In this document: positions 1-64,000 of the stretch, piece by piece
How the letters are laid out: each line of letters opens with the position of its first letter
Numbering within the stretch: position 1 is the first letter of the stretch
Source of the DNA: a virus
Reading direction: 5' to 3' (one strand)
Virus record (IMG/VR): IMGVR_UViG_3300035698_018280
Location: 99,888-163,887 of that record
Length of the DNA: 64,000 bases
Position numbers and translations under genes: made by a program
The notes under the pieces: model-generated
What the model saw: the letters and a program-made list of their open reading frames with translations, nothing else
The model's database searches: none
Told to the model about the DNA's origin: nothing

Positions 1-1533
1 ATTACTATCATCAATTTTTCTTTCTACCCAAATATAAACTACTTCTCCAGGATGAAGATTGCTTCCATTGAGTCTAGCACCGCTGACATCTATATCTACT
101 CCATTTTGCGTAAACGTTGCAGAAGAAAAATCACTGATTGTAAACGGTGCCGTATCTGGCAACGACATTCCCGTTATTGGTGGGATTTTACCAGATGGTA
201 TCAACTGAGCAGGAGCGGTATCAACTGTGTATTCATGACCAGAACTGATATCAAATGGCCATGGTTCTCCAAAGAAGAAAGTACCTGTAGCTCCATCATA
301 GCTTGATACAATCCTAGTTTGAGACTCATTTGGACCGCTATCAAAAGTTAGAGCAGCCGTCTTGAAATGGTCATCTACATGAACGCCGGCAAGCGTGGAC
401 TCAACAAGGTAAGTAGTCGATCCATCATTAGCAACAGACTGAAGTCGTTCGCTGCGAGGGATTTCGATAGCAAATCGAGGATTCGACAAACTATTTCTAC
501 TGGCAAGTTTGAAAAATACCTTCACGCTTCTAGCTATTTCTGTTTCATGATCATTTCTGATAGCAAAACATCTGTACTGGCTGTTACTATCGCTAAAAAC
601 AGCATTAAAGACATCGTTACTAACAAGACCAATAATCTTTATGCCATCAGGATGAAATCTAATCGGAGTTCCAAAAGCATTTCTCTCAGAAATAGTAGCA
701 ACAGAATCATTCCATTCTGAAATTCTTATAATCTCATCACCGATCTGAATTATGCTGAATTCCGTAAGTTCTTCATCCTCAGTCTCAAGTACCAAATCAT
801 AAAAAGAAACCGAACCTCTAAGAGTTGATTCTTTATAGATCCGTGTAGGGCTAGTATACCCGCCAATTGACTGGCTAGGATTTGCCTGAGCTAATCCTGG
901 TTCAACAGTAGTGTAATAATAGCGAATAGCGTCTTTAAGACCCTCGTTAGGCGTTGGGGCCTCGCAATCATCTCTTTTGAAAAAATACGCCCAACGCTCA
1001 GTCGCATCAAGAACAGGGCTTTCCTTCAAACAACGTACATCAAGAAACTGAGAACCATTTAAAACCTGCGCCTGTACGCCATTATACCTCTGTAGCGCTA
1101 GGGCTAATGATCTAAGAGGTTGTCCAGTAAGATGTTGTCGAATAATGTTTGCAACCTCACCATCATCAGTCTCAAAAATACCAGATAATGTAGATATGTC
1201 GTTAGTATCATCAGAAGCTCCCTGTATAAACATGCGAGCGTTTATATACGGCAGATAAGGATCAACCTTTGAAAATGAAATTCTAAGAACAGCATCAGTT
1301 AAATCATTTTCACTAAGATATGCTGCTACGTCTCCATTATCAATACCAACAATAACAGTATCGCTATCGCCTGTTCCAGAAGGCAAAGAAGGCTTGAGCT
1401 TGTCGATGTCTTTACCAACAACCTCTGCACCGCCGCCCGCAAAGCCATCATCAAATCCCGGTAAGCCCTTGCTTCCTTCAGTAACTTTGCTTGCTGAACT
1501 GAATATAGATGTTTTTTTAGTAATGTCTGCCAT
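1..1533 (-). CDS. Tail-associated structural protein (partial, >511 aa, runs off the left edge)
   Basis: Not in the ORF track. Translated by hand from ATG at 1533 (TAATG overlap with the upstream stop), MADITKKTSIF..., open to position 1. Contains QANPSQSIGGY, QYRCFAIRNDH and LHPGEVVYIWVERKI, which resemble motifs of phage virion proteins. Confidence 0.8.
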   Translation of the reverse strand, partial: MADITKKTSIFSSASKVTEGSKGLPGFDDGFAGGGAEVVGKDIDKLKPSLPSGTGDSDTVIVGIDNGDVAAYLSENDLTDAVLRISFSKVDPYLPYINARMFIQGASDDTNDISTLSGIFETDDGEVANIIRQHLTGQPLRSLALALQRYNGVQAQVLNGSQFLDVRCLKESPVLDATERWAYFFKRDDCEAPTPNEGLKDAIRYYYTTVEPGLAQANPSQSIGGYTSPTRIYKESTLRGSVSFYDLVLETEDEELTEFSIIQIGDEIIRISEWNDSVATISERNAFGTPIRFHPDGIKIIGLVSNDVFNAVFSDSNSQYRCFAIRNDHETEIARSVKVFFKLASRNSLSNPRFAIEIPRSERLQSVANDGSTTYLVESTLAGVHVDDHFKTAALTFDSGPNESQTRIVSSYDGATGTFFFGEPWPFDISSGHEYTVDTAPAQLIPSGKIPPITGMSLPDTAPFTISDFSSATFTQNGVDIDVSGARLNGSNLHPGEVVYIWVERKIDDSN

Positions 1534-2966
1534 TATACTTCTACCTCAACAAAGGCTATACCGTCATATATGAAAATAGATGAAGAGTTTCTAAGCAAAA
1601 CATATAGCAGAGACCCATCTGAATAAAGACGCTCTACTGGCGCATTGAAAGTATTCAAAAGGTTAACGGCTGTTTCATCATAAACGTACAACCCTCCTCC
1701 TAGCGATCCTAGATATAGTTTTCCTTTATAAGAATTCATCGACAGTATCTCTGAAGACGGATCAGTCAGGCTAATAACCTCGCTAGCTTCTGATCCAGTA
1801 TATCTGAAAATTCTAGCAGTATCATCTTCTGTTTGAACCGCAATATATACAACAGAGTTCAAAATTGCCAATGCATTGATGGGGTCATTTAACTTTGCCG
1901 CAAAACTTGTTCCCTCTTCAATCTTATATAAAGCGGGCTCTTCTCCATTGTAAGCTAACCAAATCGTATCATTAGAAGCCTGATAAATAACATCAGCAAC
2001 ATCCTTGTTATCAACATCAAAGAAGACTCTAAAACTTTTCTGTATATCAGTTGTTCTATTGCCTCCGTAGTCTTGGAAAAGAATTTTGAGAGTCTTAGTC
2101 CCATCTTCTTCTGTTAACTTGACATATTTTACATTAACAAAACCTTCTGCAGAACCTACTTCTTCGCCTTCTTGGAACTGCATTGAATGAGTTCCTGTTA
2201 TTTCATCAAACGAAAACAACTTGACTGAAACATCTCTTTCTCTAGTATACTCGTCTCCCTCGTTGATCTGTAAAAATCCCGCAGGAGGCTTAGTATCAAT
2301 TAGGAAGAAACCTTCATTGATAACCTGTATATCTCGAACATTGATTTCAGATGACTTGTTGCCTTTATCATCAGAAAGATATACGGTCAGAACATAATCA
2401 TCAGAAGGCTTCAATGTTGAAATATCCCAAACAATCGGACCTGACCCAACTGGTATTTTCTGAGCGATTGGGGACAGAGGTATATCAGCCTTGTCTGAAC
2501 TGAAGAAGATGTAATACTTAGCTCGTTGACCAAAAGTCCCTCTAACCGCATTATCATCAAGAACGATTTCTATAGTTCTGCCATAACGTCCTTGCGGAAC
2601 AGGATTAATAACCGCAGGCGTTGGAGGAGAAGCCCTTCGAACAGTAAACTCGCTTGCAGAGATAGACCAATCGCTACGTTCGCCGCGAGCATTGACCGCA
2701 GCTATAGCAACTCGAACTTTTTCGCTACTAAGATAGTTTCCAATCTCCCATAGATAAGACTTATTACCAGAAGGTATCGAAGCTATCATCTTCCAATCAG
2801 GCTCATCGAGTTGGTCATAGAATTCAGAATAATATATCTGATACCATACGGCCAGGCCATCATTAGAAGGAGGTATAATCTCTTCCCAACTGATCTCAAT
2901 AGCTCGCGTAAGAATATCTTCGCCGCCATTAGGAAATATAAGAGTTGGTTTGTTTGGTTGAGCCAT
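1533..2966 (-). CDS. Tail-tip protein with FN3/Ig-like domains and C-terminal beta-propeller-like repeats
   Basis: 477-aa ORF. PNGGE...ISW...VRVAIAAVNARGERSDWS (FN3-like), DTKPPAG..INEGDEYT Ig-like segment, YKGKLYLG/LYVYD propeller-type blades. Confidence 0.65.
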   Translation of the reverse strand: MAQPNKPTLIFPNGGEDILTRAIEISWEEIIPPSNDGLAVWYQIYYSEFYDQLDEPDWKMIASIPSGNKSYLWEIGNYLSSEKVRVAIAAVNARGERSDWSISASEFTVRRASPPTPAVINPVPQGRYGRTIEIVLDDNAVRGTFGQRAKYYIFFSSDKADIPLSPIAQKIPVGSGPIVWDISTLKPSDDYVLTVYLSDDKGNKSSEINVRDIQVINEGFFLIDTKPPAGFLQINEGDEYTRERDVSVKLFSFDEITGTHSMQFQEGEEVGSAEGFVNVKYVKLTEEDGTKTLKILFQDYGGNRTTDIQKSFRVFFDVDNKDVADVIYQASNDTIWLAYNGEEPALYKIEEGTSFAAKLNDPINALAILNSVVYIAVQTEDDTARIFRYTGSEASEVISLTDPSSEILSMNSYKGKLYLGSLGGGLYVYDETAVNLLNTFNAPVERLYSDGSLLYVLLRNSSSIFIYDGIAFVEVEV

Positions 2967-2975
2967 TCGTTATCC

Positions 2976-5900
2976 TTATGATTCTCCTGTAGTGTTACCG
3001 CCGCCGCCATCGTCGCCGCCGTCGCCGCCAGGAAGCGTAAAACCGCCATCGCTCGGAGGCGGAGGAGCAGGGACAGAAGCCGATCCGCCTGATGCGCCAG
3101 TAATCGGACCATCTCCGCCGCCAGACCAACCATCGCTAGCACCCTTTGCATTCCGACCATCAGTACCAAAATTCCTAGTCTTGTAGTAATTAGGATCTCC
3201 GAATGATCCTCTTATATCATCCTGCGTATAAGTATCAACAAAAGTTGTCAAATTATTGAAGACCGATATTTTTTGCTCAAGAGGAGCATTGCTGTCATCC
3301 GTATTTAGTCTCTCCATTGCCTCTTCGAGTGTAAACGGATTACAATTTCCAGGTACATTTACGATTATAACAGCCAAACCATCTCTATTTACAACAGTAT
3401 CATCGTCTTCAACTCGGAAAGCTCCGCCATAAACTCCAGGTCCAAAAACTGCATCATCCATTAGAGTCAATGAAAGATTTAACTGGTCATTCAGTCCTTG
3501 CTGAAAAACGCTCATAGTTAGATCGCCCAAGTAATCAAAGCGGCCAAGCTGTCGTAACCGTTCTAGAAGATCAAGTCTTTCAATATCTCTAAATGTAATC
3601 TTGACATAAATTTCGCTTACATCTTCAGTTTCTTCAGTAATTGATACAAGATTATCATCTGTAATAGGAGTCACTGTTTTGCTTGTGCTGGCAACTGGGA
3701 GGCTTCCAAACTTAGGTATCGGCTGCATAAGCTCAGCATCAAAGAAGAAATCAACTTCATAATCAAGCTCTTTATAAGTAGCCTGAATATCAAGACAAAA
3801 CTGCTGAGTCTTACCAAAGAATGTTAGAATTTCGCAACAAACTCTCTTAACTCCGTCAGTAGGAGATAGAACCCAGGGAGCAGTAAATCTGTCTTTACCA
3901 GTAAACTTAGCCTTAAAGAACTCTCGCTCTGTTTCAGTTGTTGTAGAATCCGTATCTTGCGATGGCAAATCAGGGCCTACAGGTATCCATTCAGTATACT
4001 CTTCATCCTCATCATTTTTCAAACGATAAGCATAGGTGCCTGGGACGCCGATGATATCAAGTTCTACAAAACAATCGTTAACAACAACGATAGGCGTTGT
4101 TAAATCAAGATATGTAGAATACGCAATGTAGTCTTTCTTGACCCTCATCTTCATATACTGATCGATATCTCTTTCAGGAAAATCACCAACCGTGTAAAAA
4201 CCGTCATCCGTACCATCTGTAAACTGACACGGACGAATAGCCTCGTTGAATGCTTCAAGAGGGCAGCCTGTGCTGCAGGCTCTTGAGTACATTTTTGAAC
4301 CATCATGGAAAGCTACATTTATATTTTGGAATGGATCGATAAAGACATCAGCGTCATAAAGAACCTGCCCTCCTTCATCTCCGAAGTACGTTACTCTTCT
4401 ATCAAAGTCCCCCTGACCGCTAGAAATCAATTCGTTGTTTTCTGCGTCCCAAACTCCAAAGAAGTAATCAGGAGACAAGCCAGGCTGATCTGCAAGTATG
4501 CGAGTATATCTATAATCTTCCCAAAGTATGTAGAAGATGTTATTTTCTGCTGCTGCAACATTTGGTTTCAGCGCATTGTCAGATGTCTCTGAAACACGGA
4601 AATCAGAGCCGCCTTGTCCGCTGCATGACCAATTTTTAGCATCTTTGTTCTCTCTCCATATAGAAGCATCGTCATAGAAGCAAGGACAATTCAATATGAT
4701 TGTCTGAAGCTCGCTAAGAACACCATTAATAAACGTCTCAATCTTGACCGTATACGGGACTCCGCAGAGAAGAGAACGGAATGCCTTTTGCTCGTCTGTA
4801 GGCTGAAGAGATATCGTAAACTCAGACATGAAGACGTTATCTTCAGACAGAGTATAATAGTCTGCAGGAATTTTTATAGCGTCAAGTTTTCTTAGAACTG
4901 ATTTTATGTCTTCATTAGTAGCAACGCCTGAGCTACCTCCAACAGGAGTAAATAACCAAACTCCTTCAGCAGCATTTTTATCAAACGTAAAGCTAAGCGA
5001 CGTATAATCGGTGCTTCTATCAGGAATAAGAACTGGAGTTATTGGAACAAATGTAAGCAAACCATTCGGTCCATCAAAGAATAAAATAACAGTATGATCC
5101 GAGCCGCCAGCAGTAATAGTCGTGTCAAGACGCTGCTTGTATGTCACTGTTCCGCCAAAAAAGTTCTCTTTATTACCGAGGAACTTGGAAGGAGCCCAAA
5201 AATATTTATCATGTGTGGTGGTTAGATCATTAAGTTTTATAGAGCCGTTACCATTATCAGAAACCCATGTTGCATCCGCTGTTATATCATTCGGCGAACC
5301 CTCTTTCCACCCGTCATTATTAACATCAAATCTACTTGATACAGCAAACGAAAATGGCATATTGGTCTGAGAATCCCATTCTGTAAACGGCAAGAAGTTA
5401 GGCGAATATACAACGCTTGCAACTTCTCCTGCAGGAACAGTTATGCCGTTAATTGGGAACGAAGTATAATCAGAAGTCCAATTGTCGGTGTCAATAAACG
5501 TTGCAGCCGAATAGACCAATACATCCTGTTCTGTATCAGCATAAAAACTAAGTTTAAAGTTTACATCTTTATCCAAAGTAGTATCGTTACTATAGAGAAT
5601 ATCAACATCACATCTACGAGACTGATCTGCAGGACAATAGAATACAAAGTCAGAAGTACCAGAAATGTCTCCAAAGGGAGTAAGTATTACCCGAAAAGCA
5701 TCCATAAATCCTGCGCTAACAAAAGTATTTAAGGTAAGACTTTTCCTATCCTCTGATATGGTAAAGAAATCTCCATCTGATTGCGGTTCTATTCCTCTTG
5801 AAGAAACAGATCCGTAAACAACAAGATCATGACCTAGTAACGAATCAGTATCATCAAGATCATTTGAATCAAATATTATTGCTGATATTGCCATATTGAA

Positions 5901-8900
5901 GTCAATAGTAGCAGTAATATTATTGGAACCAGATGTAGAAACAGAATCATGTTTGAAGTAAACAGATGTTATAGGATCGCCAGCAACAATGCCAGGCAAT
6001 TCTGTTAATCCCGTTGGAAAGCTAATTCCGACTCCTTGACCTGTATTGAAATCTTCCGAATCTTGTGAATCGATAGTTGTTGGCGCAGCCCCTTGAAACT
6101 CAACAACGCCTGTAAGGTTTGAATCGCTTTCATTAGCTCCATTACTCATATCAACAGATCCCGTGATATCAATAATATTGACATTGTTGCTTGTTGATGT
6201 ATTTACAGCGTCTATAGGATTATCAAAATCAACAGTTTCAAACTCAACAGTTACATAATAGACAATCCCTGCTAAGTCGTCTTCATCTGAAACATTATAT
6301 GTAATAACTGAAGCTTCGCCTTCAAGTAAGACAAACCCATCATAAGCCATTTGAAGATCATTGACTCTCCATCCGGCAATTCCGGTCTTTGAATTAACAA
6401 TCTTGAATAGGTCTGTCTTATCTCTATCTGAAAAAAACGACAAACGAAAATGGAATTGTCCAGAAACCGATGGGATAAAATCAAATGAAACTTGACAAGA
6501 AAGCGTGTCTGTCTCGCCTCCATAAGGATCATATGGATCAATATCAAGATTTGTCGTGTAGACATATTCATCAGCTTCATCTACGGAACACTGATCAAAA
6601 TACATATCATCAATCTCATCAGATGTCGCCGCATAAACCTGCCAGTCTACATTACGGTTATCCTGCCATGCAATCAATCTTCTACCTTTAGGGTCCGCAG
6701 AAATCGATGGATTTATACTCTGGCTTTTAGAATCAGTGATACGAGTATCAAAGCGGAATGGAGTAGATTTGTTACGAGCACCAGAATAATAAATTTCCCA
6801 ATAATCATCGCGGCTAGACTGAAAGGCGACATGAGGCTTGTTCATCTGATCCACATGTAAATCAGGGTTACGGTTCTGATGGTTATCAGATAACGTTATA
6901 GGAACTTGAGACATAATCTCGTTATCTAATGAAAAATTGAAATTGAACTCTTCTACCGAAAGTTGCAAAGCATCCCAAGCAGTATCAGAAGATAATTCAT
7001 CAAGAATATCATCAACTCCATAAACCCTTATGTCATCAAGGAGCCCGCCCAATACATGAACAGTTGTGCTTCCGTCACTGTTATATGAAGTCGGAGTTGT
7101 ATTTTCAAACCTGATTGTACTTGTTGTACTAGAAGCGGTGAACTTCATAAAATGGTCTTCATAGATAGTAACACCGCTATTTGCTGCCTTAGATGTTAGA
7201 GTAAAGGTCTTAGTGGTTGCTGCGGCAGATATTTCGATTCTTCTTCTAGTGCCTGCCCCGAAAATAGTATTGATTGATGGGTGAGGAGCAGCCCTTAAAA
7301 GAACAATGTAATCTTTGCCTATGACGGTTTGAATATCTTGTTCAATATAAGCAAGGGTGGAAGAGCTAGTACCAGAAAGCTCAATAAACCGGCTACCCTT
7401 TGCAGGATTGATAAATTGAGCATCTCCGCCTGGATCAAACCAATAAAGTACGCCCTGATTAGCAGTCCAGTTTTGAACTACTGTTTCTTCATTATCGATA
7501 CGAATAAATGTGTCATTCGGAGCAAGAGTTAGTTCAAAATCTCCATTATTTAGAATATTGTTTGCAGCAGTACCTATAATAGACATCGCCGTAGTATCTC
7601 TGTCGTTGAAACTTAATCTAGAATATCTCTCATTAGGAAAAATTGTTACAGGGCCAATACTAATATCATTAAATTCCAATGAAACAATAGCATTGTCATA
7701 TTTGTTTCCATTATAGGGTAAGAACTCATTTGTAAAGAACTGAGAATCTGCAGGGAATCCAAAACCAATATCATACTGACGATACTGATCGCTAAAATCT
7801 GCAACGAACGACTGAGCAATTGCTGGCTCGTTATCTACAATAACAGTAATATCACCGTGGAATCGATAGTCTTGCTCAGATCCGTATTTATCTATTTCTA
7901 ACAAATTATCTATATGAGTCGAGTTTGCCTTAGAATAATGAACAACTATCTTGAAGTTATGACTTATGTCTACACCAACATCTGTCTTGAAGGTCATAAA
8001 ATCGCCGAACTGTCGTACTATATGGTGGCGTTTTCTAGAGACTTGGCCTGTTGATTCATCTTCGCTCGTTGCGACAATAAGAACCATCTTATATCGCCCT
8101 GTATAATGAACCTCTTCAATCTCTTTAAGATAACCCTCACAAGAGCCTAGACTAATTTCATTGCGTTCGCAATATTCAAAAAGAGGTTCCTGATTAGATG
8201 CCTTGAAACGAATTTTTTCAGGCATAAGAGCTAGCATAAAGTGTCTAACATTGGCCGGGTGGGCTAAGTCAGCAGGATCCATAAAAGGAACATATTCGAC
8301 ATCGACTCCATGAGAAAAACCAGGAGCATCAGTTCCGCCCGAGATAAGAGAAGTTCTAAGATTTTCAAATTTGTAACACCCATTTATAGGTATTAGAGTG
8401 TCAAAGAACGGATCAAACTTATCGATACTCATTCTGTTTCCTTGGAATTCATATCTATTATCATCAGTTGGGGTAAATTGCGCCTTCCATTCAGAATAAG
8501 TCTTGTTCTGCTCTCTCTCAGATAGAGGTACATTTTGCAGTCCAGATAGATTCATATCAAAATTTATCTGGTAACTTTGCTGTGTATGCAATCCGTCAAA
8601 AGCTTCAGCATCCTCATTCGCCGTCAGTGGAAATACAGCCAATGCCCCATCATCGCTTGGGTTGCCATGGCACGCTACATGCTGGCTGTTGACAATAGAG
8701 ACGCCGCCATTGTTATCAAGAGCCCTTGTCCAGTCAACGCCAGTAATATGTATAGGATCTTCTCTAAGCGTCAGAATAGATTCAGAGATATCCGATTCTA
8801 TTTCTTTCTCTATAGCAGACATTAGGACTTGATTCATGATAATATTAGAGCTAGGCCCTAATACGCCGTAGTAAACTTGCGATGGGCCTGCCCTGTCAGA

Positions 8901-10877
8901 CTCCCAGGCGATATGAAGATTACCAACATAATCGACTTGAATACGGGCGTTCTTATTTTCTCCATCAAATGTTAATTGACGCCAATCAATATTTCCCTTT
9001 TCGGTATCATCTCCAAGTTTAAACGAGTAATAGAATAATTGATATGATCCGTTATCGATAGGAGCCTGGCATACAACATAGACATATGTCTCATCATCGA
9101 TATAATCTTTACGAGAGGCAACTACGGGATAAACAGATGGTATCTCTCGCTGAAAAATATCCCTAACATGAGGCAACGGTAAAACTTCTGGTAGATTCTC
9201 GTTCGAAGGATCTGTTCCTGAAGCAATAACAACAAACTTTTGGCAGTATTGATTTGCTGTGATCGTTGGGCCGAAATTATTATTGACGCCCTCTGGCACA
9301 GTAAATCGAATCAGCCTATCGCTTCTTGACAAAATATCGTAAGTTCTTGCGCCGAGAGTCGGTTCCAAGAAAACTACTTTATTACCTGAGTCAGAAGTAG
9401 CCTGAGTAGTTGTTAGTATTTCAATTGTTCTATTGCTATCTAAGCATGTTTCAAAATCGCTTGTTCCATCAACCTTATTTAGAGTTCTAATAGAAAAACG
9501 ATTCTCAGAGAACACATCAACTTCATTAGTTCTTTGTATTGCTTTAATACTCGCCGCTTGAGCATCTGCATTATCATTAATGGCAATAACAAACAATGCA
9601 GCAGTAGCAGGAGAATCTGATGTAGCCGTAACCTGTATTTCAAATAGCGCTCCACCCTCAAGACGGAACTCAATGCCAAGAAGCTCTCCTGCTGTAGCAG
9701 ATTCGAGAATCGCCGTATGGTAAAAATCAGAAGGCTTGAGCAGAGTTCCGTTGCGAGTTGGATTTCCTTCTGACTTGAGAGACGTAGGAACATGCGAAAG
9801 AAAAACCCTGCTAGCAAGGGTTAGTTCTTTATTGACTTCTACCTGCGTAAGCTCTTCGACAGAAGGATCGTACTGAGACGAAAACGCAATAAGGGCCGTG
9901 CCGTTTGGGAGGACGGTTGAAGATGTTGAATTATAGATACGGCATACGCCTTCTATCTTCGACGGAGATATACTGGCCTCATTGATAGGCCCGCAAAAGC
10001 CTGCTCTTGAATTGAAATAATCGCTCTCGCTATCATCTTTATCAAAAATACTCTCAGGCCCTACAACCGATCCATCAAAACAAAAATCATCTAATTTGCG
10101 TAGTCGAAGACCTGGCCCTGGCTCTAAGTCAAAGATAGCGCAATCAGGAGCATCAGGCAGATCGCTTGTAGCGGCTGATTGTAAGACTTTCATCTCTGCA
10201 GGTAAGTAATGGATAAAACTTCCTGAGTCATAGATTTCCTCATAGTTTTCTTGCTTGCGCGAAAAACTAATGGGGAACTGTTGCATAGCAGAGCCGCCCA
10301 TGGTTGAACCGCTAAGGACATCAATTCCTCGGAAAGTAAATGTGGCTTGGCCGTTGAAATTTGCCTTGGCTATAAATCGTCTACCGTTTATAAAGACATG
10401 AAAGACATTATAGGGTTCAGTTTCAATCTGAATACGAGCCTTCTCTTCAGGACCAATGAACGGAGGATAGACGCCAAGCCTGTCAGTTGTTGTCTTTCCA
10501 ACTGGGTTCTCAATCTGAAACGCAAAGGCCGAAATATCGGAAAGACGCCATTCTCCGCCGATCTCCTCTTCAACATTAGCAAAAATAGTTATGACGCTGC
10601 TCTCGACCTCTTCTGTGACGTTCAAATCGAGAACACCTCTCAAAGGGCCTCTGTCAGCGGGGGATGTAAGAGGAACGTCTATCCTCTCACAAGGAAACTC
10701 ATTGTCCAGCGGATCTTCGGTATCAATCGATAGAATTTGAGCGTTGACGCCAAGTGTGGCGTTTTCGAAGCGGACTCTCTGCTTTGTTCCCCACTTGATA
10801 CCGTGGAGTTCAAACTCAACCTTGCGTGTTTGGTTAAGCGTTCCGCTGAAGGGTTTTATTTTGAGCGTTACGGGCAC
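2976..10877 (-). CDS. Giant multidomain tail-tip/adhesin protein (beta-propeller blades, DUF642-like, laminin-B-like domains)
   Basis: 2633-aa ORF. Repeated blades (NLHIAWESDR, PHVAFQSSR, LIAWQDNR, YILWEDYR); NNGDFE...GGLLDDIRVY (~7020-7560); YFWAPSKFLGNK...FGGTVTY (~4806-5340); Gly/Pro-rich C-terminus. Confidence 0.7.
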   Translation of the reverse strand: MPVTLKIKPFSGTLNQTRKVEFELHGIKWGTKQRVRFENATLGVNAQILSIDTEDPLDNEFPCERIDVPLTSPADRGPLRGVLDLNVTEEVESSVITIFANVEEEIGGEWRLSDISAFAFQIENPVGKTTTDRLGVYPPFIGPEEKARIQIETEPYNVFHVFINGRRFIAKANFNGQATFTFRGIDVLSGSTMGGSAMQQFPISFSRKQENYEEIYDSGSFIHYLPAEMKVLQSAATSDLPDAPDCAIFDLEPGPGLRLRKLDDFCFDGSVVGPESIFDKDDSESDYFNSRAGFCGPINEASISPSKIEGVCRIYNSTSSTVLPNGTALIAFSSQYDPSVEELTQVEVNKELTLASRVFLSHVPTSLKSEGNPTRNGTLLKPSDFYHTAILESATAGELLGIEFRLEGGALFEIQVTATSDSPATAALFVIAINDNADAQAASIKAIQRTNEVDVFSENRFSIRTLNKVDGTSDFETCLDSNRTIEILTTTQATSDSGNKVVFLEPTLGARTYDILSRSDRLIRFTVPEGVNNNFGPTITANQYCQKFVVIASGTDPSNENLPEVLPLPHVRDIFQREIPSVYPVVASRKDYIDDETYVYVVCQAPIDNGSYQLFYYSFKLGDDTEKGNIDWRQLTFDGENKNARIQVDYVGNLHIAWESDRAGPSQVYYGVLGPSSNIIMNQVLMSAIEKEIESDISESILTLREDPIHITGVDWTRALDNNGGVSIVNSQHVACHGNPSDDGALAVFPLTANEDAEAFDGLHTQQSYQINFDMNLSGLQNVPLSEREQNKTYSEWKAQFTPTDDNRYEFQGNRMSIDKFDPFFDTLIPINGCYKFENLRTSLISGGTDAPGFSHGVDVEYVPFMDPADLAHPANVRHFMLALMPEKIRFKASNQEPLFEYCERNEISLGSCEGYLKEIEEVHYTGRYKMVLIVATSEDESTGQVSRKRHHIVRQFGDFMTFKTDVGVDISHNFKIVVHYSKANSTHIDNLLEIDKYGSEQDYRFHGDITVIVDNEPAIAQSFVADFSDQYRQYDIGFGFPADSQFFTNEFLPYNGNKYDNAIVSLEFNDISIGPVTIFPNERYSRLSFNDRDTTAMSIIGTAANNILNNGDFELTLAPNDTFIRIDNEETVVQNWTANQGVLYWFDPGGDAQFINPAKGSRFIELSGTSSSTLAYIEQDIQTVIGKDYIVLLRAAPHPSINTIFGAGTRRRIEISAAATTKTFTLTSKAANSGVTIYEDHFMKFTASSTTSTIRFENTTPTSYNSDGSTTVHVLGGLLDDIRVYGVDDILDELSSDTAWDALQLSVEEFNFNFSLDNEIMSQVPITLSDNHQNRNPDLHVDQMNKPHVAFQSSRDDYWEIYYSGARNKSTPFRFDTRITDSKSQSINPSISADPKGRRLIAWQDNRNVDWQVYAATSDEIDDMYFDQCSVDEADEYVYTTNLDIDPYDPYGGETDTLSCQVSFDFIPSVSGQFHFRLSFFSDRDKTDLFKIVNSKTGIAGWRVNDLQMAYDGFVLLEGEASVITYNVSDEDDLAGIVYYVTVEFETVDFDNPIDAVNTSTSNNVNIIDITGSVDMSNGANESDSNLTGVVEFQGAAPTTIDSQDSEDFNTGQGVGISFPTGLTELPGIVAGDPITSVYFKHDSVSTSGSNNITATIDFNMAISAIIFDSNDLDDTDSLLGHDLVVYGSVSSRGIEPQSDGDFFTISEDRKSLTLNTFVSAGFMDAFRVILTPFGDISGTSDFVFYCPADQSRRCDVDILYSNDTTLDKDVNFKLSFYADTEQDVLVYSAATFIDTDNWTSDYTSFPINGITVPAGEVASVVYSPNFLPFTEWDSQTNMPFSFAVSSRFDVNNDGWKEGSPNDITADATWVSDNGNGSIKLNDLTTTHDKYFWAPSKFLGNKENFFGGTVTYKQRLDTTITAGGSDHTVILFFDGPNGLLTFVPITPVLIPDRSTDYTSLSFTFDKNAAEGVWLFTPVGGSSGVATNEDIKSVLRKLDAIKIPADYYTLSEDNVFMSEFTISLQPTDEQKAFRSLLCGVPYTVKIETFINGVLSELQTIILNCPCFYDDASIWRENKDAKNWSCSGQGGSDFRVSETSDNALKPNVAAAENNIFYILWEDYRYTRILADQPGLSPDYFFGVWDAENNELISSGQGDFDRRVTYFGDEGGQVLYDADVFIDPFQNINVAFHDGSKMYSRACSTGCPLEAFNEAIRPCQFTDGTDDGFYTVGDFPERDIDQYMKMRVKKDYIAYSTYLDLTTPIVVVNDCFVELDIIGVPGTYAYRLKNDEDEEYTEWIPVGPDLPSQDTDSTTTETEREFFKAKFTGKDRFTAPWVLSPTDGVKRVCCEILTFFGKTQQFCLDIQATYKELDYEVDFFFDAELMQPIPKFGSLPVASTSKTVTPITDDNLVSITEETEDVSEIYVKITFRDIERLDLLERLRQLGRFDYLGDLTMSVFQQGLNDQLNLSLTLMDDAVFGPGVYGGAFRVEDDDTVVNRDGLAVIIVNVPGNCNPFTLEEAMERLNTDDSNAPLEQKISVFNNLTTFVDTYTQDDIRGSFGDPNYYKTRNFGTDGRNAKGASDGWSGGGDGPITGASGGSASVPAPPPPSDGGFTLPGGDGGDDGGGGNTTGES

Positions 10878-11985
10878 CGTAGACGTTCTCCATCATCTCT
10901 GTAAACTTGGAAGCAAATACTTCGTAACCATAATTATTCTGAACTAACTCATATGCTTTATCGGATTTATTCTGTGCTTCTTGATAGTTCTGCGAAACTT
11001 GCCTCATTGCCTTCTGTATGTCTGAGACTTTGACTCTCGGCCATTTTTTAAGCTTAAATTGAGGGGAAGGATCCAGACAATCATGAACCATATATCCGGA
11101 TGGCTCAAGAAGCATGCAGTTACCGCTATCGGCATAGTCTTTGCATCCTGCAAAGTTTGTTACTATGACAGGTACTTTGATTGCCATTGCCTGTATAGGC
11201 GGCAATCCAAAGCCTTCGCCAAGAGTAGGGGAAATGAGACAGTCCGCTGACTTCATAAAGCGGGCCATATCCTGTTCTTTGAATACTTCTCTTTCGAAAG
11301 AAACATGGGCTGTTTCCTTCTTTCCCCAGTTCTTCTTAATTTGCTCATACGATTGACGAGCTTTATCCGCTGAATCAGTTTTGATAATAAGACGAACATT
11401 CTCATCTGAGTCAAATTCCCTGATCCATGATTCTAAAAGAAGTTGACCTCCTTTTCGGGGCCTCCAAGTTCCTATAAACAAAAATGTAAACTGGGGCTGA
11501 TCATGCATGGGAGTTACTTTGTCATTCCAAATACCGAGATCCAAAACGTGCGGAATATGAAACATCGGACGCTTTACGCCTGCACGGGAAAAAGTACGAA
11601 AATTGAACTCTGATGGGACAAAGACGCAATCGCATCTATTTAACAAAGTTACCCATTCAGACGGCGGATTGAATGTCTCAAAAGTCGCAAAGGCTATTTT
11701 CTTCTTTAGACTCTGTACTCTTCTATGCTGAGAAGGTATAAGATGAAGAACCTGATATGCGTCAGTATTGATTGGCTTTTCTCTCATCTCCATGAGAATA
11801 TCGAACTGTTCTTTAGTATATGCTTCTTTAGAAGGCCTACTATTAACCGCTTGAATACGGATATCAAATAATCCTGTTTGGTGTAGCGCAAAAACATTCG
11901 ACGATGCAGCCTGTCCATAACCAGTCTGATTGAAAAAACCGCAATAATCTATTGGTATTTTAGGTAGAGATGACGACATGCCCAT
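10834..11985 (-). CDS. Glycosyltransferase, GT4-like (GT-B fold)
   Basis: TGYGQAA N-terminal loop, FLFIGTWRPRKG, SPTLGEGFGLPPIQAMA..VPVIVTN. The start may be the second Met at 11979. Confidence 0.9.
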   Translation of the reverse strand: MGMSSSLPKIPIDYCGFFNQTGYGQAASSNVFALHQTGLFDIRIQAVNSRPSKEAYTKEQFDILMEMREKPINTDAYQVLHLIPSQHRRVQSLKKKIAFATFETFNPPSEWVTLLNRCDCVFVPSEFNFRTFSRAGVKRPMFHIPHVLDLGIWNDKVTPMHDQPQFTFLFIGTWRPRKGGQLLLESWIREFDSDENVRLIIKTDSADKARQSYEQIKKNWGKKETAHVSFEREVFKEQDMARFMKSADCLISPTLGEGFGLPPIQAMAIKVPVIVTNFAGCKDYADSGNCMLLEPSGYMVHDCLDPSPQFKLKKWPRVKVSDIQKAMRQVSQNYQEAQNKSDKAYELVQNNYGYEVFASKFTEMMENVYGARNAQNKTLQRNA

Positions 11986-14900
11986 TGTTCAATGCCCTAA
12001 CATCATTAATCTTGCTGAACAGTCCGCCGCCAATCTGGAATACAACGTTTCCGAATGAGTCAAGCTTGACAACTCTTCCTGAATTAGAAACAAAACTCGT
12101 CTCCGCAACAACGTAATTACCGTTATCATCAACAACCGCATCGGAAGCATATGACCCATCTGGCGTATCGTACTGAAAGCTAATCGCCTTTGTAGTCCTA
12201 TCGACCACAATGACCTTCCCTCTAAACTGCCGCAATTTACGAGCCGCCTGCTCTTCAAACGTCTCTTCGCCTTCGCCGCCTTCGGGCTCTGTAAGCGTAT
12301 CATCATTCTGTATAATACCTGCAATCAATAAATTGTCATCATCGATTTCGTAAACAGAACCGAGACTGAAATCAGAAAATTTGATAGCATCGTAATTGAA
12401 TCCAATTTCCTCGGTCTCATGATTGACCTCAATAATACTCGCTTGTTCGGTGCTATCATCGCCCTCGCCAGTATCTCCTTCAGCCAAAATAACCAAAAGT
12501 AATTGATTTTGAGTGCTAGAAATAACTTCTTGAGTATTGATATCTCTGTATTCTGCAATAAATGTCAGAATCCATTCTCCAACAACATCTTCTGCTGGTG
12601 AAGAAATATTGATTGTTGCCTGGTTGCCTGGCGGTGGAGCAGAAAAAGAAACATACTGCTGAACTTGCGTAGGAACCTGAGATTGCCATTGAACAAAGAA
12701 GCCATCATCAGGAGCGTCTACTTCAACTTGGATGCTCGCATCAGAACCAACATTGACTTCTAGTCTTGTTTGTGATCCCGTCTCGCTTCCTTCATCTAAG
12801 AAAATACTAGAGTTGCCAATAATCCAATTGCCATTATCAAGGAAGTTTCCAAAAACTGGTCTCTGTATACCATCAATGAAAACAAAATCTCCTATAAAGA
12901 CTTCTAGCCCCTGTATCCCTGTAAGCTCTTGGGCGCTCTGCGTAAGACTGAACTCCGCAGGGAATGAACCAGGACGATACTGAATAGTCACATCGCTCTG
13001 CGTATCTCTTAATTGAGCAATCTTATCCGTCGAAAGCTTGATTTCAAGAATTCTCTTAGTCTTCGTTGGCTCAAGAACTTCATCATTCGCTCCTAAATCA
13101 ACTGCGGAACCGCCGATCCATAAACGAACATTCCCTATCTGTAAATCATCGCCATCAACTTCTTGAGAGAATGTTGTAGAAAGAATACCTGTTCTAGGAT
13201 TATAAACAGAAGTTAAAGGATAGAAGAAGTTCTCATCTGATATATTGTGGCTTCCTATTCCCTTGATCAATGTTCCATCTGGATTGACTTCAAACAATCT
13301 ATCATTGTCTAAATCTGCGATAACAAAACTGCGATCTTCCTGCCTGTAGGCTGAGAATGCAAATTTGAATCCCCTCTGTCCTTGGTTAGGAAAGAAATTG
13401 AATGCCTGCTTTGGAGATAAAAGGAAGCTTGGCCCCTGAAAGCCGACCACTGCAACGTTGTCAGTATCAATCTCGGTTATAACATTCTTGAATGAGTAAT
13501 AGATATTGCCAACTGGTACCGGATCTGATATAGAAAGAAATGATGTCAAAGCATTGTCATCGAACTTGCGAGTTGTATTTATATAGCTGCCTCTATCAAA
13601 TGTTTCTGCATCAGATATCGTAAATCCAACTTCTTCAGAGTCTATGATAAGTTGAAGCTCTAAAAAATCCAAAACAGGAGTCGCATTTCTTGCCTCATTA
13701 GAAAAGAACATAACATCTATTTCAATGTCCGAACCGTCTATCGAGAAAACATCCCCCGAGTTAAGAGGTGAACTGAAAACAGATCTATTCAATAGACCAG
13801 GAGAATTTGCTATTCTTGTACGAATTCTGAGATCGGTACCGTCCGGTATCTCAGCATCAAATATAATAGAATTGAAATTGACATTTACCGCGCTAGAATA
13901 TCTAAAACGTATAAAACCTTCCGGAGGATACAATGCCTGACTACGAAGAAAAATATTATCAATAAAGAATGTATGCTTAGTAACAACGTCATCCGTATAA
14001 AAAACAAGCGTCTTTATATTATTTCTTGCTGCGCCATCAATCGAAAAAGCTCTTCGCTCAAATCCATTAACATCTGGATCCGGGTTGGTCGTAATCTCAT
14101 CAGGACCAAGCAGTAAAAAATCCTGAGACTTTGTTTCTGTTCCATCTTCTTCCTCATTAATAAAGTACATGAAGACCGAACCATGCGAGATCGAAAGGCT
14201 CTTAACATCAACTATCAATTCATCGAATAAAGACCAATCTCTGTTGACATTGATTGTTTTTGTATAGACAGCCCTAAAACTTCTATCTGTTAGAAACTCT
14301 CCGCCATAAAAACCTTCGGTTCGAAAAGAATCAGCATCATTGGAGATTACTTTAAGATTATCAGAAATAACTTGCGTTTCAGTAACGAAGCCAGGAATGT
14401 TTTGACCGCCCGCTGTCACTGACTCAAAGTTTTCAATAAACTGACTATCAGCGCCGCCTCTTGCAAGAGTAACCTGATCATTAGCAATAGTTACAAGATT
14501 TCTATCATAGGCTGTCAGGAAAGCTGTTGTTGTTTCCCAGATGATGGAGCGAATTTTTCCAATACTGGTTGGCTTTCCAGAGATACACTTGCTAACAAGA
14601 TCTATATGAGACGTAGACGCATCAAAATCAATGAAGCGATTATCTGTTATTCCTGGTATAATAGTTACACCGTTAATAAATCCGTCTTCAACTAATGGAT
14701 TCTCATACTTCCATGCAGTTGTCAACTTCATAAGGTTGACAGATCCGATTTCTCCGAGAAGCTCTCTGTTGCCTGCTGTGATCGTTCTAACAAACGAATC
14801 AAGGGCAGCATGGGTTAACAGACCGTTATTGCCCAGATCGTTATGATCGAGCTTAGGAATACGTTCTGTATCAAATCGACCGCTGATAATCTTTGCCGCA

Positions 14901-15484
14901 TCAAAGTCTTCCATGCGAGCGCCGGGAAGCTGATTGCGAGTTTCTTTTTGAAGATCAATCTTAGTAGGCGAACCTCTGTGCTTATGTTTGGCAATCTCTT
15001 CTTTGATAAGTTCAATAAAACCAATCTCATCTCGGAATGAACTATCGATATTAACTATTTCATTAGAGCCAGTAGAAACTCGTCCTAATCTGACAGACCC
15101 TTCGCCAGGATTAGTTCTACTCCAAATAAATTCAACGTCTCTATCGTTTGCTGTTCCGCCTGTGAGAATAGCATAAATATCGACAGTATCATTTGAAGGA
15201 ATATCCTGAACAAGTTCGGGAAGATCTGTCTCGGTTGCAAGAAGACTAATAATACCCAATCCAGGTTCTACTGTAATTGATATAGAACTTAGAGAAATGG
15301 AATCATTTGGTTCTGTTAGATTCCATCCTCTAACAACTCCGTTTCCAAATATTGTATAAAGACCGTATAGCTGCTTGTCAATAAGCAGAAATCTCTCGAT
15401 CTCTTTGCGCACGTTAATAGGGAGATCCAGACGATCCCTAAAATCGAAGAAAGCCATACCGAAAAATGGTGTCTGTCCAGCCAT
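11960..15484 (-). CDS. Large tail/baseplate protein with carbohydrate-binding-like and NHL-type propeller segments
   Basis: 1174-aa ORF. N-terminal FGNGVVRGW..VEPGLG, DWSLFDEL...FFIDNIFL (CBM-like), FVIADLDNDRLFEVNPDG and SGRVVKLDSFGNVVFQ repeats. Confidence 0.6.
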   Translation of the reverse strand: MAGQTPFFGMAFFDFRDRLDLPINVRKEIERFLLIDKQLYGLYTIFGNGVVRGWNLTEPNDSISLSSISITVEPGLGIISLLATETDLPELVQDIPSNDTVDIYAILTGGTANDRDVEFIWSRTNPGEGSVRLGRVSTGSNEIVNIDSSFRDEIGFIELIKEEIAKHKHRGSPTKIDLQKETRNQLPGARMEDFDAAKIISGRFDTERIPKLDHNDLGNNGLLTHAALDSFVRTITAGNRELLGEIGSVNLMKLTTAWKYENPLVEDGFINGVTIIPGITDNRFIDFDASTSHIDLVSKCISGKPTSIGKIRSIIWETTTAFLTAYDRNLVTIANDQVTLARGGADSQFIENFESVTAGGQNIPGFVTETQVISDNLKVISNDADSFRTEGFYGGEFLTDRSFRAVYTKTINVNRDWSLFDELIVDVKSLSISHGSVFMYFINEEEDGTETKSQDFLLLGPDEITTNPDPDVNGFERRAFSIDGAARNNIKTLVFYTDDVVTKHTFFIDNIFLRSQALYPPEGFIRFRYSSAVNVNFNSIIFDAEIPDGTDLRIRTRIANSPGLLNRSVFSSPLNSGDVFSIDGSDIEIDVMFFSNEARNATPVLDFLELQLIIDSEEVGFTISDAETFDRGSYINTTRKFDDNALTSFLSISDPVPVGNIYYSFKNVITEIDTDNVAVVGFQGPSFLLSPKQAFNFFPNQGQRGFKFAFSAYRQEDRSFVIADLDNDRLFEVNPDGTLIKGIGSHNISDENFFYPLTSVYNPRTGILSTTFSQEVDGDDLQIGNVRLWIGGSAVDLGANDEVLEPTKTKRILEIKLSTDKIAQLRDTQSDVTIQYRPGSFPAEFSLTQSAQELTGIQGLEVFIGDFVFIDGIQRPVFGNFLDNGNWIIGNSSIFLDEGSETGSQTRLEVNVGSDASIQVEVDAPDDGFFVQWQSQVPTQVQQYVSFSAPPPGNQATINISSPAEDVVGEWILTFIAEYRDINTQEVISSTQNQLLLVILAEGDTGEGDDSTEQASIIEVNHETEEIGFNYDAIKFSDFSLGSVYEIDDDNLLIAGIIQNDDTLTEPEGGEGEETFEEQAARKLRQFRGKVIVVDRTTKAISFQYDTPDGSYASDAVVDDNGNYVVAETSFVSNSGRVVKLDSFGNVVFQIGGGLFSKINDVRALNNGHVVIST

Positions 15485-15492
15485 ACCTTACC

Positions 15493-15708
15493 TTATCGAC
15501 CTGCTACAGGAGGACCGCCAATATCAATAACATGGACACCCTGAGCGCTATATAGTTTTTTCATTTGAAAAGCGCCAAAACCTCGAAAGCCCTGTCTGCT
15601 CTCTCGAATGCTTGAACTTACTTCGACAACGGACATAGTTTGCTTAACTTTATCCTGTATTTTTACACCGGCCCCATGAGCCTTCTGTCTGTTATTAGCA
15701 ATACCCAT
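15493..15708 (-). CDS. Small basic tail-region protein
   Basis: 71-aa ORF with AAGGAG ribosome-binding site, filling the gap between two large tail genes. Confidence 0.65.
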   Translation of the reverse strand: MGIANNRQKAHGAGVKIQDKVKQTMSVVEVSSSIRESRQGFRGFGAFQMKKLYSAQGVHVIDIGGPPVAGR

Positions 15709-15717
15709 AATATCTCC

Positions 15718-15741
15718 TTATGATAAAACTTATAAAATCCT
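15718..15741 (-). promoter_or_regulatory. Weak copy of the AGG-N16-18 promoter-like motif
   Basis: Minus strand GAGG-ATTTTATAAGTTTTAT-CATAA, upstream of 15708. Confidence 0.35.
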
Positions 15742-18700
15742 CTATGTTCCGCCAAGGGTATCAGGCCCAATCCCGATTTCCGTTGGTGAACCCCAATCAA
15801 TATTCTGTGAAGGGAAGATCCAATAGCAAGAGAATGTCTGCCACCACTGATTTGTGGCTGGATCAATTTCATTCTCTATCTCTCCTATAATCAAAACCTG
15901 CTTATCCCTCCATCCGAGACCTTGAAAAGTAACGATATCTAATGCCTTAAGAAGGTTGTGGCCAATAGCTTTGAATTGTATTTTGACAGGAGGCAAGAAT
16001 AGTTTAGTATAGTGCTTGACTATCCATTTGACATTTAACTCATCCCCATATATACCGTCCATAAGCAACAGCGTTTTAGGGTACCCAATAAAACCAGGCT
16101 TCTCATTATCAAACAACGAATCAAAGTTCGTATGTCCAGCTAAAAGCAAAGTACCATCAGGAGTGTTTGAGATAACCCTGATTTGGTTAATAACACTATC
16201 CATATCTCTAGTAACTGTATAGTCTCCAAAGACCTGTCTATGAATTTCAGAACCCTCACTACGGCTAAAGTCTTTTGGCGATGCAAAAAAATCAACCTTA
16301 CTCAAAGCTTCCCATTTTCTGATATTCAAATCGGGGCCAGAACCTTCTTGTCCTCCAAACAACTCTTGATCATAAGGAAGCTTCTCGTAATGAAAAACCC
16401 CCAAACGATCGAAGTAAATAATCTTACCTGCTATCTGCGCTATTTTGCGAACACCGCTCCACATATTTTCGCCATCCTTGAAACGGAACATAGGCTCATG
16501 TAGTATGTTGTAGGATCCTGGCAAAGCATATTCTGAGTTATATATGTTGTCTCCATTATGGGGAATATGAAACCATCCTGACTTGTCCGAAGAAGCCAAT
16601 CTAGCAATCAATGAAGCAGGCTGAGAATTATCTACAGAGCTAATATCTCCGTTGAGTCCTCCAATATCTTTTTCTCGGTCTACACCGTCTCTAAGACCAG
16701 ACATTTGAATAATTTCATTGATCGCATTAAAATCTCTCATCTTGTCAAAAAACGGAGAATTCAAAAATACTTGTTCTTCAAGAACCTTAGTGTAATCATT
16801 GAGATCGCAAGTCATCGTATGCTTGTTGTTCTCAATATTGATAGATGTATTAGTACATATTCCAGTGAATATAATACGATCTCGTTCGAGAGAAGGAGTT
16901 GGCATAATAGGCCTGCCCTCAACATTCGTATATCTGCTATTTTCAAATCCTATTTCGCCAGTTCTAGTAGAAGCAGGAGGACCATCTACGTTCTCACCCC
17001 ACCAAACAGCTATCTGTATAAAGAAGTTTTTATCAGCCAAGCTTCTCAAATAATTAGAATGATTAGGTCTTCCATCTTTAAAGCGACTGTCCATTCCGTC
17101 ATTTACAAGAAACGTAATTCTCCCGCCATGAGAGATATTAAGCATGTCATTTTCAGACCAACTTGTCTGTAACTTCATTATATGATGACCAACCTCAATG
17201 GCATTTGTATCAAATGCCGGTAGTTTTGGCGGGACGAATAAGCGAAAGCCCGTCATGATTGGAGTTATGCAATCATTTAATTTCCATTGTAATTGATCAT
17301 CTTCAGAACCCTCTGCATCAGGAGAAACAAACGTGTAATCACCAGGAATCATAGATATGCTGGTTTCAATGACTTTGGCAAATGGCGCGCTAGATCCTAG
17401 TCGTTTAGAACAATCTTTAGCCGCAATAGTTATAGCAGATGCACCGTCTTTGATTTTTCTTCTTCGACGATGCTGATCCGGCGCTTTTCCAAAATCAAGA
17501 ACCTGCTGAGGCATAACCTCGATCGCATGAGTCGTTTCAAACTTATCTTCTATCCATTCTTTATATAGTTCTGCCTCTTGTGTAAATTGAACTTTTTTGC
17601 GACGAGTTCCTATCAGAGGGTTCTTTGATACTCCTTTGTCTCGAAGAAGAAGCTGTATTTCTTCCATATCAACAGGCCCTTCAATGCTGAGCCTCTGAGG
17701 TAATGAAACACTCTCAATAGTTTTATACTGCAAAGGAGCCATATGTAATGCGACCTTAACATTCCCGCCCATAATAGCTATAGACTTAGCAGGGATTACC
17801 ATAGGAACCTGCTCTTGAATAAAATTCTCTTCGCTTTCAGGCTCGTCTGTTGGTTCAGGAACTTCAGTTAGATCAGTACGAGAAATTACCCATGGAAAAT
17901 CTTCATAACCACTAAAAGTAACAATAAAGCGGCCCAAGTGTTGGCGAACAGTAACTCGTAAAAATCCAGGTTCCATAAGTTTTTGAGATGAAACAAATGG
18001 ATAGGTACTTAGGCGACGAAGGATCTTGCTTTTAGACTGAACAATACGAGATGAACTACCGCCGGACTTATCTCCGCTATCATCATTATCATTGCCTCCG
18101 CCTGCAGATTCAGAAACACAATCTTCTTCACCATCATCTGTTATAGCCGTAGCAGTTGTCTCGCTCTCGTCTTCGCCGCCCTGCTGCGATTCTTCTTGCT
18201 GATTAGGTTCTCTAATAAAAACTTTGCCAGCATGACAAAAAATAGGATTGTTTCTTTCAGAAAGAATAATATAGTAATTATGAAAGGCATCTTCTACGCC
18301 TATCTCTATCATGTAATAAGCCTGATCGCTAAAATCAAACTGCTTCTTTGACTCTTCGATTTTTTCGGCATCTTTACCAACTTCTACAATAGCAGTATTC
18401 TGAACCTCTCCATCTATAGTAGATTGAGAATTGGTATCAAGAAACTCAAACCCAGTTCTCATACGAAACTTAGAACCTTTAGTAATAGAAATATCAGTTT
18501 CTAAAGCCATCTTCCTGAATTCAATCCAGAAATCTTCGCCCTGAAAAAGATTTGTTCTTTTCTTGACTCTCCAATGTATACCTGGATTTACATTCTTGTA
18601 GCTATTATCAGAACCAACGTTAAACTCTTCATCGCTATCCAGTCCCTTTAGTTCAAGGAACTTAACAGGATCTCCTGGCGATGTTTTATTTTGCAAAAGA

Positions 18701-19362
18701 AAATGTCGGAAATTATCATTTGTTCTTGTAGAAACAGTTCCTTCGCCAGGAACTCCCTCGGGACGAACGTTTGGAAATGCATATTCCCAACGAGGGTAGA
18801 ACAATCGTTTGAAATCTTCTTTACTATCAGCAGGAGCTTCTTTGAGTCTGGTCTGAGAGAATGTCTCGCTAATATACAGACTGCCATCATCAATCCACAT
18901 ATGCTGAGCAGCCTCAGCCGAAGCAAAAGCATTAGGAATAGGGTCTCCGTTGGCATCTTTGCGAAGAAAAGCTGCAACTGCATTTTCGTTATATAAATCA
19001 ATAAACTCAAGACGACTAAGCGGAATAACTCCAGTTTCTTCTTCCAACAATCTGGCTGTATTCTTTTCTTCTTCATCATTAGACTCAGGCTTAACAGTAG
19101 CAAGAAAATTGTGACGATACTTGTATTCTGTCTTCAAGTACAAACCATCATGCCTTTGTATAGACTCAACCTTGTCGCTATAATCGCTGGGTAAAGTAGC
19201 AACTGTTTCTGGCGCAAAGACAAATGTCTCATCCTGAAGCTTTCGCTTATAGATAGGAGCATTGTGCCAAATAGTAGCTTCGCAGTTGAGTACCCCAGGA
19301 AATCCAGGAGAACCCTTTTGAAACTTACCAGTTGTAGTTACTTTTGTTCCCTTACTACCCAT
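15742..19362 (-). CDS. Tail hub/baseplate-like protein
   Basis: 1206-aa ORF, second gene after the tape measure. C-terminal half has hub-like motifs: IFTGIC..MTCDLNDY..L, IIYFDRLGVFHY, VINQIRVIS, LKALDIV. Confidence 0.6.
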   Translation of the reverse strand: MGSKGTKVTTTGKFQKGSPGFPGVLNCEATIWHNAPIYKRKLQDETFVFAPETVATLPSDYSDKVESIQRHDGLYLKTEYKYRHNFLATVKPESNDEEEKNTARLLEEETGVIPLSRLEFIDLYNENAVAAFLRKDANGDPIPNAFASAEAAQHMWIDDGSLYISETFSQTRLKEAPADSKEDFKRLFYPRWEYAFPNVRPEGVPGEGTVSTRTNDNFRHFLLQNKTSPGDPVKFLELKGLDSDEEFNVGSDNSYKNVNPGIHWRVKKRTNLFQGEDFWIEFRKMALETDISITKGSKFRMRTGFEFLDTNSQSTIDGEVQNTAIVEVGKDAEKIEESKKQFDFSDQAYYMIEIGVEDAFHNYYIILSERNNPIFCHAGKVFIREPNQQEESQQGGEDESETTATAITDDGEEDCVSESAGGGNDNDDSGDKSGGSSSRIVQSKSKILRRLSTYPFVSSQKLMEPGFLRVTVRQHLGRFIVTFSGYEDFPWVISRTDLTEVPEPTDEPESEENFIQEQVPMVIPAKSIAIMGGNVKVALHMAPLQYKTIESVSLPQRLSIEGPVDMEEIQLLLRDKGVSKNPLIGTRRKKVQFTQEAELYKEWIEDKFETTHAIEVMPQQVLDFGKAPDQHRRRRKIKDGASAITIAAKDCSKRLGSSAPFAKVIETSISMIPGDYTFVSPDAEGSEDDQLQWKLNDCITPIMTGFRLFVPPKLPAFDTNAIEVGHHIMKLQTSWSENDMLNISHGGRITFLVNDGMDSRFKDGRPNHSNYLRSLADKNFFIQIAVWWGENVDGPPASTRTGEIGFENSRYTNVEGRPIMPTPSLERDRIIFTGICTNTSINIENNKHTMTCDLNDYTKVLEEQVFLNSPFFDKMRDFNAINEIIQMSGLRDGVDREKDIGGLNGDISSVDNSQPASLIARLASSDKSGWFHIPHNGDNIYNSEYALPGSYNILHEPMFRFKDGENMWSGVRKIAQIAGKIIYFDRLGVFHYEKLPYDQELFGGQEGSGPDLNIRKWEALSKVDFFASPKDFSRSEGSEIHRQVFGDYTVTRDMDSVINQIRVISNTPDGTLLLAGHTNFDSLFDNEKPGFIGYPKTLLLMDGIYGDELNVKWIVKHYTKLFLPPVKIQFKAIGHNLLKALDIVTFQGLGWRDKQVLIIGEIENEIDPATNQWWQTFSCYWIFPSQNIDWGSPTEIGIGPDTLGGT

Positions 19363-22300
19363 TATCTAATCCTCGCCTTGGCATCTAACAAAGGCTCATT
19401 GGTTGAATAAGAAAACCCTCTAAGATCACCGTTGCTGTCCTGATAAAACATCCTCGCTAAACCGCTCGCTCCGACATACCCTCTAGCTGCAACCTGCGAA
19501 ATAGACATTGTATCATCAAAAAGAGGCAAAGAATCAGAAACATATGGAAATACTATTTGAGATGTTTTGGATAATATTGAACTTTGTATCTCTGAAGGAA
19601 TAGATCCAACAATAAATACTGGTCTAGTTGTGTCATCGTCAGGATCTACTTTTTTATGTATAATATCCTGTCCCTCCGAAAACAAAGTTGCATTGAAACT
19701 TCTAATAAACATCATTCCATCTACTATATAGCTAAGATTCAATCTATCATTTTCATCATCTAAAGCAAAACCAAGATTGGCTATGAAACGAGGTTCTTGC
19801 ACATCTATGTTTCTGTGGAAAAATACACCATCTTCAAAGACATCTCTCCAACCCTTACCAGTTGAATCACTAACTCTTGCGAACAGCTTACCATTCTCAA
19901 CATAAAGAATCCTAATAGCTCGTTTTCGATCAAAGAAAGCAATAAAATCAGTTAGAGGAAATCCTTCAGAAAAGCTCTTGAAATCGCCCGAAACGGCAAA
20001 CCTAGTTGCTTTTGGCATTGAAGAGCTACTAAGATCCTGATTCTCTCTCCTAATATCGCTAGCTATTTTAAGCTGCTGTGAAAGAAAACCGCTCTCATCT
20101 TCTAAATTACCAATAATAACATCGTTTTCCTTCTTTCTAAGCTGCCTTCCTTCAATCGAGAAATGCGATAATCCGAAGTTTGCTGGCGTATCTTTTGAAT
20201 ATACCGCCGGACGACGCCACGCTTTATATGCATCCTCTGATCTAAATAACTGAGGATTAATAGTTTTGTGCATCAAGCTATCATTAAGAACATAAAATAA
20301 ATGAATCGTATTAGACAAATGATCTGAAATAGCAAACGGATTACGAATGGTCTCGTCGCCAGTAGTATAAACTACACCTTTATGATCAAACCATGTATCC
20401 CCCATGTCATTCGATATCATACAGGAAATCTCAGTCATACTGCTATCAAGAGTTTCTCCACCGGACTCTGCTTGGTCCCCATAGATTCCTACATTGGCAG
20501 AACTATCTTCATAAAAAACAAAAGATTCTCCCGCAGAAGAAAAACAAATCGCTGGCGTTCCTGTATCTATTCTATTTTCTTCATACTTCTCTTCAATAAT
20601 GGATGTAAATTCAATTTTTGTAACAGAAGTATATTTCAAAATATCACCAGATATTCTTATCGTATCATCAAAATAATAACGACAATCAATACCGACATAC
20701 TGCTCTTGATCAACAGGCCCTCCAAAATAAGGAAGAGTTATGTTGTCAATAATAAATCTACTACTAGGAAATATAAACGAAACGTATCTTGAAGGTTGAG
20801 AAGAAAAACCAGATTTTACCTTAAAAAACAATTTGATAAACTTGAGCTTCTTACCCTGAAGACCATTGATTGTTACTTCGCCTGTCTCTTCATTTTGAAC
20901 GAATGTTGTCGAACCGAGCCCGACAGATGTAAATGTTTCGTATATGTCTTCTGCGTTTTCAATGTTAAGAGCTATCTTGCCGCTCTCTTTTGTTATTTCA
21001 AGGCCCTTACTATAGCCCGGCTGATTGCCAATAATTTTATCAAATCCAATTACATCAATGTCAGACTGAGATATGGTATCTAGTTGCTGAGTGCTATGAT
21101 TAAGATCAGCGTTCGAATTATCATAAGCAAGCTTGCCTTTCTGTATATTAGATGACCAATCTTTTAGTCTATGAAAGTTTAGAGTTTCATCTTTATTGAA
21201 TACCAAAAATGATTCATGGCTTAGAGGATGGCTCTCGCAAGCAATGCCCGCTCCGAACGTAGGACGAGTCGTAACCCATACCCCCCCGTCCCTCTCAAGA
21301 GGAAGCTGAGGACTAAATCTCTCAACATAAACCCTGGTCTTTCTCCCTAAGTCCTCAAAGAAAATAGGTGTTCTAATAAACATGTCTGCCTGCAAGGTTC
21401 CAAAAGTACAAAAACCCTGATCATAAGTAAATATTTTATTACAATCTCTAACAAAATATGCTCCTCCCTCAATAGACGACATACGATATGGCTCAAACTT
21501 AGCGCTGCTAAGATCAAAGTTATTCCTTTTAGGTAATCCTCGTCTTTCAAGATCAAGATTAGGAACGCCTACTCCTGTTCCTTCTATATCAGGATTAAAT
21601 GGGCTAACGCTTTGTAATGCAATAGCTAGATCTCTCTGATATCCATATTTATCATTATCATAACAAGTAGAATTGACATGATCGCTAACATCAAAAACAA
21701 AGCCTCTCAATTTACGATTGGCTCTTACAAGATCAGTTGTGTCAAGATGGCCTTCATCAGTAAAACCTGGTCCATTTTCAACAAACGTTGCTATGAAATT
21801 CTGCCACCACACCTGATCCCTAATATCATCAGCAGCTATCAATAACTCTTCAGGAATTAAAATATCCGTTGTATCGAGCGATAATATCCCTCTTGTATCT
21901 GCGAAATATATTCCTCTTATATAAGGAACGGACGCTTGAGTATCATTGATACACTCAACAATTCTCTGTCCTTCTATTAGCTCTAATCGTTGTTTATCTT
22001 TTCGTTCCTCCGGCGTTAGCTCTGGGTTACTAAGAACAGAAACGTCATTAAGCCAATCATTGATATCTGCTTGATCTTCTATATCTGGAAAATTGGATAC
22101 CCCCTGGCTCTTCTTGACCTTGAAAGTATAGGGACGGAAACTCCAGGCCCTTATTCGTTCTCCGCTAATTCTTTCAACCTGGAAACCTGGAAACAAAAAG
22201 AAAAAACTTCTAATTTCAATTGCATGTCTAATATTTCTTTTTGTCGCAGGCACATAGCTAATGTACAGGGGGTCGCCAACGGCAAGCGGCAAAATTTCGT

Positions 22301-23087
22301 CATCTCCCGTAGGAGGAGGATCAGTACCGTCAGTTAACTCAAAACCTGGTAATGTAAACATAATCTTGTTGTCTACAAGATCGTCTTCGCCAGCATTTAG
22401 AAAAGCATTATCTGCTCCGCTTTGACTGATATTTCTATCAGCGCGATAAAGCATTTTGCGTTTATCTCTGAATATCTTGATAAACACATTTTCTTCATCC
22501 TCGTATTTGAAGCCTTCAAATTCTGCCTCAATTTGCCCGTCGCTTGAAATTCTCCAACCTCGTTGAGTCGATCGACTATCAGCCCCTATTGATTCAAGCT
22601 CTTCATCTGTAATAATAATTGGATCTCTTGATACAGAAAGAACCCCCAACGGATACTCTCTAAAAAACGTATGACTAGCAATCCCTTCGTTCGCAGTTGC
22701 CTCGTCAATCATCGACTGAGTAACAGTTATTACTCTATTGATACGAGTTTCTGATTCGCAAACATTGATAATAAAACGAGATGTTGTTGGCTCGATGTCA
22801 CCTAGAAGACTACATCCGAGCGCTGCTCCGATTCTAAAACCAGCGCCGCCACCCAAACCTCCAAGGAGAAACCCACAGTTGCCGCCAGGGCAAAGATCAT
22901 TCAGGCTAGTGCCTGTAACCCCTGATTGAATACTATACTGTAATTCAACAGTAATGCGACTTGAGGGCAATTGTTGGACTTCGCTACCAGAACGATCTTC
23001 ATCAAGCTCATTGATAAATCCATTTGGTACGAGGTCAATGTTGTTATACGCTAGAATACCCTGCGTAGAGCTTGAACATCTGCTCAC
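19362..23087 (-). CDS. Large tail-tip protein following the tape measure, with Asp-box/BNR-like motif
   Basis: 1241-aa ORF with GTG start. ISNDMGDTW Asp-box-like motif and propeller-like C-terminal third. Confidence 0.55.
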   Translation of the reverse strand: MSRCSSSTQGILAYNNIDLVPNGFINELDEDRSGSEVQQLPSSRITVELQYSIQSGVTGTSLNDLCPGGNCGFLLGGLGGGAGFRIGAALGCSLLGDIEPTTSRFIINVCESETRINRVITVTQSMIDEATANEGIASHTFFREYPLGVLSVSRDPIIITDEELESIGADSRSTQRGWRISSDGQIEAEFEGFKYEDEENVFIKIFRDKRKMLYRADRNISQSGADNAFLNAGEDDLVDNKIMFTLPGFELTDGTDPPPTGDDEILPLAVGDPLYISYVPATKRNIRHAIEIRSFFFLFPGFQVERISGERIRAWSFRPYTFKVKKSQGVSNFPDIEDQADINDWLNDVSVLSNPELTPEERKDKQRLELIEGQRIVECINDTQASVPYIRGIYFADTRGILSLDTTDILIPEELLIAADDIRDQVWWQNFIATFVENGPGFTDEGHLDTTDLVRANRKLRGFVFDVSDHVNSTCYDNDKYGYQRDLAIALQSVSPFNPDIEGTGVGVPNLDLERRGLPKRNNFDLSSAKFEPYRMSSIEGGAYFVRDCNKIFTYDQGFCTFGTLQADMFIRTPIFFEDLGRKTRVYVERFSPQLPLERDGGVWVTTRPTFGAGIACESHPLSHESFLVFNKDETLNFHRLKDWSSNIQKGKLAYDNSNADLNHSTQQLDTISQSDIDVIGFDKIIGNQPGYSKGLEITKESGKIALNIENAEDIYETFTSVGLGSTTFVQNEETGEVTINGLQGKKLKFIKLFFKVKSGFSSQPSRYVSFIFPSSRFIIDNITLPYFGGPVDQEQYVGIDCRYYFDDTIRISGDILKYTSVTKIEFTSIIEEKYEENRIDTGTPAICFSSAGESFVFYEDSSANVGIYGDQAESGGETLDSSMTEISCMISNDMGDTWFDHKGVVYTTGDETIRNPFAISDHLSNTIHLFYVLNDSLMHKTINPQLFRSEDAYKAWRRPAVYSKDTPANFGLSHFSIEGRQLRKKENDVIIGNLEDESGFLSQQLKIASDIRRENQDLSSSSMPKATRFAVSGDFKSFSEGFPLTDFIAFFDRKRAIRILYVENGKLFARVSDSTGKGWRDVFEDGVFFHRNIDVQEPRFIANLGFALDDENDRLNLSYIVDGMMFIRSFNATLFSEGQDIIHKKVDPDDDTTRPVFIVGSIPSEIQSSILSKTSQIVFPYVSDSLPLFDDTMSISQVAARGYVGASGLARMFYQDSNGDLRGFSYSTNEPLLDAKARIR

Positions 23088-23089
23088 AC

Positions 23090-26000
23090 TTAGGCTCCCT
23101 TATGGATATCTGATATGACTTTTGTCATTGCGGCCTCAGCAACGCCCTTCATTGCGGCTGTCATTTCTTTGACAAGACCATCTTTGAGATTAGACATCTG
23201 TCTTTGACTAAGCTCAATCTGTATCTTCTGCGGGCCGCCTGATGCTGCACCTAACCCGTCAACAGTTCTATTGACGTTTCCTACAACGCCTCCCATTGCA
23301 TCAATCACGCCCTGCCTTGTACCGTCTCGAACAGGAACAGTAATTGTTTTCATTGCGCCATTCTTGATTTCGCTCGTAAGACCGCTTGCTCCAAACGGAG
23401 TCCCTCCGGCTGCCGCCGCTGCCGTACTGGCATTCTGCCCAACAAGCTCTTGCCACAGGCTAAAACCGCGAGACATGCCGCCAACGCCGCCTTGGGCAAA
23501 TGGATTCATGCCGCCGGATACTCCAAGAGGCATTCTTCTATCAATAGCCGCAGCCCATTCGTCGCTTCCTGCTCCAAACGCTCTACCAGCATTATCTGAA
23601 TTTGTAAGCATACCTGGCCCCAAAGCCGAGTATCTTACAGAACCTTCCTGCCCTCTACCTGCAAAACCTGTACGAAGCCCAACAACAGGATTCGGCGCAT
23701 TAGACATCAATGTCCCGACTCTTGTATCCTGATCAATTTTTATTTTAGTGAACATGCCAACGCCATTATTCATAGCATTGATCGCTCCTACCCAACCGTC
23801 TCTAAGAACTCTTGTCATCTGAGCTTGCTTGTTGATATTTTGCAAAATATCAGTTTGCGTTTTATTACGATCAATTTCAAGCATATTCAATTTTGCCGCT
23901 TGGTCTCGTTGACCCTGCAAAGAAGAATGCTCTTCAGCAGCTATTTTTGATATCTGATCGTTTATGAGAGTTATCTTGCCCCTTTGTTCTACAATAACAT
24001 CGCCCAAAGCTCGAACAGACTGCATTCTCATTTCTGCAGAAGCAGCAACACCCATAGCAAAATTATCAGCTAACTGAATATGAGCCTCAAGAAGGCTTGA
24101 TTCAGTTTGTTGTTTCTGTATTCGTGTATCAGAAAGAGCAGAAAAGCCAGTTTCAAGAGCTATTATTTCCTTAGATTTCGATAAAATCTGATCTTTTATA
24201 GACAGTATCGCTGTATCTGCCTCTAAGCTGCCCCGAACATCTGCTCCTGCATTTTCTAGAATATCTCGTCTAGCTTCTTCTGTAGGAGCATTCTCTAAAT
24301 CAATTCTAAGTTTCGTCATTCTATTTCGCTGCTCTTCAGCAGTCATTTGTAGACCTGATAATTCGTAGTTTCGCTCTTGTATAGCCAGCGAATTTTCAAG
24401 TAATGAAACCTGCGATCTAATACTACCAGTCATTTGATTTAGCTGATCAACTGATTGAACATATGAACCAGAAAGACTGGCTCCACCCATTTTTATAATA
24501 TCAAAAGTCGTAGAATAAATAGACATCTGAGATTGTAGCAACTTACTTCTTGATTCGACAATACTATTCAAAACAAGATTTTGCTGATGTAGTGCCAGAA
24601 TTCTATTCGTGGCCTCTTCTTGTAGCTTTTTCTGCTTTTCAAGTTCTGCTGTCTTCTTCTCTTCTTCTTGTCTAGCTTTTTCTAGCTGTCCAAAATGGCC
24701 GCTGTCAGCAGCCGATGATCTTGTTGTTTCAAGCTTCTTTCTCGCTTCTTCAGCTTTCTTTTCTAGCTCCTTAATATCTCCACCGCCAGCGCCAACAAGT
24801 CTATACCAAAAACCAGATTTAGCTTTAATAACATCCTCATCTAGTTTCATCATTTCTTGACGAGCAGTCTCTATTTCTACTTTCCACTTGCTTCCAGATT
24901 CCGTTGCAAGAGACATGCTCTCTTTCATTAAAACATTAGTATGCTCAAGAACTTTGTCCATTTCTTTGACGACTTTTTGACCTTCAGCAAATACGTCATA
25001 AGATTCTTTGGCTCCGCCAGCAGCCGCGCCTATTCCTGCGCCAACAGCAGTTCCTATAACCGGAACAAAAGAGCCAATAGCAGCGCCAGCAAGAGCGCCT
25101 CCTACAACCGCTCCGACTCCTCGACCAGCCATACCAGCAGTAGTATTTTGTGCGCCTTTGCCAAATACAGCATCAGTACCCATCCCAACGCCGCCTGCGC
25201 CGAGATCGCCGCCAGCGGCACCCGCAAGGACGACTTGGCCTAGAGCTAATGTTCCGCCAAGAGCAAGCCCCCCTATGCCTGCTGCTCGACCGCCCATCGC
25301 CAACGCTCTACCGCCGCTGCCGAGGCCTCGACCGCCAGGAGCGCCGGGTGCGAGAAGACCGCCTCGGCCTGCTCCTTTAATTGCACCAATTCTTGCGCCT
25401 CGGCCTGCTCCTCTTCCAAGAGCCCTTCCGCCTGCTCCCCTTCCGCCTGCTCCCCTTCCGCCGCCCATACCTCCGCCAAAGCCAGGATTCATTACCCAAA
25501 CCTTTTGGATACCGCCCATAGCTTCTACTGCTCGACCGGATCCGCCAGCGCCACGTCCTCGTCCCATACCTCCGAGTTTTCCAACCATGCCGACTTTGCT
25601 TATTGAAGTAACAAGCCTAAGCATATGTCCCAGATTCATAACAGCAGAACCAAGAATAGCTAGTCCGCCAAGAGCAGCAATCGTAGGAACAGCAACCTTA
25701 GAAATCGAAATAATCAAATCTTTATGCTTGCCAAGCCATCCGCCAGCATCCGCTAGCCACGGTACAAGTTTTTCGCCTACTGCGATTTGTATATCATCAA
25801 ACAGAATTTTTACTTTTTGCTGAGCAAGTACAAGAGCGCGAGCTTTATCAGCAGCAGCTTCTTGTTCTTTGGTAAGTCCCTTAGCAAGACTTCTCATACC
25901 AGCAAGAGCAGCAGAAGCTTCTTTAAACTGATCAGTAGACATTCTCCCGGTTATAAGGGAAATATCTAGAGTTTTCTGATATTTTATAGCCGCCGCTGCT

Positions 26001-26662
26001 GCTGCTTCGGTTCCGCCTGCAAAATCGTTACGAGAAAACTTCTCAAACTCAGGAAATACTTGAGAAATCCCTTTGAGGGTTCCCATGTACTTTTGCATCT
26101 CAGTCGTATTTACACCAGTAATTTTAGCTATGTTACTAAACAAGCCCTCCATCTTAGAAAAATCAGGGCCGACAAGAGATGAAGCAAAAATCTTTCTTAG
26201 CTCAAGCGATTCGTTACGAGTAACGCTTATCGCTTTTCCAAAACTTATAACATCTTTACTGGTAGATGAAAAACTTTTTCCGTATATAAGGAACGTTCTA
26301 TGACTCGCAAGAAGTTCTTTATTCCAATTTACGGTGTGTCTAATAGCTGCAACAAGACCTATATTGGCTCCAACTCCAAGAGTGGAACCAAACACGCCAA
26401 TCGCATGAGTAGCAGCGCCAACAACGCCAGTAAAACCTCTAAAAGACTGAGTAGCTTGTCTTATGCTACTTGAGCCAGCGCCAGTAGTTTTAGCTACTTT
26501 TCTATTGGCATCAGCATATTTGCCCATCCCGCGAGTACCATCAGCAGCAACCTTCGCCGCTCTAGTGATAGCTTGCTTGAGATTTTGTATTTCGCGTCCA
26601 GCAGCGGCAGCGCCTTCAGACGTTGCACGGATTACTACATTTCTTACAATGGGATCTGACAT
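23090..26662 (-). CDS. Tape measure protein
   Basis: 1190-aa Ala/Gly-rich helical protein downstream of the tube and frameshifted chaperone. Has VQKVWVMN-type motif, glycine zipper GAAIGSFVPVIGTAVGAGIG and long coiled coils. Confidence 0.85.
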   Translation of the reverse strand: MSDPIVRNVVIRATSEGAAAAGREIQNLKQAITRAAKVAADGTRGMGKYADANRKVAKTTGAGSSSIRQATQSFRGFTGVVGAATHAIGVFGSTLGVGANIGLVAAIRHTVNWNKELLASHRTFLIYGKSFSSTSKDVISFGKAISVTRNESLELRKIFASSLVGPDFSKMEGLFSNIAKITGVNTTEMQKYMGTLKGISQVFPEFEKFSRNDFAGGTEAAAAAAIKYQKTLDISLITGRMSTDQFKEASAALAGMRSLAKGLTKEQEAAADKARALVLAQQKVKILFDDIQIAVGEKLVPWLADAGGWLGKHKDLIISISKVAVPTIAALGGLAILGSAVMNLGHMLRLVTSISKVGMVGKLGGMGRGRGAGGSGRAVEAMGGIQKVWVMNPGFGGGMGGGRGAGGRGAGGRALGRGAGRGARIGAIKGAGRGGLLAPGAPGGRGLGSGGRALAMGGRAAGIGGLALGGTLALGQVVLAGAAGGDLGAGGVGMGTDAVFGKGAQNTTAGMAGRGVGAVVGGALAGAAIGSFVPVIGTAVGAGIGAAAGGAKESYDVFAEGQKVVKEMDKVLEHTNVLMKESMSLATESGSKWKVEIETARQEMMKLDEDVIKAKSGFWYRLVGAGGGDIKELEKKAEEARKKLETTRSSAADSGHFGQLEKARQEEEKKTAELEKQKKLQEEATNRILALHQQNLVLNSIVESRSKLLQSQMSIYSTTFDIIKMGGASLSGSYVQSVDQLNQMTGSIRSQVSLLENSLAIQERNYELSGLQMTAEEQRNRMTKLRIDLENAPTEEARRDILENAGADVRGSLEADTAILSIKDQILSKSKEIIALETGFSALSDTRIQKQQTESSLLEAHIQLADNFAMGVAASAEMRMQSVRALGDVIVEQRGKITLINDQISKIAAEEHSSLQGQRDQAAKLNMLEIDRNKTQTDILQNINKQAQMTRVLRDGWVGAINAMNNGVGMFTKIKIDQDTRVGTLMSNAPNPVVGLRTGFAGRGQEGSVRYSALGPGMLTNSDNAGRAFGAGSDEWAAAIDRRMPLGVSGGMNPFAQGGVGGMSRGFSLWQELVGQNASTAAAAAGGTPFGASGLTSEIKNGAMKTITVPVRDGTRQGVIDAMGGVVGNVNRTVDGLGAASGGPQKIQIELSQRQMSNLKDGLVKEMTAAMKGVAEAAMTKVISDIHKGA
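25423..25462. repeat. 15-bp tandem repeat (CCCTTCCGCCTGCTC x2.7) encoding GRGAG repeats
   Basis: Read directly; lies in the Gly/Arg-rich segment of the tape measure gene. Confidence 0.85.
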
Positions 26663-26724
26663 AAATTACCTGTATAGAATTAGACATATCTCATCAATTT
26701 GGATAAGATTGTTACTACTACAAG

Positions 26725-26752
26725 TATTTCGGCTATTTTAGGTTATAAACCT
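26725..26752 (-). promoter_or_regulatory. AGG-N18-CGAAATA promoter-like motif upstream of the tape measure
   Basis: Minus strand AAAGG-TTTATAACCTAAAATAGC-CGAAATA. A second GCCGAAATAC copy lies at 26759-26768. Confidence 0.6.
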
Positions 26753-26792
26753 TTGCAGGTATTTCGGCTTTTACCACATCAGAATCAGGACG

Positions 26793-27110
26793 TTACCCAG
26801 GGCCGTATATCGAAGTGGGAAAATTTGTCCAAAGGAAGATATTTTCTGCGATATAGGCTATGATGAAAAACAAACAAAACGCAGACTGGTTTCCAAATGA
26901 AATAAGACCAGCTACGATGCCAGCAATACCAACTCCAACAATATACACAGGAAGTGTAAAAATCGTAGCAACCATAACTGCCATCAGTCCAAATTGCGTT
27001 TCTGGATTTGATGGATCAAGAACAAGGCCTAAAGCCCATATAAAATGACTGACCAAGCCTGCTAGACAGGCAAATATAAATAGAAAACCAAGAGTAGGTT
27101 CGTCATCCAT
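26793..27110 (-). CDS. Small membrane protein (about 3 TM segments), moron-like
   Basis: 105-aa ORF with three hydrophobic stretches and AAAGGA ribosome-binding site, inserted between chaperone and tape measure genes. Confidence 0.7.
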   Translation of the reverse strand: MDDEPTLGFLFIFACLAGLVSHFIWALGLVLDPSNPETQFGLMAVMVATIFTLPVYIVGVGIAGIVAGLISFGNQSAFCLFFIIAYIAENIFLWTNFPTSIYGPG

Positions 27111-27147
27111 AGCAAATCATCCTTTACCACAGTTTTAGCGAGTCAAC

Positions 27148-27241
27148 CGTCAGTGGGAAATTGCTGAAATTAGTAGCTATCGAACATGTGAAATCGTTCG
27201 TCAGTGGGAAATGTGCAGGAAAATCATCCGTCAGTGGAAAT
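27148..27241. repeat. Three direct repeats CGTCAGTGG(G)AAAT, operator-like
   Basis: Copies at 27148-27161, 27199-27212 and 27229-27241 in the intergenic region upstream of the membrane-protein gene. Confidence 0.8.
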
Positions 27242-27283
27242 ACTGATACTTCACAGTAAAAATCACAGAATAACTACAGGTAT

Positions 27284-27721
27284 TTACTCAGGAGTATTTT
27301 CAGCATCTTCACCATCGTCAATCCCCTCAAGAATTCCAAGTGCATTCTCAAGAGCCGTAGCGATGGTAAAAGCAACAACCGGATTTAGACTATCGATTTC
27401 GTCAGAACCAGTAATAACAGCCTTATCGCTATCGTCCTTCAGATCCCATCTCTTCAACAGCCGCTTTACTCGACCCATCCTTACCTTTGCGATCCCAACG
27501 GCATACTCGCCGTCCTGTGTCAACGTCATGGCCTTATCAGCAAGTTCTGAAACATCTCGGTAGTTTGGTTCTCGGAAAGCGATGTTATACTCCGAATATT
27601 CAACGTCGTCAATCCTTCCCTCTTCATCGATTGCGCCAACGAGTTCATCTTTATTGACGCCAATCCATATTTTAACTTTGATTTCATCTTTTGGGTTTAC
27701 AAATAAGCTAGTTTTTGACAT
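27284..27721 (-). CDS. Second tail assembly chaperone-like protein
   Basis: 145 aa with GGAGG ribosome-binding site. LLKRWDLKDDSDKAVI...IDSLNP parallels CMTDWDMVDDKGAPI...VGLLP of the upstream chaperone. Confidence 0.65.
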   Translation of the reverse strand: MSKTSLFVNPKDEIKVKIWIGVNKDELVGAIDEEGRIDDVEYSEYNIAFREPNYRDVSELADKAMTLTQDGEYAVGIAKVRMGRVKRLLKRWDLKDDSDKAVITGSDEIDSLNPVVAFTIATALENALGILEGIDDGEDAENTPE

Positions 27722-27724
27722 CTA

Positions 27725-28419
27725 CTATCCTCCTGCTTTCGTCTTTAAGCTCTGCCTCATAGCGAGTTCTGTTGCTTTCTTCTCTTGAATCGACTTTTCT
27801 ATACGTTGCTTGACCATGCACATGCTTATATGGGCTTTGAACTTTGCAATTGGTATTTTATCGATGTATTCTATCGACCAACCATAATTTGTTGCCAAAA
27901 TATGTTCTAATACTTCAATGGGAATTTTTTCTTCATCGACGACTGCACCAGAATAAAAGTCTGCCGCAGCCTTTAGGATTTTCCCTGCTCTTCCTCATCT
28001 AACTGCATAATGCCATCGTATCTACGAATTAGCTCATTTACGATGTTTGCTGGTAGAAGACCGACTGTCTTAGGATTAACAGGAATCGGAGCCCCTTTAT
28101 CATCAACCATATCCCAATCTGTCATGCATTCCGAAATGATATTATCGCGATACTTCGTGAAATCAATATCCTGACTTCCAGTAGCTTGATTGTATGAAGT
28201 TGAATGTTTGAGTAAATGGTTATTCATTTGCCAGGTTTGTGGCTTCCATTTAGTATTAAGAACATCTACACCAGAATTTTCAACAGTCTGTTTTTTCTTA
28301 CCTTCATCCTCATCAAGGATAGCATAGTAGCGATGTCCATGCTTGTTTTTCTTCTCTTTGAAATAAATTGGTATATGGATAAGCGAATTTTCGCCGTCTA
28401 ACAACATCGATTTTGGCAT
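27725..28419 (-). CDS. Tail assembly chaperone, -1 frameshifted long form (gpGT-like, about 231 aa)
   Basis: After G GGA AAA the -1 frame is open for 84 codons (ILKAAADFYSG...EHILATNYGWSIEYIDKIP...KAGG) to TAG at 27725-27727, ending just before the next ATG. Confidence 0.85.
27973..28419 (-). CDS. Tail assembly chaperone (gpG-like short form)
   Basis: 148 aa, directly after the tail tube. WDMVDDKGAPIPV motif; ends EEEQGKS with a slippery site before the stop. Confidence 0.8.
   Translation of the reverse strand: MPKSMLLDGENSLIHIPIYFKEKKNKHGHRYYAILDEDEGKKKQTVENSGVDVLNTKWKPQTWQMNNHLLKHSTSYNQATGSQDIDFTKYRDNIISECMTDWDMVDDKGAPIPVNPKTVGLLPANIVNELIRRYDGIMQLDEEEQGKS
27979..27985 (-). promoter_or_regulatory. 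Programmed -1 ribosomal frameshift heptamer GGGAAAA
   Basis: Minus strand CAG GGA AAA TCC TAA, an X XXY YYZ pattern at the position of the lambda G/T frameshift. Confidence 0.85.
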
Positions 28420-28504
28420 CGTGATTTCCTTCCGGTACTTATAGTAACAGTGGCATAACTCCTAACTTAGGCAGCAAGGAGATATGTACTTGAACTTATT
28501 TGAG

Positions 28505-28519
28505 ATATCGTCATATTAG
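28505..28519 (-). promoter_or_regulatory. CTAATATGACGATAT motif (identical to 39313-39327)
   Basis: Exact 15-bp match between two gene-upstream regions. Confidence 0.55.
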
Positions 28520-28546
28520 ACTGGTTACAACCAATCTGCGAGAATA

Positions 28547-29620
28547 TTACTCGGGACGGAAGTTTGGGAACAGAGGAGAAGTCGCTCCGCCAAATGTGTT
28601 GCAAGACGGCGTGGTAGCTGGAAGATCTACGCCCGCTGCTCCAATCTCAGTTGCCTCATAGGAACATTCGCAGTCCGCAAGGGCATACCAAGGAATTCTG
28701 GTCTCAACAAGATCATTGGTAATAGCAATTTCTTCAATTTCGAAGATAACGCCATTTACTACTGTAGCAAAAACAGGAGTGCCAGAAGATCCAAGCTTGT
28801 AACCAAAAGCAATTTTTGAGTTCGATGTAAATCTCTGTTGGTTATTATATGCGAGTTCAGAAAGGTTCTTATTTCTACCCATCATAACGAGATTGCCTTC
28901 AATAGTTCTCTTACGAGCAGCAATATCCTGTGGGGCCAAACGGTTATTCAAAGTGTAGAATCGTTCAGCGTTGTTGTTAACTGTTGCCTCGAAAGATCTA
29001 ATCCAATCGCCAGAAACATCAGTCTGTTCATCTCCATAGATGCGAATAGCAAAGTCATTCCATGTAACGATACGAGCAGGGGCCAAGAAATCTAGATCTC
29101 CGCCGCCTGCCCATGGAGTACGAACATCATCTGTTGAGTTTGCTCCTGCAAGAATATCAACGCTCATATCAACTGAGCCTTCTTGGGCAACGGACATTGT
29201 TAGAGAGTTTACAAGGCCAGCAGGATAGATAAATGCCGTGTCATCTGTGTAACGTATTCGAACTTCCATAGCGTCATTTGTCAATCGACCGAACTGATCA
29301 CGCTGAGTAGCCAAGGCCCAAAAAAGCTGACCATGGTTGATTGTAGTTCCGCAATCTTTCGTTGTAACAACGTTCGAGCCTTCATGAACGAGAGGGAATG
29401 AGACATTCCCTTCAACGATACGAGGGCCAAGCTGATAGATAGTTCTGTCTAGGCGGCCATCAACGACATCTGGGAAACTAACTTCCTGAGACGCCCGAAT
29501 ATCTGCAGATGTAGCTCTAACAGTAACGTCTCCGTTAAAGTTAACTCCACCTGTGTTGACGACAATGTTACCAAAAGTAACAGAGCCTACAAAACCCATT
29601 GATGCACGTGGGACTGGCAT
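28547..29620 (-). CDS. Major tail tube protein
   Basis: 357 aa, beta-rich. GPRIVEGNVSF, VNSLTMSV, IRSFEATVNNN..FYTLN..PQDI..KRTIEG; strong GAGGAG ribosome-binding site; precedes the chaperones. Confidence 0.8.
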   Translation of the reverse strand: MPVPRASMGFVGSVTFGNIVVNTGGVNFNGDVTVRATSADIRASQEVSFPDVVDGRLDRTIYQLGPRIVEGNVSFPLVHEGSNVVTTKDCGTTINHGQLFWALATQRDQFGRLTNDAMEVRIRYTDDTAFIYPAGLVNSLTMSVAQEGSVDMSVDILAGANSTDDVRTPWAGGGDLDFLAPARIVTWNDFAIRIYGDEQTDVSGDWIRSFEATVNNNAERFYTLNNRLAPQDIAARKRTIEGNLVMMGRNKNLSELAYNNQQRFTSNSKIAFGYKLGSSGTPVFATVVNGVIFEIEEIAITNDLVETRIPWYALADCECSYEATEIGAAGVDLPATTPSCNTFGGATSPLFPNFRPE

Positions 29621-29705
29621 TGAAATCTCTCCTCGCTCTAAGCGCTATAAACTAAATTTGGACAGCCTAAATTAGTTCATAGCAAAGCGAACCGTATAGA
29701 CTGAT

Positions 29706-30077
29706 TTATTCGATATTACCACTTTCAATCACAAAGCCTGCTGCAAGAGATAGCGTAGCCCATTGCTGAGGAACCAAAATGCCCTCATCAGTGATCCATG
29801 CATCTAGGCTTACAGCCGTTGATCGACTCAGAACGTGGTTATTCAGAGAACGAACTGCCGGCAAAAAGTTAACCGGCGACTTCAGGATATCGTTGTTGAT
29901 AAGATAACTATTGTAAAACTCAGTCAACAAGTCAACTTCAGGAATAAGCTCCTGAAGCAAAACAATTTGGTACACAGCCTCGAATAGATATGAGACTGCG
30001 GAAACAACGCTAGTACGCGCAGTTGAGTAGTTCGTTGCAACCGAGAGGTAGTCAGTTCCACTAATAACGTCCGCCAT
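29706..30077 (-). CDS. Hypothetical structural-region protein
   Basis: 123-aa ORF with AGGAG ribosome-binding site. Confidence 0.75.
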   Translation of the reverse strand: MADVISGTDYLSVATNYSTARTSVVSAVSYLFEAVYQIVLLQELIPEVDLLTEFYNSYLINNDILKSPVNFLPAVRSLNNHVLSRSTAVSLDAWITDEGILVPQQWATLSLAAGFVIESGNIE

Positions 30078-30129
30078 TCCAGAATCTCCTAGCTGTTTCC
30101 TGATCTAAACTATATTAGATCGAAAAATT

Positions 30130-30199
30130 CTTCTTTATTAGTCCCACAAGCCTTCTGCGAGATACCTGATTACTCTACAAGATTCATTCTTAGAGTCCT
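30130..30199 (-). promoter_or_regulatory. Two tandem AGG-N16/17 promoter-like motifs upstream of the tube operon
   Basis: AAGG-ACTCTAAGAATGAATCT-TGTAG (30175-30199) and AAGG-CTTGTGGGACTAATAA-AGAAG (30130-30153). Confidence 0.45.
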
Positions 30200-30208
30200 T
30201 CTCTTTTT

Positions 30209-31420
30209 TCAGAATGACTCTAATGCTATTACCGTCTCTGAAGCAGCAGTTGTCTCAATGATCTGTGACAGCCTTTTAACGAAGGCTGTATTCGAGAAAC
30301 GAAACGCTACTTTTCGGGCTGCTTCAGATGCCATCTTCATACGTTCAGACTCTTCAAACATCCCATTTCTTACTTCTATGACCTTGTTTGCAAATCCTTC
30401 TACTGACACTACTGAATATTCTTCTTCTTTTCCTCCCACAAAGGCTTCGTGCGGCAGGAAAAATTGAAACTCTTCTGGCATTTGCGATATTATCTCTCCA
30501 ACCCTTCCCGCATTTGGCCCCATAGGTATTAGTCCAACCGCCATTCCCTCCAATAAACTAAGCGCTGTTGCAGACTTGACAGAAGTATCTACGATGAAAT
30601 CTCCCTGAGCATATTCTTCAAGCATTTCCTCATCCGAGATGCTGTCCTTAATGGAAACAAAATGTTCAGGAAGATCAACATTCGAAGCATTATAGCGATC
30701 GATTAATAGAGGAAGCTCATAATCACCTGGGTCATACAGGTTTGTATGAAGCTTGCAACGGACATCTGAGCCAGAATCAGCAACCAACCCCATCCCCTTT
30801 ATAAGAGCCCCTAAATTACTTGCCTGAGCATTCTTGGCACTACAAAAGATAGTGCAGCAATCGCCAGTTTTTTCCGTAGGATGGAACTTAGAATGATCTG
30901 GACCATATGACAAAAACTCTCCATCTATATTACATAGCTCATTAAGGTTGTTCCATCCAAACTCGCTCGTCGAGATAACATAATCTGCATATTCAATACG
31001 ATCCTTAAACTCTTCATTAACAGGCCAACAATCAACTGTCAAAACAGATATCCATTTGAAGAGATTGGGATACATGGCCTTGATCGCATAAATAAAGCTG
31101 ATCTCCTTGTAATCGCCTATAGAAATAACTATATCTGGTTGAACCTTCTTCATCATCTCATACAGCAAAGCCTCGGCCTGTTCGCTTTGAGGAAAAAATG
31201 GATATAATTCGCATATTTGATTGCCATCATCATCTTCAAAGTAATGAAGGCCTCCTTCATCAGGAAGGAAAAACCCTTCATCATGATGCCATACAGCGCT
31301 AGTTACATGGTGGCCCTGTCCCTTTAGCTGTTTTATAACATCGCCATTGATGCGGCCATTTCTAACCAATAAATAAGGCGAAGCGCCAACTGTTAAAATT
31401 CTCATCTTCTTCTCCATCAA
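30209..31420 (-). CDS. Glycosyltransferase, GT4-like (atypical)
   Basis: MRILTVG, GHHVT, QPDIVISIGD, YGPDHSKFHP. TSVKSATALSLLEGMAVG sits where the E-x7-E motif would be, with the first Glu absent. Confidence 0.8.
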   Translation of the reverse strand: MMEKKMRILTVGASPYLLVRNGRINGDVIKQLKGQGHHVTSAVWHHDEGFFLPDEGGLHYFEDDDGNQICELYPFFPQSEQAEALLYEMMKKVQPDIVISIGDYKEISFIYAIKAMYPNLFKWISVLTVDCWPVNEEFKDRIEYADYVISTSEFGWNNLNELCNIDGEFLSYGPDHSKFHPTEKTGDCCTIFCSAKNAQASNLGALIKGMGLVADSGSDVRCKLHTNLYDPGDYELPLLIDRYNASNVDLPEHFVSIKDSISDEEMLEEYAQGDFIVDTSVKSATALSLLEGMAVGLIPMGPNAGRVGEIISQMPEEFQFFLPHEAFVGGKEEEYSVVSVEGFANKVIEVRNGMFEESERMKMASEAARKVAFRFSNTAFVKRLSQIIETTAASETVIALESF

Positions 31421-32103
31421 ACGTAGTTTATTGCTTCAAATGATACTTCTACTCTGTCTAATCCATTCTTTATTTCTCTATGAGTTAACTTGAGATTAGT
31501 ATTGTCTATAAATAACAAGTCTTCGTAAAAATCAGAGATCTTGAATCCAAAACGAATTGAAAAGGCAATCTCGGCCTCTGTTGATTCTAAAAATGTCGGT
31601 CCCTCTTGATTTAAAGTTTTGTTATATGCCGAAATCGAGCCTGTCATAGCAGATTGTTTATATTTGCGATGAAACTCTGTCTTATAAATACTTCTAGGTA
31701 ATCTAACGCCAGTTGTTGAAACAATATCAATTTTGCAATCAGGACTTATTACAACTCTTGGAACAGGATCATCAGAACTAAATAATAGAGGATCGCATGT
31801 GTCCTCAAAATTACCTTCAATAATTACTTCTATATCAAAAGTATCTTGAACTTGTAACTGAAAACCAAGATCTTTAATGTAACATTTGGTATAACTCTCG
31901 CCAACGCCATCATCATGATAGAGTTTTATACCGAAGTAATCGCCATTGTCTATCGAGTGCAATAAAGCTTTGGCTATATTTTCATATTTTCCTGGTATAC
32001 ATTGCATAGCGAAAATGAGTTTCATCTCATCTTCTTTGCTATAAAACTCAGAAATTTGTATAGGATAGTCAGGAAGAAAATCGAAACATACTACAGTTAT
32101 CAT
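31417..32103 (-). CDS. Diverged tail-tube paralog (putative)
   Basis: 228 aa. By-eye alignment to the tube: IKLYHDDG..Y..CYIKDLGFQL vs VRIRYTDD..Y..GLVNSLTMSV; PVPRVVISPDCKIDI vs APARIVTWNDFAIRI. Confidence 0.5.
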   Translation of the reverse strand: MITVVCFDFLPDYPIQISEFYSKEDEMKLIFAMQCIPGKYENIAKALLHSIDNGDYFGIKLYHDDGVGESYTKCYIKDLGFQLQVQDTFDIEVIIEGNFEDTCDPLLFSSDDPVPRVVISPDCKIDIVSTTGVRLPRSIYKTEFHRKYKQSAMTGSISAYNKTLNQEGPTFLESTEAEIAFSIRFGFKISDFYEDLLFIDNTNLKLTHREIKNGLDRVEVSFEAINYV

Positions 32104-32110
32104 GCTAGAC

Positions 32111-33022
32111 CTACGTTAGTTGCGGGTCGTCCCAACCGCCTCTTGTCTGCTGTTCGGTTTCCTTACCAAACCAGGAGATTGTAGAAGCATGTAGCAACGA
32201 TCCTTTGTGAATGTATCCATAGTCTATATCGGCAGGCCACGAGTTATAAACGAATCTATTCAGCCCAATGATTTTAGAATCTTCAGATACAAAGTAAGGG
32301 TTCGCTGGAGGAACGCAGACCTCGATAGTCTGCCCATCAATAATATTTAGTATTTCCAATTCTTCTGCTCGATGGATATTTTCAATAACAATCTTTTGCT
32401 CAGAAAACATATTGGTAGTGTCTGTGACTCTCAAAAAATTGTCGCCAATGACTACATCAGCCGCAACTGTATGAGTCGTATATGGACCAATCAAAGGAAA
32501 TATATTCTTTTTCAAACCCTCCTGAATAGCCTTAGTTACTTTTAACAAGAAACGATAACTGTCTTCTTGATTGTCTGCCTGGACGTAAGTTACGATCTTG
32601 ATATTATAGGTTTCAGTTGTAACGCCAAGGGTCAACCATTCTGAAGTTCTGTTACCTGGCATAATAGCGATCGATGGATAAACAGGTATAACCGCAGGAT
32701 CTCCTAGATAAATAGCCTGAATAAAATTACCATTCCATGCCTTGATAAGAAGAGAATCTTGACCAGGGCCGAATCCGTCAGTGGAACTAATAGGATTCAA
32801 AAGCTTCACAGTTTCACTGTCAATAATTTTTTCGATAGTAAGGTGAGGCTCGCCGAGGCCGGTACCAGGATCGAATAAAACTACTTCATCGCCTGCTCGG
32901 AATCGATGAGAAGTAGTAACGCTAATGATATCTTGACCCAAGCTAATATCAGCCGTCAATGGCGCTGATGTATTAGCCCAGCGATAAACAGTTCTACGAA
33001 TACTTTCAAGAATCTCTTCCAT
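32111..33022 (-). CDS. Tail terminator/completion-like neck protein with two inserted beta domains
   Basis: 303 aa. IYLGDPAVIPVYPSIAI...EWLT...YNIKIVTYV core; position between adaptor and tube genes. Confidence 0.6.
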   Translation of the reverse strand: MEEILESIRRTVYRWANTSAPLTADISLGQDIISVTTSHRFRAGDEVVLFDPGTGLGEPHLTIEKIIDSETVKLLNPISSTDGFGPGQDSLLIKAWNGNFIQAIYLGDPAVIPVYPSIAIMPGNRTSEWLTLGVTTETYNIKIVTYVQADNQEDSYRFLLKVTKAIQEGLKKNIFPLIGPYTTHTVAADVVIGDNFLRVTDTTNMFSEQKIVIENIHRAEELEILNIIDGQTIEVCVPPANPYFVSEDSKIIGLNRFVYNSWPADIDYGYIHKGSLLHASTISWFGKETEQQTRGGWDDPQLT

Positions 33023-33280
33023 TTAGAATAGCTTCTCTTTCAAAACATCATCAATATATCTATCGATACTATCTTCTAATTCTTCATCGGTAGGTTCGCC
33101 GTCTGGCTCATTAAAAGGACGATTCTGTTTAATAGCTTCTGCCCTACCTTGGGATACCGCATCTTCTGGCGTGCTGCTCAATTTAGAATCATTGCCAAAA
33201 ATAATACCAGAATTCATGCTATCGATAACTTCTCCATCAATCTTATCGATATTTTTGAATAGCTCGTTTAATTCATCCAT
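33023..33280 (-). CDS. Small acidic hypothetical protein
   Basis: 85-aa ORF translationally coupled to both neighbours. Confidence 0.7.
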   Translation of the reverse strand: MDELNELFKNIDKIDGEVIDSMNSGIIFGNDSKLSSTPEDAVSQGRAEAIKQNRPFNEPDGEPTDEELEDSIDRYIDDVLKEKLF

Positions 33281-34011
33281 TATTTTATTTTCCCAATGTC
33301 TCTTGAAGTATCCTGATCAGCCTTCGTGCCTGGCAAACGATAGCGATCTCTAAGATATGGGTTAAGAAATCTATGACCGATTCTCTTCTGTCCCTGCAAG
33401 ACAGTTCTGCCGTTTAGTATGTTATTAAGGTCTCTAATAGCCATTCCTCGAAGAGTCTCTCCGTAGTCTGACATATTAGGAGCAACCTGAGCCGCAAAAT
33501 ACTTGTCGTAGATATTTGCTGCTGCTAATCTCGCAGAAGCCATAGGAATAGGCGGCGGGAACTTTACTCTTATTACTCTTGTTTCTGAAGAATCATATGA
33601 ACCAACGATTGTTTCGATCAAATCAACTGTTGTATTATTGGTTATAACATCGACAGTATGACGTTCTTCCTGTAGATCATCAAAAATTACTATAGTATCT
33701 CCAGGAACCAAGTTGACTGCTTTTGTTACCTGTAATTCATTATTGTACTCATTAATGTCAAATAACAGAATCATTTCAAAGTCGGCCTTTTCGCACAGAG
33801 GAGTGCGATACATCTCGCTCAACGCACCGTCAAGCTCTTCGTCAGACCATTGTATATATTGATTTACTATTTCATCAGAAATCTGGTTTTGATTCCTTAC
33901 ATTACCAAATGATACTAATGGAACTTTTGCACCATTAACAACGCTATTGGTAGCCGAGGTCAATGCTTGAGCGAGAATATTATCTACGAGTTGAGGAGTT
34001 GCATAGCCCAT
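33280..34011 (-). CDS. Head-tail adaptor, Mu gp36/DUF1320-like, with inserted beta domain
   Basis: MGYAT...QYIQWSDEELDGALSEMYRTPL...PPPIPMASARLAAANIY...AIRDLNNILNG pattern. Confidence 0.7.
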   Translation of the reverse strand: MGYATPQLVDNILAQALTSATNSVVNGAKVPLVSFGNVRNQNQISDEIVNQYIQWSDEELDGALSEMYRTPLCEKADFEMILLFDINEYNNELQVTKAVNLVPGDTIVIFDDLQEERHTVDVITNNTTVDLIETIVGSYDSSETRVIRVKFPPPIPMASARLAAANIYDKYFAAQVAPNMSDYGETLRGMAIRDLNNILNGRTVLQGQKRIGHRFLNPYLRDRYRLPGTKADQDTSRDIGKIK

Positions 34012-35042
34012 TAGTCAGTTTTATCCGCCTTCTTCTTGGCAAGTTGCGATTGAATATACAGACCCTCGACAACTGCTGTACGAGGATTCTTAGCGTGACG
34101 AACTTCCTTGATATTGAAAGGCAAATCTAAACTTCTGACAATTTTTTCAAGCTTCTTACAGAAACCCTTTGGCATAGAAGTTCCGCCTGCCACAACAATA
34201 TCCATTGGCGCATCAAACTGACTTTTCTCCTTCTGGAACTTTTTAGCAAAGTGCCCGAAGACATATTTAATCATCTGCTCATAATAAGCATCTAGAGCAA
34301 AAATAACATCATCATCAAAGTCTATATTGTCGAAATCTAACTTCTTTTCCTTTATTGAAATAACCTGAGATATAGGCGTTCCGGTCTGCTCTGAGACCAA
34401 CTGGTCAATCCAGTCTCCGCTACGAGAGACAGACATTCCGATAACTTGAAGGCCTCGATATGACAATACGCAGTTGGCCCTGCCTGCCCCAAAGCTGACG
34501 CCAATACCGCTATAAGGAATTTCTCCTTCTTCCTCATACATAACAGGTTTAGCAGCAGTAACAACCGCATGTCCTTCCTCGATCACCTTTACGTTCCATC
34601 CTAGTCTTGAAACTAATGCCTCAAGGCGATTGCGATGAAATACAGAATCCTGAGAACCATCCACTGATTCAGAAGATACGCAGAGACAGCACCATGACTT
34701 ATCGTCAGGAGCCTCGCCAATTGCTGAATTCATCATCTCAGCAAGAACGACAAGCTTTTTATCTTCTTCTTTATTAAGAACTCCGCCTGCCATCGGGCGA
34801 CGAACCTCAACTTTGCCAGGAAAAATGTTAGCAACCTTCATTGCATCATCTCCTATGACAAAGTATTCTCCATCATCCTGAATATACTGCCATCCATTTC
34901 GCTTTAATGTTTCTTCAATATCATCTGTTTCATTTAGCTCAACGAAGCAATTACGGATGGTTTTGAATGATATCTCTTCGCCTTCTTTTTCGGCGGAGTG
35001 AAAAAACATAGTTCCTGGGTCTAGTCCTACAACTCTAGACAT
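34011..35042 (-). CDS. Actin-like ATPase, volactin-like family
   Basis: Phosphate-1 GLDPGT, connect-1 VIEEGHAV, phosphate-2 GVSFGAG, SGDWID, adenosine VVAGGTSMPKGF, connect-2 PRTAVVEG. Confidence 0.88.
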   Translation of the reverse strand: MSRVVGLDPGTMFFHSAEKEGEEISFKTIRNCFVELNETDDIEETLKRNGWQYIQDDGEYFVIGDDAMKVANIFPGKVEVRRPMAGGVLNKEEDKKLVVLAEMMNSAIGEAPDDKSWCCLCVSSESVDGSQDSVFHRNRLEALVSRLGWNVKVIEEGHAVVTAAKPVMYEEEGEIPYSGIGVSFGAGRANCVLSYRGLQVIGMSVSRSGDWIDQLVSEQTGTPISQVISIKEKKLDFDNIDFDDDVIFALDAYYEQMIKYVFGHFAKKFQKEKSQFDAPMDIVVAGGTSMPKGFCKKLEKIVRSLDLPFNIKEVRHAKNPRTAVVEGLYIQSQLAKKKADKTD

Positions 35043-35232
35043 GAGATATCTCCTTACCTGTCTTTCCGTCGAAGAACTTACTCCACGAACAGTTGCACCA
35101 ATTTCCGTCTATTAATCTTTTTCCAAAATGAGTTTCTATTGTCATGTTGGGATTATCCTTACAAAACTTTGTGAGTTGCCTAGCTACATCTTGTATTTCT
35201 TCTTCAGTTGCTTGTACTTTAGATTTTGACAT
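35035..35232 (-). CDS. Small hypothetical protein coupled to the actin gene
   Basis: 65 aa with AAGGAG ribosome-binding site; overlaps the actin start by 8 bp; WCNCSW motif. Confidence 0.65.
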   Translation of the reverse strand: MSKSKVQATEEEIQDVARQLTKFCKDNPNMTIETHFGKRLIDGNWCNCSWSKFFDGKTGKEISHV

Positions 35233-35246
35233 GTGGTCTTTTCTCC

Positions 35247-35849
35247 TTATCCGAGCAAGTCTTCAAGCTCGTCAATATTGCTATCGACATTTGTTTTGCT
35301 TTTAGTTTTTTTGTGCTCAATGCTTCCCTTAGTATTTTTCGTTATTCGATCAACTGTTCTCTTTTGAATATCAACAGCCGTATCGTCTGGCATCACAAAT
35401 TCATCATCGACAGGAGCAGAAGCCCCTCCTCCGGTTGTTATACCCTGTAGCGCCTGTATGGCCTCCTGAAGCTGTCCCATAGCATTAGGGTCTAACGACC
35501 CCTGAGACTGTTGATCCTTTATAGCAGCTTGCTGAGCCCTTCCCATTTCTTGTTGACGATCAATAAGCTCTTTTCTCATATCCTTAAGCTCTTTCATGAC
35601 ATCTACGCTGCTATCTTTTTCAATAATCGTCGTAATATCCTGGGACTGAGTACCAGGAGGAACTCCTGCGGTATCCTTGCGAACAATCTTGACTAGATTT
35701 CGCTTAATAGCAATCTTCAGGCTTTTAGATCCTTCAGCAACATATCTAGAACATATCATATCAAGGTCTTGTTTCTGTCCCGGATTCAGCGATAACCGAA
35801 GATCTCCAAGGACCAGTTCTTGCGAACTTCTGTTCTTTATCAGAAACAT
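35247..35849 (-). CDS. Coiled-coil protein with small N-terminal domain (putative actin partner)
   Basis: 200 aa. N-terminal IKNRSSQELVLGDLRLSLNPGQKQDL domain, central coiled coil, C-terminal amphipathic NVDSNIDELEDLLG. Confidence 0.75.
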   Translation of the reverse strand: MFLIKNRSSQELVLGDLRLSLNPGQKQDLDMICSRYVAEGSKSLKIAIKRNLVKIVRKDTAGVPPGTQSQDITTIIEKDSSVDVMKELKDMRKELIDRQQEMGRAQQAAIKDQQSQGSLDPNAMGQLQEAIQALQGITTGGGASAPVDDEFVMPDDTAVDIQKRTVDRITKNTKGSIEHKKTKSKTNVDSNIDELEDLLG

Positions 35850-35851
35850 CT

Positions 35852-36034
35852 TTATCTCCGTGTTCTGCTTTTTGGATATGGATCTGGTCCCGCAGTAGCA
35901 AGCGATAGTTCATTCATCTTTTTACATTCCGGACAATGCCAGTATACTTTTTGTTCTCTAAAATTGAATTCAACTCCAGTATCGTTTTCATGATGACCGC
36001 AGTGATTACAAACGCATATAATTTTAGTGTTCAT
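35852..36034 (-). CDS. Zinc-ribbon protein
   Basis: 60 aa with CNHC...CPEC; coupled to the upstream gene by a TAATG overlap. Confidence 0.75.
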   Translation of the reverse strand: MNTKIICVCNHCGHHENDTGVEFNFREQKVYWHCPECKKMNELSLATAGPDPYPKSRTRR

Positions 36035-38358
36035 TACTTATTCAGCTTATCAAGATTTATATCTACATATTTTGAAATTACCAATGCCATCCCATCAAGA
36101 TGAGAAACAGATGTATAACGCATAAGTTTACTCTTGACATCTAGTATTTCAGCAATCTGGCTAGCAGCCTTAACGAGTATGTTGTAACGGGCCATAGCAA
36201 GCGAGTGACGCTTCTCATAATCCTCAATGTTTGTCCAGCCAGTTCCTTCTTCTGCATCTATATCTCGCATTTGACCCAAATAGTCAGCCATGCGTTTTCT
36301 GAAATCTCCATACGTCCTCAACTGCTTATATAAAGCAGCTAGAACTTCAGGATCGCTCAATGTATCTACTTCATCTACAGTAAATTCAGGTTTTTTGATA
36401 AGTTTTACAGGCTTTTTTGTTTTCTTGTTAATTTTATTCTCAACATCAATAAGACCTTCGTTGATCATCTCTTGTTGTTTATTATAACCTCTAGAAGACT
36501 TATCGTACCTACTCTTAAGCATCTCTCTTCTCTTTTCAGGAGGAACTTTAGAAGAAAGCAAATTGCCTATGGTTCTTGATTCAGGATGGGGTTTTAGCAT
36601 ATTGAAGAAGCCTAGAGCAGTCTCTTTATCGACATCACCAGCGCGCATCATTTCCAAAACTTCAGGTCCAACTATATCAAGAAGTTCCTGCGTTTTCATA
36701 TGCAAGTTTTGAGCCTGCAGCCTTCTGTACGATGGATCTGTTTCTAGCTTCTCTCTGTCTAATGGTTCTTTGTTCTTTCCTAGATATTTATTTGTTTTTT
36801 CTTTATCGTTACCAAACTCATCGTCAAGACGAAGTATCATCCTGTCTAGCATAGAATAATTATTTGAAACAAGGGCTCCGAAATCAAGATCCATCGCGCC
36901 AGTTTCTTGATTTGGCCTATATATTGAACTTCCAGAAGGAGTTACATCTTTGATGTATCCAAGATTTTTAATCGTTTTATCAATATCTTTTGATGACATT
37001 TTGCCGGAAGCAGCATTCTCCATAGTCAGTTCAAGAGCATTTCTCATAGAGGCTGTAAACTCATCAATAAAGAAACTATGCATCTTCATCTTTTCTTGTT
37101 TTGCTCTTTCTCGATCTGTTCTTGGTTCCATATCAACAACCTTACCCTGAAGAACTTCCCTAATCTTATCTCCTAGGGTTTCAATTTTTTCAGGTATGAC
37201 GAGAAGACCTTTTCTCATAACATCGTATTCTTCTTTAGAAATGCCTTCTCCTGCACCCTCGTCGAATTCATTGATACGGCCTGCAAGACCGGCGTCATCT
37301 GCAAAATCTATATTCTCGCCTTCATTGCCGACCATGCCGCCGCCGCGATTAGTATTAATGGCCTGATCAAATTTAGGATTAAGAGCCTTTCTAACGTAGT
37401 CGAATATATCTGGATCCTGAGACATCATACGACCTGTGAAATCAGATTCGAGTTCCGATACTATATCTGGGTTCTGAGCTATCCAACGAGCGCGTTCAGA
37501 CGCCCCTCTTCCCTGAACGTCAATTCCTAGTTCTTCAAGAGCAGCAGCGCCGCCCGTTTTAAATGATGCGTAGTAGCCTATGATGGGATCGTAACTTTGC
37601 CCCTCAGTATCACCGGCGCTTCGAAAGCCTTCTGGGATGCGATTAAACACGGAGTCAAGACGCTCGATCTGAGAGGCTCCTCGAAAGCCTTCTTCAGATA
37701 AGCTTTCAAAATACCCATCTCTTCCTTCTGCTTGCGGACCAAGAAATGATTGATAAAACATTTCGGCATATGGTTGCTGAAGGTTGACTGCATCGCCAAC
37801 TGGCAACTCAGTAGTTTCTGTTGCCGCCGCAGGATGAACAAGCAGTTCAGAAAGTATCTGGTAAAATGTCTCTCTATTGTTTTCGTTATTCTTAATTTCT
37901 GGCGGAAGAGCTTCAAATTCAGGATACTCAGTGTATCCTGCAGCCATCTGTTGAAGCTGTTCATAAGGAAGATCAGGCTGTTCTGCTGGCTCTACTGAAG
38001 TTGGAGCTTGTAACTCTGAATGAAATCTCTTCATAGCCTCAGACCAAAGATCTGGCATATCTCTCGCCCATTCTGGCGGTTGAATAATTTGCTGCATTAT
38101 GGCAAGGTCCATACCCGGCTCATACAAATTTTGAATATGTCGCACTAGCTTCATGATCCTAGCTTCGCTGCCAGCATCGTCCATTACAGGAGCAGTCTCA
38201 GGCTTTGGGGCGATTATGGGCTCAGGCATCTGTTGAGGCTGAAGCCTGAGCGGCTGAGGTGTAGGCGGGCCAACAACTGTCGGCTGTAGCTGCGGCAAGG
38301 CGCTCTTCCTAGTAAGGCGAGACGTTCTTTCAATGATTGCTAATAGCTTTTTCAGCAT
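36034..38358 (-). CDS. Large helical hypothetical protein (possible internal head protein)
   Basis: 774 aa with AGGAG ribosome-binding site and P/Q-rich N-terminus; no recognisable catalytic motif. Confidence 0.75.
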   Translation of the reverse strand: MLKKLLAIIERTSRLTRKSALPQLQPTVVGPPTPQPLRLQPQQMPEPIIAPKPETAPVMDDAGSEARIMKLVRHIQNLYEPGMDLAIMQQIIQPPEWARDMPDLWSEAMKRFHSELQAPTSVEPAEQPDLPYEQLQQMAAGYTEYPEFEALPPEIKNNENNRETFYQILSELLVHPAAATETTELPVGDAVNLQQPYAEMFYQSFLGPQAEGRDGYFESLSEEGFRGASQIERLDSVFNRIPEGFRSAGDTEGQSYDPIIGYYASFKTGGAAALEELGIDVQGRGASERARWIAQNPDIVSELESDFTGRMMSQDPDIFDYVRKALNPKFDQAINTNRGGGMVGNEGENIDFADDAGLAGRINEFDEGAGEGISKEEYDVMRKGLLVIPEKIETLGDKIREVLQGKVVDMEPRTDRERAKQEKMKMHSFFIDEFTASMRNALELTMENAASGKMSSKDIDKTIKNLGYIKDVTPSGSSIYRPNQETGAMDLDFGALVSNNYSMLDRMILRLDDEFGNDKEKTNKYLGKNKEPLDREKLETDPSYRRLQAQNLHMKTQELLDIVGPEVLEMMRAGDVDKETALGFFNMLKPHPESRTIGNLLSSKVPPEKRREMLKSRYDKSSRGYNKQQEMINEGLIDVENKINKKTKKPVKLIKKPEFTVDEVDTLSDPEVLAALYKQLRTYGDFRKRMADYLGQMRDIDAEEGTGWTNIEDYEKRHSLAMARYNILVKAASQIAEILDVKSKLMRYTSVSHLDGMALVISKYVDINLDKLNK

Positions 38359-38392
38359 AGCTGATAACTCCTAATTCTAGTCCTCCCTATAT

Positions 38393-38417
38393 CTTCGTAT
38401 AAGAATGGAGAAAACCT
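38393..38417 (-). promoter_or_regulatory. AGG-N17-CGAAG promoter-like motif upstream of the 774-aa/actin/neck operon
   Basis: Minus strand GAGG-TTTTCTCCATTCTTATA-CGAAG. Confidence 0.6.
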
Positions 38418-38421
38418 CTCT

Positions 38422-39306
38422 CTATGTAGATAGAGAGGATACTCGCTTTTCGGCTTTTTTACAAGATTCCTCGCTGATATCGCAGGCAAGAAATCTGCAA
38501 CCCAGTTTTTTAGCAGCAACGATTGTCGTACCAGATCCCACAAATGGGTCAAGAACAATTCCGTCTTTTGGGCAGCCTCCCATAATAGGGATGCTTGCTA
38601 AATCTTCCGGATATGGAGCCTTATGTCCTGTTTTGCCATGGTGATCTGAATCAAGCTCCCAAACCGCTCTTCGTTCTTTTTTGTCAATCTCCGCAAAAAT
38701 ATCAGTCCCATTGTCTTCTACAATCCACTTAACCTGTTCAATATCAAAATCATATCTCGGAGATTGCGTAAATAAGAATACAGGTTCAAAATCTATCGTA
38801 AACCTATTTTTGGCTGCTGTTGGTTGAACAATTCTTTTTTTCCAAATAATAAGGTTACGGCAATGCCAATCGCCATCATCAATCATCTTGATCGCTAAAC
38901 GGTAAGGAATCATAAGAAGAGATCTTCGAGGATATGTCTTATCATATTTAGTTGTTTTGAGACGATGTTTACCTATATTAGGAGCATCATTATTGTCGTG
39001 CGCGAAATATCCACCTGAGTTCTCGTTATAACAATCGCCTACATTAATCCAAAGCGTACCTTTCTTTTTAAGTACACGTTTGACTTCTATAAAAAAGTTA
39101 AACATACGATCGATATACTGAGGCATTGTCTCTTCTAATCCGTACTGTCCGCTGACGCCATAATCTCTCTGTTGCCAATACGGAGGAGAAGTCACAACTA
39201 TGTCAACCGAATCATTTGGTAATTTGCGCAAAAACTCTATAGCATCTCCACAAACTATTTGATCGATAGCATCATCAATATTTTGCATGTCTTCTAATAG
39301 AAGCAT
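38422..39306 (-). CDS. DNA methyltransferase, N4-cytosine/N6-adenine, beta class
   Basis: Catalytic motif IV TSPPY precedes SAM-binding motif I VLDPFVGSGTT; H.APYP motif. Confidence 0.93.
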   Translation of the reverse strand: MLLLEDMQNIDDAIDQIVCGDAIEFLRKLPNDSVDIVVTSPPYWQQRDYGVSGQYGLEETMPQYIDRMFNFFIEVKRVLKKKGTLWINVGDCYNENSGGYFAHDNNDAPNIGKHRLKTTKYDKTYPRRSLLMIPYRLAIKMIDDGDWHCRNLIIWKKRIVQPTAAKNRFTIDFEPVFLFTQSPRYDFDIEQVKWIVEDNGTDIFAEIDKKERRAVWELDSDHHGKTGHKAPYPEDLASIPIMGGCPKDGIVLDPFVGSGTTIVAAKKLGCRFLACDISEESCKKAEKRVSSLST

Positions 39307-39312
39307 ACAATT

Positions 39313-39327
39313 ATATCGTCATATTAG
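39313..39327 (-). promoter_or_regulatory. CTAATATGACGATAT motif; CGATA core 7 nt upstream of the methyltransferase ATG
   Basis: Identical to 28505-28519; no Shine-Dalgarno before the ATG. Confidence 0.55.
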
Positions 39328-40121
39328 TCCCAATCAATCTCATTTTCATAAGCATCAATCTCTACTTTTTTGTCCCAGCTAGGAAGGCTTACATCTGTTG
39401 AGCGATAACAAGCATCAATATCATTTACGATACTTTCTCTAACACATGAATTATACCCGAGTTCTACGAACCCAACACCCTCTACTTCTTTAAGTCGAGT
39501 AAGAGCATCCGCAAGACCATTATCGTCATGAGACCTAGACTTATGATAAACAAGATCAGACTGTTCAGTATCGCCTGTACAAACAACCTTAGATCCTTCT
39601 CCTATACGAGTTAGAAGAAGATGCATTTGTTCAACGCTTGCATTCTGCATTTCATCGCAAACAACATAAGCATTTTTAAATGTAACGCCTCTCATATAAG
39701 CAAGAGGAAGAACAACTATTTTCTTCTCGTCTACAAATTTAGCAAGCTCTGCGTTACTAAGATAATCGCTGACTACATCATACATGGGCATCATGTAAGG
39801 TGCAACTTTTGCCTCGGCAGAACCAGGCAGATAACCTAGCGATTCACCGGCCTCAACGACAGGTCTAGTAAATATTATTTGTTCATATTTTTTCTTCATA
39901 ACCATCTGTTGCAAACCCCATCCAACAGCGATATGAGTTTTACCTGTTCCTGGAACTCCAGAAAGTATAGTTACTTTGTTTTCGCTAATAGTGCGAAGCG
40001 CATCTTTTTGCCCTTTGTTTCTAGCTGAAACTGCTACAACTAATTTAGTTTCGCCTGTCTTAGTTGTTAGTGTATATCCGTCATTTACAGTCTTCTTATC
40101 CGTCTTTGTTCTTTTTGCCAT
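39324..40121 (-). CDS. phoH: PhoH-family ATPase
   Basis: Walker A GVPGTGKT, TRPVVEAGESLGYLPG, PLAYMRG.TF, DEMQN, LTRIGEGSK, GDTEQSD. Confidence 0.96.
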   Translation of the reverse strand: MAKRTKTDKKTVNDGYTLTTKTGETKLVVAVSARNKGQKDALRTISENKVTILSGVPGTGKTHIAVGWGLQQMVMKKKYEQIIFTRPVVEAGESLGYLPGSAEAKVAPYMMPMYDVVSDYLSNAELAKFVDEKKIVVLPLAYMRGVTFKNAYVVCDEMQNASVEQMHLLLTRIGEGSKVVCTGDTEQSDLVYHKSRSHDDNGLADALTRLKEVEGVGFVELGYNSCVRESIVNDIDACYRSTDVSLPSWDKKVEIDAYENEIDWD

Positions 40122-40557
40122 GTTCTCTCCGTTTTGATGGAACTAGTAAATACCAGTCTTCGTTATGTTCTTTTGCGATTACTCCTTCGAATACATGCCA
40201 CTTATGTCTTATGGAACAATCCGAGAATAAATCGGTAACATAATCCCAAAATGTTCGACGTATTTTAGTAATACGTCCTGACAATACTTGAATGCGAATA
40301 AGAACAAGGTCTTCATCAAAATCCTCCTTTACCTGGTCTAGTAAACTATCTATATGATTTCGTATCATAAGGTCATCCCAACCTTCTGCTTGCCGAGCAC
40401 GAGATAAACGCCTCCGTTCCGAAGAACTGAGGCTTTGCATTAACGTCTCACGTTGTATCTCACTGAGAGGTCTTGTCAACGAGTAGAACTCTTGATATGA
40501 TTCAAATATGCGTTCGCCGCGCATCGGGTGGTCCTTGATACAAGGATACAAGCTCAC
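40096..40557 (-). CDS. Hypothetical protein
   Basis: 153-aa ORF in frame with the operon; GTG start (alternative ATG downstream). Confidence 0.7.
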   Translation of the reverse strand: MSLYPCIKDHPMRGERIFESYQEFYSLTRPLSEIQRETLMQSLSSSERRRLSRARQAEGWDDLMIRNHIDSLLDQVKEDFDEDLVLIRIQVLSGRITKIRRTFWDYVTDLFSDCSIRHKWHVFEGVIAKEHNEDWYLLVPSKRREHGKKNKDG

Positions 40558-40563
40558 CTATAA

Positions 40564-40588
40564 TACCGAAACAATGAATTAGAATCCT
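40564..40588 (-). promoter_or_regulatory. AGG-N17-CGGTA promoter-like motif
   Basis: Minus strand AAGG-ATTCTAATTCATTGTTT-CGGTA, ending 6 nt before the GTG at 40557. Confidence 0.55.
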
Positions 40589-40598
40589 TCTTATAAAG

Positions 40599-41072
40599 TT
40601 AGTCTAACTCAAGGAAGTTTCTTCTCGTTGTTTCGTCTGGTCGTATAACCAGGTCGTTCATACCCGCAACTCTTATCTCTCCCATACTAAGTATATAAGA
40701 ATTACGATTATCTAAATTTCCTTCTAATTTTTTCAGAACAATCTTAGGATCTAGCCAGATGCCCTGCCCGTCCCCGCACATCAAGATAGCTTCTTTCATA
40801 AAATCAGGAAGAGCAATAACAAGGGGGTGTTCTCCCCTTGCAACAATATCTTTTAACCCGGCAAATGGTCTAAAGAAAAACGTTGCTCCGTCTTGAATTG
40901 CTTTATCAAACTTTTGCTTCTGCTCAATTGTAAGATTTGATTCCATTTCTTCCCGTTCTGAATATTCAATGCTAAACTCTTGTCCGGTCTCTAAAGGATT
41001 AGTAATCCGCAAAGCAGAAAAATCATCAGCATCCTCTGTCCATCCTCTCTGTATAGCAAGTTTTCTAGACAT
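40599..41072 (-). CDS. Hypothetical protein
   Basis: 157-aa ORF; GTCGATA 7 nt upstream of the ATG. Confidence 0.75.
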   Translation of the reverse strand: MSRKLAIQRGWTEDADDFSALRITNPLETGQEFSIEYSEREEMESNLTIEQKQKFDKAIQDGATFFFRPFAGLKDIVARGEHPLVIALPDFMKEAILMCGDGQGIWLDPKIVLKKLEGNLDNRNSYILSMGEIRVAGMNDLVIRPDETTRRNFLELD

Positions 41073-41078
41073 AGATTT

Positions 41079-41612
41079 CTATCGACCAGATAAAATAATT
41101 TCAGTACGAAGATCTTCTTGACCGCTGTACTCTACCTTCTTGATAATATGATCATCGCCTTCGAAATGACTGTTTCCAATCAAATCCTTACAACGCCCTT
41201 TCTTGACATAAGCAAGCGTCAAATGAGGATTGTAATCCTTATGAGTCATTGTATGGGGAAGGTTCCTTAGAAGGTCATTGGCTTCAGACATGTCATCGCT
41301 CTTCACCTCTACTTTGATTACATCATATTCAGAATGAGTATCAAATGCAGATACTAATCCTAGCGTGATATTAAAAGGCGAAAGATTGCTCAAAATTTCT
41401 TCTGCTTCTTGAGGCTCATTTGAATGCAATCCATATAAAACAGTGATATGAGGTTCGTCTTCTCTACCATCATCTGCTAAATCATCTTCAGATATATTTG
41501 AACGACCAAACGCTAGAATTTCACTGCTAAGTTTATCATCCAAAACAGCCATAACACATGCATATTTGTGCGATTCTGCTATTACTAATTTTGTATACCA
41601 GTTTAAAGACAT
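41079..41612 (-). CDS. 2H phosphoesterase (2'-5' RNA ligase-like / Acb1-like)
   Basis: Two HxT motifs, EPHITVLYGL and YNPHLTLAYVKKG. Start reassigned to ATG 41612 (MSLNWY), just after the upstream stop. Confidence 0.88.
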   Translation of the reverse strand: MSLNWYTKLVIAESHKYACVMAVLDDKLSSEILAFGRSNISEDDLADDGREDEPHITVLYGLHSNEPQEAEEILSNLSPFNITLGLVSAFDTHSEYDVIKVEVKSDDMSEANDLLRNLPHTMTHKDYNPHLTLAYVKKGRCKDLIGNSHFEGDDHIIKKVEYSGQEDLRTEIILSGR

Positions 41613-41614
41613 GA

Positions 41615-42646
41615 TTATGAAAGGTTGAAGCCGCCGAGCATATAACGGAACCAACGAGAACGACCACCTGGAAGAGTAAACTCTGGCGTGCTGACGACCT
41701 TTGTGAGACCCTTGTATGGACCATACTTCTTTTGCTCAAGAAGATTCTCAAAACTCTTCTCATAGTTTTGTTTCAGCGTATCAAAAGCGCTTGCTGCATC
41801 TTTTGCAGCCTCGCTACCGCCAAAGACTTCCTTTGGCTCCTGGAACTGTAGACACAAAATCAACTGTCTTAGAGCGTCAATAGAAGCCCCATACAGTATA
41901 TGGGGAATAAAACGATCCTCAATAGTGACAAGAGATCTTCCTCCGACAGGCGGATAATTATTTACAATATGTAAAGCGTTGCTCAAAAATCTGTCAAGCT
42001 CTTCATCCTGGAACCAACGGAAATTATAATCCGCATTTATAGTATCATACTCTTCATGCAACGGCTCGTCAAAAACAACCGTTCCTTTGAAGTAGTTTAT
42101 GCTAACTCCCCCAGTTACAAGTTTCTGATTACGATAAATACGTGTCAAGTGATTCTGATTCCATCTTGGAAAATTGAACTTTACCGAACGATTGTCTTCG
42201 CAAATACGGCCTTGCTCATCATAGACTGGTATGCTTTGAGCACAGCTAATATGGTACTCAAGCGATTTTCTCATCAAACTTATTCGTTCAGAATAAGGAG
42301 AGTCCGCCCTGGTAGCAGTGCTATCTTCAATAACCATAACACCTTGTAGATTTTGGCAAGCTTCGCCATCAATTGTATATGACCACACAACCGAATGCGG
42401 TCCCGGATCAAATGTGTCATCAAAAACAAGCCAGTCATAGATGAAGAAACCATCAACTATTTTTTCAGGAGTCCCTGTCTCTAATTCGACATTGTTCTCA
42501 TCAAAAATAGCAATTGACACAGCCCCAGCCGCCAAAGAATCGCCCTTGAAATCAGAAAGCATCAACTGAAGAGTTGTTCGTTGATTCTGTTCGAACGTTC
42601 CTCTATAATCTGCAACTACTTGTATATTACTAGAACTGCCAGTCAT
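41615..42646 (-). CDS. Head-tail connector-like protein with N-terminal Ig-like domain
   Basis: 343 aa. Ig-like N-terminus (GFFIYDW...PGPHSVVWSY); FQDEELDRFL...ILYGASIDAL helical connector-like C-terminus. Confidence 0.55.
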   Translation of the reverse strand: MTGSSSNIQVVADYRGTFEQNQRTTLQLMLSDFKGDSLAAGAVSIAIFDENNVELETGTPEKIVDGFFIYDWLVFDDTFDPGPHSVVWSYTIDGEACQNLQGVMVIEDSTATRADSPYSERISLMRKSLEYHISCAQSIPVYDEQGRICEDNRSVKFNFPRWNQNHLTRIYRNQKLVTGGVSINYFKGTVVFDEPLHEEYDTINADYNFRWFQDEELDRFLSNALHIVNNYPPVGGRSLVTIEDRFIPHILYGASIDALRQLILCLQFQEPKEVFGGSEAAKDAASAFDTLKQNYEKSFENLLEQKKYGPYKGLTKVVSTPEFTLPGGRSRWFRYMLGGFNLS

Positions 42647-42694
42647 TATATTCTCTCAACTCCATCGACAATTTTTGCTCAAACCGTCTTATTG

Positions 42695-42722
42695 TATTTC
42701 GAATTCCTGTAGGTTTTATCCT
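42695..42722 (-). promoter_or_regulatory. AGG-N18-CGAAATA promoter-like motif
   Basis: Minus strand AAAGG-ATAAAACCTACAGGAATT-CGAAATA; same elements and spacing as 26725-26752. Confidence 0.6.
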
Positions 42723-42730
42723 TTAGTATC

Positions 42731-43432
42731 TTATGTGTTGGTTCCGCCGAATGTAGGAGTATTTCCATCAGCACTAGAACCAGATTTCCCAAAACGAGGC
42801 GTCTGTGTATTAGGAAGACTTTTATCGCTAAATGATGTGTTTAGCTTATCTAAAATTTCCTGAAGAGTCTTTTCAATTGTGTCCAACTGTTCTGAATCAT
42901 CAGGACACCCAAATTCTTGCGTCAAAATCCTCTCTTCTCTCGTCCAGACTGCATCCGCAATAGAGCCCTCATCTACATCAACATTACCAGTAAGAGTCCT
43001 AGAAGCATTGTCCCAAATAACCTGAGTAATCTCTGTTAAATCATCAGAAGATATATCAATTTCTTTTTCGCCATTCCAATAAAATGCTTTACTTCCATAA
43101 AAAGAATCTGTTGAACGATCATATAAGTCAGAGTCATTTTCAACCGCCGTACTATCAGAATTGGCTTCAAGCGACTGAAATATTTCAACTAAATAAAACT
43201 GTCCAGTGGTAGTCGCTATAAGATCACTGACATTTGAAATTTCAGTAGAGTAATACCCCAGCCTCTCGTCGCTCTCTGGAAGCAATATGACAAAATCCGA
43301 CTGATCCGTAAGAGAAAAGGCCTCAAAGAGATTGGTTGATGGATTAAAAGCTTTCGTTTTATCAGAAGCATTAAATAAAAACGCATAAAACGCTAAGCCA
43401 GTATTACCATTAAAATCAATTGACAGAGGCAT
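42731..43432 (-). CDS. Hypothetical virion-associated protein
   Basis: 233 aa with AGGAG ribosome-binding site; internal repeat ITQVIWDNASRTLT / IADAVWTREERILT. Confidence 0.7.
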   Translation of the reverse strand: MPLSIDFNGNTGLAFYAFLFNASDKTKAFNPSTNLFEAFSLTDQSDFVILLPESDERLGYYSTEISNVSDLIATTTGQFYLVEIFQSLEANSDSTAVENDSDLYDRSTDSFYGSKAFYWNGEKEIDISSDDLTEITQVIWDNASRTLTGNVDVDEGSIADAVWTREERILTQEFGCPDDSEQLDTIEKTLQEILDKLNTSFSDKSLPNTQTPRFGKSGSSADGNTPTFGGTNT

Positions 43433-43458
43433 AATTGCTCCTACAGGGACTATCTAGA

Positions 43459-43483
43459 TTACGAATAAAATTTGAAAAATCCT
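43459..43483 (-). promoter_or_regulatory. AGG-N17-CGTAA promoter-like motif
   Basis: Minus strand GAGG-ATTTTTCAAATTTTATT-CGTAA. Confidence 0.55.
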
Positions 43484-43488
43484 CTCAT

Positions 43489-44553
43489 TCAAAGTATATG
43501 AAATACTCTTCTGCTAACAGCGACAGAAACATTGCTCCAAGTTCCCCAAAAAGTCGATTGGCTATTTCCTTGCTCATATTCAAGATCGATTGCTTCTCTA
43601 GGGATAACTTCATCAGAGATAAAAACTTCACACATTCGCCCGTCAAAGAGTTTAGACGCTGATACACCGCCGCCTAACCCGTGGTTCTCCGACGTAACTG
43701 CTATGTCAGCAAGATTAGGAACCGCCCAATCACTCGGCGTGAGGCTATCGATGTGAAGATACATATGAGGGTCAGCAAACTCAGCTTGATTAAACCGACA
43801 ACAGACGTGGTGCCAAGTTCCTCGGGTTAGATTAGTATTGCTGTATTTTGGCGTGGAATACGTGCCGTCTGAGCCTGTTATAAGAAAAGCAAGCCTATCA
43901 GTAGCTCCGTTGTCATCGAACCACATACCCCAGGGCTTCTTTGAAGCGTGCTGCCCTGTCCACAGTAATCCACCGTCGCCCTCGCCACTATCAGCATTGA
44001 TCCACATCATAACCGTAGCTTTTGTTAAGCCACTCAGCACCTTCGGAATATTGATATAATCGTTTGAACCATCCCATTCTGTAGCAGCGCCAGTTTTGCC
44101 TGTCGCTCCGCCCGCCGTTATGCCCCCAGCTAAAAGAACAGCATCATTTCCATTTGAAGTCCTATCAATTCCGCCTGCATCTGGATAGTAAATTATAAAA
44201 TCAGAACTATAAGCATTGTCTGATCCGTATGTGGCAGCAGCAGCATTAGATGAATTAGCTGCAACTGGAGGATATATTCGTATCGTTTGAGTTCCAGAAG
44301 TAGCCAGAGTTCCTGACCACTTGACTCTTAGCCAACCAGTTTCTCCTGAATCATCAAAATCAATCCAGTCTGTAGCCAATTCTGTTTCATCGCTATCTTT
44401 AGCGGCCCGGCCTTTTGTCCCATCTGAAGTATCAACCGCAGCCCACCATGCGGCAGTCATACGAGAGAGATCAATAAGCAAAGTAAAATCTGTAAGAGCC
44501 GCATCGGGATTTGTTGTATTCGCCGTATCGTATGTTGTAGCAGGTAATGCCAT
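43489..44553 (-). CDS. DUF2341-like plus LamG/ConA-like lectin domain protein
   Basis: LTDFTLLIDL...GWLRVK...TIRIY N-terminal domain; WDGSNDYI, TVMMWIN, GTWHHV, FDGRMCEV LamG motifs. Confidence 0.8.
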   Translation of the reverse strand: MALPATTYDTANTTNPDAALTDFTLLIDLSRMTAAWWAAVDTSDGTKGRAAKDSDETELATDWIDFDDSGETGWLRVKWSGTLATSGTQTIRIYPPVAANSSNAAAATYGSDNAYSSDFIIYYPDAGGIDRTSNGNDAVLLAGGITAGGATGKTGAATEWDGSNDYINIPKVLSGLTKATVMMWINADSGEGDGGLLWTGQHASKKPWGMWFDDNGATDRLAFLITGSDGTYSTPKYSNTNLTRGTWHHVCCRFNQAEFADPHMYLHIDSLTPSDWAVPNLADIAVTSENHGLGGGVSASKLFDGRMCEVFISDEVIPREAIDLEYEQGNSQSTFWGTWSNVSVAVSRRVFHIL

Positions 44554-44556
44554 ATA

Positions 44557-47500
44557 TTAGTCTCTTGTATATTCTGTTGTTATGTTGATTTCAAGCACTG
44601 TTCCGCTTTGAGCAGTCGTTTCCATCCAAACCCATGATCCAGCAGGTATGGTCTCGTCATTAAACGAAGTTACTTCTGAACCAGTTGTTATACTTGTTGT
44701 TGTCGTTCCGCTTGTTACAACCTCTGTTCCAGCAGCGCTTCTATCAGAGCCATGACGAATAGTCCATGTTACTGAAGGAGTAGAAGATCCTCTTAGAACT
44801 GCATTTATTTGAGTTACGGTAATAGCATCTTCTGTGAAGAACAACGTTATGTCTTCAGAAGAAGTAGGGCTTTCAATTCCAACAGCCTTAATAAACGGAC
44901 CATTTCCAAATTGCCAACTCATAAAACCATTGCCATCAGTGGTCAATACCTGGCCTATCGATCCTACATTATCTGGTAAAACAAGATCAACTGCTCCAAT
45001 ACTACCATCTAGGGGAGAAGCTGGTGACCGCAGGGACACATACGAATCATCATTAGTATTCCATAACTGAATCTCATTTCCAAGACGAACACGTAAAGTC
45101 CCCCGAACAACTTCTACAGTTTTATCTGCATACACAGATAAAGCAGGTTGAGGGAAGCTTTCGTTAAGACCATTGCATGTGGAGAATATCCATTTACCAG
45201 GCAAAGATGTGCCTACAACATCGCCCAGAAGACCAAAGTCTTTATCGTAAAAAGCACCAAGCACGCATGAGTTTCGATAAGCAGAACCATCATATCCTTG
45301 CGCTTGAAAATACCCATAAGCCTGAGCCTGTCCTTTTCCATCTGAATCCTTATAGATATCAACAATTCCAGCAGCGTCCGCAATAGCGACTGGCGAATCA
45401 ATCGAACCAGCGAAGCCATATGACTGCCACCCAATAAATCCTCCAGATAATTCCTGAAGAAATGCGGAACCTAAATTAGTTCCTATTAAATTCCATCCTG
45501 CAACAGTCTCAGTGGCACCTAGTGTCCCTGAACCGCCTTGAGCGGTAGAAGGATCTCCAAAATGAGCTATACTAAGAGTTGTCGCAACATTTGAAGATTG
45601 CAATACGCCTGTTGTATCGTTGAAAGTAGCTATCGGGTTCTGATTAGAAACAGGGGTGACAGGAGATAAAATTTGAGCTATGTCAATAAAATCGGTAGTT
45701 GTACTAGTCCAGTCTATATGTTCATTAGCAACGAAGTTAGTAAGAGCATCGTGATCAATAGCAGCTTCATGCTGTGTCACATTACCTTCAGCAATTCTTG
45801 CGTTGTCAAATGTTCCTGAAGAAACATCGGAAGCAGCATGAGTATGAGACACCGCTGCTATACCTGCTTCTGATAAAGTTCTGTTTTGATATGCTAGCCC
45901 ATTCCACATTATAATCTCGCCAGAAGCAATAGAAGATATAGACGTATCAGTTAGGTTATTAAGCGTTGTTGAAGTAATGAATGAAGAAGTAGAATTATCA
46001 TAATTAGAAAGGTCATTGTCTACAACAAAATCTATAGTTCCATCCGAGTCTTCATACGTTACAGTTATCAATGTTTCAGTATTGCCAGTAACCATCGCTC
46101 CGGCAATGTCTTGAACTTGCTCATTAGTAAGCGTTGCTGTTATATAATTAGAGTCATTAGTCCACTGGCTTATGTTCGCAGAAGCAAATTCCGTTACAGT
46201 CAAACCAGTAACATTGAATGTTCTAGTTGCAGCAATTGTGCCTCCGCCAGAGAGACCAGTACCAGCAGTCATAGTTACTGAACTATGATCAATATGTTCA
46301 TTTGTTACAAAATTAGTAAGGGCATCGTGATCAATAATACCTTCGAAATTTGCAAATGTTATCTTACCAGAACCACTATCAGTTATGTCCACCATAGCGA
46401 TGAAATCACCAGCGGCGATAGATGTTTCTGTTGTTAACTCATTTAGATCTACAGTTAATGTTCTGTTAGTAGAAATGTCTCCACCGCCAGACAATCCGAC
46501 GCCCGCAGTAAGAGTTACTGATGTATGGTCTATATGTTCATTAGCAACGAAGTTAGTAAGAGCATCGTGATCAATAGCAGCTTCATGCTGAGTAACGCTA
46601 CCTTCTGATATAAACCCATTCGGGACTATATCCCAGGTTACTATATCAGAAAGATCATTTATCTCTCCTGAAGAAGAAGGCACCTGGCTTACCCATGAAT
46701 CTACAGAACCTCCAACATAAACAAGAATATCTCCATCCGTAGGATTTGTTGCAGATATATCGGCTATGTCATCAAGAGTTGGCGTTCTCCATTCTGCTCC
46801 GCCCTCGGTTCCTGTTGAAAACAAAATCTGCTCATCAATAGCAGTTATAGATGTTGCTAGAACGATATTACCAGTTGTGTCAGGGAATGATGCCGTATTA
46901 GTTCCTGCTGACAAAGATAAAATACGAGTATATGCAGATCCATCAGCATTATTACCAATTCTTATGCTTCCATCAGTTCTTAGATGAATAACGCCGTTAC
47001 CGCCAGTGTCTTCAATAACCAAAGCAGCATTTGTTGAAGATGATTCTACAATCGTTATACCTGCAAAATTGCCTGTAGGAGAGATAATATTTCTAGCTGC
47101 ATTTGTAGGAGCATTATGAATATACTGAGAATGGTCATCGTCGCTTAATCCGGTAAGGGCTCCATGATCAGCAACGCCGCCAATCGAATCGGAAGAAACT
47201 GCATGCCATTCATCTATAGAACCGCCAACATACTGAAGTATGTAGCCGTCCTGTGCCCCCGTCGTGTCTACATCTCCCAAAAGACTAATCTCTAAAAATG
47301 ATGCGACAGGATCCTGAGAAGAGCCAGCGCCTATCGCTATCTCTCCTGCTTCAAGAACAAGTTCGCTTAGAGTAGTTGTGTCTCCAAGAACAATACTTCC
47401 GTTAGTAAATGAAGTTCTATTAGTTCCCCCTCTAGAAACGTTAAGCTCTCCTGTCCACCCCATTGAAAAAGTATGAGTTGAACCCGATGAAGATATACCA

Positions 47501-47892
47501 AGAGTAACATTACTGTCATTTGAATTACCAAATAACTGAGTAGCAGTAGATAGTCCATTTAGACTTGCAATTCCTGTTCCAGACAACGCCATTGCTTGCC
47601 ATTCATTTACAGAACCTCCGACAAAAACAAGAACATCTCCGTCTACAGCAGAAACAGAGTTTACATCCAAAATATCATTAATAAATAAACTGTGAGGATT
47701 GTTTGTGTCGCTTATGTGTAATTGAGCAACGCTTCTAAAATCAGCTAATTCATCAAGAGCATTATCAACATTTCCTGGATCTCCTGGAGAATCCCAATTT
47801 AGACCTGTTACTGGCGTATATGTAACGTCAGAGGCATCAATAGGGCCACTAGCTCCATCTGAAGATTGTTTATTATTAGGTACATAAGGCAT
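44557..47892 (-). CDS. Fibre protein with repeated shaft motifs (head/collar fibre candidate)
   Basis: 1111 aa, Thr/Gly/Ser-rich. IDHDALTNFV.NEHID x3, TAG.GLSGGG x2, DGD.LV(Y/F)VGGS..W x3. Confidence 0.75.
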   Translation of the reverse strand: MPYVPNNKQSSDGASGPIDASDVTYTPVTGLNWDSPGDPGNVDNALDELADFRSVAQLHISDTNNPHSLFINDILDVNSVSAVDGDVLVFVGGSVNEWQAMALSGTGIASLNGLSTATQLFGNSNDSNVTLGISSSGSTHTFSMGWTGELNVSRGGTNRTSFTNGSIVLGDTTTLSELVLEAGEIAIGAGSSQDPVASFLEISLLGDVDTTGAQDGYILQYVGGSIDEWHAVSSDSIGGVADHGALTGLSDDDHSQYIHNAPTNAARNIISPTGNFAGITIVESSSTNAALVIEDTGGNGVIHLRTDGSIRIGNNADGSAYTRILSLSAGTNTASFPDTTGNIVLATSITAIDEQILFSTGTEGGAEWRTPTLDDIADISATNPTDGDILVYVGGSVDSWVSQVPSSSGEINDLSDIVTWDIVPNGFISEGSVTQHEAAIDHDALTNFVANEHIDHTSVTLTAGVGLSGGGDISTNRTLTVDLNELTTETSIAAGDFIAMVDITDSGSGKITFANFEGIIDHDALTNFVTNEHIDHSSVTMTAGTGLSGGGTIAATRTFNVTGLTVTEFASANISQWTNDSNYITATLTNEQVQDIAGAMVTGNTETLITVTYEDSDGTIDFVVDNDLSNYDNSTSSFITSTTLNNLTDTSISSIASGEIIMWNGLAYQNRTLSEAGIAAVSHTHAASDVSSGTFDNARIAEGNVTQHEAAIDHDALTNFVANEHIDWTSTTTDFIDIAQILSPVTPVSNQNPIATFNDTTGVLQSSNVATTLSIAHFGDPSTAQGGSGTLGATETVAGWNLIGTNLGSAFLQELSGGFIGWQSYGFAGSIDSPVAIADAAGIVDIYKDSDGKGQAQAYGYFQAQGYDGSAYRNSCVLGAFYDKDFGLLGDVVGTSLPGKWIFSTCNGLNESFPQPALSVYADKTVEVVRGTLRVRLGNEIQLWNTNDDSYVSLRSPASPLDGSIGAVDLVLPDNVGSIGQVLTTDGNGFMSWQFGNGPFIKAVGIESPTSSEDITLFFTEDAITVTQINAVLRGSSTPSVTWTIRHGSDRSAAGTEVVTSGTTTTSITTGSEVTSFNDETIPAGSWVWMETTAQSGTVLEINITTEYTRD
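45712..46590. repeat. Exact 63-bp direct repeat (45712-45774 and 46528-46590) plus a diverged third copy (~46290-46336)
   Basis: GTCTATATGTTCATTAGCAACGAAGTTAGTAAGAGCATCGTGATCAATAGCAGCTTCATGCTG read at both positions. Confidence 0.9.
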
Positions 47893-47917
47893 AGTTTTGT
47901 TCCAAGCGTCTATTTCT

Positions 47918-47943
47918 TTTCACGCAAATAAACTATTTTTCCT
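47918..47943 (-). promoter_or_regulatory. AGG-N18-TGAAA promoter-like motif upstream of the fibre gene
   Basis: Minus strand GAGG-AAAAATAGTTTATTTGCG-TGAAA. Confidence 0.45.
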
Positions 47944-48759
47944 CTACTTGCCTCGGCAGAGAGATATCAACTTGTCATAAATTTGTTGAGGGTTCAAAGG
48001 GCGACCCTGCTCGGATGAATTTTGCAAAAGAATTGCTCCTATTCCCGCTACCACAGGAGCCGCAATACTTGTCCCAGACATTTTAATAAATCGATCATCA
48101 GTATAAGCGGTATGAAGACTTTGAATCGGCAAATCTATATGAGGAGCACCGTTACTTCCGGCTTTTGGTAGTTTACCTGATATACATCCTACTGACATAA
48201 CTTCAGGAAATCTTGCAGGATAATCTGAGTCCGCAGTTGATCGACGAGACTGTCCCGCCGCAGCAAACATAGCAATTCCTTCTCGGTATGCTTTCTTTAC
48301 TACATCGTGCAAAACCGGGTGCCTGTTTTCTGCTCCAAACGACATAACGATTATATCTGCTCTCTTTACTATCGCATAGAGTAGGGCAGCTTGCACAGAG
48401 CCGTGAGAGCCTTCTCCGCTATCTCCAATCCCTTTAGCATAGTAGATATCTGCATTAGGGACGATGCCTGTTACATTGGATCCAGTGGCCTTAAGGATAC
48501 CTCCAACACCTGTTGCATGACCATGCGTATCCAGGGCGGCATTCTTACTTTCTGAAAAATCAATAACATTACCTGGTCGAAACTGTATATTCTTATGTTT
48601 CGGGTAGCCAGTATCAATGATACAAATTTTTACGCCAGAACCATCCCCGCTTATACTTTTGAAGCCGAAGTAAGCAGGTGTGTAATTCGCCTTGGTGTTA
48701 ACTCTAGAAACGGCATATCTAGGGTTTGTCTTATTACATTTAAATGCGCCAGGAGTCAT
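47944..48759 (-). CDS. Subtilisin-like serine protease (S8)
   Basis: Triad motifs IIDTG, HGHATGVGG and MSGTSIAAPVVAG; also VMSFG and DYPARFPEVMSVG. Confidence 0.92.
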   Translation of the reverse strand: MTPGAFKCNKTNPRYAVSRVNTKANYTPAYFGFKSISGDGSGVKICIIDTGYPKHKNIQFRPGNVIDFSESKNAALDTHGHATGVGGILKATGSNVTGIVPNADIYYAKGIGDSGEGSHGSVQAALLYAIVKRADIIVMSFGAENRHPVLHDVVKKAYREGIAMFAAAGQSRRSTADSDYPARFPEVMSVGCISGKLPKAGSNGAPHIDLPIQSLHTAYTDDRFIKMSGTSIAAPVVAGIGAILLQNSSEQGRPLNPQQIYDKLISLCRGK

Positions 48760-49480
48760 TTTTTATCACGTGATGATGGCCTTTACCAAAAAATTCTATT
48801 GACATATTAAACTCATTCGTATCAAGAAACTCGACATGCTTTCTCATAGCTATTCCAGCATGAGCGCAAAATAAATCATCTGTTATTATGTGTTTGACTC
48901 TGTTGATTTCATCTACTCTCTTGAGCAGATCATGACGCATAGGAACATGCCAAGGGGCTGAGTAATTCAAAACAAGATTGTTTTTTACAAAAGTTCTCAA
49001 CCTGGGATCTGTAACTGCTACGCCAGTCTTCTTTTTCTTCATCTTGTTTCGAGGGTAATACGACAAATCATAACCGTCCCCTCTCCATGCCAGTTCGGCA
49101 ACCCGATAAAGCAATTGAAAATAATGCTTCTTGCTAATTTTTCTACCTGCCAAGATATCGATAACGCTTTCTGCTCCTTGGCTAACTGCTTCGGTAGATG
49201 ATAGAAATCCAAGCTTCTGTTCAGCGTCAACAGATTTAAGTATATCTCCTGCCTCATCGGTCGGCGTAAGATTTATTGCAAGATCAAATTTTTGATAAAG
49301 CTTAGTTTCTCCATCATATAATTCATCTATCCGATTGTTATACTGAAAAATACAACGGCTAACAGGTTTTGTTACCCAACTTAGCTTCATATCATCATGC
49401 TGACGATGAAGTCGTCTAATAAGAGAACTCGAAGCAAGAGCTTCCCAAGATTCGCCATATGATATTACAAGTATTTGCAT
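48740..49480 (-). CDS. GT9 (heptosyltransferase)-like protein, shortened/degenerate
   Basis: QILVI...LIRRL...LSWVT...NNRIDEL...FDLAINL and IITDD...HAGIAM follow the GT9 pattern; the usual GD is replaced by WE. Confidence 0.6.
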   Translation of the reverse strand: MQILVISYGESWEALASSSLIRRLHRQHDDMKLSWVTKPVSRCIFQYNNRIDELYDGETKLYQKFDLAINLTPTDEAGDILKSVDAEQKLGFLSSTEAVSQGAESVIDILAGRKISKKHYFQLLYRVAELAWRGDGYDLSYYPRNKMKKKKTGVAVTDPRLRTFVKNNLVLNYSAPWHVPMRHDLLKRVDEINRVKHIITDDLFCAHAGIAMRKHVEFLDTNEFNMSIEFFGKGHHHVIKNDSWRI

Positions 49481-50142
49481 TAGTCCAACTCTATACCTAA
49501 ATCTTCTATATTACGAAAAACTTCCTGCTCAGATGATTTTATTTGATCCGTTGAAGAAATTGCAATTTCAGGAGCAAAATCATTATCTCCATCCGTACTT
49601 CCTTCGGCAATCTTCTCCGCAGCACCCGGTTTTGAATCATTTACTAAAATTCCACTTTGGGCTTTCAGTTTATCAATAGTCTTTCGTCTGTTTTTTACCT
49701 CAGCAATAACTATTAATCGTTTAGCATCATCAATAATTTCAACAAAACCAGCCTTCATGTATTGCCTCATTTGCTCGCCTTCCATAATATCGACAGGAAT
49801 ACTACCGAGCGGTCGAAAGTCATCAGCGCCCTTGAGAGTTAGCGGTTTACTATCGTCTCCATGAATAATGATGTCAGACATTTTTGTTGCATGAACATAC
49901 TTAGCTGTTGAAGCAATCGAGACAGGTTTCGAAGCCATCTCTGTAGGAAATACTCCAGTAGACTGAGAAACTAAAGCGACAACATCATTTCCTAAAACGC
50001 TTTCTGCTGATGTAACATAATATACTTCTCTACCTCCTATAGCAGCAGCTATACCATTTATATCTAACATCTGATATTTTGTTACAGATTTGTCGCAAAC
50101 TGTTACTGATCCTTCTTCTGCATCAATTAGAACAATCATCAT
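49480..50142 (-). CDS. Hypothetical protein
   Basis: 220-aa ORF coupled to both neighbours; AAGGAG ribosome-binding site. Confidence 0.75.
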   Translation of the reverse strand: MMIVLIDAEEGSVTVCDKSVTKYQMLDINGIAAAIGGREVYYVTSAESVLGNDVVALVSQSTGVFPTEMASKPVSIASTAKYVHATKMSDIIIHGDDSKPLTLKGADDFRPLGSIPVDIMEGEQMRQYMKAGFVEIIDDAKRLIVIAEVKNRRKTIDKLKAQSGILVNDSKPGAAEKIAEGSTDGDNDFAPEIAISSTDQIKSSEQEVFRNIEDLGIELD

Positions 50143-51548
50143 TTTTTCTTACTCCTTATCGTCTTCCATATCTCATCGATACGGTCTTTCATTTTCTTTG
50201 CTGAAGCCTTAACGCTGTAATTATTTTGCAAATCAGCTTGCAGCAATTTATTTCTTTCAAGTGCTTCATCATAAAAATCAACGGAATCTCTCATCGCCTC
50301 GCCAAAATCTTTGCAAAAACCATCCGACTTCAGTGAGGGAAATAATTGTTCATCCCAGTAATGGATATTAGTTGTACCTCGTGGAATCTTTTCGATTCTA
50401 TCAACATCTACTAATATGGAATTTTCTTCCTTGAGAAACATTGTGTGGCCGCTATGATTTGTAGCTATGCAAGGCAATCCGCAAAGAGATGCTTCGCAAT
50501 ACGGTAAACCAAAACCTTCACCGCGAGAAGGCAGCACAAAAACATTACAAGCCCTATAGACTTTTGGAAGTTCATGTTCAGGTATAACTCTGCTACAGCG
50601 AACGATGTGAGCGGGATTATCTCCGCCATATTTTTTGATAGCAGCATCGACTTCTTTTTTGATTTTCTCGCCTCCATTGCCAGAAAATTGATGACGAGCA
50701 ATCAATAATAAAGATACATCATCATCTCCGCTAAACTCAGTTAGATAGGATTTCAATAAAGCATCCCATCCTTTACGATATTGCCACTGTCCTAGAGAGC
50801 AGAACACAAAATTTTTGAGAGAAGGCCTAAATTCATGAGGCTCATGGTCTTCTTTGAACAATTTTGTATTTATACCAGGAGGCATAACTAATACATTGGG
50901 ACGAACTCCAGCTTTATCTAATATATCTTTGCAAAAATCAGACGTAACCCATATCTCATGATATTGATTGCAGACATCCACAACTTGTTTTCTAATTGAC
51001 GCCGCTTCAATAGTCGTATAAAGAATTCTATGAGATGTAGAACTACTTACTTCGGAAAAACTAGGAATAATACTATCTATTCTGATAGCATCTCTGCCAA
51101 GCCTGTTTTTGAAGTTAGCAAGAGCCCTTACCTCTAGTTCGTTGAGGTCATTTCTTCTTATAGATAAGGGATTTATTTCGACATTGGCACCGAGACTTGC
51201 AAGGCCATACGCTAGGTTTCGATTTACCTTAGCATATCCGCCAGCCTCATAGAAATGTCCCTTAATAACTACTTCAGGCGTATCGCTGCTTGGCATTCTT
51301 GGTTCCTCTTCTTCAGACTTCTCTGCTGCGTTTAATCGTTCTTTGGTAAAATGAACAAGATTCTTCTCAAGACGGCTATCGCCATAATCTATAACATCAA
51401 GTGCTCCAAGAACAACAAGGTTTTGAAACGACTGACTTTTCTTTATTAGCTCAAGATCGATATCATATATTTCTTCTTCATCAAATGAAATGTAATGATC
51501 GATGTCTTCAATATAAATTGAATTGGCAGTTGTGTTTTTGAACTTCAT
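50139..51548 (-). CDS. Glycosyltransferase, GT4-like, with extra N-terminal domain
   Basis: GGYAKVNR, GQWQYRKGWD, LPSRGEGFGLPYCEA (canonical E-x7-E). Start likely ATG 51548 (MKFKN); about 90-aa N-terminal extension. Confidence 0.92.
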   Translation of the reverse strand: MKFKNTTANSIYIEDIDHYISFDEEEIYDIDLELIKKSQSFQNLVVLGALDVIDYGDSRLEKNLVHFTKERLNAAEKSEEEEPRMPSSDTPEVVIKGHFYEAGGYAKVNRNLAYGLASLGANVEINPLSIRRNDLNELEVRALANFKNRLGRDAIRIDSIIPSFSEVSSSTSHRILYTTIEAASIRKQVVDVCNQYHEIWVTSDFCKDILDKAGVRPNVLVMPPGINTKLFKEDHEPHEFRPSLKNFVFCSLGQWQYRKGWDALLKSYLTEFSGDDDVSLLLIARHQFSGNGGEKIKKEVDAAIKKYGGDNPAHIVRCSRVIPEHELPKVYRACNVFVLPSRGEGFGLPYCEASLCGLPCIATNHSGHTMFLKEENSILVDVDRIEKIPRGTTNIHYWDEQLFPSLKSDGFCKDFGEAMRDSVDFYDEALERNKLLQADLQNNYSVKASAKKMKDRIDEIWKTIRSKKK

Positions 51549-51556
51549 ATATTCTC

Positions 51557-51582
51557 TATCGACCACAGTTGCAAAAACCCCT
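51557..51582 (-). promoter_or_regulatory. AGG-N18-CGATA promoter-like motif overlapping the terminator
   Basis: Minus strand AGG-GGTTTTTGCAACTGTGGT-CGATA, ending 8 nt before ATG 51548. Confidence 0.5.
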
Positions 51583-51597
51583 GCCGAAACAGGGGTT
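51573..51597 (-). terminator. Intrinsic terminator
   Basis: Minus strand AACCCCTGT-TTCG-GCAGGGGTT-TTT. Confidence 0.8.
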
Positions 51598-51642
51598 GGG
51601 ATTAGAAAATTGGAATCATTAGAAGATTAAGCTACTATTTGC

Positions 51643-51966
51643 TCAGTCATCTGTTTTCTTGTCTTTCTTGTCTTTTTCTCGATTGATATCAAAGATTTGA
51701 GTAAACGATTTAGGTTCATCATCCTTATCTTTAGTTTTCGATGCATTAATTGGAGGGCGAGGATTTTGCATTATTTGTAATTCATCATCTTCAACATACA
51801 TATCTCGACTAGGATCGTAATACTTACCTTGTTTTGTGTCATAATAAAGAACATGACCGCTTTGCTGCCGAAATGGACCTTCAAGGCCTTGATTTTCCCT
51901 GTTAGGGTACTTCTCTTTATCGATCATATCAAGCGTTCTATGTCCCGCCGTTTTAATTATCCGCAT
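51643..51966 (-). CDS. Small phage protein with GLEGPF...VLYYD..GKYYDP motif
   Basis: 107 aa; motif resembles one I recall from uncharacterised large-phage proteins; starts MRIIKTAG. Confidence 0.75.
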   Translation of the reverse strand: MRIIKTAGHRTLDMIDKEKYPNRENQGLEGPFRQQSGHVLYYDTKQGKYYDPSRDMYVEDDELQIMQNPRPPINASKTKDKDDEPKSFTQIFDINREKDKKDKKTDD

Positions 51967-51967
51967 C

Positions 51968-52411
51968 TTATGCTCCTGCTATTACAGTCTCTACCTGTGT
52001 CTCCTCTTCAGCAGCAGCATCATCTGTTCCTTCTTCATCTTCACTCAGGTCATCGACAAAGAACTTGTCTAACCAAGCCATATCAGCTATAGTAACTGTC
52101 GAGTCATTTAGTAATGAAATAGGCATGGGTTCAAAGCTTAGATCAATCTTTTCAGAAAGAAGATCCTCAACTTCTTTATAAAAGTTTTGTAGATTCTCGG
52201 GTTTAACCTGAATATTCCCGTCCTCTTGAGTTTCTCCATGTTTTGTGTACAACGCATTTCTATGGGTTCGAAGGTCGGCTAGTTCGCTTTGTAGCTGTTT
52301 GGCAACTTTTCCAAAACGGAAAGCGTACTTTGCTGGCATGGGAACTTTCACCAAATTATTTAGAGATTCTACTACGCTATTGAGTTCAGCGAGTGTTACT
52401 TCGATTTTCAT
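51968..52411 (-). CDS. DUF1617-like phage protein
   Basis: Start reassigned to ATG 52411 (MKIEVT, AAGGAG ribosome-binding site); MPAKYAFRF...LYTKHG...EVEDLL pattern. Confidence 0.65.
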   Translation of the reverse strand: MKIEVTLAELNSVVESLNNLVKVPMPAKYAFRFGKVAKQLQSELADLRTHRNALYTKHGETQEDGNIQVKPENLQNFYKEVEDLLSEKIDLSFEPMPISLLNDSTVTIADMAWLDKFFVDDLSEDEEGTDDAAAEEETQVETVIAGA

Positions 52412-52497
52412 TCTTAACTCCTTTTTGCATACAGGTCTATCGTTCATACGAGACAACTGCTGTAATCTTTCACTATCTTTATCGACTATATGCCATT

Positions 52498-52531
52498 AAA
52501 TAAAGAGGGCGGCCCTCGAAAGGACCGCCCT
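52498..52531 (-). terminator. Intrinsic terminator after the major capsid gene
   Basis: Minus strand AGGGCGGTCCT-TTCG-AGGGCCGCCCT-CTTTATTT (11-bp stem, UUCG loop). Confidence 0.9.
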
Positions 52532-52562
52532 TATAAAGCTTATTAGCTTATGCTATATAAGA

Positions 52563-53444
52563 TTAGCTAGTTTCGGAAACAGTTATCTTAGCGATGGCAT
52601 AATCATTTATGATTGCAATGCCGACCTCTTCGTAGATAACCCAACCGAGACGAAGCTTCTTAGGATCATCCGCTGGAAGAACCGTAATATCCTGACGGAT
52701 AGGGAAGGCTCCAACGGTGTCTGGGGAAGCGACAACGAGGATGGTGTTCTGAGGCATACGGGACGAGACATGGATGTCTGCGGTCCAGAGGTGCCCATAA
52801 AGACCTGTCGTGAGGATCTCACGAGTGGTGGCTTCATCATAGAAATCCTTACCAAAGGTACGGATATCTGCGTAACGCCAAGCGTTAAGAACAATCTTCG
52901 TAGCAACGAGGTCATGCTTCTCGATGTGACGGAAGGCGCTGTTCAACGATGTAGTGCTGAGCGAGCCCATGTCAACAACGATCTGCGAATCGCCAGCCGC
53001 GTCGCGAGCGTCAGCAGCAGCAATAAGAGCGTTGAAAATCTGAGTGTCCTCTTCCTTCTGAATCGCTTCCTTAGCCTTGATCTGCGCACGGTCTACAATG
53101 TAGAAACGGCGAGCCTTGATTTCGGAAAGACGAATCGTCGGGTTAGCGGCGATTTCCCAGGTTGGGACGAGAATTTCTTCGCCTTCCTGGATCTGGTCGG
53201 GGACTGCGCCTCGACGGGAAACAACGTGGGCGATGGCTGCAACATCTCGCTCATATCGAGCAAGCGCGCCCTGGGGAAGCTCGTCAACCATGAGGAGCTT
53301 GCGACCAACAGCTTGATACTCAAGACTTCTACGAATGGGCTCGACCATAGCTTGCGCTAGTGCGGTGCGACCTTCATCAGTTTCTAGAGCCTGAGCAATG
53401 ACAGCTTCTTTCATATCGTCTGTCAAGTTTTTTGTAAAAGACAT
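52563..53444 (-). CDS. Major capsid protein (HK97 fold)
   Basis: 293 aa. EPIRRSLEYQAVGRKLLMVDELPQG, AKEAIQKEED..IF, GHLWTADIHVS, GWVIYEEVG. AAGGAG ribosome-binding site, follows protease and decoration genes, strong terminator after. Confidence 0.88.
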   Translation of the reverse strand: MSFTKNLTDDMKEAVIAQALETDEGRTALAQAMVEPIRRSLEYQAVGRKLLMVDELPQGALARYERDVAAIAHVVSRRGAVPDQIQEGEEILVPTWEIAANPTIRLSEIKARRFYIVDRAQIKAKEAIQKEEDTQIFNALIAAADARDAAGDSQIVVDMGSLSTTSLNSAFRHIEKHDLVATKIVLNAWRYADIRTFGKDFYDEATTREILTTGLYGHLWTADIHVSSRMPQNTILVVASPDTVGAFPIRQDITVLPADDPKKLRLGWVIYEEVGIAIINDYAIAKITVSETS

Positions 53445-53480
53445 AATTACTCTCCTTCGAGTATGATCTGTGTTCTGTAC

Positions 53481-53507
53481 CCTTCATTAGGCCAGAAATA
53501 CAAACCT
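53481..53507 (-). promoter_or_regulatory. AGG-N18-TGAAG promoter-like motif upstream of the capsid gene
   Basis: Minus strand AAGG-TTTGTATTTCTGGCCTAA-TGAAG. Confidence 0.5.
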
Positions 53508-53542
53508 TAGTTTCTTTTTAACTCTTGCCTTAACTCGGGCTA

Positions 53543-54103
53543 TTAGAGTTCGAGCTTGAATCGAGCGAACGATCCCAAGCTAAGGCTCTGATCAACAGAA
53601 CCGCTTCCTACGCTAGGAACGCCACTTGGATAGTTCTTCGGACCCTCAAGCAAACGACCAACTACTCTTGATGAGCCAGCATCCTGCTCATCAAGAAGAC
53701 CTGCAGCATTGCAGAAAAGATTACGACCGACAGTTGCGTTGAATCCAACAGCATACTGATCAGTCCAAAACTCGCCACCGGAGTGGTAAACAGTCATCGT
53801 ACCGGATCCTGAAGTCTCGTTAAAGAAGTCAGAAACACGGTTGGAAGTCGAACGAGTGACGCCTGCGCCGCTGATCACAAGATCAGACGCATATGGTGTG
53901 TACCCTGAAGCGTTTGCCAACGAGTCTCCAGCAATGCCAAGTGCATCGGTAGCGGCTGCTGCGCCGTTTGCGATGGCAACAAAGCCATTGGAGTCAAGTG
54001 TAACAAACATACCCATCTTGATTTCGCCGCTGACAGAAATGTCATAATCGGGATCAACTGAGTAGAACGAGGGGACAACGTGGTAAACAGGAATAAGTGC
54101 CAT
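53543..54103 (-). CDS. Capsid decoration/cement protein (putative)
   Basis: 186 aa, Gly/Ala/Ser-rich beta protein immediately upstream of the capsid gene; GMFVTL, LGIAGD, SGTMTVY..GGEFWTDQY. Confidence 0.7.
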   Translation of the reverse strand: MALIPVYHVVPSFYSVDPDYDISVSGEIKMGMFVTLDSNGFVAIANGAAAATDALGIAGDSLANASGYTPYASDLVISGAGVTRSTSNRVSDFFNETSGSGTMTVYHSGGEFWTDQYAVGFNATVGRNLFCNAAGLLDEQDAGSSRVVGRLLEGPKNYPSGVPSVGSGSVDQSLSLGSFARFKLEL

Positions 54104-54126
54104 AGTTAATTCTCCTAAACTATATT

Positions 54127-57100
54127 TTAGTGCCTGTGCTTACGAAGTTGCGCATCTTCGCTATCATCTGCGAGGCGATTTCGCTGGTCCAAACTAAACA
54201 TCTGCTGTAGCTGACTTTGTAGTTCGGTTGCTGGATCGCGCTCGTTGCTAGAAGCATTGATAACGAGTGGGGTTTGCGCACCCTGTGCTACGGTGTTGAG
54301 CCCTTTCCTAGTAGCCTCGCTAAAGATACTCTTCTCTAAGTCAGAAATCTGTTCAACCTGGTATCGTTCAAGTTCTGAAGACTTGACGAACAAGTCTTCT
54401 GCCTGAATGAGACCAGCCTGCAACATTTTGCCTGCTAGAGTTTGAGCAGCTTTTTTGCGTGCTACAAGGGACTCCTCATCGCCACTAGCGATGACCGTGC
54501 CTTTATCTTTCTCCTGTTTCTCAGGAGCAAATCTTTCATTCTTATCATATTTCGGGTTCTGTCCGCCGCCTGCGGGGAACTCGGGATGATGTTCTGGGCT
54601 CTTAGGAACGTCGCCAATCGACTCTTCCTCATGACCCATGAAACTTGCGTTGCCTTGTTCAGGAACATCAGGTCCGTCTTCGCCGTCGCGAGGGGTAATA
54701 GTCGAGCCCTCTGGCGTATCTGGGTGATCCTTGTTGTCTTGAACTGGTTTGATATCCTCGTCATCTTCGTGCGGTGCTGGGGGAGCAAGCTTCTTCTCTT
54801 CAGCAGTACGAACGATTGACTCTACAAGGTTATCAACCATGTCGGATGTAGTTATGCTCTGATGAGCATTGGCCGTAGCCTTTGATGAACCAGCGCCGTC
54901 TTCGCCGCCGGTATGCTGATCACCCTTCTCAGCGGTATAGCCTTGATCGGACTCATGCCCCATCTCGCCGCCGCCGTTAGGAACGTCAATAGATTCTTTG
55001 CCTATAGTTGCGCCAGTTCCAGCGCAAGGAACATCAGGATCTTCAAGAGCTAGTTTTTCTTCATGCCCCATCTGCGATTTTGCAGTATCAGATGTTGGCT
55101 GAATATCAGAATCATCTTGAACATTCTTCTGAACAAGATTACTCTGAGCTTCCTTACTCAAGGTTGAGAACATGCCATCTAGGTCAAGACTAATCTTACC
55201 AGTTGGCGTAATACGCCCTCTCTTAAGGTTGTTGCCCAAATCAGAAGCCTCTCGCATGATTAATTCCTCTTCAGAATCCGCTTCTACAGTATTTGAATTT
55301 TGCGAAGCATTTTCCTTCTTATTTTCCTGACTTTCTGCAAAGATTGGAGCATCATGCTTCTTATGTTCTCTATGCTTGTCATGATTATGCTCTGTTTCAT
55401 CGCCGGCGTCCGAGTCGTCATCGATGTTGATCTCGCCGCCAATATCATCAACTGCATCTACTGCAGTATCAAGAACATCGCCAGCCGCATCGCCAAGCTC
55501 GTCGCCAAGCTCTCCTCCGAGGTCGCCGCCAAGCTCAATCTCAACTTCGCCGCCGTCGTCGCCGAGACCCATGTCATCGCCAGCCATTGGATCGCCTTCT
55601 AGACCCATTTCATCGCCAATAGCGACATCAAGAGCTTGGCTAACCTGTTCTAGAACATCAATAGGAAGTTCAACTGAAACAAATCCAGCCTCGCCCGCAG
55701 AGTCATCAAATGGACTTATATCCTCATCAAAAATGCTTCCGTCGTCATCGAAACCATCGTCAAGACCAGTATCAAGACCCCCGTCATCTCCTCCGAATGG
55801 ATCGTTGCCGTCTTCGGCTCCTACATCCAACTCATCAGAGAACAGATCAACTGCTTGAGCAAATATCTGCTTCATACCTTCGCATACAAGCGAAGAGTCT
55901 TCGGCGGAGAAACCTGCTCGAATATGATCTTCAAGGCAATCAATGCATCCGTCTCGCTCGGCCCAAAGACCAGCAACCTTGATAGCAAGGTTATTACTGT
56001 AGACGCCAGCATTCTTAAGACTGTTGCAAACGCAATCAGCCAAATTGCTACCGTGACATGGACCGCTGAGAGCAATCGCATCATCGCCAAAGCGACGAGC
56101 CAGCTTTTCTCTGCAAGATTCTGTTGGGAACTTGTCTCCAGGACCGAAAGCATAAATTTCTTTGAACGCTTCAGTAACAGACGCACTCTTAGATGCAGTC
56201 TTAACTCTCTTGAAGAGACCGTTATCATTCATAGCAAGAATCAGCTTGCCTCGATCCTTACGACTCAGGGCCATAAATTTATTGAGATCAAGGCCATTAT
56301 TATCTAGTGATTTAGCAAAGAGCTTGCGAACTCTGCTGCAGGATGGACATGGTTCGCTAAAGCGAGGAGCCCATTCCCAACGAGCAAAAACAGCCTTCTT
56401 ATCATTTTGAGCGCTTCTTACAAGGTATCGCTGACCGCTATCATGGCAAAGGAACTCACTAGCTCCATCATTAGTCTTGCCAACATAACGAGTATCAGTT
56501 CCGCCGCTGTAAGGGCTTACGCTACCAAGCTGAATATTTGCTTCGGACATCTTCTTCAAAGCAAATTCAGTCAAACGAGTTTCAGCAGCAACGGGGACGC
56601 TCTCTTCAAGGCCTTCGCCTTCAGGTAGAGCAAAGCCTTCGCCTTCTTCTCCAGCTTCGCCGCCGAGCATTTCATCATCCATGCCCATTGGTCCCATATC
56701 CTCGCCGCCCTGATCATCATTCAAGCCAGACCATTTTGTTACTTCAAGAGCAACCTTGATGAGGAATTCGGAACCGCAGTTCGAACATTTTGCTTTACCA
56801 GAAACGACATCAACGTCATCAGAGGTACAAACGGGGCAATGAGAACCAGGAGGCTTAGGAAGAAGATCTTCATCAAAACCGCCGTCCATACCATCGCCAG
56901 GTCCGCCATCATCGAATGATTGAACAGGGCCAGCATCCATACCAGGAGCAGGTGGCAGAGAGGCTCCGCCGCCTCCGCCATCGCCTAAGTCTGTTGGCAT
57001 CTGACCGCCCATCATCTGTGCTTCTCTAATCATTTGCTGACGATTGCTAGAACGTGCTTCTTTTTCTTCAGAATGAAGAATTGCATCAGTATCTTTGTCA

Positions 57101-59982
57101 TCATCTTTGTCATCATCTTTATCTTTATCTTTATCTTTATCTTTATCGTCAGAATCGTCATCAGATTTACCGAATGGCTTGGCCTTGTTGTCTCCAAAGT
57201 TACCAATATTAGCTGCTTTGAAGTTGGAAATTTCTTTTTCAGTAGCGGCCTCTGTGTCCTTTAGAACCGCTTCGAATGTTCCTTGCTCAGGATCAATTTC
57301 AATAGAATAAAGAATCGCATCGCTATCTACATGAGTCTGTGCGAAAGTAAAAATCTTCTTAGTGATCTCAGCATGACTAGCTTCCTTCGTAGTTCCGGCC
57401 TCTTCAAGAGAACCGCAAACCTTTGTAAGAGCTTCATCGCTGAGGAACTTGTTTAGTGCATTTGAGAAATCGTCATTAACGTTTTCTTGCGATGCTGTCT
57501 TTGTCTCAGATTGCTTGATTGCCAAACGAGCACTTCGCTCAGCCCTGGCGAAGGCAGTCTTGTCAGAAACGATACGACGAACCGTATCAAGAAGCTTATC
57601 TGCATTCAAATCTGTTATGTTATCAGCCATAGACGAAAGAAGGCCATCAATCTTATCGAAACCGCTAGCTCTTCGCTCAGCAACTCGTTCGAAGTAATTA
57701 CGACGCGCTCTTTCTGCTGATCTAGCCTCGATCTTACGAGGAGCAGCATTAATAAGAGTTAGACGAGCAGCCTTCATTTGAGAATGAGGATTCGCAGAGA
57801 TGGCGTTTACTGCGTTAGAAACATCTACTGGCGATAGTCCATAATTAGAGATCGCATTAGAAACAGAAGAGGTTGCTGCCTTAATGAGGGACATAGCATC
57901 ATCTTGCGATGCGCCCTTCCAACGAGCAGTCTGATCGCCATGCGGCATAGTTGCTCCTTGCTCATCAAGCTGTCCCTGCGTAACAACGCCAGGATATTCC
58001 CAACGGTGGTTGTCTCTTAAATTAAGCAATTGAGCCTGTCCAATCTCCTCTGTCCAGTCATCTGGTAGGACAGCATCAACTGTTCGACTCATTTCATCCC
58101 ATTGCTTCTCGGTAATAACTTCTGGGAAGCTCTTCCAACGAGCAAGATAACCATTGTTAATCTCATCAAGCTGGGCTTGAGTAATAACATCATAGGAACC
58201 GCTTCGAGTCTGCGGGCTATCAGTCGTTACATCATTATGACGGTCTGAGCCGCCAAGTTGTTCATTGCCTTCGGTGACTGTTTCATAAAAACCGCCATCC
58301 CAACGCTTTGTATATTCAGGAAGGGTAGCTTTGTCAAGCTGCTTCTGAGTAATGACTTCGTTTTGATCTTCAGAAACGCCTGTACCTGCAGCCGTTTTCT
58401 GACTCTCATTCTTATTACTGTTACTACCATCTGTTTTCATGGCAAGAATCCTCCGAGCAGCTTCAGCAGGCTGTTCCGCAATTAAAGTTCTCAATTCATT
58501 GTCCAAAGCCTCAACAGCAACCATTCTTACTAGTTGATCGCCTTTGAATTCCGCGACGTGCGATTCACCATTCTCGTTTTGAGCAATGATAATTTTACTA
58601 TCGCCATTTTGAGCCGAATAAGTTTCGTCTGACTTGAACACGGATTCTCTCCTGGAAGCTAAATGTTGACGATCGGTGTCTACGCCGCTATGTAATCGGC
58701 ATAGATCTTCCTTCATTTTCTCTGCAACCTTTAGAAATTCCTTCTCAGAATTTGAAAAAGTCGGCTTTGTTACTGTTGCAATGCCATCTCCTGCAGGAGA
58801 AGTTGATATGCCGCTAGGCATTCCGCCTCCCATTTGCTGCTGTCCACCCTGCATTGCGTTTGGATCTGAAACCTGTTCTGCTCCGCCTTCTGTAGGGGAA
58901 GCTTGAGCATCGTTTCCGAAAATTACTTCTGCATCTGGCGGCGATTGGAGTTGAGCGTATCCCATCTCAACAAGTTCATCGGTTGTTCCCTGAAGGGAGG
59001 CCATTTGTTCAACAATATCAGAAACGTACTCCATCGATACCATTTGTTTTTGAGCCATCATTGATCGAGTAACGCCTTCCATGAGGGTCATAGCCTCATT
59101 TAGAGCGTTTACTTCTTTCAAACCTGAACTCTTCTCAATCTTCCCGCTAGAAATGGCATCAGTAATAACTGAAGCTGCCTTACGAAGTTTTTCTATACTT
59201 TCGCTTGATGTTTTCTCAATAGCAGGTACATTTAAAACTTCGCATACAAGACAATTATGACAAGCAGGGTTTACTACAAAGCTATCTTCAATAAATTTGA
59301 TATCATAGTTCCACTCGAATGTCTGCGCCTCTTTATGCTCAATATCATTAGACTCGCCCTGCTTGCATCTACAAACGGGACAATTTTCGCTAGGAGTGCC
59401 AGAACTCTTATGAAAATTGCACTTATGAGAGCCGCTAAACTTCTTTCCCTTACGTTCTTTGATATGACTGCAGAACTCGTCAGCTACCGAAGCCTTGTTA
59501 TGACAGACCGAACAAACCGAGTAGCCGACCTGAGCGCCCATCGAAGTTCCAATGATATAACCTTCTTCAATACCTCTGGCTAATTGAGGATATGCATCTC
59601 TATCAACCATATTGATAACATAGATACCCTGCTCGTCATCGTCCCACCATGAATGAGCGACCTTGCCTCTAGCTTTTTCAATATCATCATTCTGATGATT
59701 TACGAAAACAGGAACGCCAATAAACGTTTCAGCAGCCTTTTTTAGTTCTTTAGCAGAAAAGGCATCGCCGTTATCATTAACTTCAGCAGCCTTGATAGCG
59801 AATGCCTTAACAAACAAATGATCCGGATGCTCATCAACTGCCGCTTCAAGATCGAAGCCGCCTAAATCAGTATCGATACTTTTATTAAGTCCTGCAGTTT
59901 TAAGATACTGCCATCCACCGTCCTTGGGGACGTGCAAGACTTCGGCCCTCATAGAACCAGATGCTCTTTTTGTAAAAGCCAT
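54127..59982 (-). CDS. Prohead protease fused to a giant scaffold-like region
   Basis: N-terminal NDNGDAF, FIGVPVFVNH, GTSMG, CSVC..FCSHI, FIEDSFVVNPA; then repeats, Zn ribbons, acidic low-complexity tracts and a helical C-terminus. Confidence 0.82.
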   Translation of the reverse strand: MAFTKRASGSMRAEVLHVPKDGGWQYLKTAGLNKSIDTDLGGFDLEAAVDEHPDHLFVKAFAIKAAEVNDNGDAFSAKELKKAAETFIGVPVFVNHQNDDIEKARGKVAHSWWDDDEQGIYVINMVDRDAYPQLARGIEEGYIIGTSMGAQVGYSVCSVCHNKASVADEFCSHIKERKGKKFSGSHKCNFHKSSGTPSENCPVCRCKQGESNDIEHKEAQTFEWNYDIKFIEDSFVVNPACHNCLVCEVLNVPAIEKTSSESIEKLRKAASVITDAISSGKIEKSSGLKEVNALNEAMTLMEGVTRSMMAQKQMVSMEYVSDIVEQMASLQGTTDELVEMGYAQLQSPPDAEVIFGNDAQASPTEGGAEQVSDPNAMQGGQQQMGGGMPSGISTSPAGDGIATVTKPTFSNSEKEFLKVAEKMKEDLCRLHSGVDTDRQHLASRRESVFKSDETYSAQNGDSKIIIAQNENGESHVAEFKGDQLVRMVAVEALDNELRTLIAEQPAEAARRILAMKTDGSNSNKNESQKTAAGTGVSEDQNEVITQKQLDKATLPEYTKRWDGGFYETVTEGNEQLGGSDRHNDVTTDSPQTRSGSYDVITQAQLDEINNGYLARWKSFPEVITEKQWDEMSRTVDAVLPDDWTEEIGQAQLLNLRDNHRWEYPGVVTQGQLDEQGATMPHGDQTARWKGASQDDAMSLIKAATSSVSNAISNYGLSPVDVSNAVNAISANPHSQMKAARLTLINAAPRKIEARSAERARRNYFERVAERRASGFDKIDGLLSSMADNITDLNADKLLDTVRRIVSDKTAFARAERSARLAIKQSETKTASQENVNDDFSNALNKFLSDEALTKVCGSLEEAGTTKEASHAEITKKIFTFAQTHVDSDAILYSIEIDPEQGTFEAVLKDTEAATEKEISNFKAANIGNFGDNKAKPFGKSDDDSDDKDKDKDKDKDDDKDDDKDTDAILHSEEKEARSSNRQQMIREAQMMGGQMPTDLGDGGGGGASLPPAPGMDAGPVQSFDDGGPGDGMDGGFDEDLLPKPPGSHCPVCTSDDVDVVSGKAKCSNCGSEFLIKVALEVTKWSGLNDDQGGEDMGPMGMDDEMLGGEAGEEGEGFALPEGEGLEESVPVAAETRLTEFALKKMSEANIQLGSVSPYSGGTDTRYVGKTNDGASEFLCHDSGQRYLVRSAQNDKKAVFARWEWAPRFSEPCPSCSRVRKLFAKSLDNNGLDLNKFMALSRKDRGKLILAMNDNGLFKRVKTASKSASVTEAFKEIYAFGPGDKFPTESCREKLARRFGDDAIALSGPCHGSNLADCVCNSLKNAGVYSNNLAIKVAGLWAERDGCIDCLEDHIRAGFSAEDSSLVCEGMKQIFAQAVDLFSDELDVGAEDGNDPFGGDDGGLDTGLDDGFDDDGSIFDEDISPFDDSAGEAGFVSVELPIDVLEQVSQALDVAIGDEMGLEGDPMAGDDMGLGDDGGEVEIELGGDLGGELGDELGDAAGDVLDTAVDAVDDIGGEINIDDDSDAGDETEHNHDKHREHKKHDAPIFAESQENKKENASQNSNTVEADSEEELIMREASDLGNNLKRGRITPTGKISLDLDGMFSTLSKEAQSNLVQKNVQDDSDIQPTSDTAKSQMGHEEKLALEDPDVPCAGTGATIGKESIDVPNGGGEMGHESDQGYTAEKGDQHTGGEDGAGSSKATANAHQSITTSDMVDNLVESIVRTAEEKKLAPPAPHEDDEDIKPVQDNKDHPDTPEGSTITPRDGEDGPDVPEQGNASFMGHEEESIGDVPKSPEHHPEFPAGGGQNPKYDKNERFAPEKQEKDKGTVIASGDEESLVARKKAAQTLAGKMLQAGLIQAEDLFVKSSELERYQVEQISDLEKSIFSEATRKGLNTVAQGAQTPLVINASSNERDPATELQSQLQQMFSLDQRNRLADDSEDAQLRKHRH
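57091..57147. repeat. Tandem repeat (ATCTTTGTCATC)x2 + (ATCTTT)x5 encoding DKDKDK...DDDK
   Basis: Read directly; in-frame units within the protease/scaffold gene. Confidence 0.9.
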
Positions 59983-60020
59983 AGATATTACTCCGCGCGC
60001 ACAAACGCTGTTATTACAAG

Positions 60021-60045
60021 TTTACTATAAATACCTGAAAATCCT
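60021..60045 (-). promoter_or_regulatory. AGG-N16-AGTAAA promoter-like motif upstream of the protease/scaffold gene
   Basis: Minus strand GAAGG-ATTTTCAGGTATTTAT-AGTAAA. Confidence 0.5.
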
Positions 60046-60055
60046 TCTTTTTTTA

Positions 60056-61789
60056 TCAATTGATACGACGAAGCATGCTTCTAAGAGCGTCTGATGATGT
60101 TCTATCAAAATTACCAACACCTTGTTGAGGCTGATTTGTTATCGGCGCAGGCGGTTGCAAAGCTACAGGAGGAAGCTGTACTTGCGGTTCCGCTTTTTGA
60201 GGTTGAGTCATTTGACCAGAAGGCATTTGAGATGATTGTTGTAATGCAAGCTCTGCTTGTCTCATTGATTCTGCTGTAGAACTTAGAACAGAACTATTGC
60301 CAGGAACATTGGAATCGACATAGTTGCCCATAACATATTCAACAGCTTCTTGAGGAGTGCTGAATGTTCGGCTTCTATCGCTCTTTCCTTGAACCCTTGT
60401 CCAAGGATTCATCTTATCCTGCATGTTGGGTCTAATTTCATTTGCTAAAACAGTCCATTGAACATCTCTTGTTACATCAACTGTATCTGTTTCTGAAAGT
60501 TCTTCGCCAGGAGAAGTTAAGTGAGTGGCAAATCCAGGCAAGCTAGTTGTCATTCCTTCACCCTGGTTATTGGGATTTGAGAAGACAGGCCCTATCATAA
60601 TAATCTTAAAGCCTTCATACGGAGCGTGCATGCTTCCTCCATACTTGTCGTCATGAGACTGGTCAGCATGGTCTCTTAGGGATCTAAGTGCCTGAAAACC
60701 TATAGGACCGTCAGTGGTTTCGAGATGCTGTTGCAACTCATCGGTCATTCGCCACTGACCCTCTCGAATGCTATCAACTGGTTCGCCTTTTTGAGGCTTA
60801 ACAAGAAATGGCTGCCCAATTTGAGCAGGATTGACAATACTTGTTACCTGTTGTTCGCTAAGATAAATATTTTCGTCAGTGGTAACATTTGTAGCATAGA
60901 TACCGCCTTCAGTATCAAAGTCTAATCTGTAAGCAGTTTCGTTTGCAACCGCATTATTATAGATTTCAAGACGACGTTGCTGTTCTTCGACCATCTGCGG
61001 ATTATTTCTATCAGAACGACGAAGATTAATTCTACGAGCAGACTCTATTCTTCCTTGCGGTCCTTCTGGCATAGAAACTAAAGAAGCGCCCATTCGTAAG
61101 TTGTCTACAAAAAACTTCTCCATATTAGAAGAAGCTTGTCCTCTAAGAACAGGCTCCATACCTTGCTCTGCATCCAAAAATAAGCCATATCCATTTGCGG
61201 TCTGACTAATAGCGAGATTTCCCCAAGGCATTTTTAGCTGATCTGCTTTTCCTCGCTGTCCCTTCGATCGAATAGGAACGATCGATTCGGGACTCATCTT
61301 GCCAGCGTCGGTAATTTGACCAGGGAATAACTCATTATAAGCATGGGCATTATAAGAAATCCAAAAAGGCGTACCGATTGATTTGTCTGTACCGTTAGGA
61401 ATCATACGAACATGATTGTTTTGAACAAATTCAACTGTATCCGCCAACTCTGGCGGTAGCGATTCTGTAACATGAGATGCAGCGATGGAATCTTGAGCAT
61501 AAATAGCAAAGATCATTCCTCGAAACTTCGTAAGAACTTCATTGGTTTTAGGATTCATACGAAACTGCGAAAAGTTTTCTTTGAATCCAGACATCATGTT
61601 TTCTATAGTGCCAGCAGCTTCAGGAGGAAGACTACCTTCGCCCTGAAATTGTCCGGGAGTAAAACGATGCCAGCGAAGACCTTCTCGGCTACCGTAATCA
61701 ACCTCACCGGGATTGAGAGCCATGTCCGCTGATCTCATTAGGCCAGCGTTTTTACTAAGTCTTTGTATTAGTTGTTTCATTTCTCTCAT
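60056..61789 (-). CDS. Hypothetical protein (possible internal head protein)
   Basis: 577 aa between portal and protease; Q/P-rich C-terminus. Confidence 0.78.
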   Translation of the reverse strand: MREMKQLIQRLSKNAGLMRSADMALNPGEVDYGSREGLRWHRFTPGQFQGEGSLPPEAAGTIENMMSGFKENFSQFRMNPKTNEVLTKFRGMIFAIYAQDSIAASHVTESLPPELADTVEFVQNNHVRMIPNGTDKSIGTPFWISYNAHAYNELFPGQITDAGKMSPESIVPIRSKGQRGKADQLKMPWGNLAISQTANGYGLFLDAEQGMEPVLRGQASSNMEKFFVDNLRMGASLVSMPEGPQGRIESARRINLRRSDRNNPQMVEEQQRRLEIYNNAVANETAYRLDFDTEGGIYATNVTTDENIYLSEQQVTSIVNPAQIGQPFLVKPQKGEPVDSIREGQWRMTDELQQHLETTDGPIGFQALRSLRDHADQSHDDKYGGSMHAPYEGFKIIMIGPVFSNPNNQGEGMTTSLPGFATHLTSPGEELSETDTVDVTRDVQWTVLANEIRPNMQDKMNPWTRVQGKSDRSRTFSTPQEAVEYVMGNYVDSNVPGNSSVLSSTAESMRQAELALQQSSQMPSGQMTQPQKAEPQVQLPPVALQPPAPITNQPQQGVGNFDRTSSDALRSMLRRIN

Positions 61790-61791
61790 AA

Positions 61792-62235
61792 TTATGCCTT
61801 AACGTGCTTTGGAATATCAACATTTACTAATTGCTCTTTGGTATACTGTTGCTGCCCTTTGGGGAAAATTATTGCCCACTTATCATTAGCATGAGCCAAC
61901 GCAGCTTTCATATTCGGAAAATACTCGCCATAGGGACTGTAAGATTTCTTTTTACCGCGCTCTACTTCGGGCGGTAACTTCTTTACCCCTGCAAAAAACA
62001 TCTTACCAACATCTTTTTGTATAGAAGGACCAACAACGACATAGTAATCAGAGTTAGTTGTTACATCATGTCCTTCCCAACGGTAATAAGCGCCAGGACC
62101 AACCTGCTGATCAAATCTCTTCTTCAAAGGAGCAGAACGCTCTTCATATCTTTCTTCCCACTTGATACCTCTCTCCTTGATAGGAGTTCTTCCGCCATGA
62201 CGTGCGACTTTGGTTAGATCAAAAATGCGTTCCAT
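61792..62235 (-). CDS. Basic hypothetical protein in the head module
   Basis: 147-aa ORF abutting the portal stop. Confidence 0.78.
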   Translation of the reverse strand: MERIFDLTKVARHGGRTPIKERGIKWEERYEERSAPLKKRFDQQVGPGAYYRWEGHDVTTNSDYYVVVGPSIQKDVGKMFFAGVKKLPPEVERGKKKSYSPYGEYFPNMKAALAHANDKWAIIFPKGQQQYTKEQLVNVDIPKHVKA

Positions 62236-64000
62236 TTAGCCCTCTTTGATATTATCAACTATTTTGGGAATAGAGATAGATGTAAATCCGTTTGCAATAT
62301 CGTTTGCTGATGTTTCGTTACAATCGTATACAATTTTTGTCTTGACATTTCCTTGAACCGAAGCTGTCTTCATTTTTTTAGAATGCTTAACGATGTCTTG
62401 AATATTCTGAATCAAAACGCTTTCAACCTGATCAATGTTTTCATTCAATGCCGATTCAGAGAATCTAAGAACAGACCATCCCATATGAGCAAGGGTCATA
62501 TCTCGTTCTTGGTCACTTTTCTTATCCTCATCCTCAGAATGCCATTTTTCTCCATCTGCTTCAATATCTAAACGAAGTTCTGGAATAGCAAAATCCATAA
62601 CATACGGTTGCTGAGATCCTGGTTTGAACTGCTTAAATTGAGCATAAGTGGGATACGGAAGCCTCATAGACTTTATCATTCTCCACAATTTAGCTTCTGG
62701 GCCAGTTAATTGAACCGTTACAGATTGCATAGCTGCCATCTCTTTATCAGATGGTCCTTCCGCAGCCTTCGGAGCCTTGCCCTTCTTATAAACTTTGCCA
62801 GGAGCCTCTGGTTCTGCTCCTGCTGCCGCTCCCATACCGCCGCCCATCGGTGCTCCGCCTGGCATAGCTGCCCCAGGAGGGGCTCCCATTCCGCCTCCCA
62901 TTGGGTCTGCTCCCCCCATGCCTCCGCCCATCGGATCACCCATACCACCAGCGGCTCCTCCGCCAGGCGCACCCATGCCGCCCATACCTCCAGGTGCTCC
63001 GCCCATGCCGCCAGCCATTGGGTCGCCGCCGCCCATCAACTGTCCATCCTGCATAGCCATAGCTTGTTCTTCTCTAATTCTTTCTATCTCTTGGTCATAG
63101 TTAAGATCAAACTGCTCAAGCAAAGTACGATCAGAAATTTTTCCGTTCTGATTCAACTGAATATACATCTGCTGCAAGTTCGTATTGTCTCGCAGTCGCA
63201 TATCCTCCCATTTCAGTCGAGGATACAGATATACAACTTCTCCGCTTTCTTTTGTCTCAGATTCATCTATAAAGCCCTGCATTTGAGCAATAGGCAAAAA
63301 GATTCTCTTCTCAACCCATTCCTTTAGCTCGCTACGCCAGGTTTCAAGACGAACAATAAGCGACTCAGCGCCAATCTGGCCGCTGGCATAGCTTGTACCT
63401 TCACCATTCAAAAGCGCCTGGTTGAGCATAAGGCCGTCAAGGATTTCCTTGCCGATATACTCAAGTTCAGCATTGATGTTATGGATTTTACCAGTATTCC
63501 CTTGAACAGTAATGCGACCGTTACGGCGGGTTATGATCCACTTGTTAGGAACTTTTACGCAATAAACTTTACCATTATATTCTCCGCGAGAAATATGTTG
63601 TTTGCGAACTTCAAACGGAGTTTCTTTGCTATGCTCTGACCAATAAATTCTATAAAGGTCTCTGCATCTGTCATTCTTCGCTTTTTCAATCGAAGTCGAA
63701 GAGAAATAGCCAAGCTTCAACGCTAATTCTGAAAAAGCATCAGACAAACTATTCGAAGTTGTTGTGTATTTGTATCTAGGATGCAAAGTATCTTGTCTAA
63801 CATAACCGTCGCCAGCCATCATTGCATTATAAACAATCTGCAATTTATTTTTAGGTAAATCCCTAATCCATCTAGGAATCTTTTTCTCATTAGACCTTGA
63901 TCCAAATTCTTCTGCCAAATATCGAGCTATTTTAACATTATTAATTGTAAAATTACAGAATGTATCATTATATCTGTTGTCTTCTGTTTCTGAAAAATTA
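62236..64000 (-). CDS. Portal protein (partial, 5' end outside window) with intein and C-terminal DUF559-like endonuclease domain
   Basis: Frame open to the window edge. Extein KEILDGLML..LLNGEGTSYASGQIG..RLETWR..EWVEKRIF..PRLKW is portal-like; then a G/M/P-rich linker; then PEAKLW...MDFAIPELRLDIEADG..WH...DQERD..L..MGWSVLRF. Confidence 0.8.
   Translation of the reverse strand, partial: NFSETEDNRYNDTFCNFTINNVKIARYLAEEFGSRSNEKKIPRWIRDLPKNKLQIVYNAMMAGDGYVRQDTLHPRYKYTTTSNSLSDAFSELALKLGYFSSTSIEKAKNDRCRDLYRIYWSEHSKETPFEVRKQHISRGEYNGKVYCVKVPNKWIITRRNGRITVQGNTGKIHNINAELEYIGKEILDGLMLNQALLNGEGTSYASGQIGAESLIVRLETWRSELKEWVEKRIFLPIAQMQGFIDESETKESGEVVYLYPRLKWEDMRLRDNTNLQQMYIQLNQNGKISDRTLLEQFDLNYDQEIERIREEQAMAMQDGQLMGGGDPMAGGMGGAPGGMGGMGAPGGGAAGGMGDPMGGGMGGADPMGGGMGAPPGAAMPGGAPMGGGMGAAAGAEPEAPGKVYKKGKAPKAAEGPSDKEMAAMQSVTVQLTGPEAKLWRMIKSMRLPYPTYAQFKQFKPGSQQPYVMDFAIPELRLDIEADGEKWHSEDEDKKSDQERDMTLAHMGWSVLRFSESALNENIDQVESVLIQNIQDIVKHSKKMKTASVQGNVKTKIVYDCNETSANDIANGFTSISIPKIVDNIKEG
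63496..64000 (-). mobile_element. Intein with LAGLIDADG homing endonuclease (C-terminal part)
   Basis: KKIP, AMMAGDGY (block E), TTSNSLSDAFSELALKLGY (block H), YNGKVYCVKVP (block F), ITVQGN followed by Thr +1 (block G). Confidence 0.92.

What the first reader, a model, noticed from the sequence alone, without database searches (positions are those of the whole stretch)
34011..36034. Volactin-like actin cassette embedded between phage head and neck genes
Seen: a 343-aa actin-fold ATPase with all actin motifs, tightly coupled to a 65-aa protein, a 200-aa coiled-coil protein and a 60-aa zinc ribbon upstream, and to the head-tail adaptor downstream (1-bp overlap). From my recollection of the family, its signature strings (GLDxGTM, RNxFVE, VIGDDAxxxANIF, RRPMxxGVL, GxSFGAG, RxGDWID, TGTP..IKE, YY..I.YV, GGTSxPxGF) match haloarchaeal volactin better than ParM, MreB or FtsA. 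The characterised phage cytoskeleton (PhuZ) is tubulin-type, and known ParM-like actins partition DNA. Inference: an actin co-expressed with late assembly genes, with a coiled-coil adaptor, could position or traffic capsids or remodel the cell during assembly.
Basis: partly seen in the sequence, partly recalled or inferred. Interest (0 to 1): 0.82.

Follow-up and report, generated by a model that had tools for sequence, protein, structure and literature searches.

The report
Huge-phage volactin actin with docking adaptor
A very large uncultured phage (about 0.5 Mb) carries its own strongly conserved actin of the "volactin" family, and a phage-only partner protein is predicted to plug its tail into that actin; the pair sits directly before the head-tail joining gene, so these phages probably build their own actin filaments late in infection, which no paper I could search describes.

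Summary
The ORF at 34011-35042 (-) is a full-length Volactin-family actin (Pfam PF25216, 223 bits against a cut-off of 35). It folds with high confidence (pLDDT 95.8). Its closest solved relatives are the filament formers MamK, MreB and BeeR, not ParM or Hsp70.

The window is the end of a 164-kb fragment of a huge phage whose capsid protein is 54% identical to that of Bacillus phage G. Starting from the neighbouring adaptor gene, 34 of 35 related IMG/VR loci have the actin directly upstream. The Zn-ribbon and the 200-aa protein travel with it, down to 36% actin identity.

The 200-aa protein has a folded N-domain, a long helical middle and a conserved C-terminal ...DELE(D/G)LL helix. A co-fold places that helix in the actin's IA/IIA cleft (ipSAE 0.80; best control 0.00), as ParR does on ParM.

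The 65-aa gene is not part of the system. It occurs only in this window and is probably a relic of a homing endonuclease. Relatives carry inteins at four or more sites inside the actin.

No centromere-like repeats or tubulin were found. Filament formation, the cargo and the timing are all inferred. This scan has noted the same module on other DNA (77 notes, at least 64 genomes). Verdict: a new variant of a known kind.

The parts
34011..35042 (-). Volactin-family actin-fold ATPase, 343 aa. Phosphate-1 is DPGT (D8, G10, T11), phosphate-2 is SFGAG (S183, G185, G187) and the adenosine motif is GGTS (G286, G287, T288).
   Evidence: Pfam PF25216 E 7.7e-66, 223 bits. AF2 model pLDDT 95.8, pTM 0.92. 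Family profile against PDB: MamK 4.6e-15, MreB 5.6e-9, BeeR 6.6e-9. Invariant motif columns across 69 family members. 56-86% identical in relatives.
35247..35849 (-). Phage-only 200-aa adaptor candidate. It has a confidently folded N-domain (about residues 1-60), a long helical (coiled-coil-like) middle, and a conserved C-terminal block ending N-I-D-E-L-E-D-L-L-G.
   Evidence: Alignments A1 and A9. AF2 model: residues 1-60 at pLDDT 94-98, helices at 78-139, 155-171 and 188-199. 139 homologues, none with a Pfam domain, on contigs up to 548 kb. Co-fold of residues 150-200 with the actin: ipSAE 0.80 against 0.00 for the best control.
35852..36034 (-). 60-aa zinc ribbon (CxxC...CPxC) with a basic P-x-P-K-x-R-R tail. 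It travels with the adaptor and the actin; its function is unknown.
   Evidence: Pfam Zn_ribbon_LapB 6.4e-7. Four invariant cysteines in alignment A2. Found by tblastn in 29 of 35 loci and in the distant relatives L019 and L020.
35035..35232 (-). 65-aa ORF that is not part of the conserved module. It is probably the remnant of a free-standing LAGLIDADG homing-endonuclease gene.
   Evidence: Absent from 0 of 35 related loci. At least 6 relatives carry a 240-275-aa LAGLIDADG_2 gene at this exact position. Its first 32 residues resemble the N-terminus of those genes (28% identity, pairwise E 4e-4).
33280..34011 (-). Probable head-tail adaptor (Mu gp36 / DUF1320-like), 243 aa. Its start shares one base with the actin's stop codon.
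   Evidence: Phage_Mu_Gp36 hit in 5 of 9 orthologues (best E 7e-5). phrog_195 'head-tail adaptor' hit in 7 of 9 orthologues (best E 3.7e-6). All scores are weak, so the assignment is probable and not proven.
36034..38358 (-). 774-aa protein of unknown function. Its stop codon shares one base with the start of the zinc-ribbon gene. It begins the tightly packed gene run.
   Evidence: ORF. No Pfam or PHROG hit. Not detected by tblastn in the related loci.
32111..33022 (-). Conserved 303-aa protein two genes downstream of the adaptor. It is likely a virion or neck component, but it is unassigned.
   Evidence: Conserved in all related loci at 36-69% identity. Only scattered weak PHROG hits.
28547..29620 (-). 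Tail tube protein. It marks the downstream end of the neck-to-tail stretch.
   Evidence: Pfam Phage_tube_2 2.8e-10. phrog_290 1.7e-12.
52563..53444 (-). Major capsid protein, given for context. It lies 17 kb upstream of the cassette.
   Evidence: phrog_2522 E 9.1e-68. 54% identical to Bacillus phage G gp27.

Best explanation
The 343-aa protein is a phage-encoded cytoskeletal actin of the volactin family. I propose that it binds and hydrolyses ATP and polymerises into filaments in the infected cell. The 200-aa protein would be its dedicated adaptor: a probably dimeric helical stalk carries a C-terminal amphipathic helix (N191, I192, E194, L195, L198) that plugs into the cleft between actin subdomains IA and IIA. 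This is the site where ParR grips ParM and where WH2-type peptides grip actin. The adaptor's folded N-domain would hold a cargo. Because the trio is packed into one gene run with the head-tail adaptor and tail genes in nearly every relative, the filament most likely acts late and organises virion assembly in space (heads, tails or finished particles). It would thus be the actin counterpart of the tubulin PhuZ. What is shown: family membership, the fold, intact nucleotide-binding motifs, strong conservation, and conserved synteny. What is predicted only: docking of the adaptor. What is inferred: polymerisation, late timing, and the nature of the cargo.
For: Family and fold: Pfam Volactin 223 bits, full length; AF2 pLDDT 95.8. 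The family profile finds only the filament formers MamK, MreB and BeeR, then FtsA, in the PDB, and finds no Hsp70 or ParM. By fold, BeeR scores Z 27.9 and MreB Z 25.6. The founding member, VolA of Haloferax volcanii, forms dynamic filaments in vivo (PMC10869688). The nucleotide-binding motif columns are invariant in 69 family members. Conservation: actin identity is 56-86% across phages whose adaptor, tube and other neighbours are 25-76% identical. Only the capsid protein was found to be more conserved (78-81% against 57-67%). Each of the five related genome records searched has a single copy, including two that are 98-100% complete. Synteny: searching from the adaptor gene, 34 of 35 loci have the actin directly upstream. 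The same Zn-ribbon / adaptor / actin / 245-aa / ... / tube order recurs at 36% actin identity. Docking: ipSAE 0.80 (runs 0.82, 0.80, 0.54) against 0.00 for the best of 3 controls. That mark was reached by 58 of 80 solved complexes and 2 of 110 mismatched pairs. The runs agree in at least 84% of contacts, and the partner's pLDDT is at least 71. The counts hold only roughly because my own alignments were used. The contacting adaptor residues E194, L195 and L198 are the invariant or near-invariant ones. Selfish elements: relatives carry inteins at 4 or more sites around the phosphate-2 loop and homing endonucleases at the actin's 5' flank. This is the usual mark of a highly conserved phage gene. 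No tubulin was found in G000 or in two 98-100% complete relatives.
Against: Polymerisation was not tested, and by fold alone the Hsp70 nucleotide-binding domain scores nearly as well (BiP Z 23.9). The docking is a model, and such peptide-in-cleft poses resemble solved actin and ParM complexes, so the pass may partly reflect likeness. Cleft binding could equally mean sequestering or capping rather than cargo coupling. All genes in the window are on one strand, so co-orientation with virion genes is weak evidence for co-regulation. The promoter and terminator scans were no better than shuffles. In one distant relative (L022) the actin sits next to a Holliday-junction resolvase and a PD-(D/E)XK nuclease, not next to neck genes. 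The fold and cargo of the adaptor's N-domain are unknown.
Confidence: 0.55

Rival explanations
1. This is a ParMRC/AlpAC-type DNA-handling machine. The actin filament, coupled through the 200-aa protein and/or the zinc ribbon to phage DNA, would position, segregate or deliver replicating genomes (for example to packaging sites) rather than handling virion parts.
For: The predicted cleft docking of a C-terminal helix matches how ParR holds ParM (ParMRC knowledge from Salje, Gayathri and Lowe 2010, cited). Some cellular Volactin-family proteins are fused to a ParB-type HTH domain (P0167, P0219). There is a weak PHROG 'partition protein' hit (phrog_691, 4.5e-4). The one characterised phage actin, AlpC with AlpA, acts on phage DNA (PMC4446434, PMC5539076). 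In L022 the actin neighbours are a resolvase and a nuclease. The zinc ribbon with its basic tail could bind nucleic acid.
Against: There are no iterated centromere-like repeats and no intergenic space in or next to the cassette: gaps are 0-14 nt, and the repeats found are at chance level. No ParM/StbA Pfam hit was listed, and ParM ranks well below MreB, MamK and BeeR by fold and is absent from the profile search. The adaptor has no detectable DNA-binding domain. The module's position is tied to the neck genes in 34 of 35 loci. This contrasts with the separate, oppositely oriented gp506/gp505 'partition protein' pair of Bacillus phage G.
Confidence: 0.2
2. This is a host-takeover cytoskeleton. 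The phage actin would reshape or enlarge the host cell, or displace host MreB or the division machinery, to increase the space for a burst of very large particles. The 200-aa protein would act as a nucleator or anchor.
For: VolA of H. volcanii is a cell-shape determinant (PMC10869688). The closest solved relatives by profile, MamK and MreB, are membrane-associated organisers. A dimeric protein with actin-binding tails is also the design of actin nucleators (my own knowledge, not tested here).
Against: No membrane-targeting element is evident in the actin or the adaptor. Host-takeover genes are usually early genes and are not embedded among neck and tail genes (general phage knowledge). The tight link to the head-tail adaptor is unexplained on this reading.
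Confidence: 0.15
3. This is a non-filamentous ASKHA ATPase that acts as an assembly chaperone for neck or head-tail joining (Hsp70-like), with the 200-aa protein as its co-factor or substrate.
For: The gene lies immediately before the head-tail adaptor with a TAATG overlap. Hsp70 nucleotide-binding domains give Z 22-24, close to actin itself. Viral Hsp70 homologues that help build virions exist in closteroviruses and appear among the BFVD matches.
Against: The protein has no substrate-binding domain; at 343 aa it is an actin core only. The family profile finds MamK, MreB, BeeR and FtsA but no Hsp70. The family's characterised member polymerises. The very high sequence conservation fits multi-surface filament constraints.
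Confidence: 0.1

Closest known systems
Volactin (VolA, HVO_2015) of Haloferax volcanii; Pfam PF25216
   Same: Same Pfam family: full-length match at 223 bits, with the same motif set including the Asp-less phosphate-2 loop S-F/W-G-A-G. VolA forms dynamic, ParM-like unstable filaments in vivo.
   Different: The phage proteins form their own well-supported clade with a long stem, about 30-39% identical to other family members. They are encoded by huge phages inside a virion gene run and are paired with a phage-only adaptor and a zinc ribbon. A role in cell shape is not implied. The family is also common in Planctomycetota, so it is not specifically archaeal.
ParMRC plasmid partition system (ParM actin, ParR adaptor, parC centromere)
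   Same: An actin-fold ATPase is paired with a small adaptor whose C-terminal helix is predicted to insert into the IA/IIA cleft.
   Different: No ParM/StbA HMM match, and the fold is more distant (R1 ParM Z 19.0 against BeeR 27.9). No centromere repeats. The adaptor gene is upstream rather than downstream and has no recognisable DNA-binding domain. The genomic setting is virion genes.
AlpC/AlpA of Corynebacterium glutamicum prophage CGP3
   Same: A phage-encoded actin-like protein working with an adaptor (PMC4446434, PMC5539076).
   Different: AlpA binds alpS DNA sites, and the system serves phage DNA transport and replication. I had no AlpC sequence, so no direct comparison was made. The present module is in a huge lytic-type phage genome next to neck genes.
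PhuZ tubulin spindle of nucleus-forming jumbo phages (Chimalliviridae)
   Same: By analogy only: a phage-encoded cytoskeletal polymer that organises late infection and moves capsids (PMC8314001, PMC9067925).
   Different: Different fold (tubulin). No tubulin gene was found in this phage fragment or in two near-complete relatives. Nothing here indicates a phage nucleus.
MamK / MreB / BeeR bacterial actins
   Same: These are the closest solved relatives: MamK E 4.6e-15, MreB 5.6e-9 and BeeR 6.6e-9 by family profile; BeeR Z 27.9 and MreB Z 25.6 by fold. All form filaments.
   Different: Only 12-19% identity. The MreB Pfam score of 23.9 is below its cut-off of 27. There is no magnetosome or cell-wall context.
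Bacillus phage G gp506 'partition protein' with gp505
   Same: Phage G shares the capsid lineage (54% MCP identity) and also encodes an actin-fold protein (BFVD match TM 0.61).
   Different: 13% identity and no Volactin HMM hit anywhere in phage G. gp506/gp505 form a separate, oppositely oriented two-gene unit at 386 kb, far from the virion genes. Phage G also lacks detectable homologues of the 243-aa adaptor and of the tube protein.

Membership tests
Volactin (Pfam PF25216) | Score above the curated gathering cut-off over the full model length | tested here: met
   223.2 bits against a cut-off of 35, E 7.7e-66, profile positions 3-318 of 321. Reproduced on the genome at 222.8 bits.
Volactin (Pfam PF25216) | Actin/ASKHA fold with intact nucleotide-binding motifs, including the family's S-F/W-G-A-G phosphate-2 loop | tested here: met
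   AF2 pLDDT 95.8, pTM 0.92. All top fold matches are actin-fold proteins. D8, G10, T11, G185, G187, G286 and G287 are invariant, and S183 and T288 nearly invariant, in 69 members.
Volactin (Pfam PF25216) | Forms dynamic filaments in vivo, as shown for VolA | not testable with these tools
   Known only for H. volcanii VolA (PMC10869688).
ParMRC-type partition system | ParM/StbA-family actin | tested here: not met
   No ParM/StbA family among the Pfam hits at E up to 0.1. The profile search against the PDB finds no ParM at E up to 0.01. There is only a weak phrog_691 'partition protein' hit over residues 217-333 (4.5e-4).
ParMRC-type partition system | Centromere of iterated repeats next to the operon | tested here: not met
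   Gene junctions are 0-14 nt. The repeat search of 31000-40500 found only short two- or three-copy chance-level matches.
ParMRC-type partition system | Adaptor whose C-terminal helix binds the actin's IA/IIA cleft | tested here: met
   By prediction only: ipSAE 0.80 against 0.00 for the best control. The mark was reached by 58 of 80 solved and 2 of 110 mismatched pairs. Contacts of adaptor residues 191-199 are with actin residues 162-165, 176-177, 196-198 and 326-337. The model supports binding but does not show it.
ParMRC-type partition system | Adaptor is a sequence-specific DNA-binding protein (RHH/HTH) | tested here: inconclusive
   No Pfam domain in the adaptor or its 139 homologues. The N-domain folds confidently, but the fold search only matched the helical stalk.
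MreB (Pfam PF06723) | Score above the gathering cut-off | tested here: not met
   23.9 bits against a cut-off of 27, covering only residues 56-216. The structural likeness is real (Z 25.6) but it is a resemblance at clan level.
AlpC/AlpA (CGP3 prophage actin system) | Sequence relationship to AlpC, and an adaptor that binds alpS DNA sites | not tested
   No AlpC or AlpA sequence was available through the tools. The comparison rests on the papers only.
Head-tail adaptor, Mu gp36/DUF1320 (for the downstream 243-aa gene) | Profile match to Phage_Mu_Gp36 / phrog_195 | tested here: inconclusive
   The window protein scores 21.3 bits against a cut-off of 24.7. 5 of 9 orthologues hit the Pfam family and 7 of 9 hit phrog_195 (best E 3.7e-6). 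The best, non-significant, PDB profile hit is also a DUF1320 protein.

The most novel reading that the evidence does not exclude
A whole clade of 0.35-0.55-Mb phages runs an actin-based transport system for virion assembly. Volactin filaments would carry or position procapsids, heads or tails through adaptors that share one cleft-docking C-terminal peptide (N-x-x-E-[LI]-x-D-L) but differ in their cargo heads. One sporadic small adaptor-like ORF in two relatives even copies the N-arm of the major capsid protein and ends in NRFEILDLE. This would be the first actin counterpart of the PhuZ capsid-trafficking spindle, and it would have arisen independently of it.
Probability: 0.22. Interest if true: 0.85.

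Novelty: new variant of a known kind. Interest (0 to 1): 0.66.

Why it matters
Phage-built cytoskeletons are known from one tubulin (PhuZ/TubZ) and from one DNA-handling prophage actin (AlpC). Here a different actin family is close to a core gene of a widespread clade of huge phages. It is more conserved than every neighbouring structural gene tested except the capsid protein. It has been invaded repeatedly by inteins and homing endonucleases. It is paired with a previously undescribed adaptor that is predicted to use the classic actin-cleft docking mode. If it polymerises, it would show that very large phages solved the problem of organising assembly in space at least twice, once with tubulin and once with actin. 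It would also provide a small, expressible actin-adaptor pair for studying how cargo is coupled to filament ends. Finally, it widens the biology of the recently named volactin family well beyond haloarchaeal cell shape.

Tried and rejected
1. Centromere search: the repeat scan of 31000-40500 gave only chance-level short repeats.

2. Promoter and terminator scan of 27000-42000: counts were no higher than in shuffles, so operon limits could not be set.

3. Sequence search of the single actin against the PDB: nothing significant. The profile version did work.

4. The search for related loci with the diverse alignment A3 failed because no stretch was conserved enough.

5. I tried to retrieve haloarchaeal VolA by picking acidic representatives. 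P0246 and P0221 turned out to be from Planctomycetota, so no true archaeal volactin is in my tree, and no donor or direction of transfer can be stated.

6. The cluster look-up for names of distant relatives was uninformative.

7. The Atlas feature search on the adaptor's N-domain scored 0.81-0.83, which is chance level. The fold search on the adaptor model matched only generic long helices (Z up to 5.3), so the N-domain fold remains untested.

8. The 243-aa adaptor and the tube protein have no tblastn match in 50,697 phage records.

9. A scan of the 164-kb genome fragment for other ORFs ending in the docking motif found only the 200-aa protein itself.

10. A search for more capsid-N-arm mimic ORFs found only the query itself and one other example.

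11. Literature searches for volactin, phage actin and huge-phage actin found no description of this module. Absence from the searchable library is not proof of absence.

13. I considered whether the 343-aa gene might be a disguised capsid or scaffold gene because of its position. I rejected this: the capsid protein is elsewhere and the actin assignment is unambiguous.
Full report
OBSERVATION. The 343-aa ORF ends in TAATG, sharing one base with the start of the next gene. It has an AAGGAG site 7 nt before its ATG. From 38358 down to 30209, ten genes follow one another with overlaps or gaps of at most 14 nt.

WHAT THE GENOME IS. The window is the last 64 kb of a 163,887-bp IMG/VR virus record that CheckV rates 33% complete, which implies a genome near 0.5 Mb. 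All substantial ORFs are on one strand. The major capsid protein is at 52563-53444 (phrog_2522, E 9e-68). A head-maturation protease domain opens the 1951-aa ORF 54127-59982. A tail tube gene is at 28547-29620. The capsid protein is 54% identical to gp27 of Bacillus phage G (497 kb) and 35% identical to the metagenomic huge phage LR745208. The cassette therefore lies about 17 kb downstream of the capsid gene. PhoH, a DNA methyltransferase, an RNA ligase, a protease and glycosyltransferases lie in between. The cassette sits directly upstream of a 243-aa gene that is a probable Mu gp36/DUF1320-type head-tail adaptor. The evidence for that assignment is weak but consistent: 5 of 9 orthologues hit the Pfam family and 7 of 9 hit phrog_195.

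WHAT THE PROTEIN IS. Pfam places it in Volactin (PF25216) at 223 bits (cut-off 35) over the whole model. MreB reaches only 23.9 bits, below its cut-off, and no ParM or FtsA family is listed. With a 69-sequence alignment AlphaFold gives pLDDT 95.8 and pTM 0.92. The family profile searched against all PDB sequences finds MamK (4.6e-15), MreB (5.6e-9), BeeR (6.6e-9) and FtsA (9e-7), and finds no Hsp70, ParM or eukaryotic actin at E up to 0.01. By fold, the best matches are BeeR (Z 27.9, rmsd 3.8, 308 residues aligned), MreB (25.6), crenactin (24.8), and actin and the BiP nucleotide-binding domain (both 23.9). ParM of R1 scores 19.0 (Foldseek agrees). So sequence profiles tie the protein to filament-forming actins, while fold alone cannot exclude an Hsp70-like ATPase. 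The nucleotide-binding columns are invariant or nearly so in the family: D8, G10, T11; S183, G185, G187; G286, G287, T288. The founding member, VolA of Haloferax volcanii, forms dynamic filaments and affects the rod-to-disk transition (PMC10869688). The family is not specifically archaeal. It is chromosomal in many Planctomycetota and occurs in Omnitrophota. It also occurs fused to ParB-HTH, Wzz/BY-kinase and Ser/Thr-kinase modules.

DISTRIBUTION AND CONSERVATION. The large protein collection holds 475 hits. The best 120 are all 60-86% identical and all carry PF25216, on contigs up to 467 kb. The 50%-clustered library holds 826 related clusters. In a tree of 126 family members with E. coli MreB and FtsA as outgroups, the window's protein falls in a clade with full support and a long stem (0.49). 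This clade is nested in a 39-member group (support 98) whose sampled members are also phage-borne. I could not include a true haloarchaeal volactin, so I infer nothing about the origin. Thirteen IMG/VR loci found with the actin (contigs up to 548 kb) all show the order PhoH ... Zn-ribbon, 200-aa protein, actin, 243-aa adaptor, 303-aa protein, (glycosyltransferase), 123-aa protein, tube. Starting instead from the 243-aa adaptor, 34 of 35 loci have the actin directly upstream. The exception is the most divergent locus. Where tblastn missed the 200-aa protein, a gene with the same N-terminal and C-terminal blocks is nevertheless present. The order persists at 36% actin identity in L019 and L020. 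A partner-plus-actin pair is also seen in LR745208 at 30% identity. In one distant relative (L022) the downstream neighbours are a resolvase and a nuclease instead. The actin is 56-86% identical where its neighbours are 25-76% identical. The capsid protein is more conserved still (78-81% against 57-67% in the same genomes). Each of the five related genome records searched has one copy, including the two that are 98-100% complete. None has a tubulin.

THE PARTNER. The 200-aa protein has 139 detectable homologues. All are about 185-200 aa, all lack a Pfam domain, and all are on phage-like contigs. It has a conserved N-terminal block (about residues 1-60, modelled at pLDDT 94-98 as a small mixed beta/alpha domain), a variable long-helix middle, and a conserved C-terminal block ending ...N-I-D-E-L-E-D-L-L-G. 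I co-folded residues 150-200 with the actin, using alignments for both chains. The result was ipSAE 0.80 (runs 0.82, 0.80, 0.54) against 0.00 for the best of three controls. That mark was reached by 58 of 80 solved complexes and 2 of 110 mismatched pairs. The runs share at least 84% of contacts, and the partner's pLDDT is at least 71. The counts hold only roughly because my own alignments were used. The tightest contacts join N191, I192, E194, L195, E196 and L198 to actin residues 162-165, 176-177, 196-198 and 326-337. In the model's secondary structure these are the IA-IIA connecting helix, IIA strands and the C-terminal helix, which together form the cleft used by ParR on ParM and by WH2-type peptides on actin (my knowledge of those complexes). 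E194, L195 and L198 are the invariant or near-invariant residues of the adaptor family. This supports binding but does not prove it, and it may partly echo solved complexes. The zinc ribbon (four invariant cysteines and a basic tail) travels with the pair, but I have no functional lead for it.

THE 65-AA ORF AND SELFISH ELEMENTS. The 65-aa ORF is found in none of the 35 relatives. At its position, at least six relatives carry a 240-275-aa free-standing LAGLIDADG_2 endonuclease gene, and one carries an HNH gene. The first 32 residues of the 65-aa ORF resemble the N-terminus of those endonucleases (28% identity, pairwise E 4e-4). It is therefore most likely an endonuclease relic and not part of the system. 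Within the actin gene itself, relatives carry Hint/LAGLIDADG inteins at four or more distinct sites: after GIS, after SFGAGM, after GMAN, and after SVAR. All are in or just after the phosphate-2 loop. Repeated invasion of this kind is typical of highly conserved phage genes and points to an intact, important ATP site.

RIVALS. The partition reading (ParMRC/AlpAC-like) is supported by the docking mode, by ParB-HTH fusions elsewhere in the family, and by the L022 context. Against it stand the lack of any centromere-like repeats or intergenic space, the lack of a DNA-binding domain, and the neck-gene linkage. Phage G shows what a phage partition cassette looks like: gp506 'partition protein' with gp505, oppositely oriented and far from the virion genes. 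Phage G has no Volactin HMM match. The chaperone reading is weakened by the profile search and by the absence of a substrate-binding domain. A host-remodelling role cannot be excluded.

LITERATURE AND EARLIER NOTES. Seventeen papers mention volactin, and none of the 14 listed concerns phages, judging by their titles and abstracts. Searches on phage or jumbo-phage actin returned only PhuZ reviews and the AlpC papers. This scan has noted the same module before on other DNA: 77 notes in at least 64 genomes. Follow-ups reached the same reading. I re-tested family membership, synteny and docking independently here.

VERDICT. This is a real, conserved three-gene actin module (Zn-ribbon, adaptor, volactin-type actin) tied to the neck genes of a clade of huge phages. 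It most likely forms a phage cytoskeleton with a cleft-docking adaptor. Filament formation, timing and cargo all remain to be shown.

Noticed in passing
Relatives P0121, P0123, P0133, P0136, P0137, P0142, P0164, P0180, P0191, P0192, P0194, P0196, P0232, P0234, P0244, P0267 (equivalent to window residues about 183-208 of the ORF 34011-35042): Volactin genes of 684-798 aa are interrupted by Hint/LAGLIDADG inteins at four or more different sites, clustered in and after the phosphate-2 loop: GIS|C, SFGAGM|C, GMAN|C and SVAR|C. The window's copy has no intein, but it has C191 at the third site.
   Followed up: partly
window 35035-35232 (-); L052:3243-3965, L055:434-1246, L056:3124-3939, L059:3101-3925, L061:3116-3925, L081:3111-3938, L005:4681-5595: The gap between the adaptor gene and the actin gene is a hot spot for free-standing homing endonucleases (LAGLIDADG_2 in six relatives, HNH in one). 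The window's 65-aa ORF looks like a truncated relic of one.
   Followed up: yes
L005:5605-5829 and L006:5524-5742 (identical to L015:1313-1531); also L006:5178-5522: Small ORFs between the adaptor and the actin have an N-terminal stretch of about 32 aa that is 59% identical to residues 7-38 of the major capsid protein. They end in NRFEILDLE or NRFKILDL, which resembles the adaptor's docking motif N-x-x-E-[LI]-x-D-L. They could be a capsid-linked second adaptor, or debris carried in with the neighbouring endonuclease. They occur in only 2 of about 28 distinct phages.
   Followed up: partly
L015 (JBECUL010000084.1, 7.6 kb, labelled 'Candidatus Asgardarchaeum abyssi' MAG): This contig encodes proteins that give identical search scores to those of the 548-kb IMG/VR phage contig of L006, in the same gene order. 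It is a huge-phage fragment binned into an Asgard archaeon MAG. Mis-binning is most likely, but a host link was not examined.
   Followed up: partly
window 52563-53444 (-); NC_023719.1 23289-24137 and 385879-387376: The capsid protein is 54% identical to Bacillus phage G gp27, but the neck and tube genes have no match in phage G. Phage G has its own, unrelated actin-fold 'partition protein' gp506 with gp505 on the opposite strand.
   Followed up: partly
L026-L049 (Planctomycetota and Omnitrophota MAG contigs up to 4.1 Mb); P0167, P0219, P0233, P0240: The Volactin family is widespread on Planctomycetota chromosomes, usually with acidic N-terminal extensions. It also occurs fused to ParB-HTH, Wzz plus BY-kinase-like ATPase, and Ser/Thr protein kinase domains.
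   Followed up: no
window 54127-59982 (-): A 1951-aa ORF begins with a head-maturation-protease-like domain (phrog_18299 and phrog_2774, residues 33-192). The remaining roughly 1750 residues are unassigned.
   Followed up: no
window 62236-63918 (-): A 560-aa ORF combines weak portal/terminase-like PHROG hits in its N-half with a DUF559/HNH-type endonuclease domain in its C-half (residues about 399-530). It may be a packaging gene with an inserted or fused endonuclease.
   Followed up: no
L014 (IMGVR_UViG_3300045125_000158, 187 kb): Every gene of the module is broken into two or three tblastn pieces in different frames. This suggests frameshift-rich assembly (or a decaying copy) rather than real gene loss.
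   Followed up: no
L003 genome (IMGVR_UViG_3300005681_000225, 494 kb, 98% complete): IMG/VR classes this near-complete relative as a 'provirus'. If that is true, it would bear on the partition/lysogeny rival. It was not examined.
   Followed up: no
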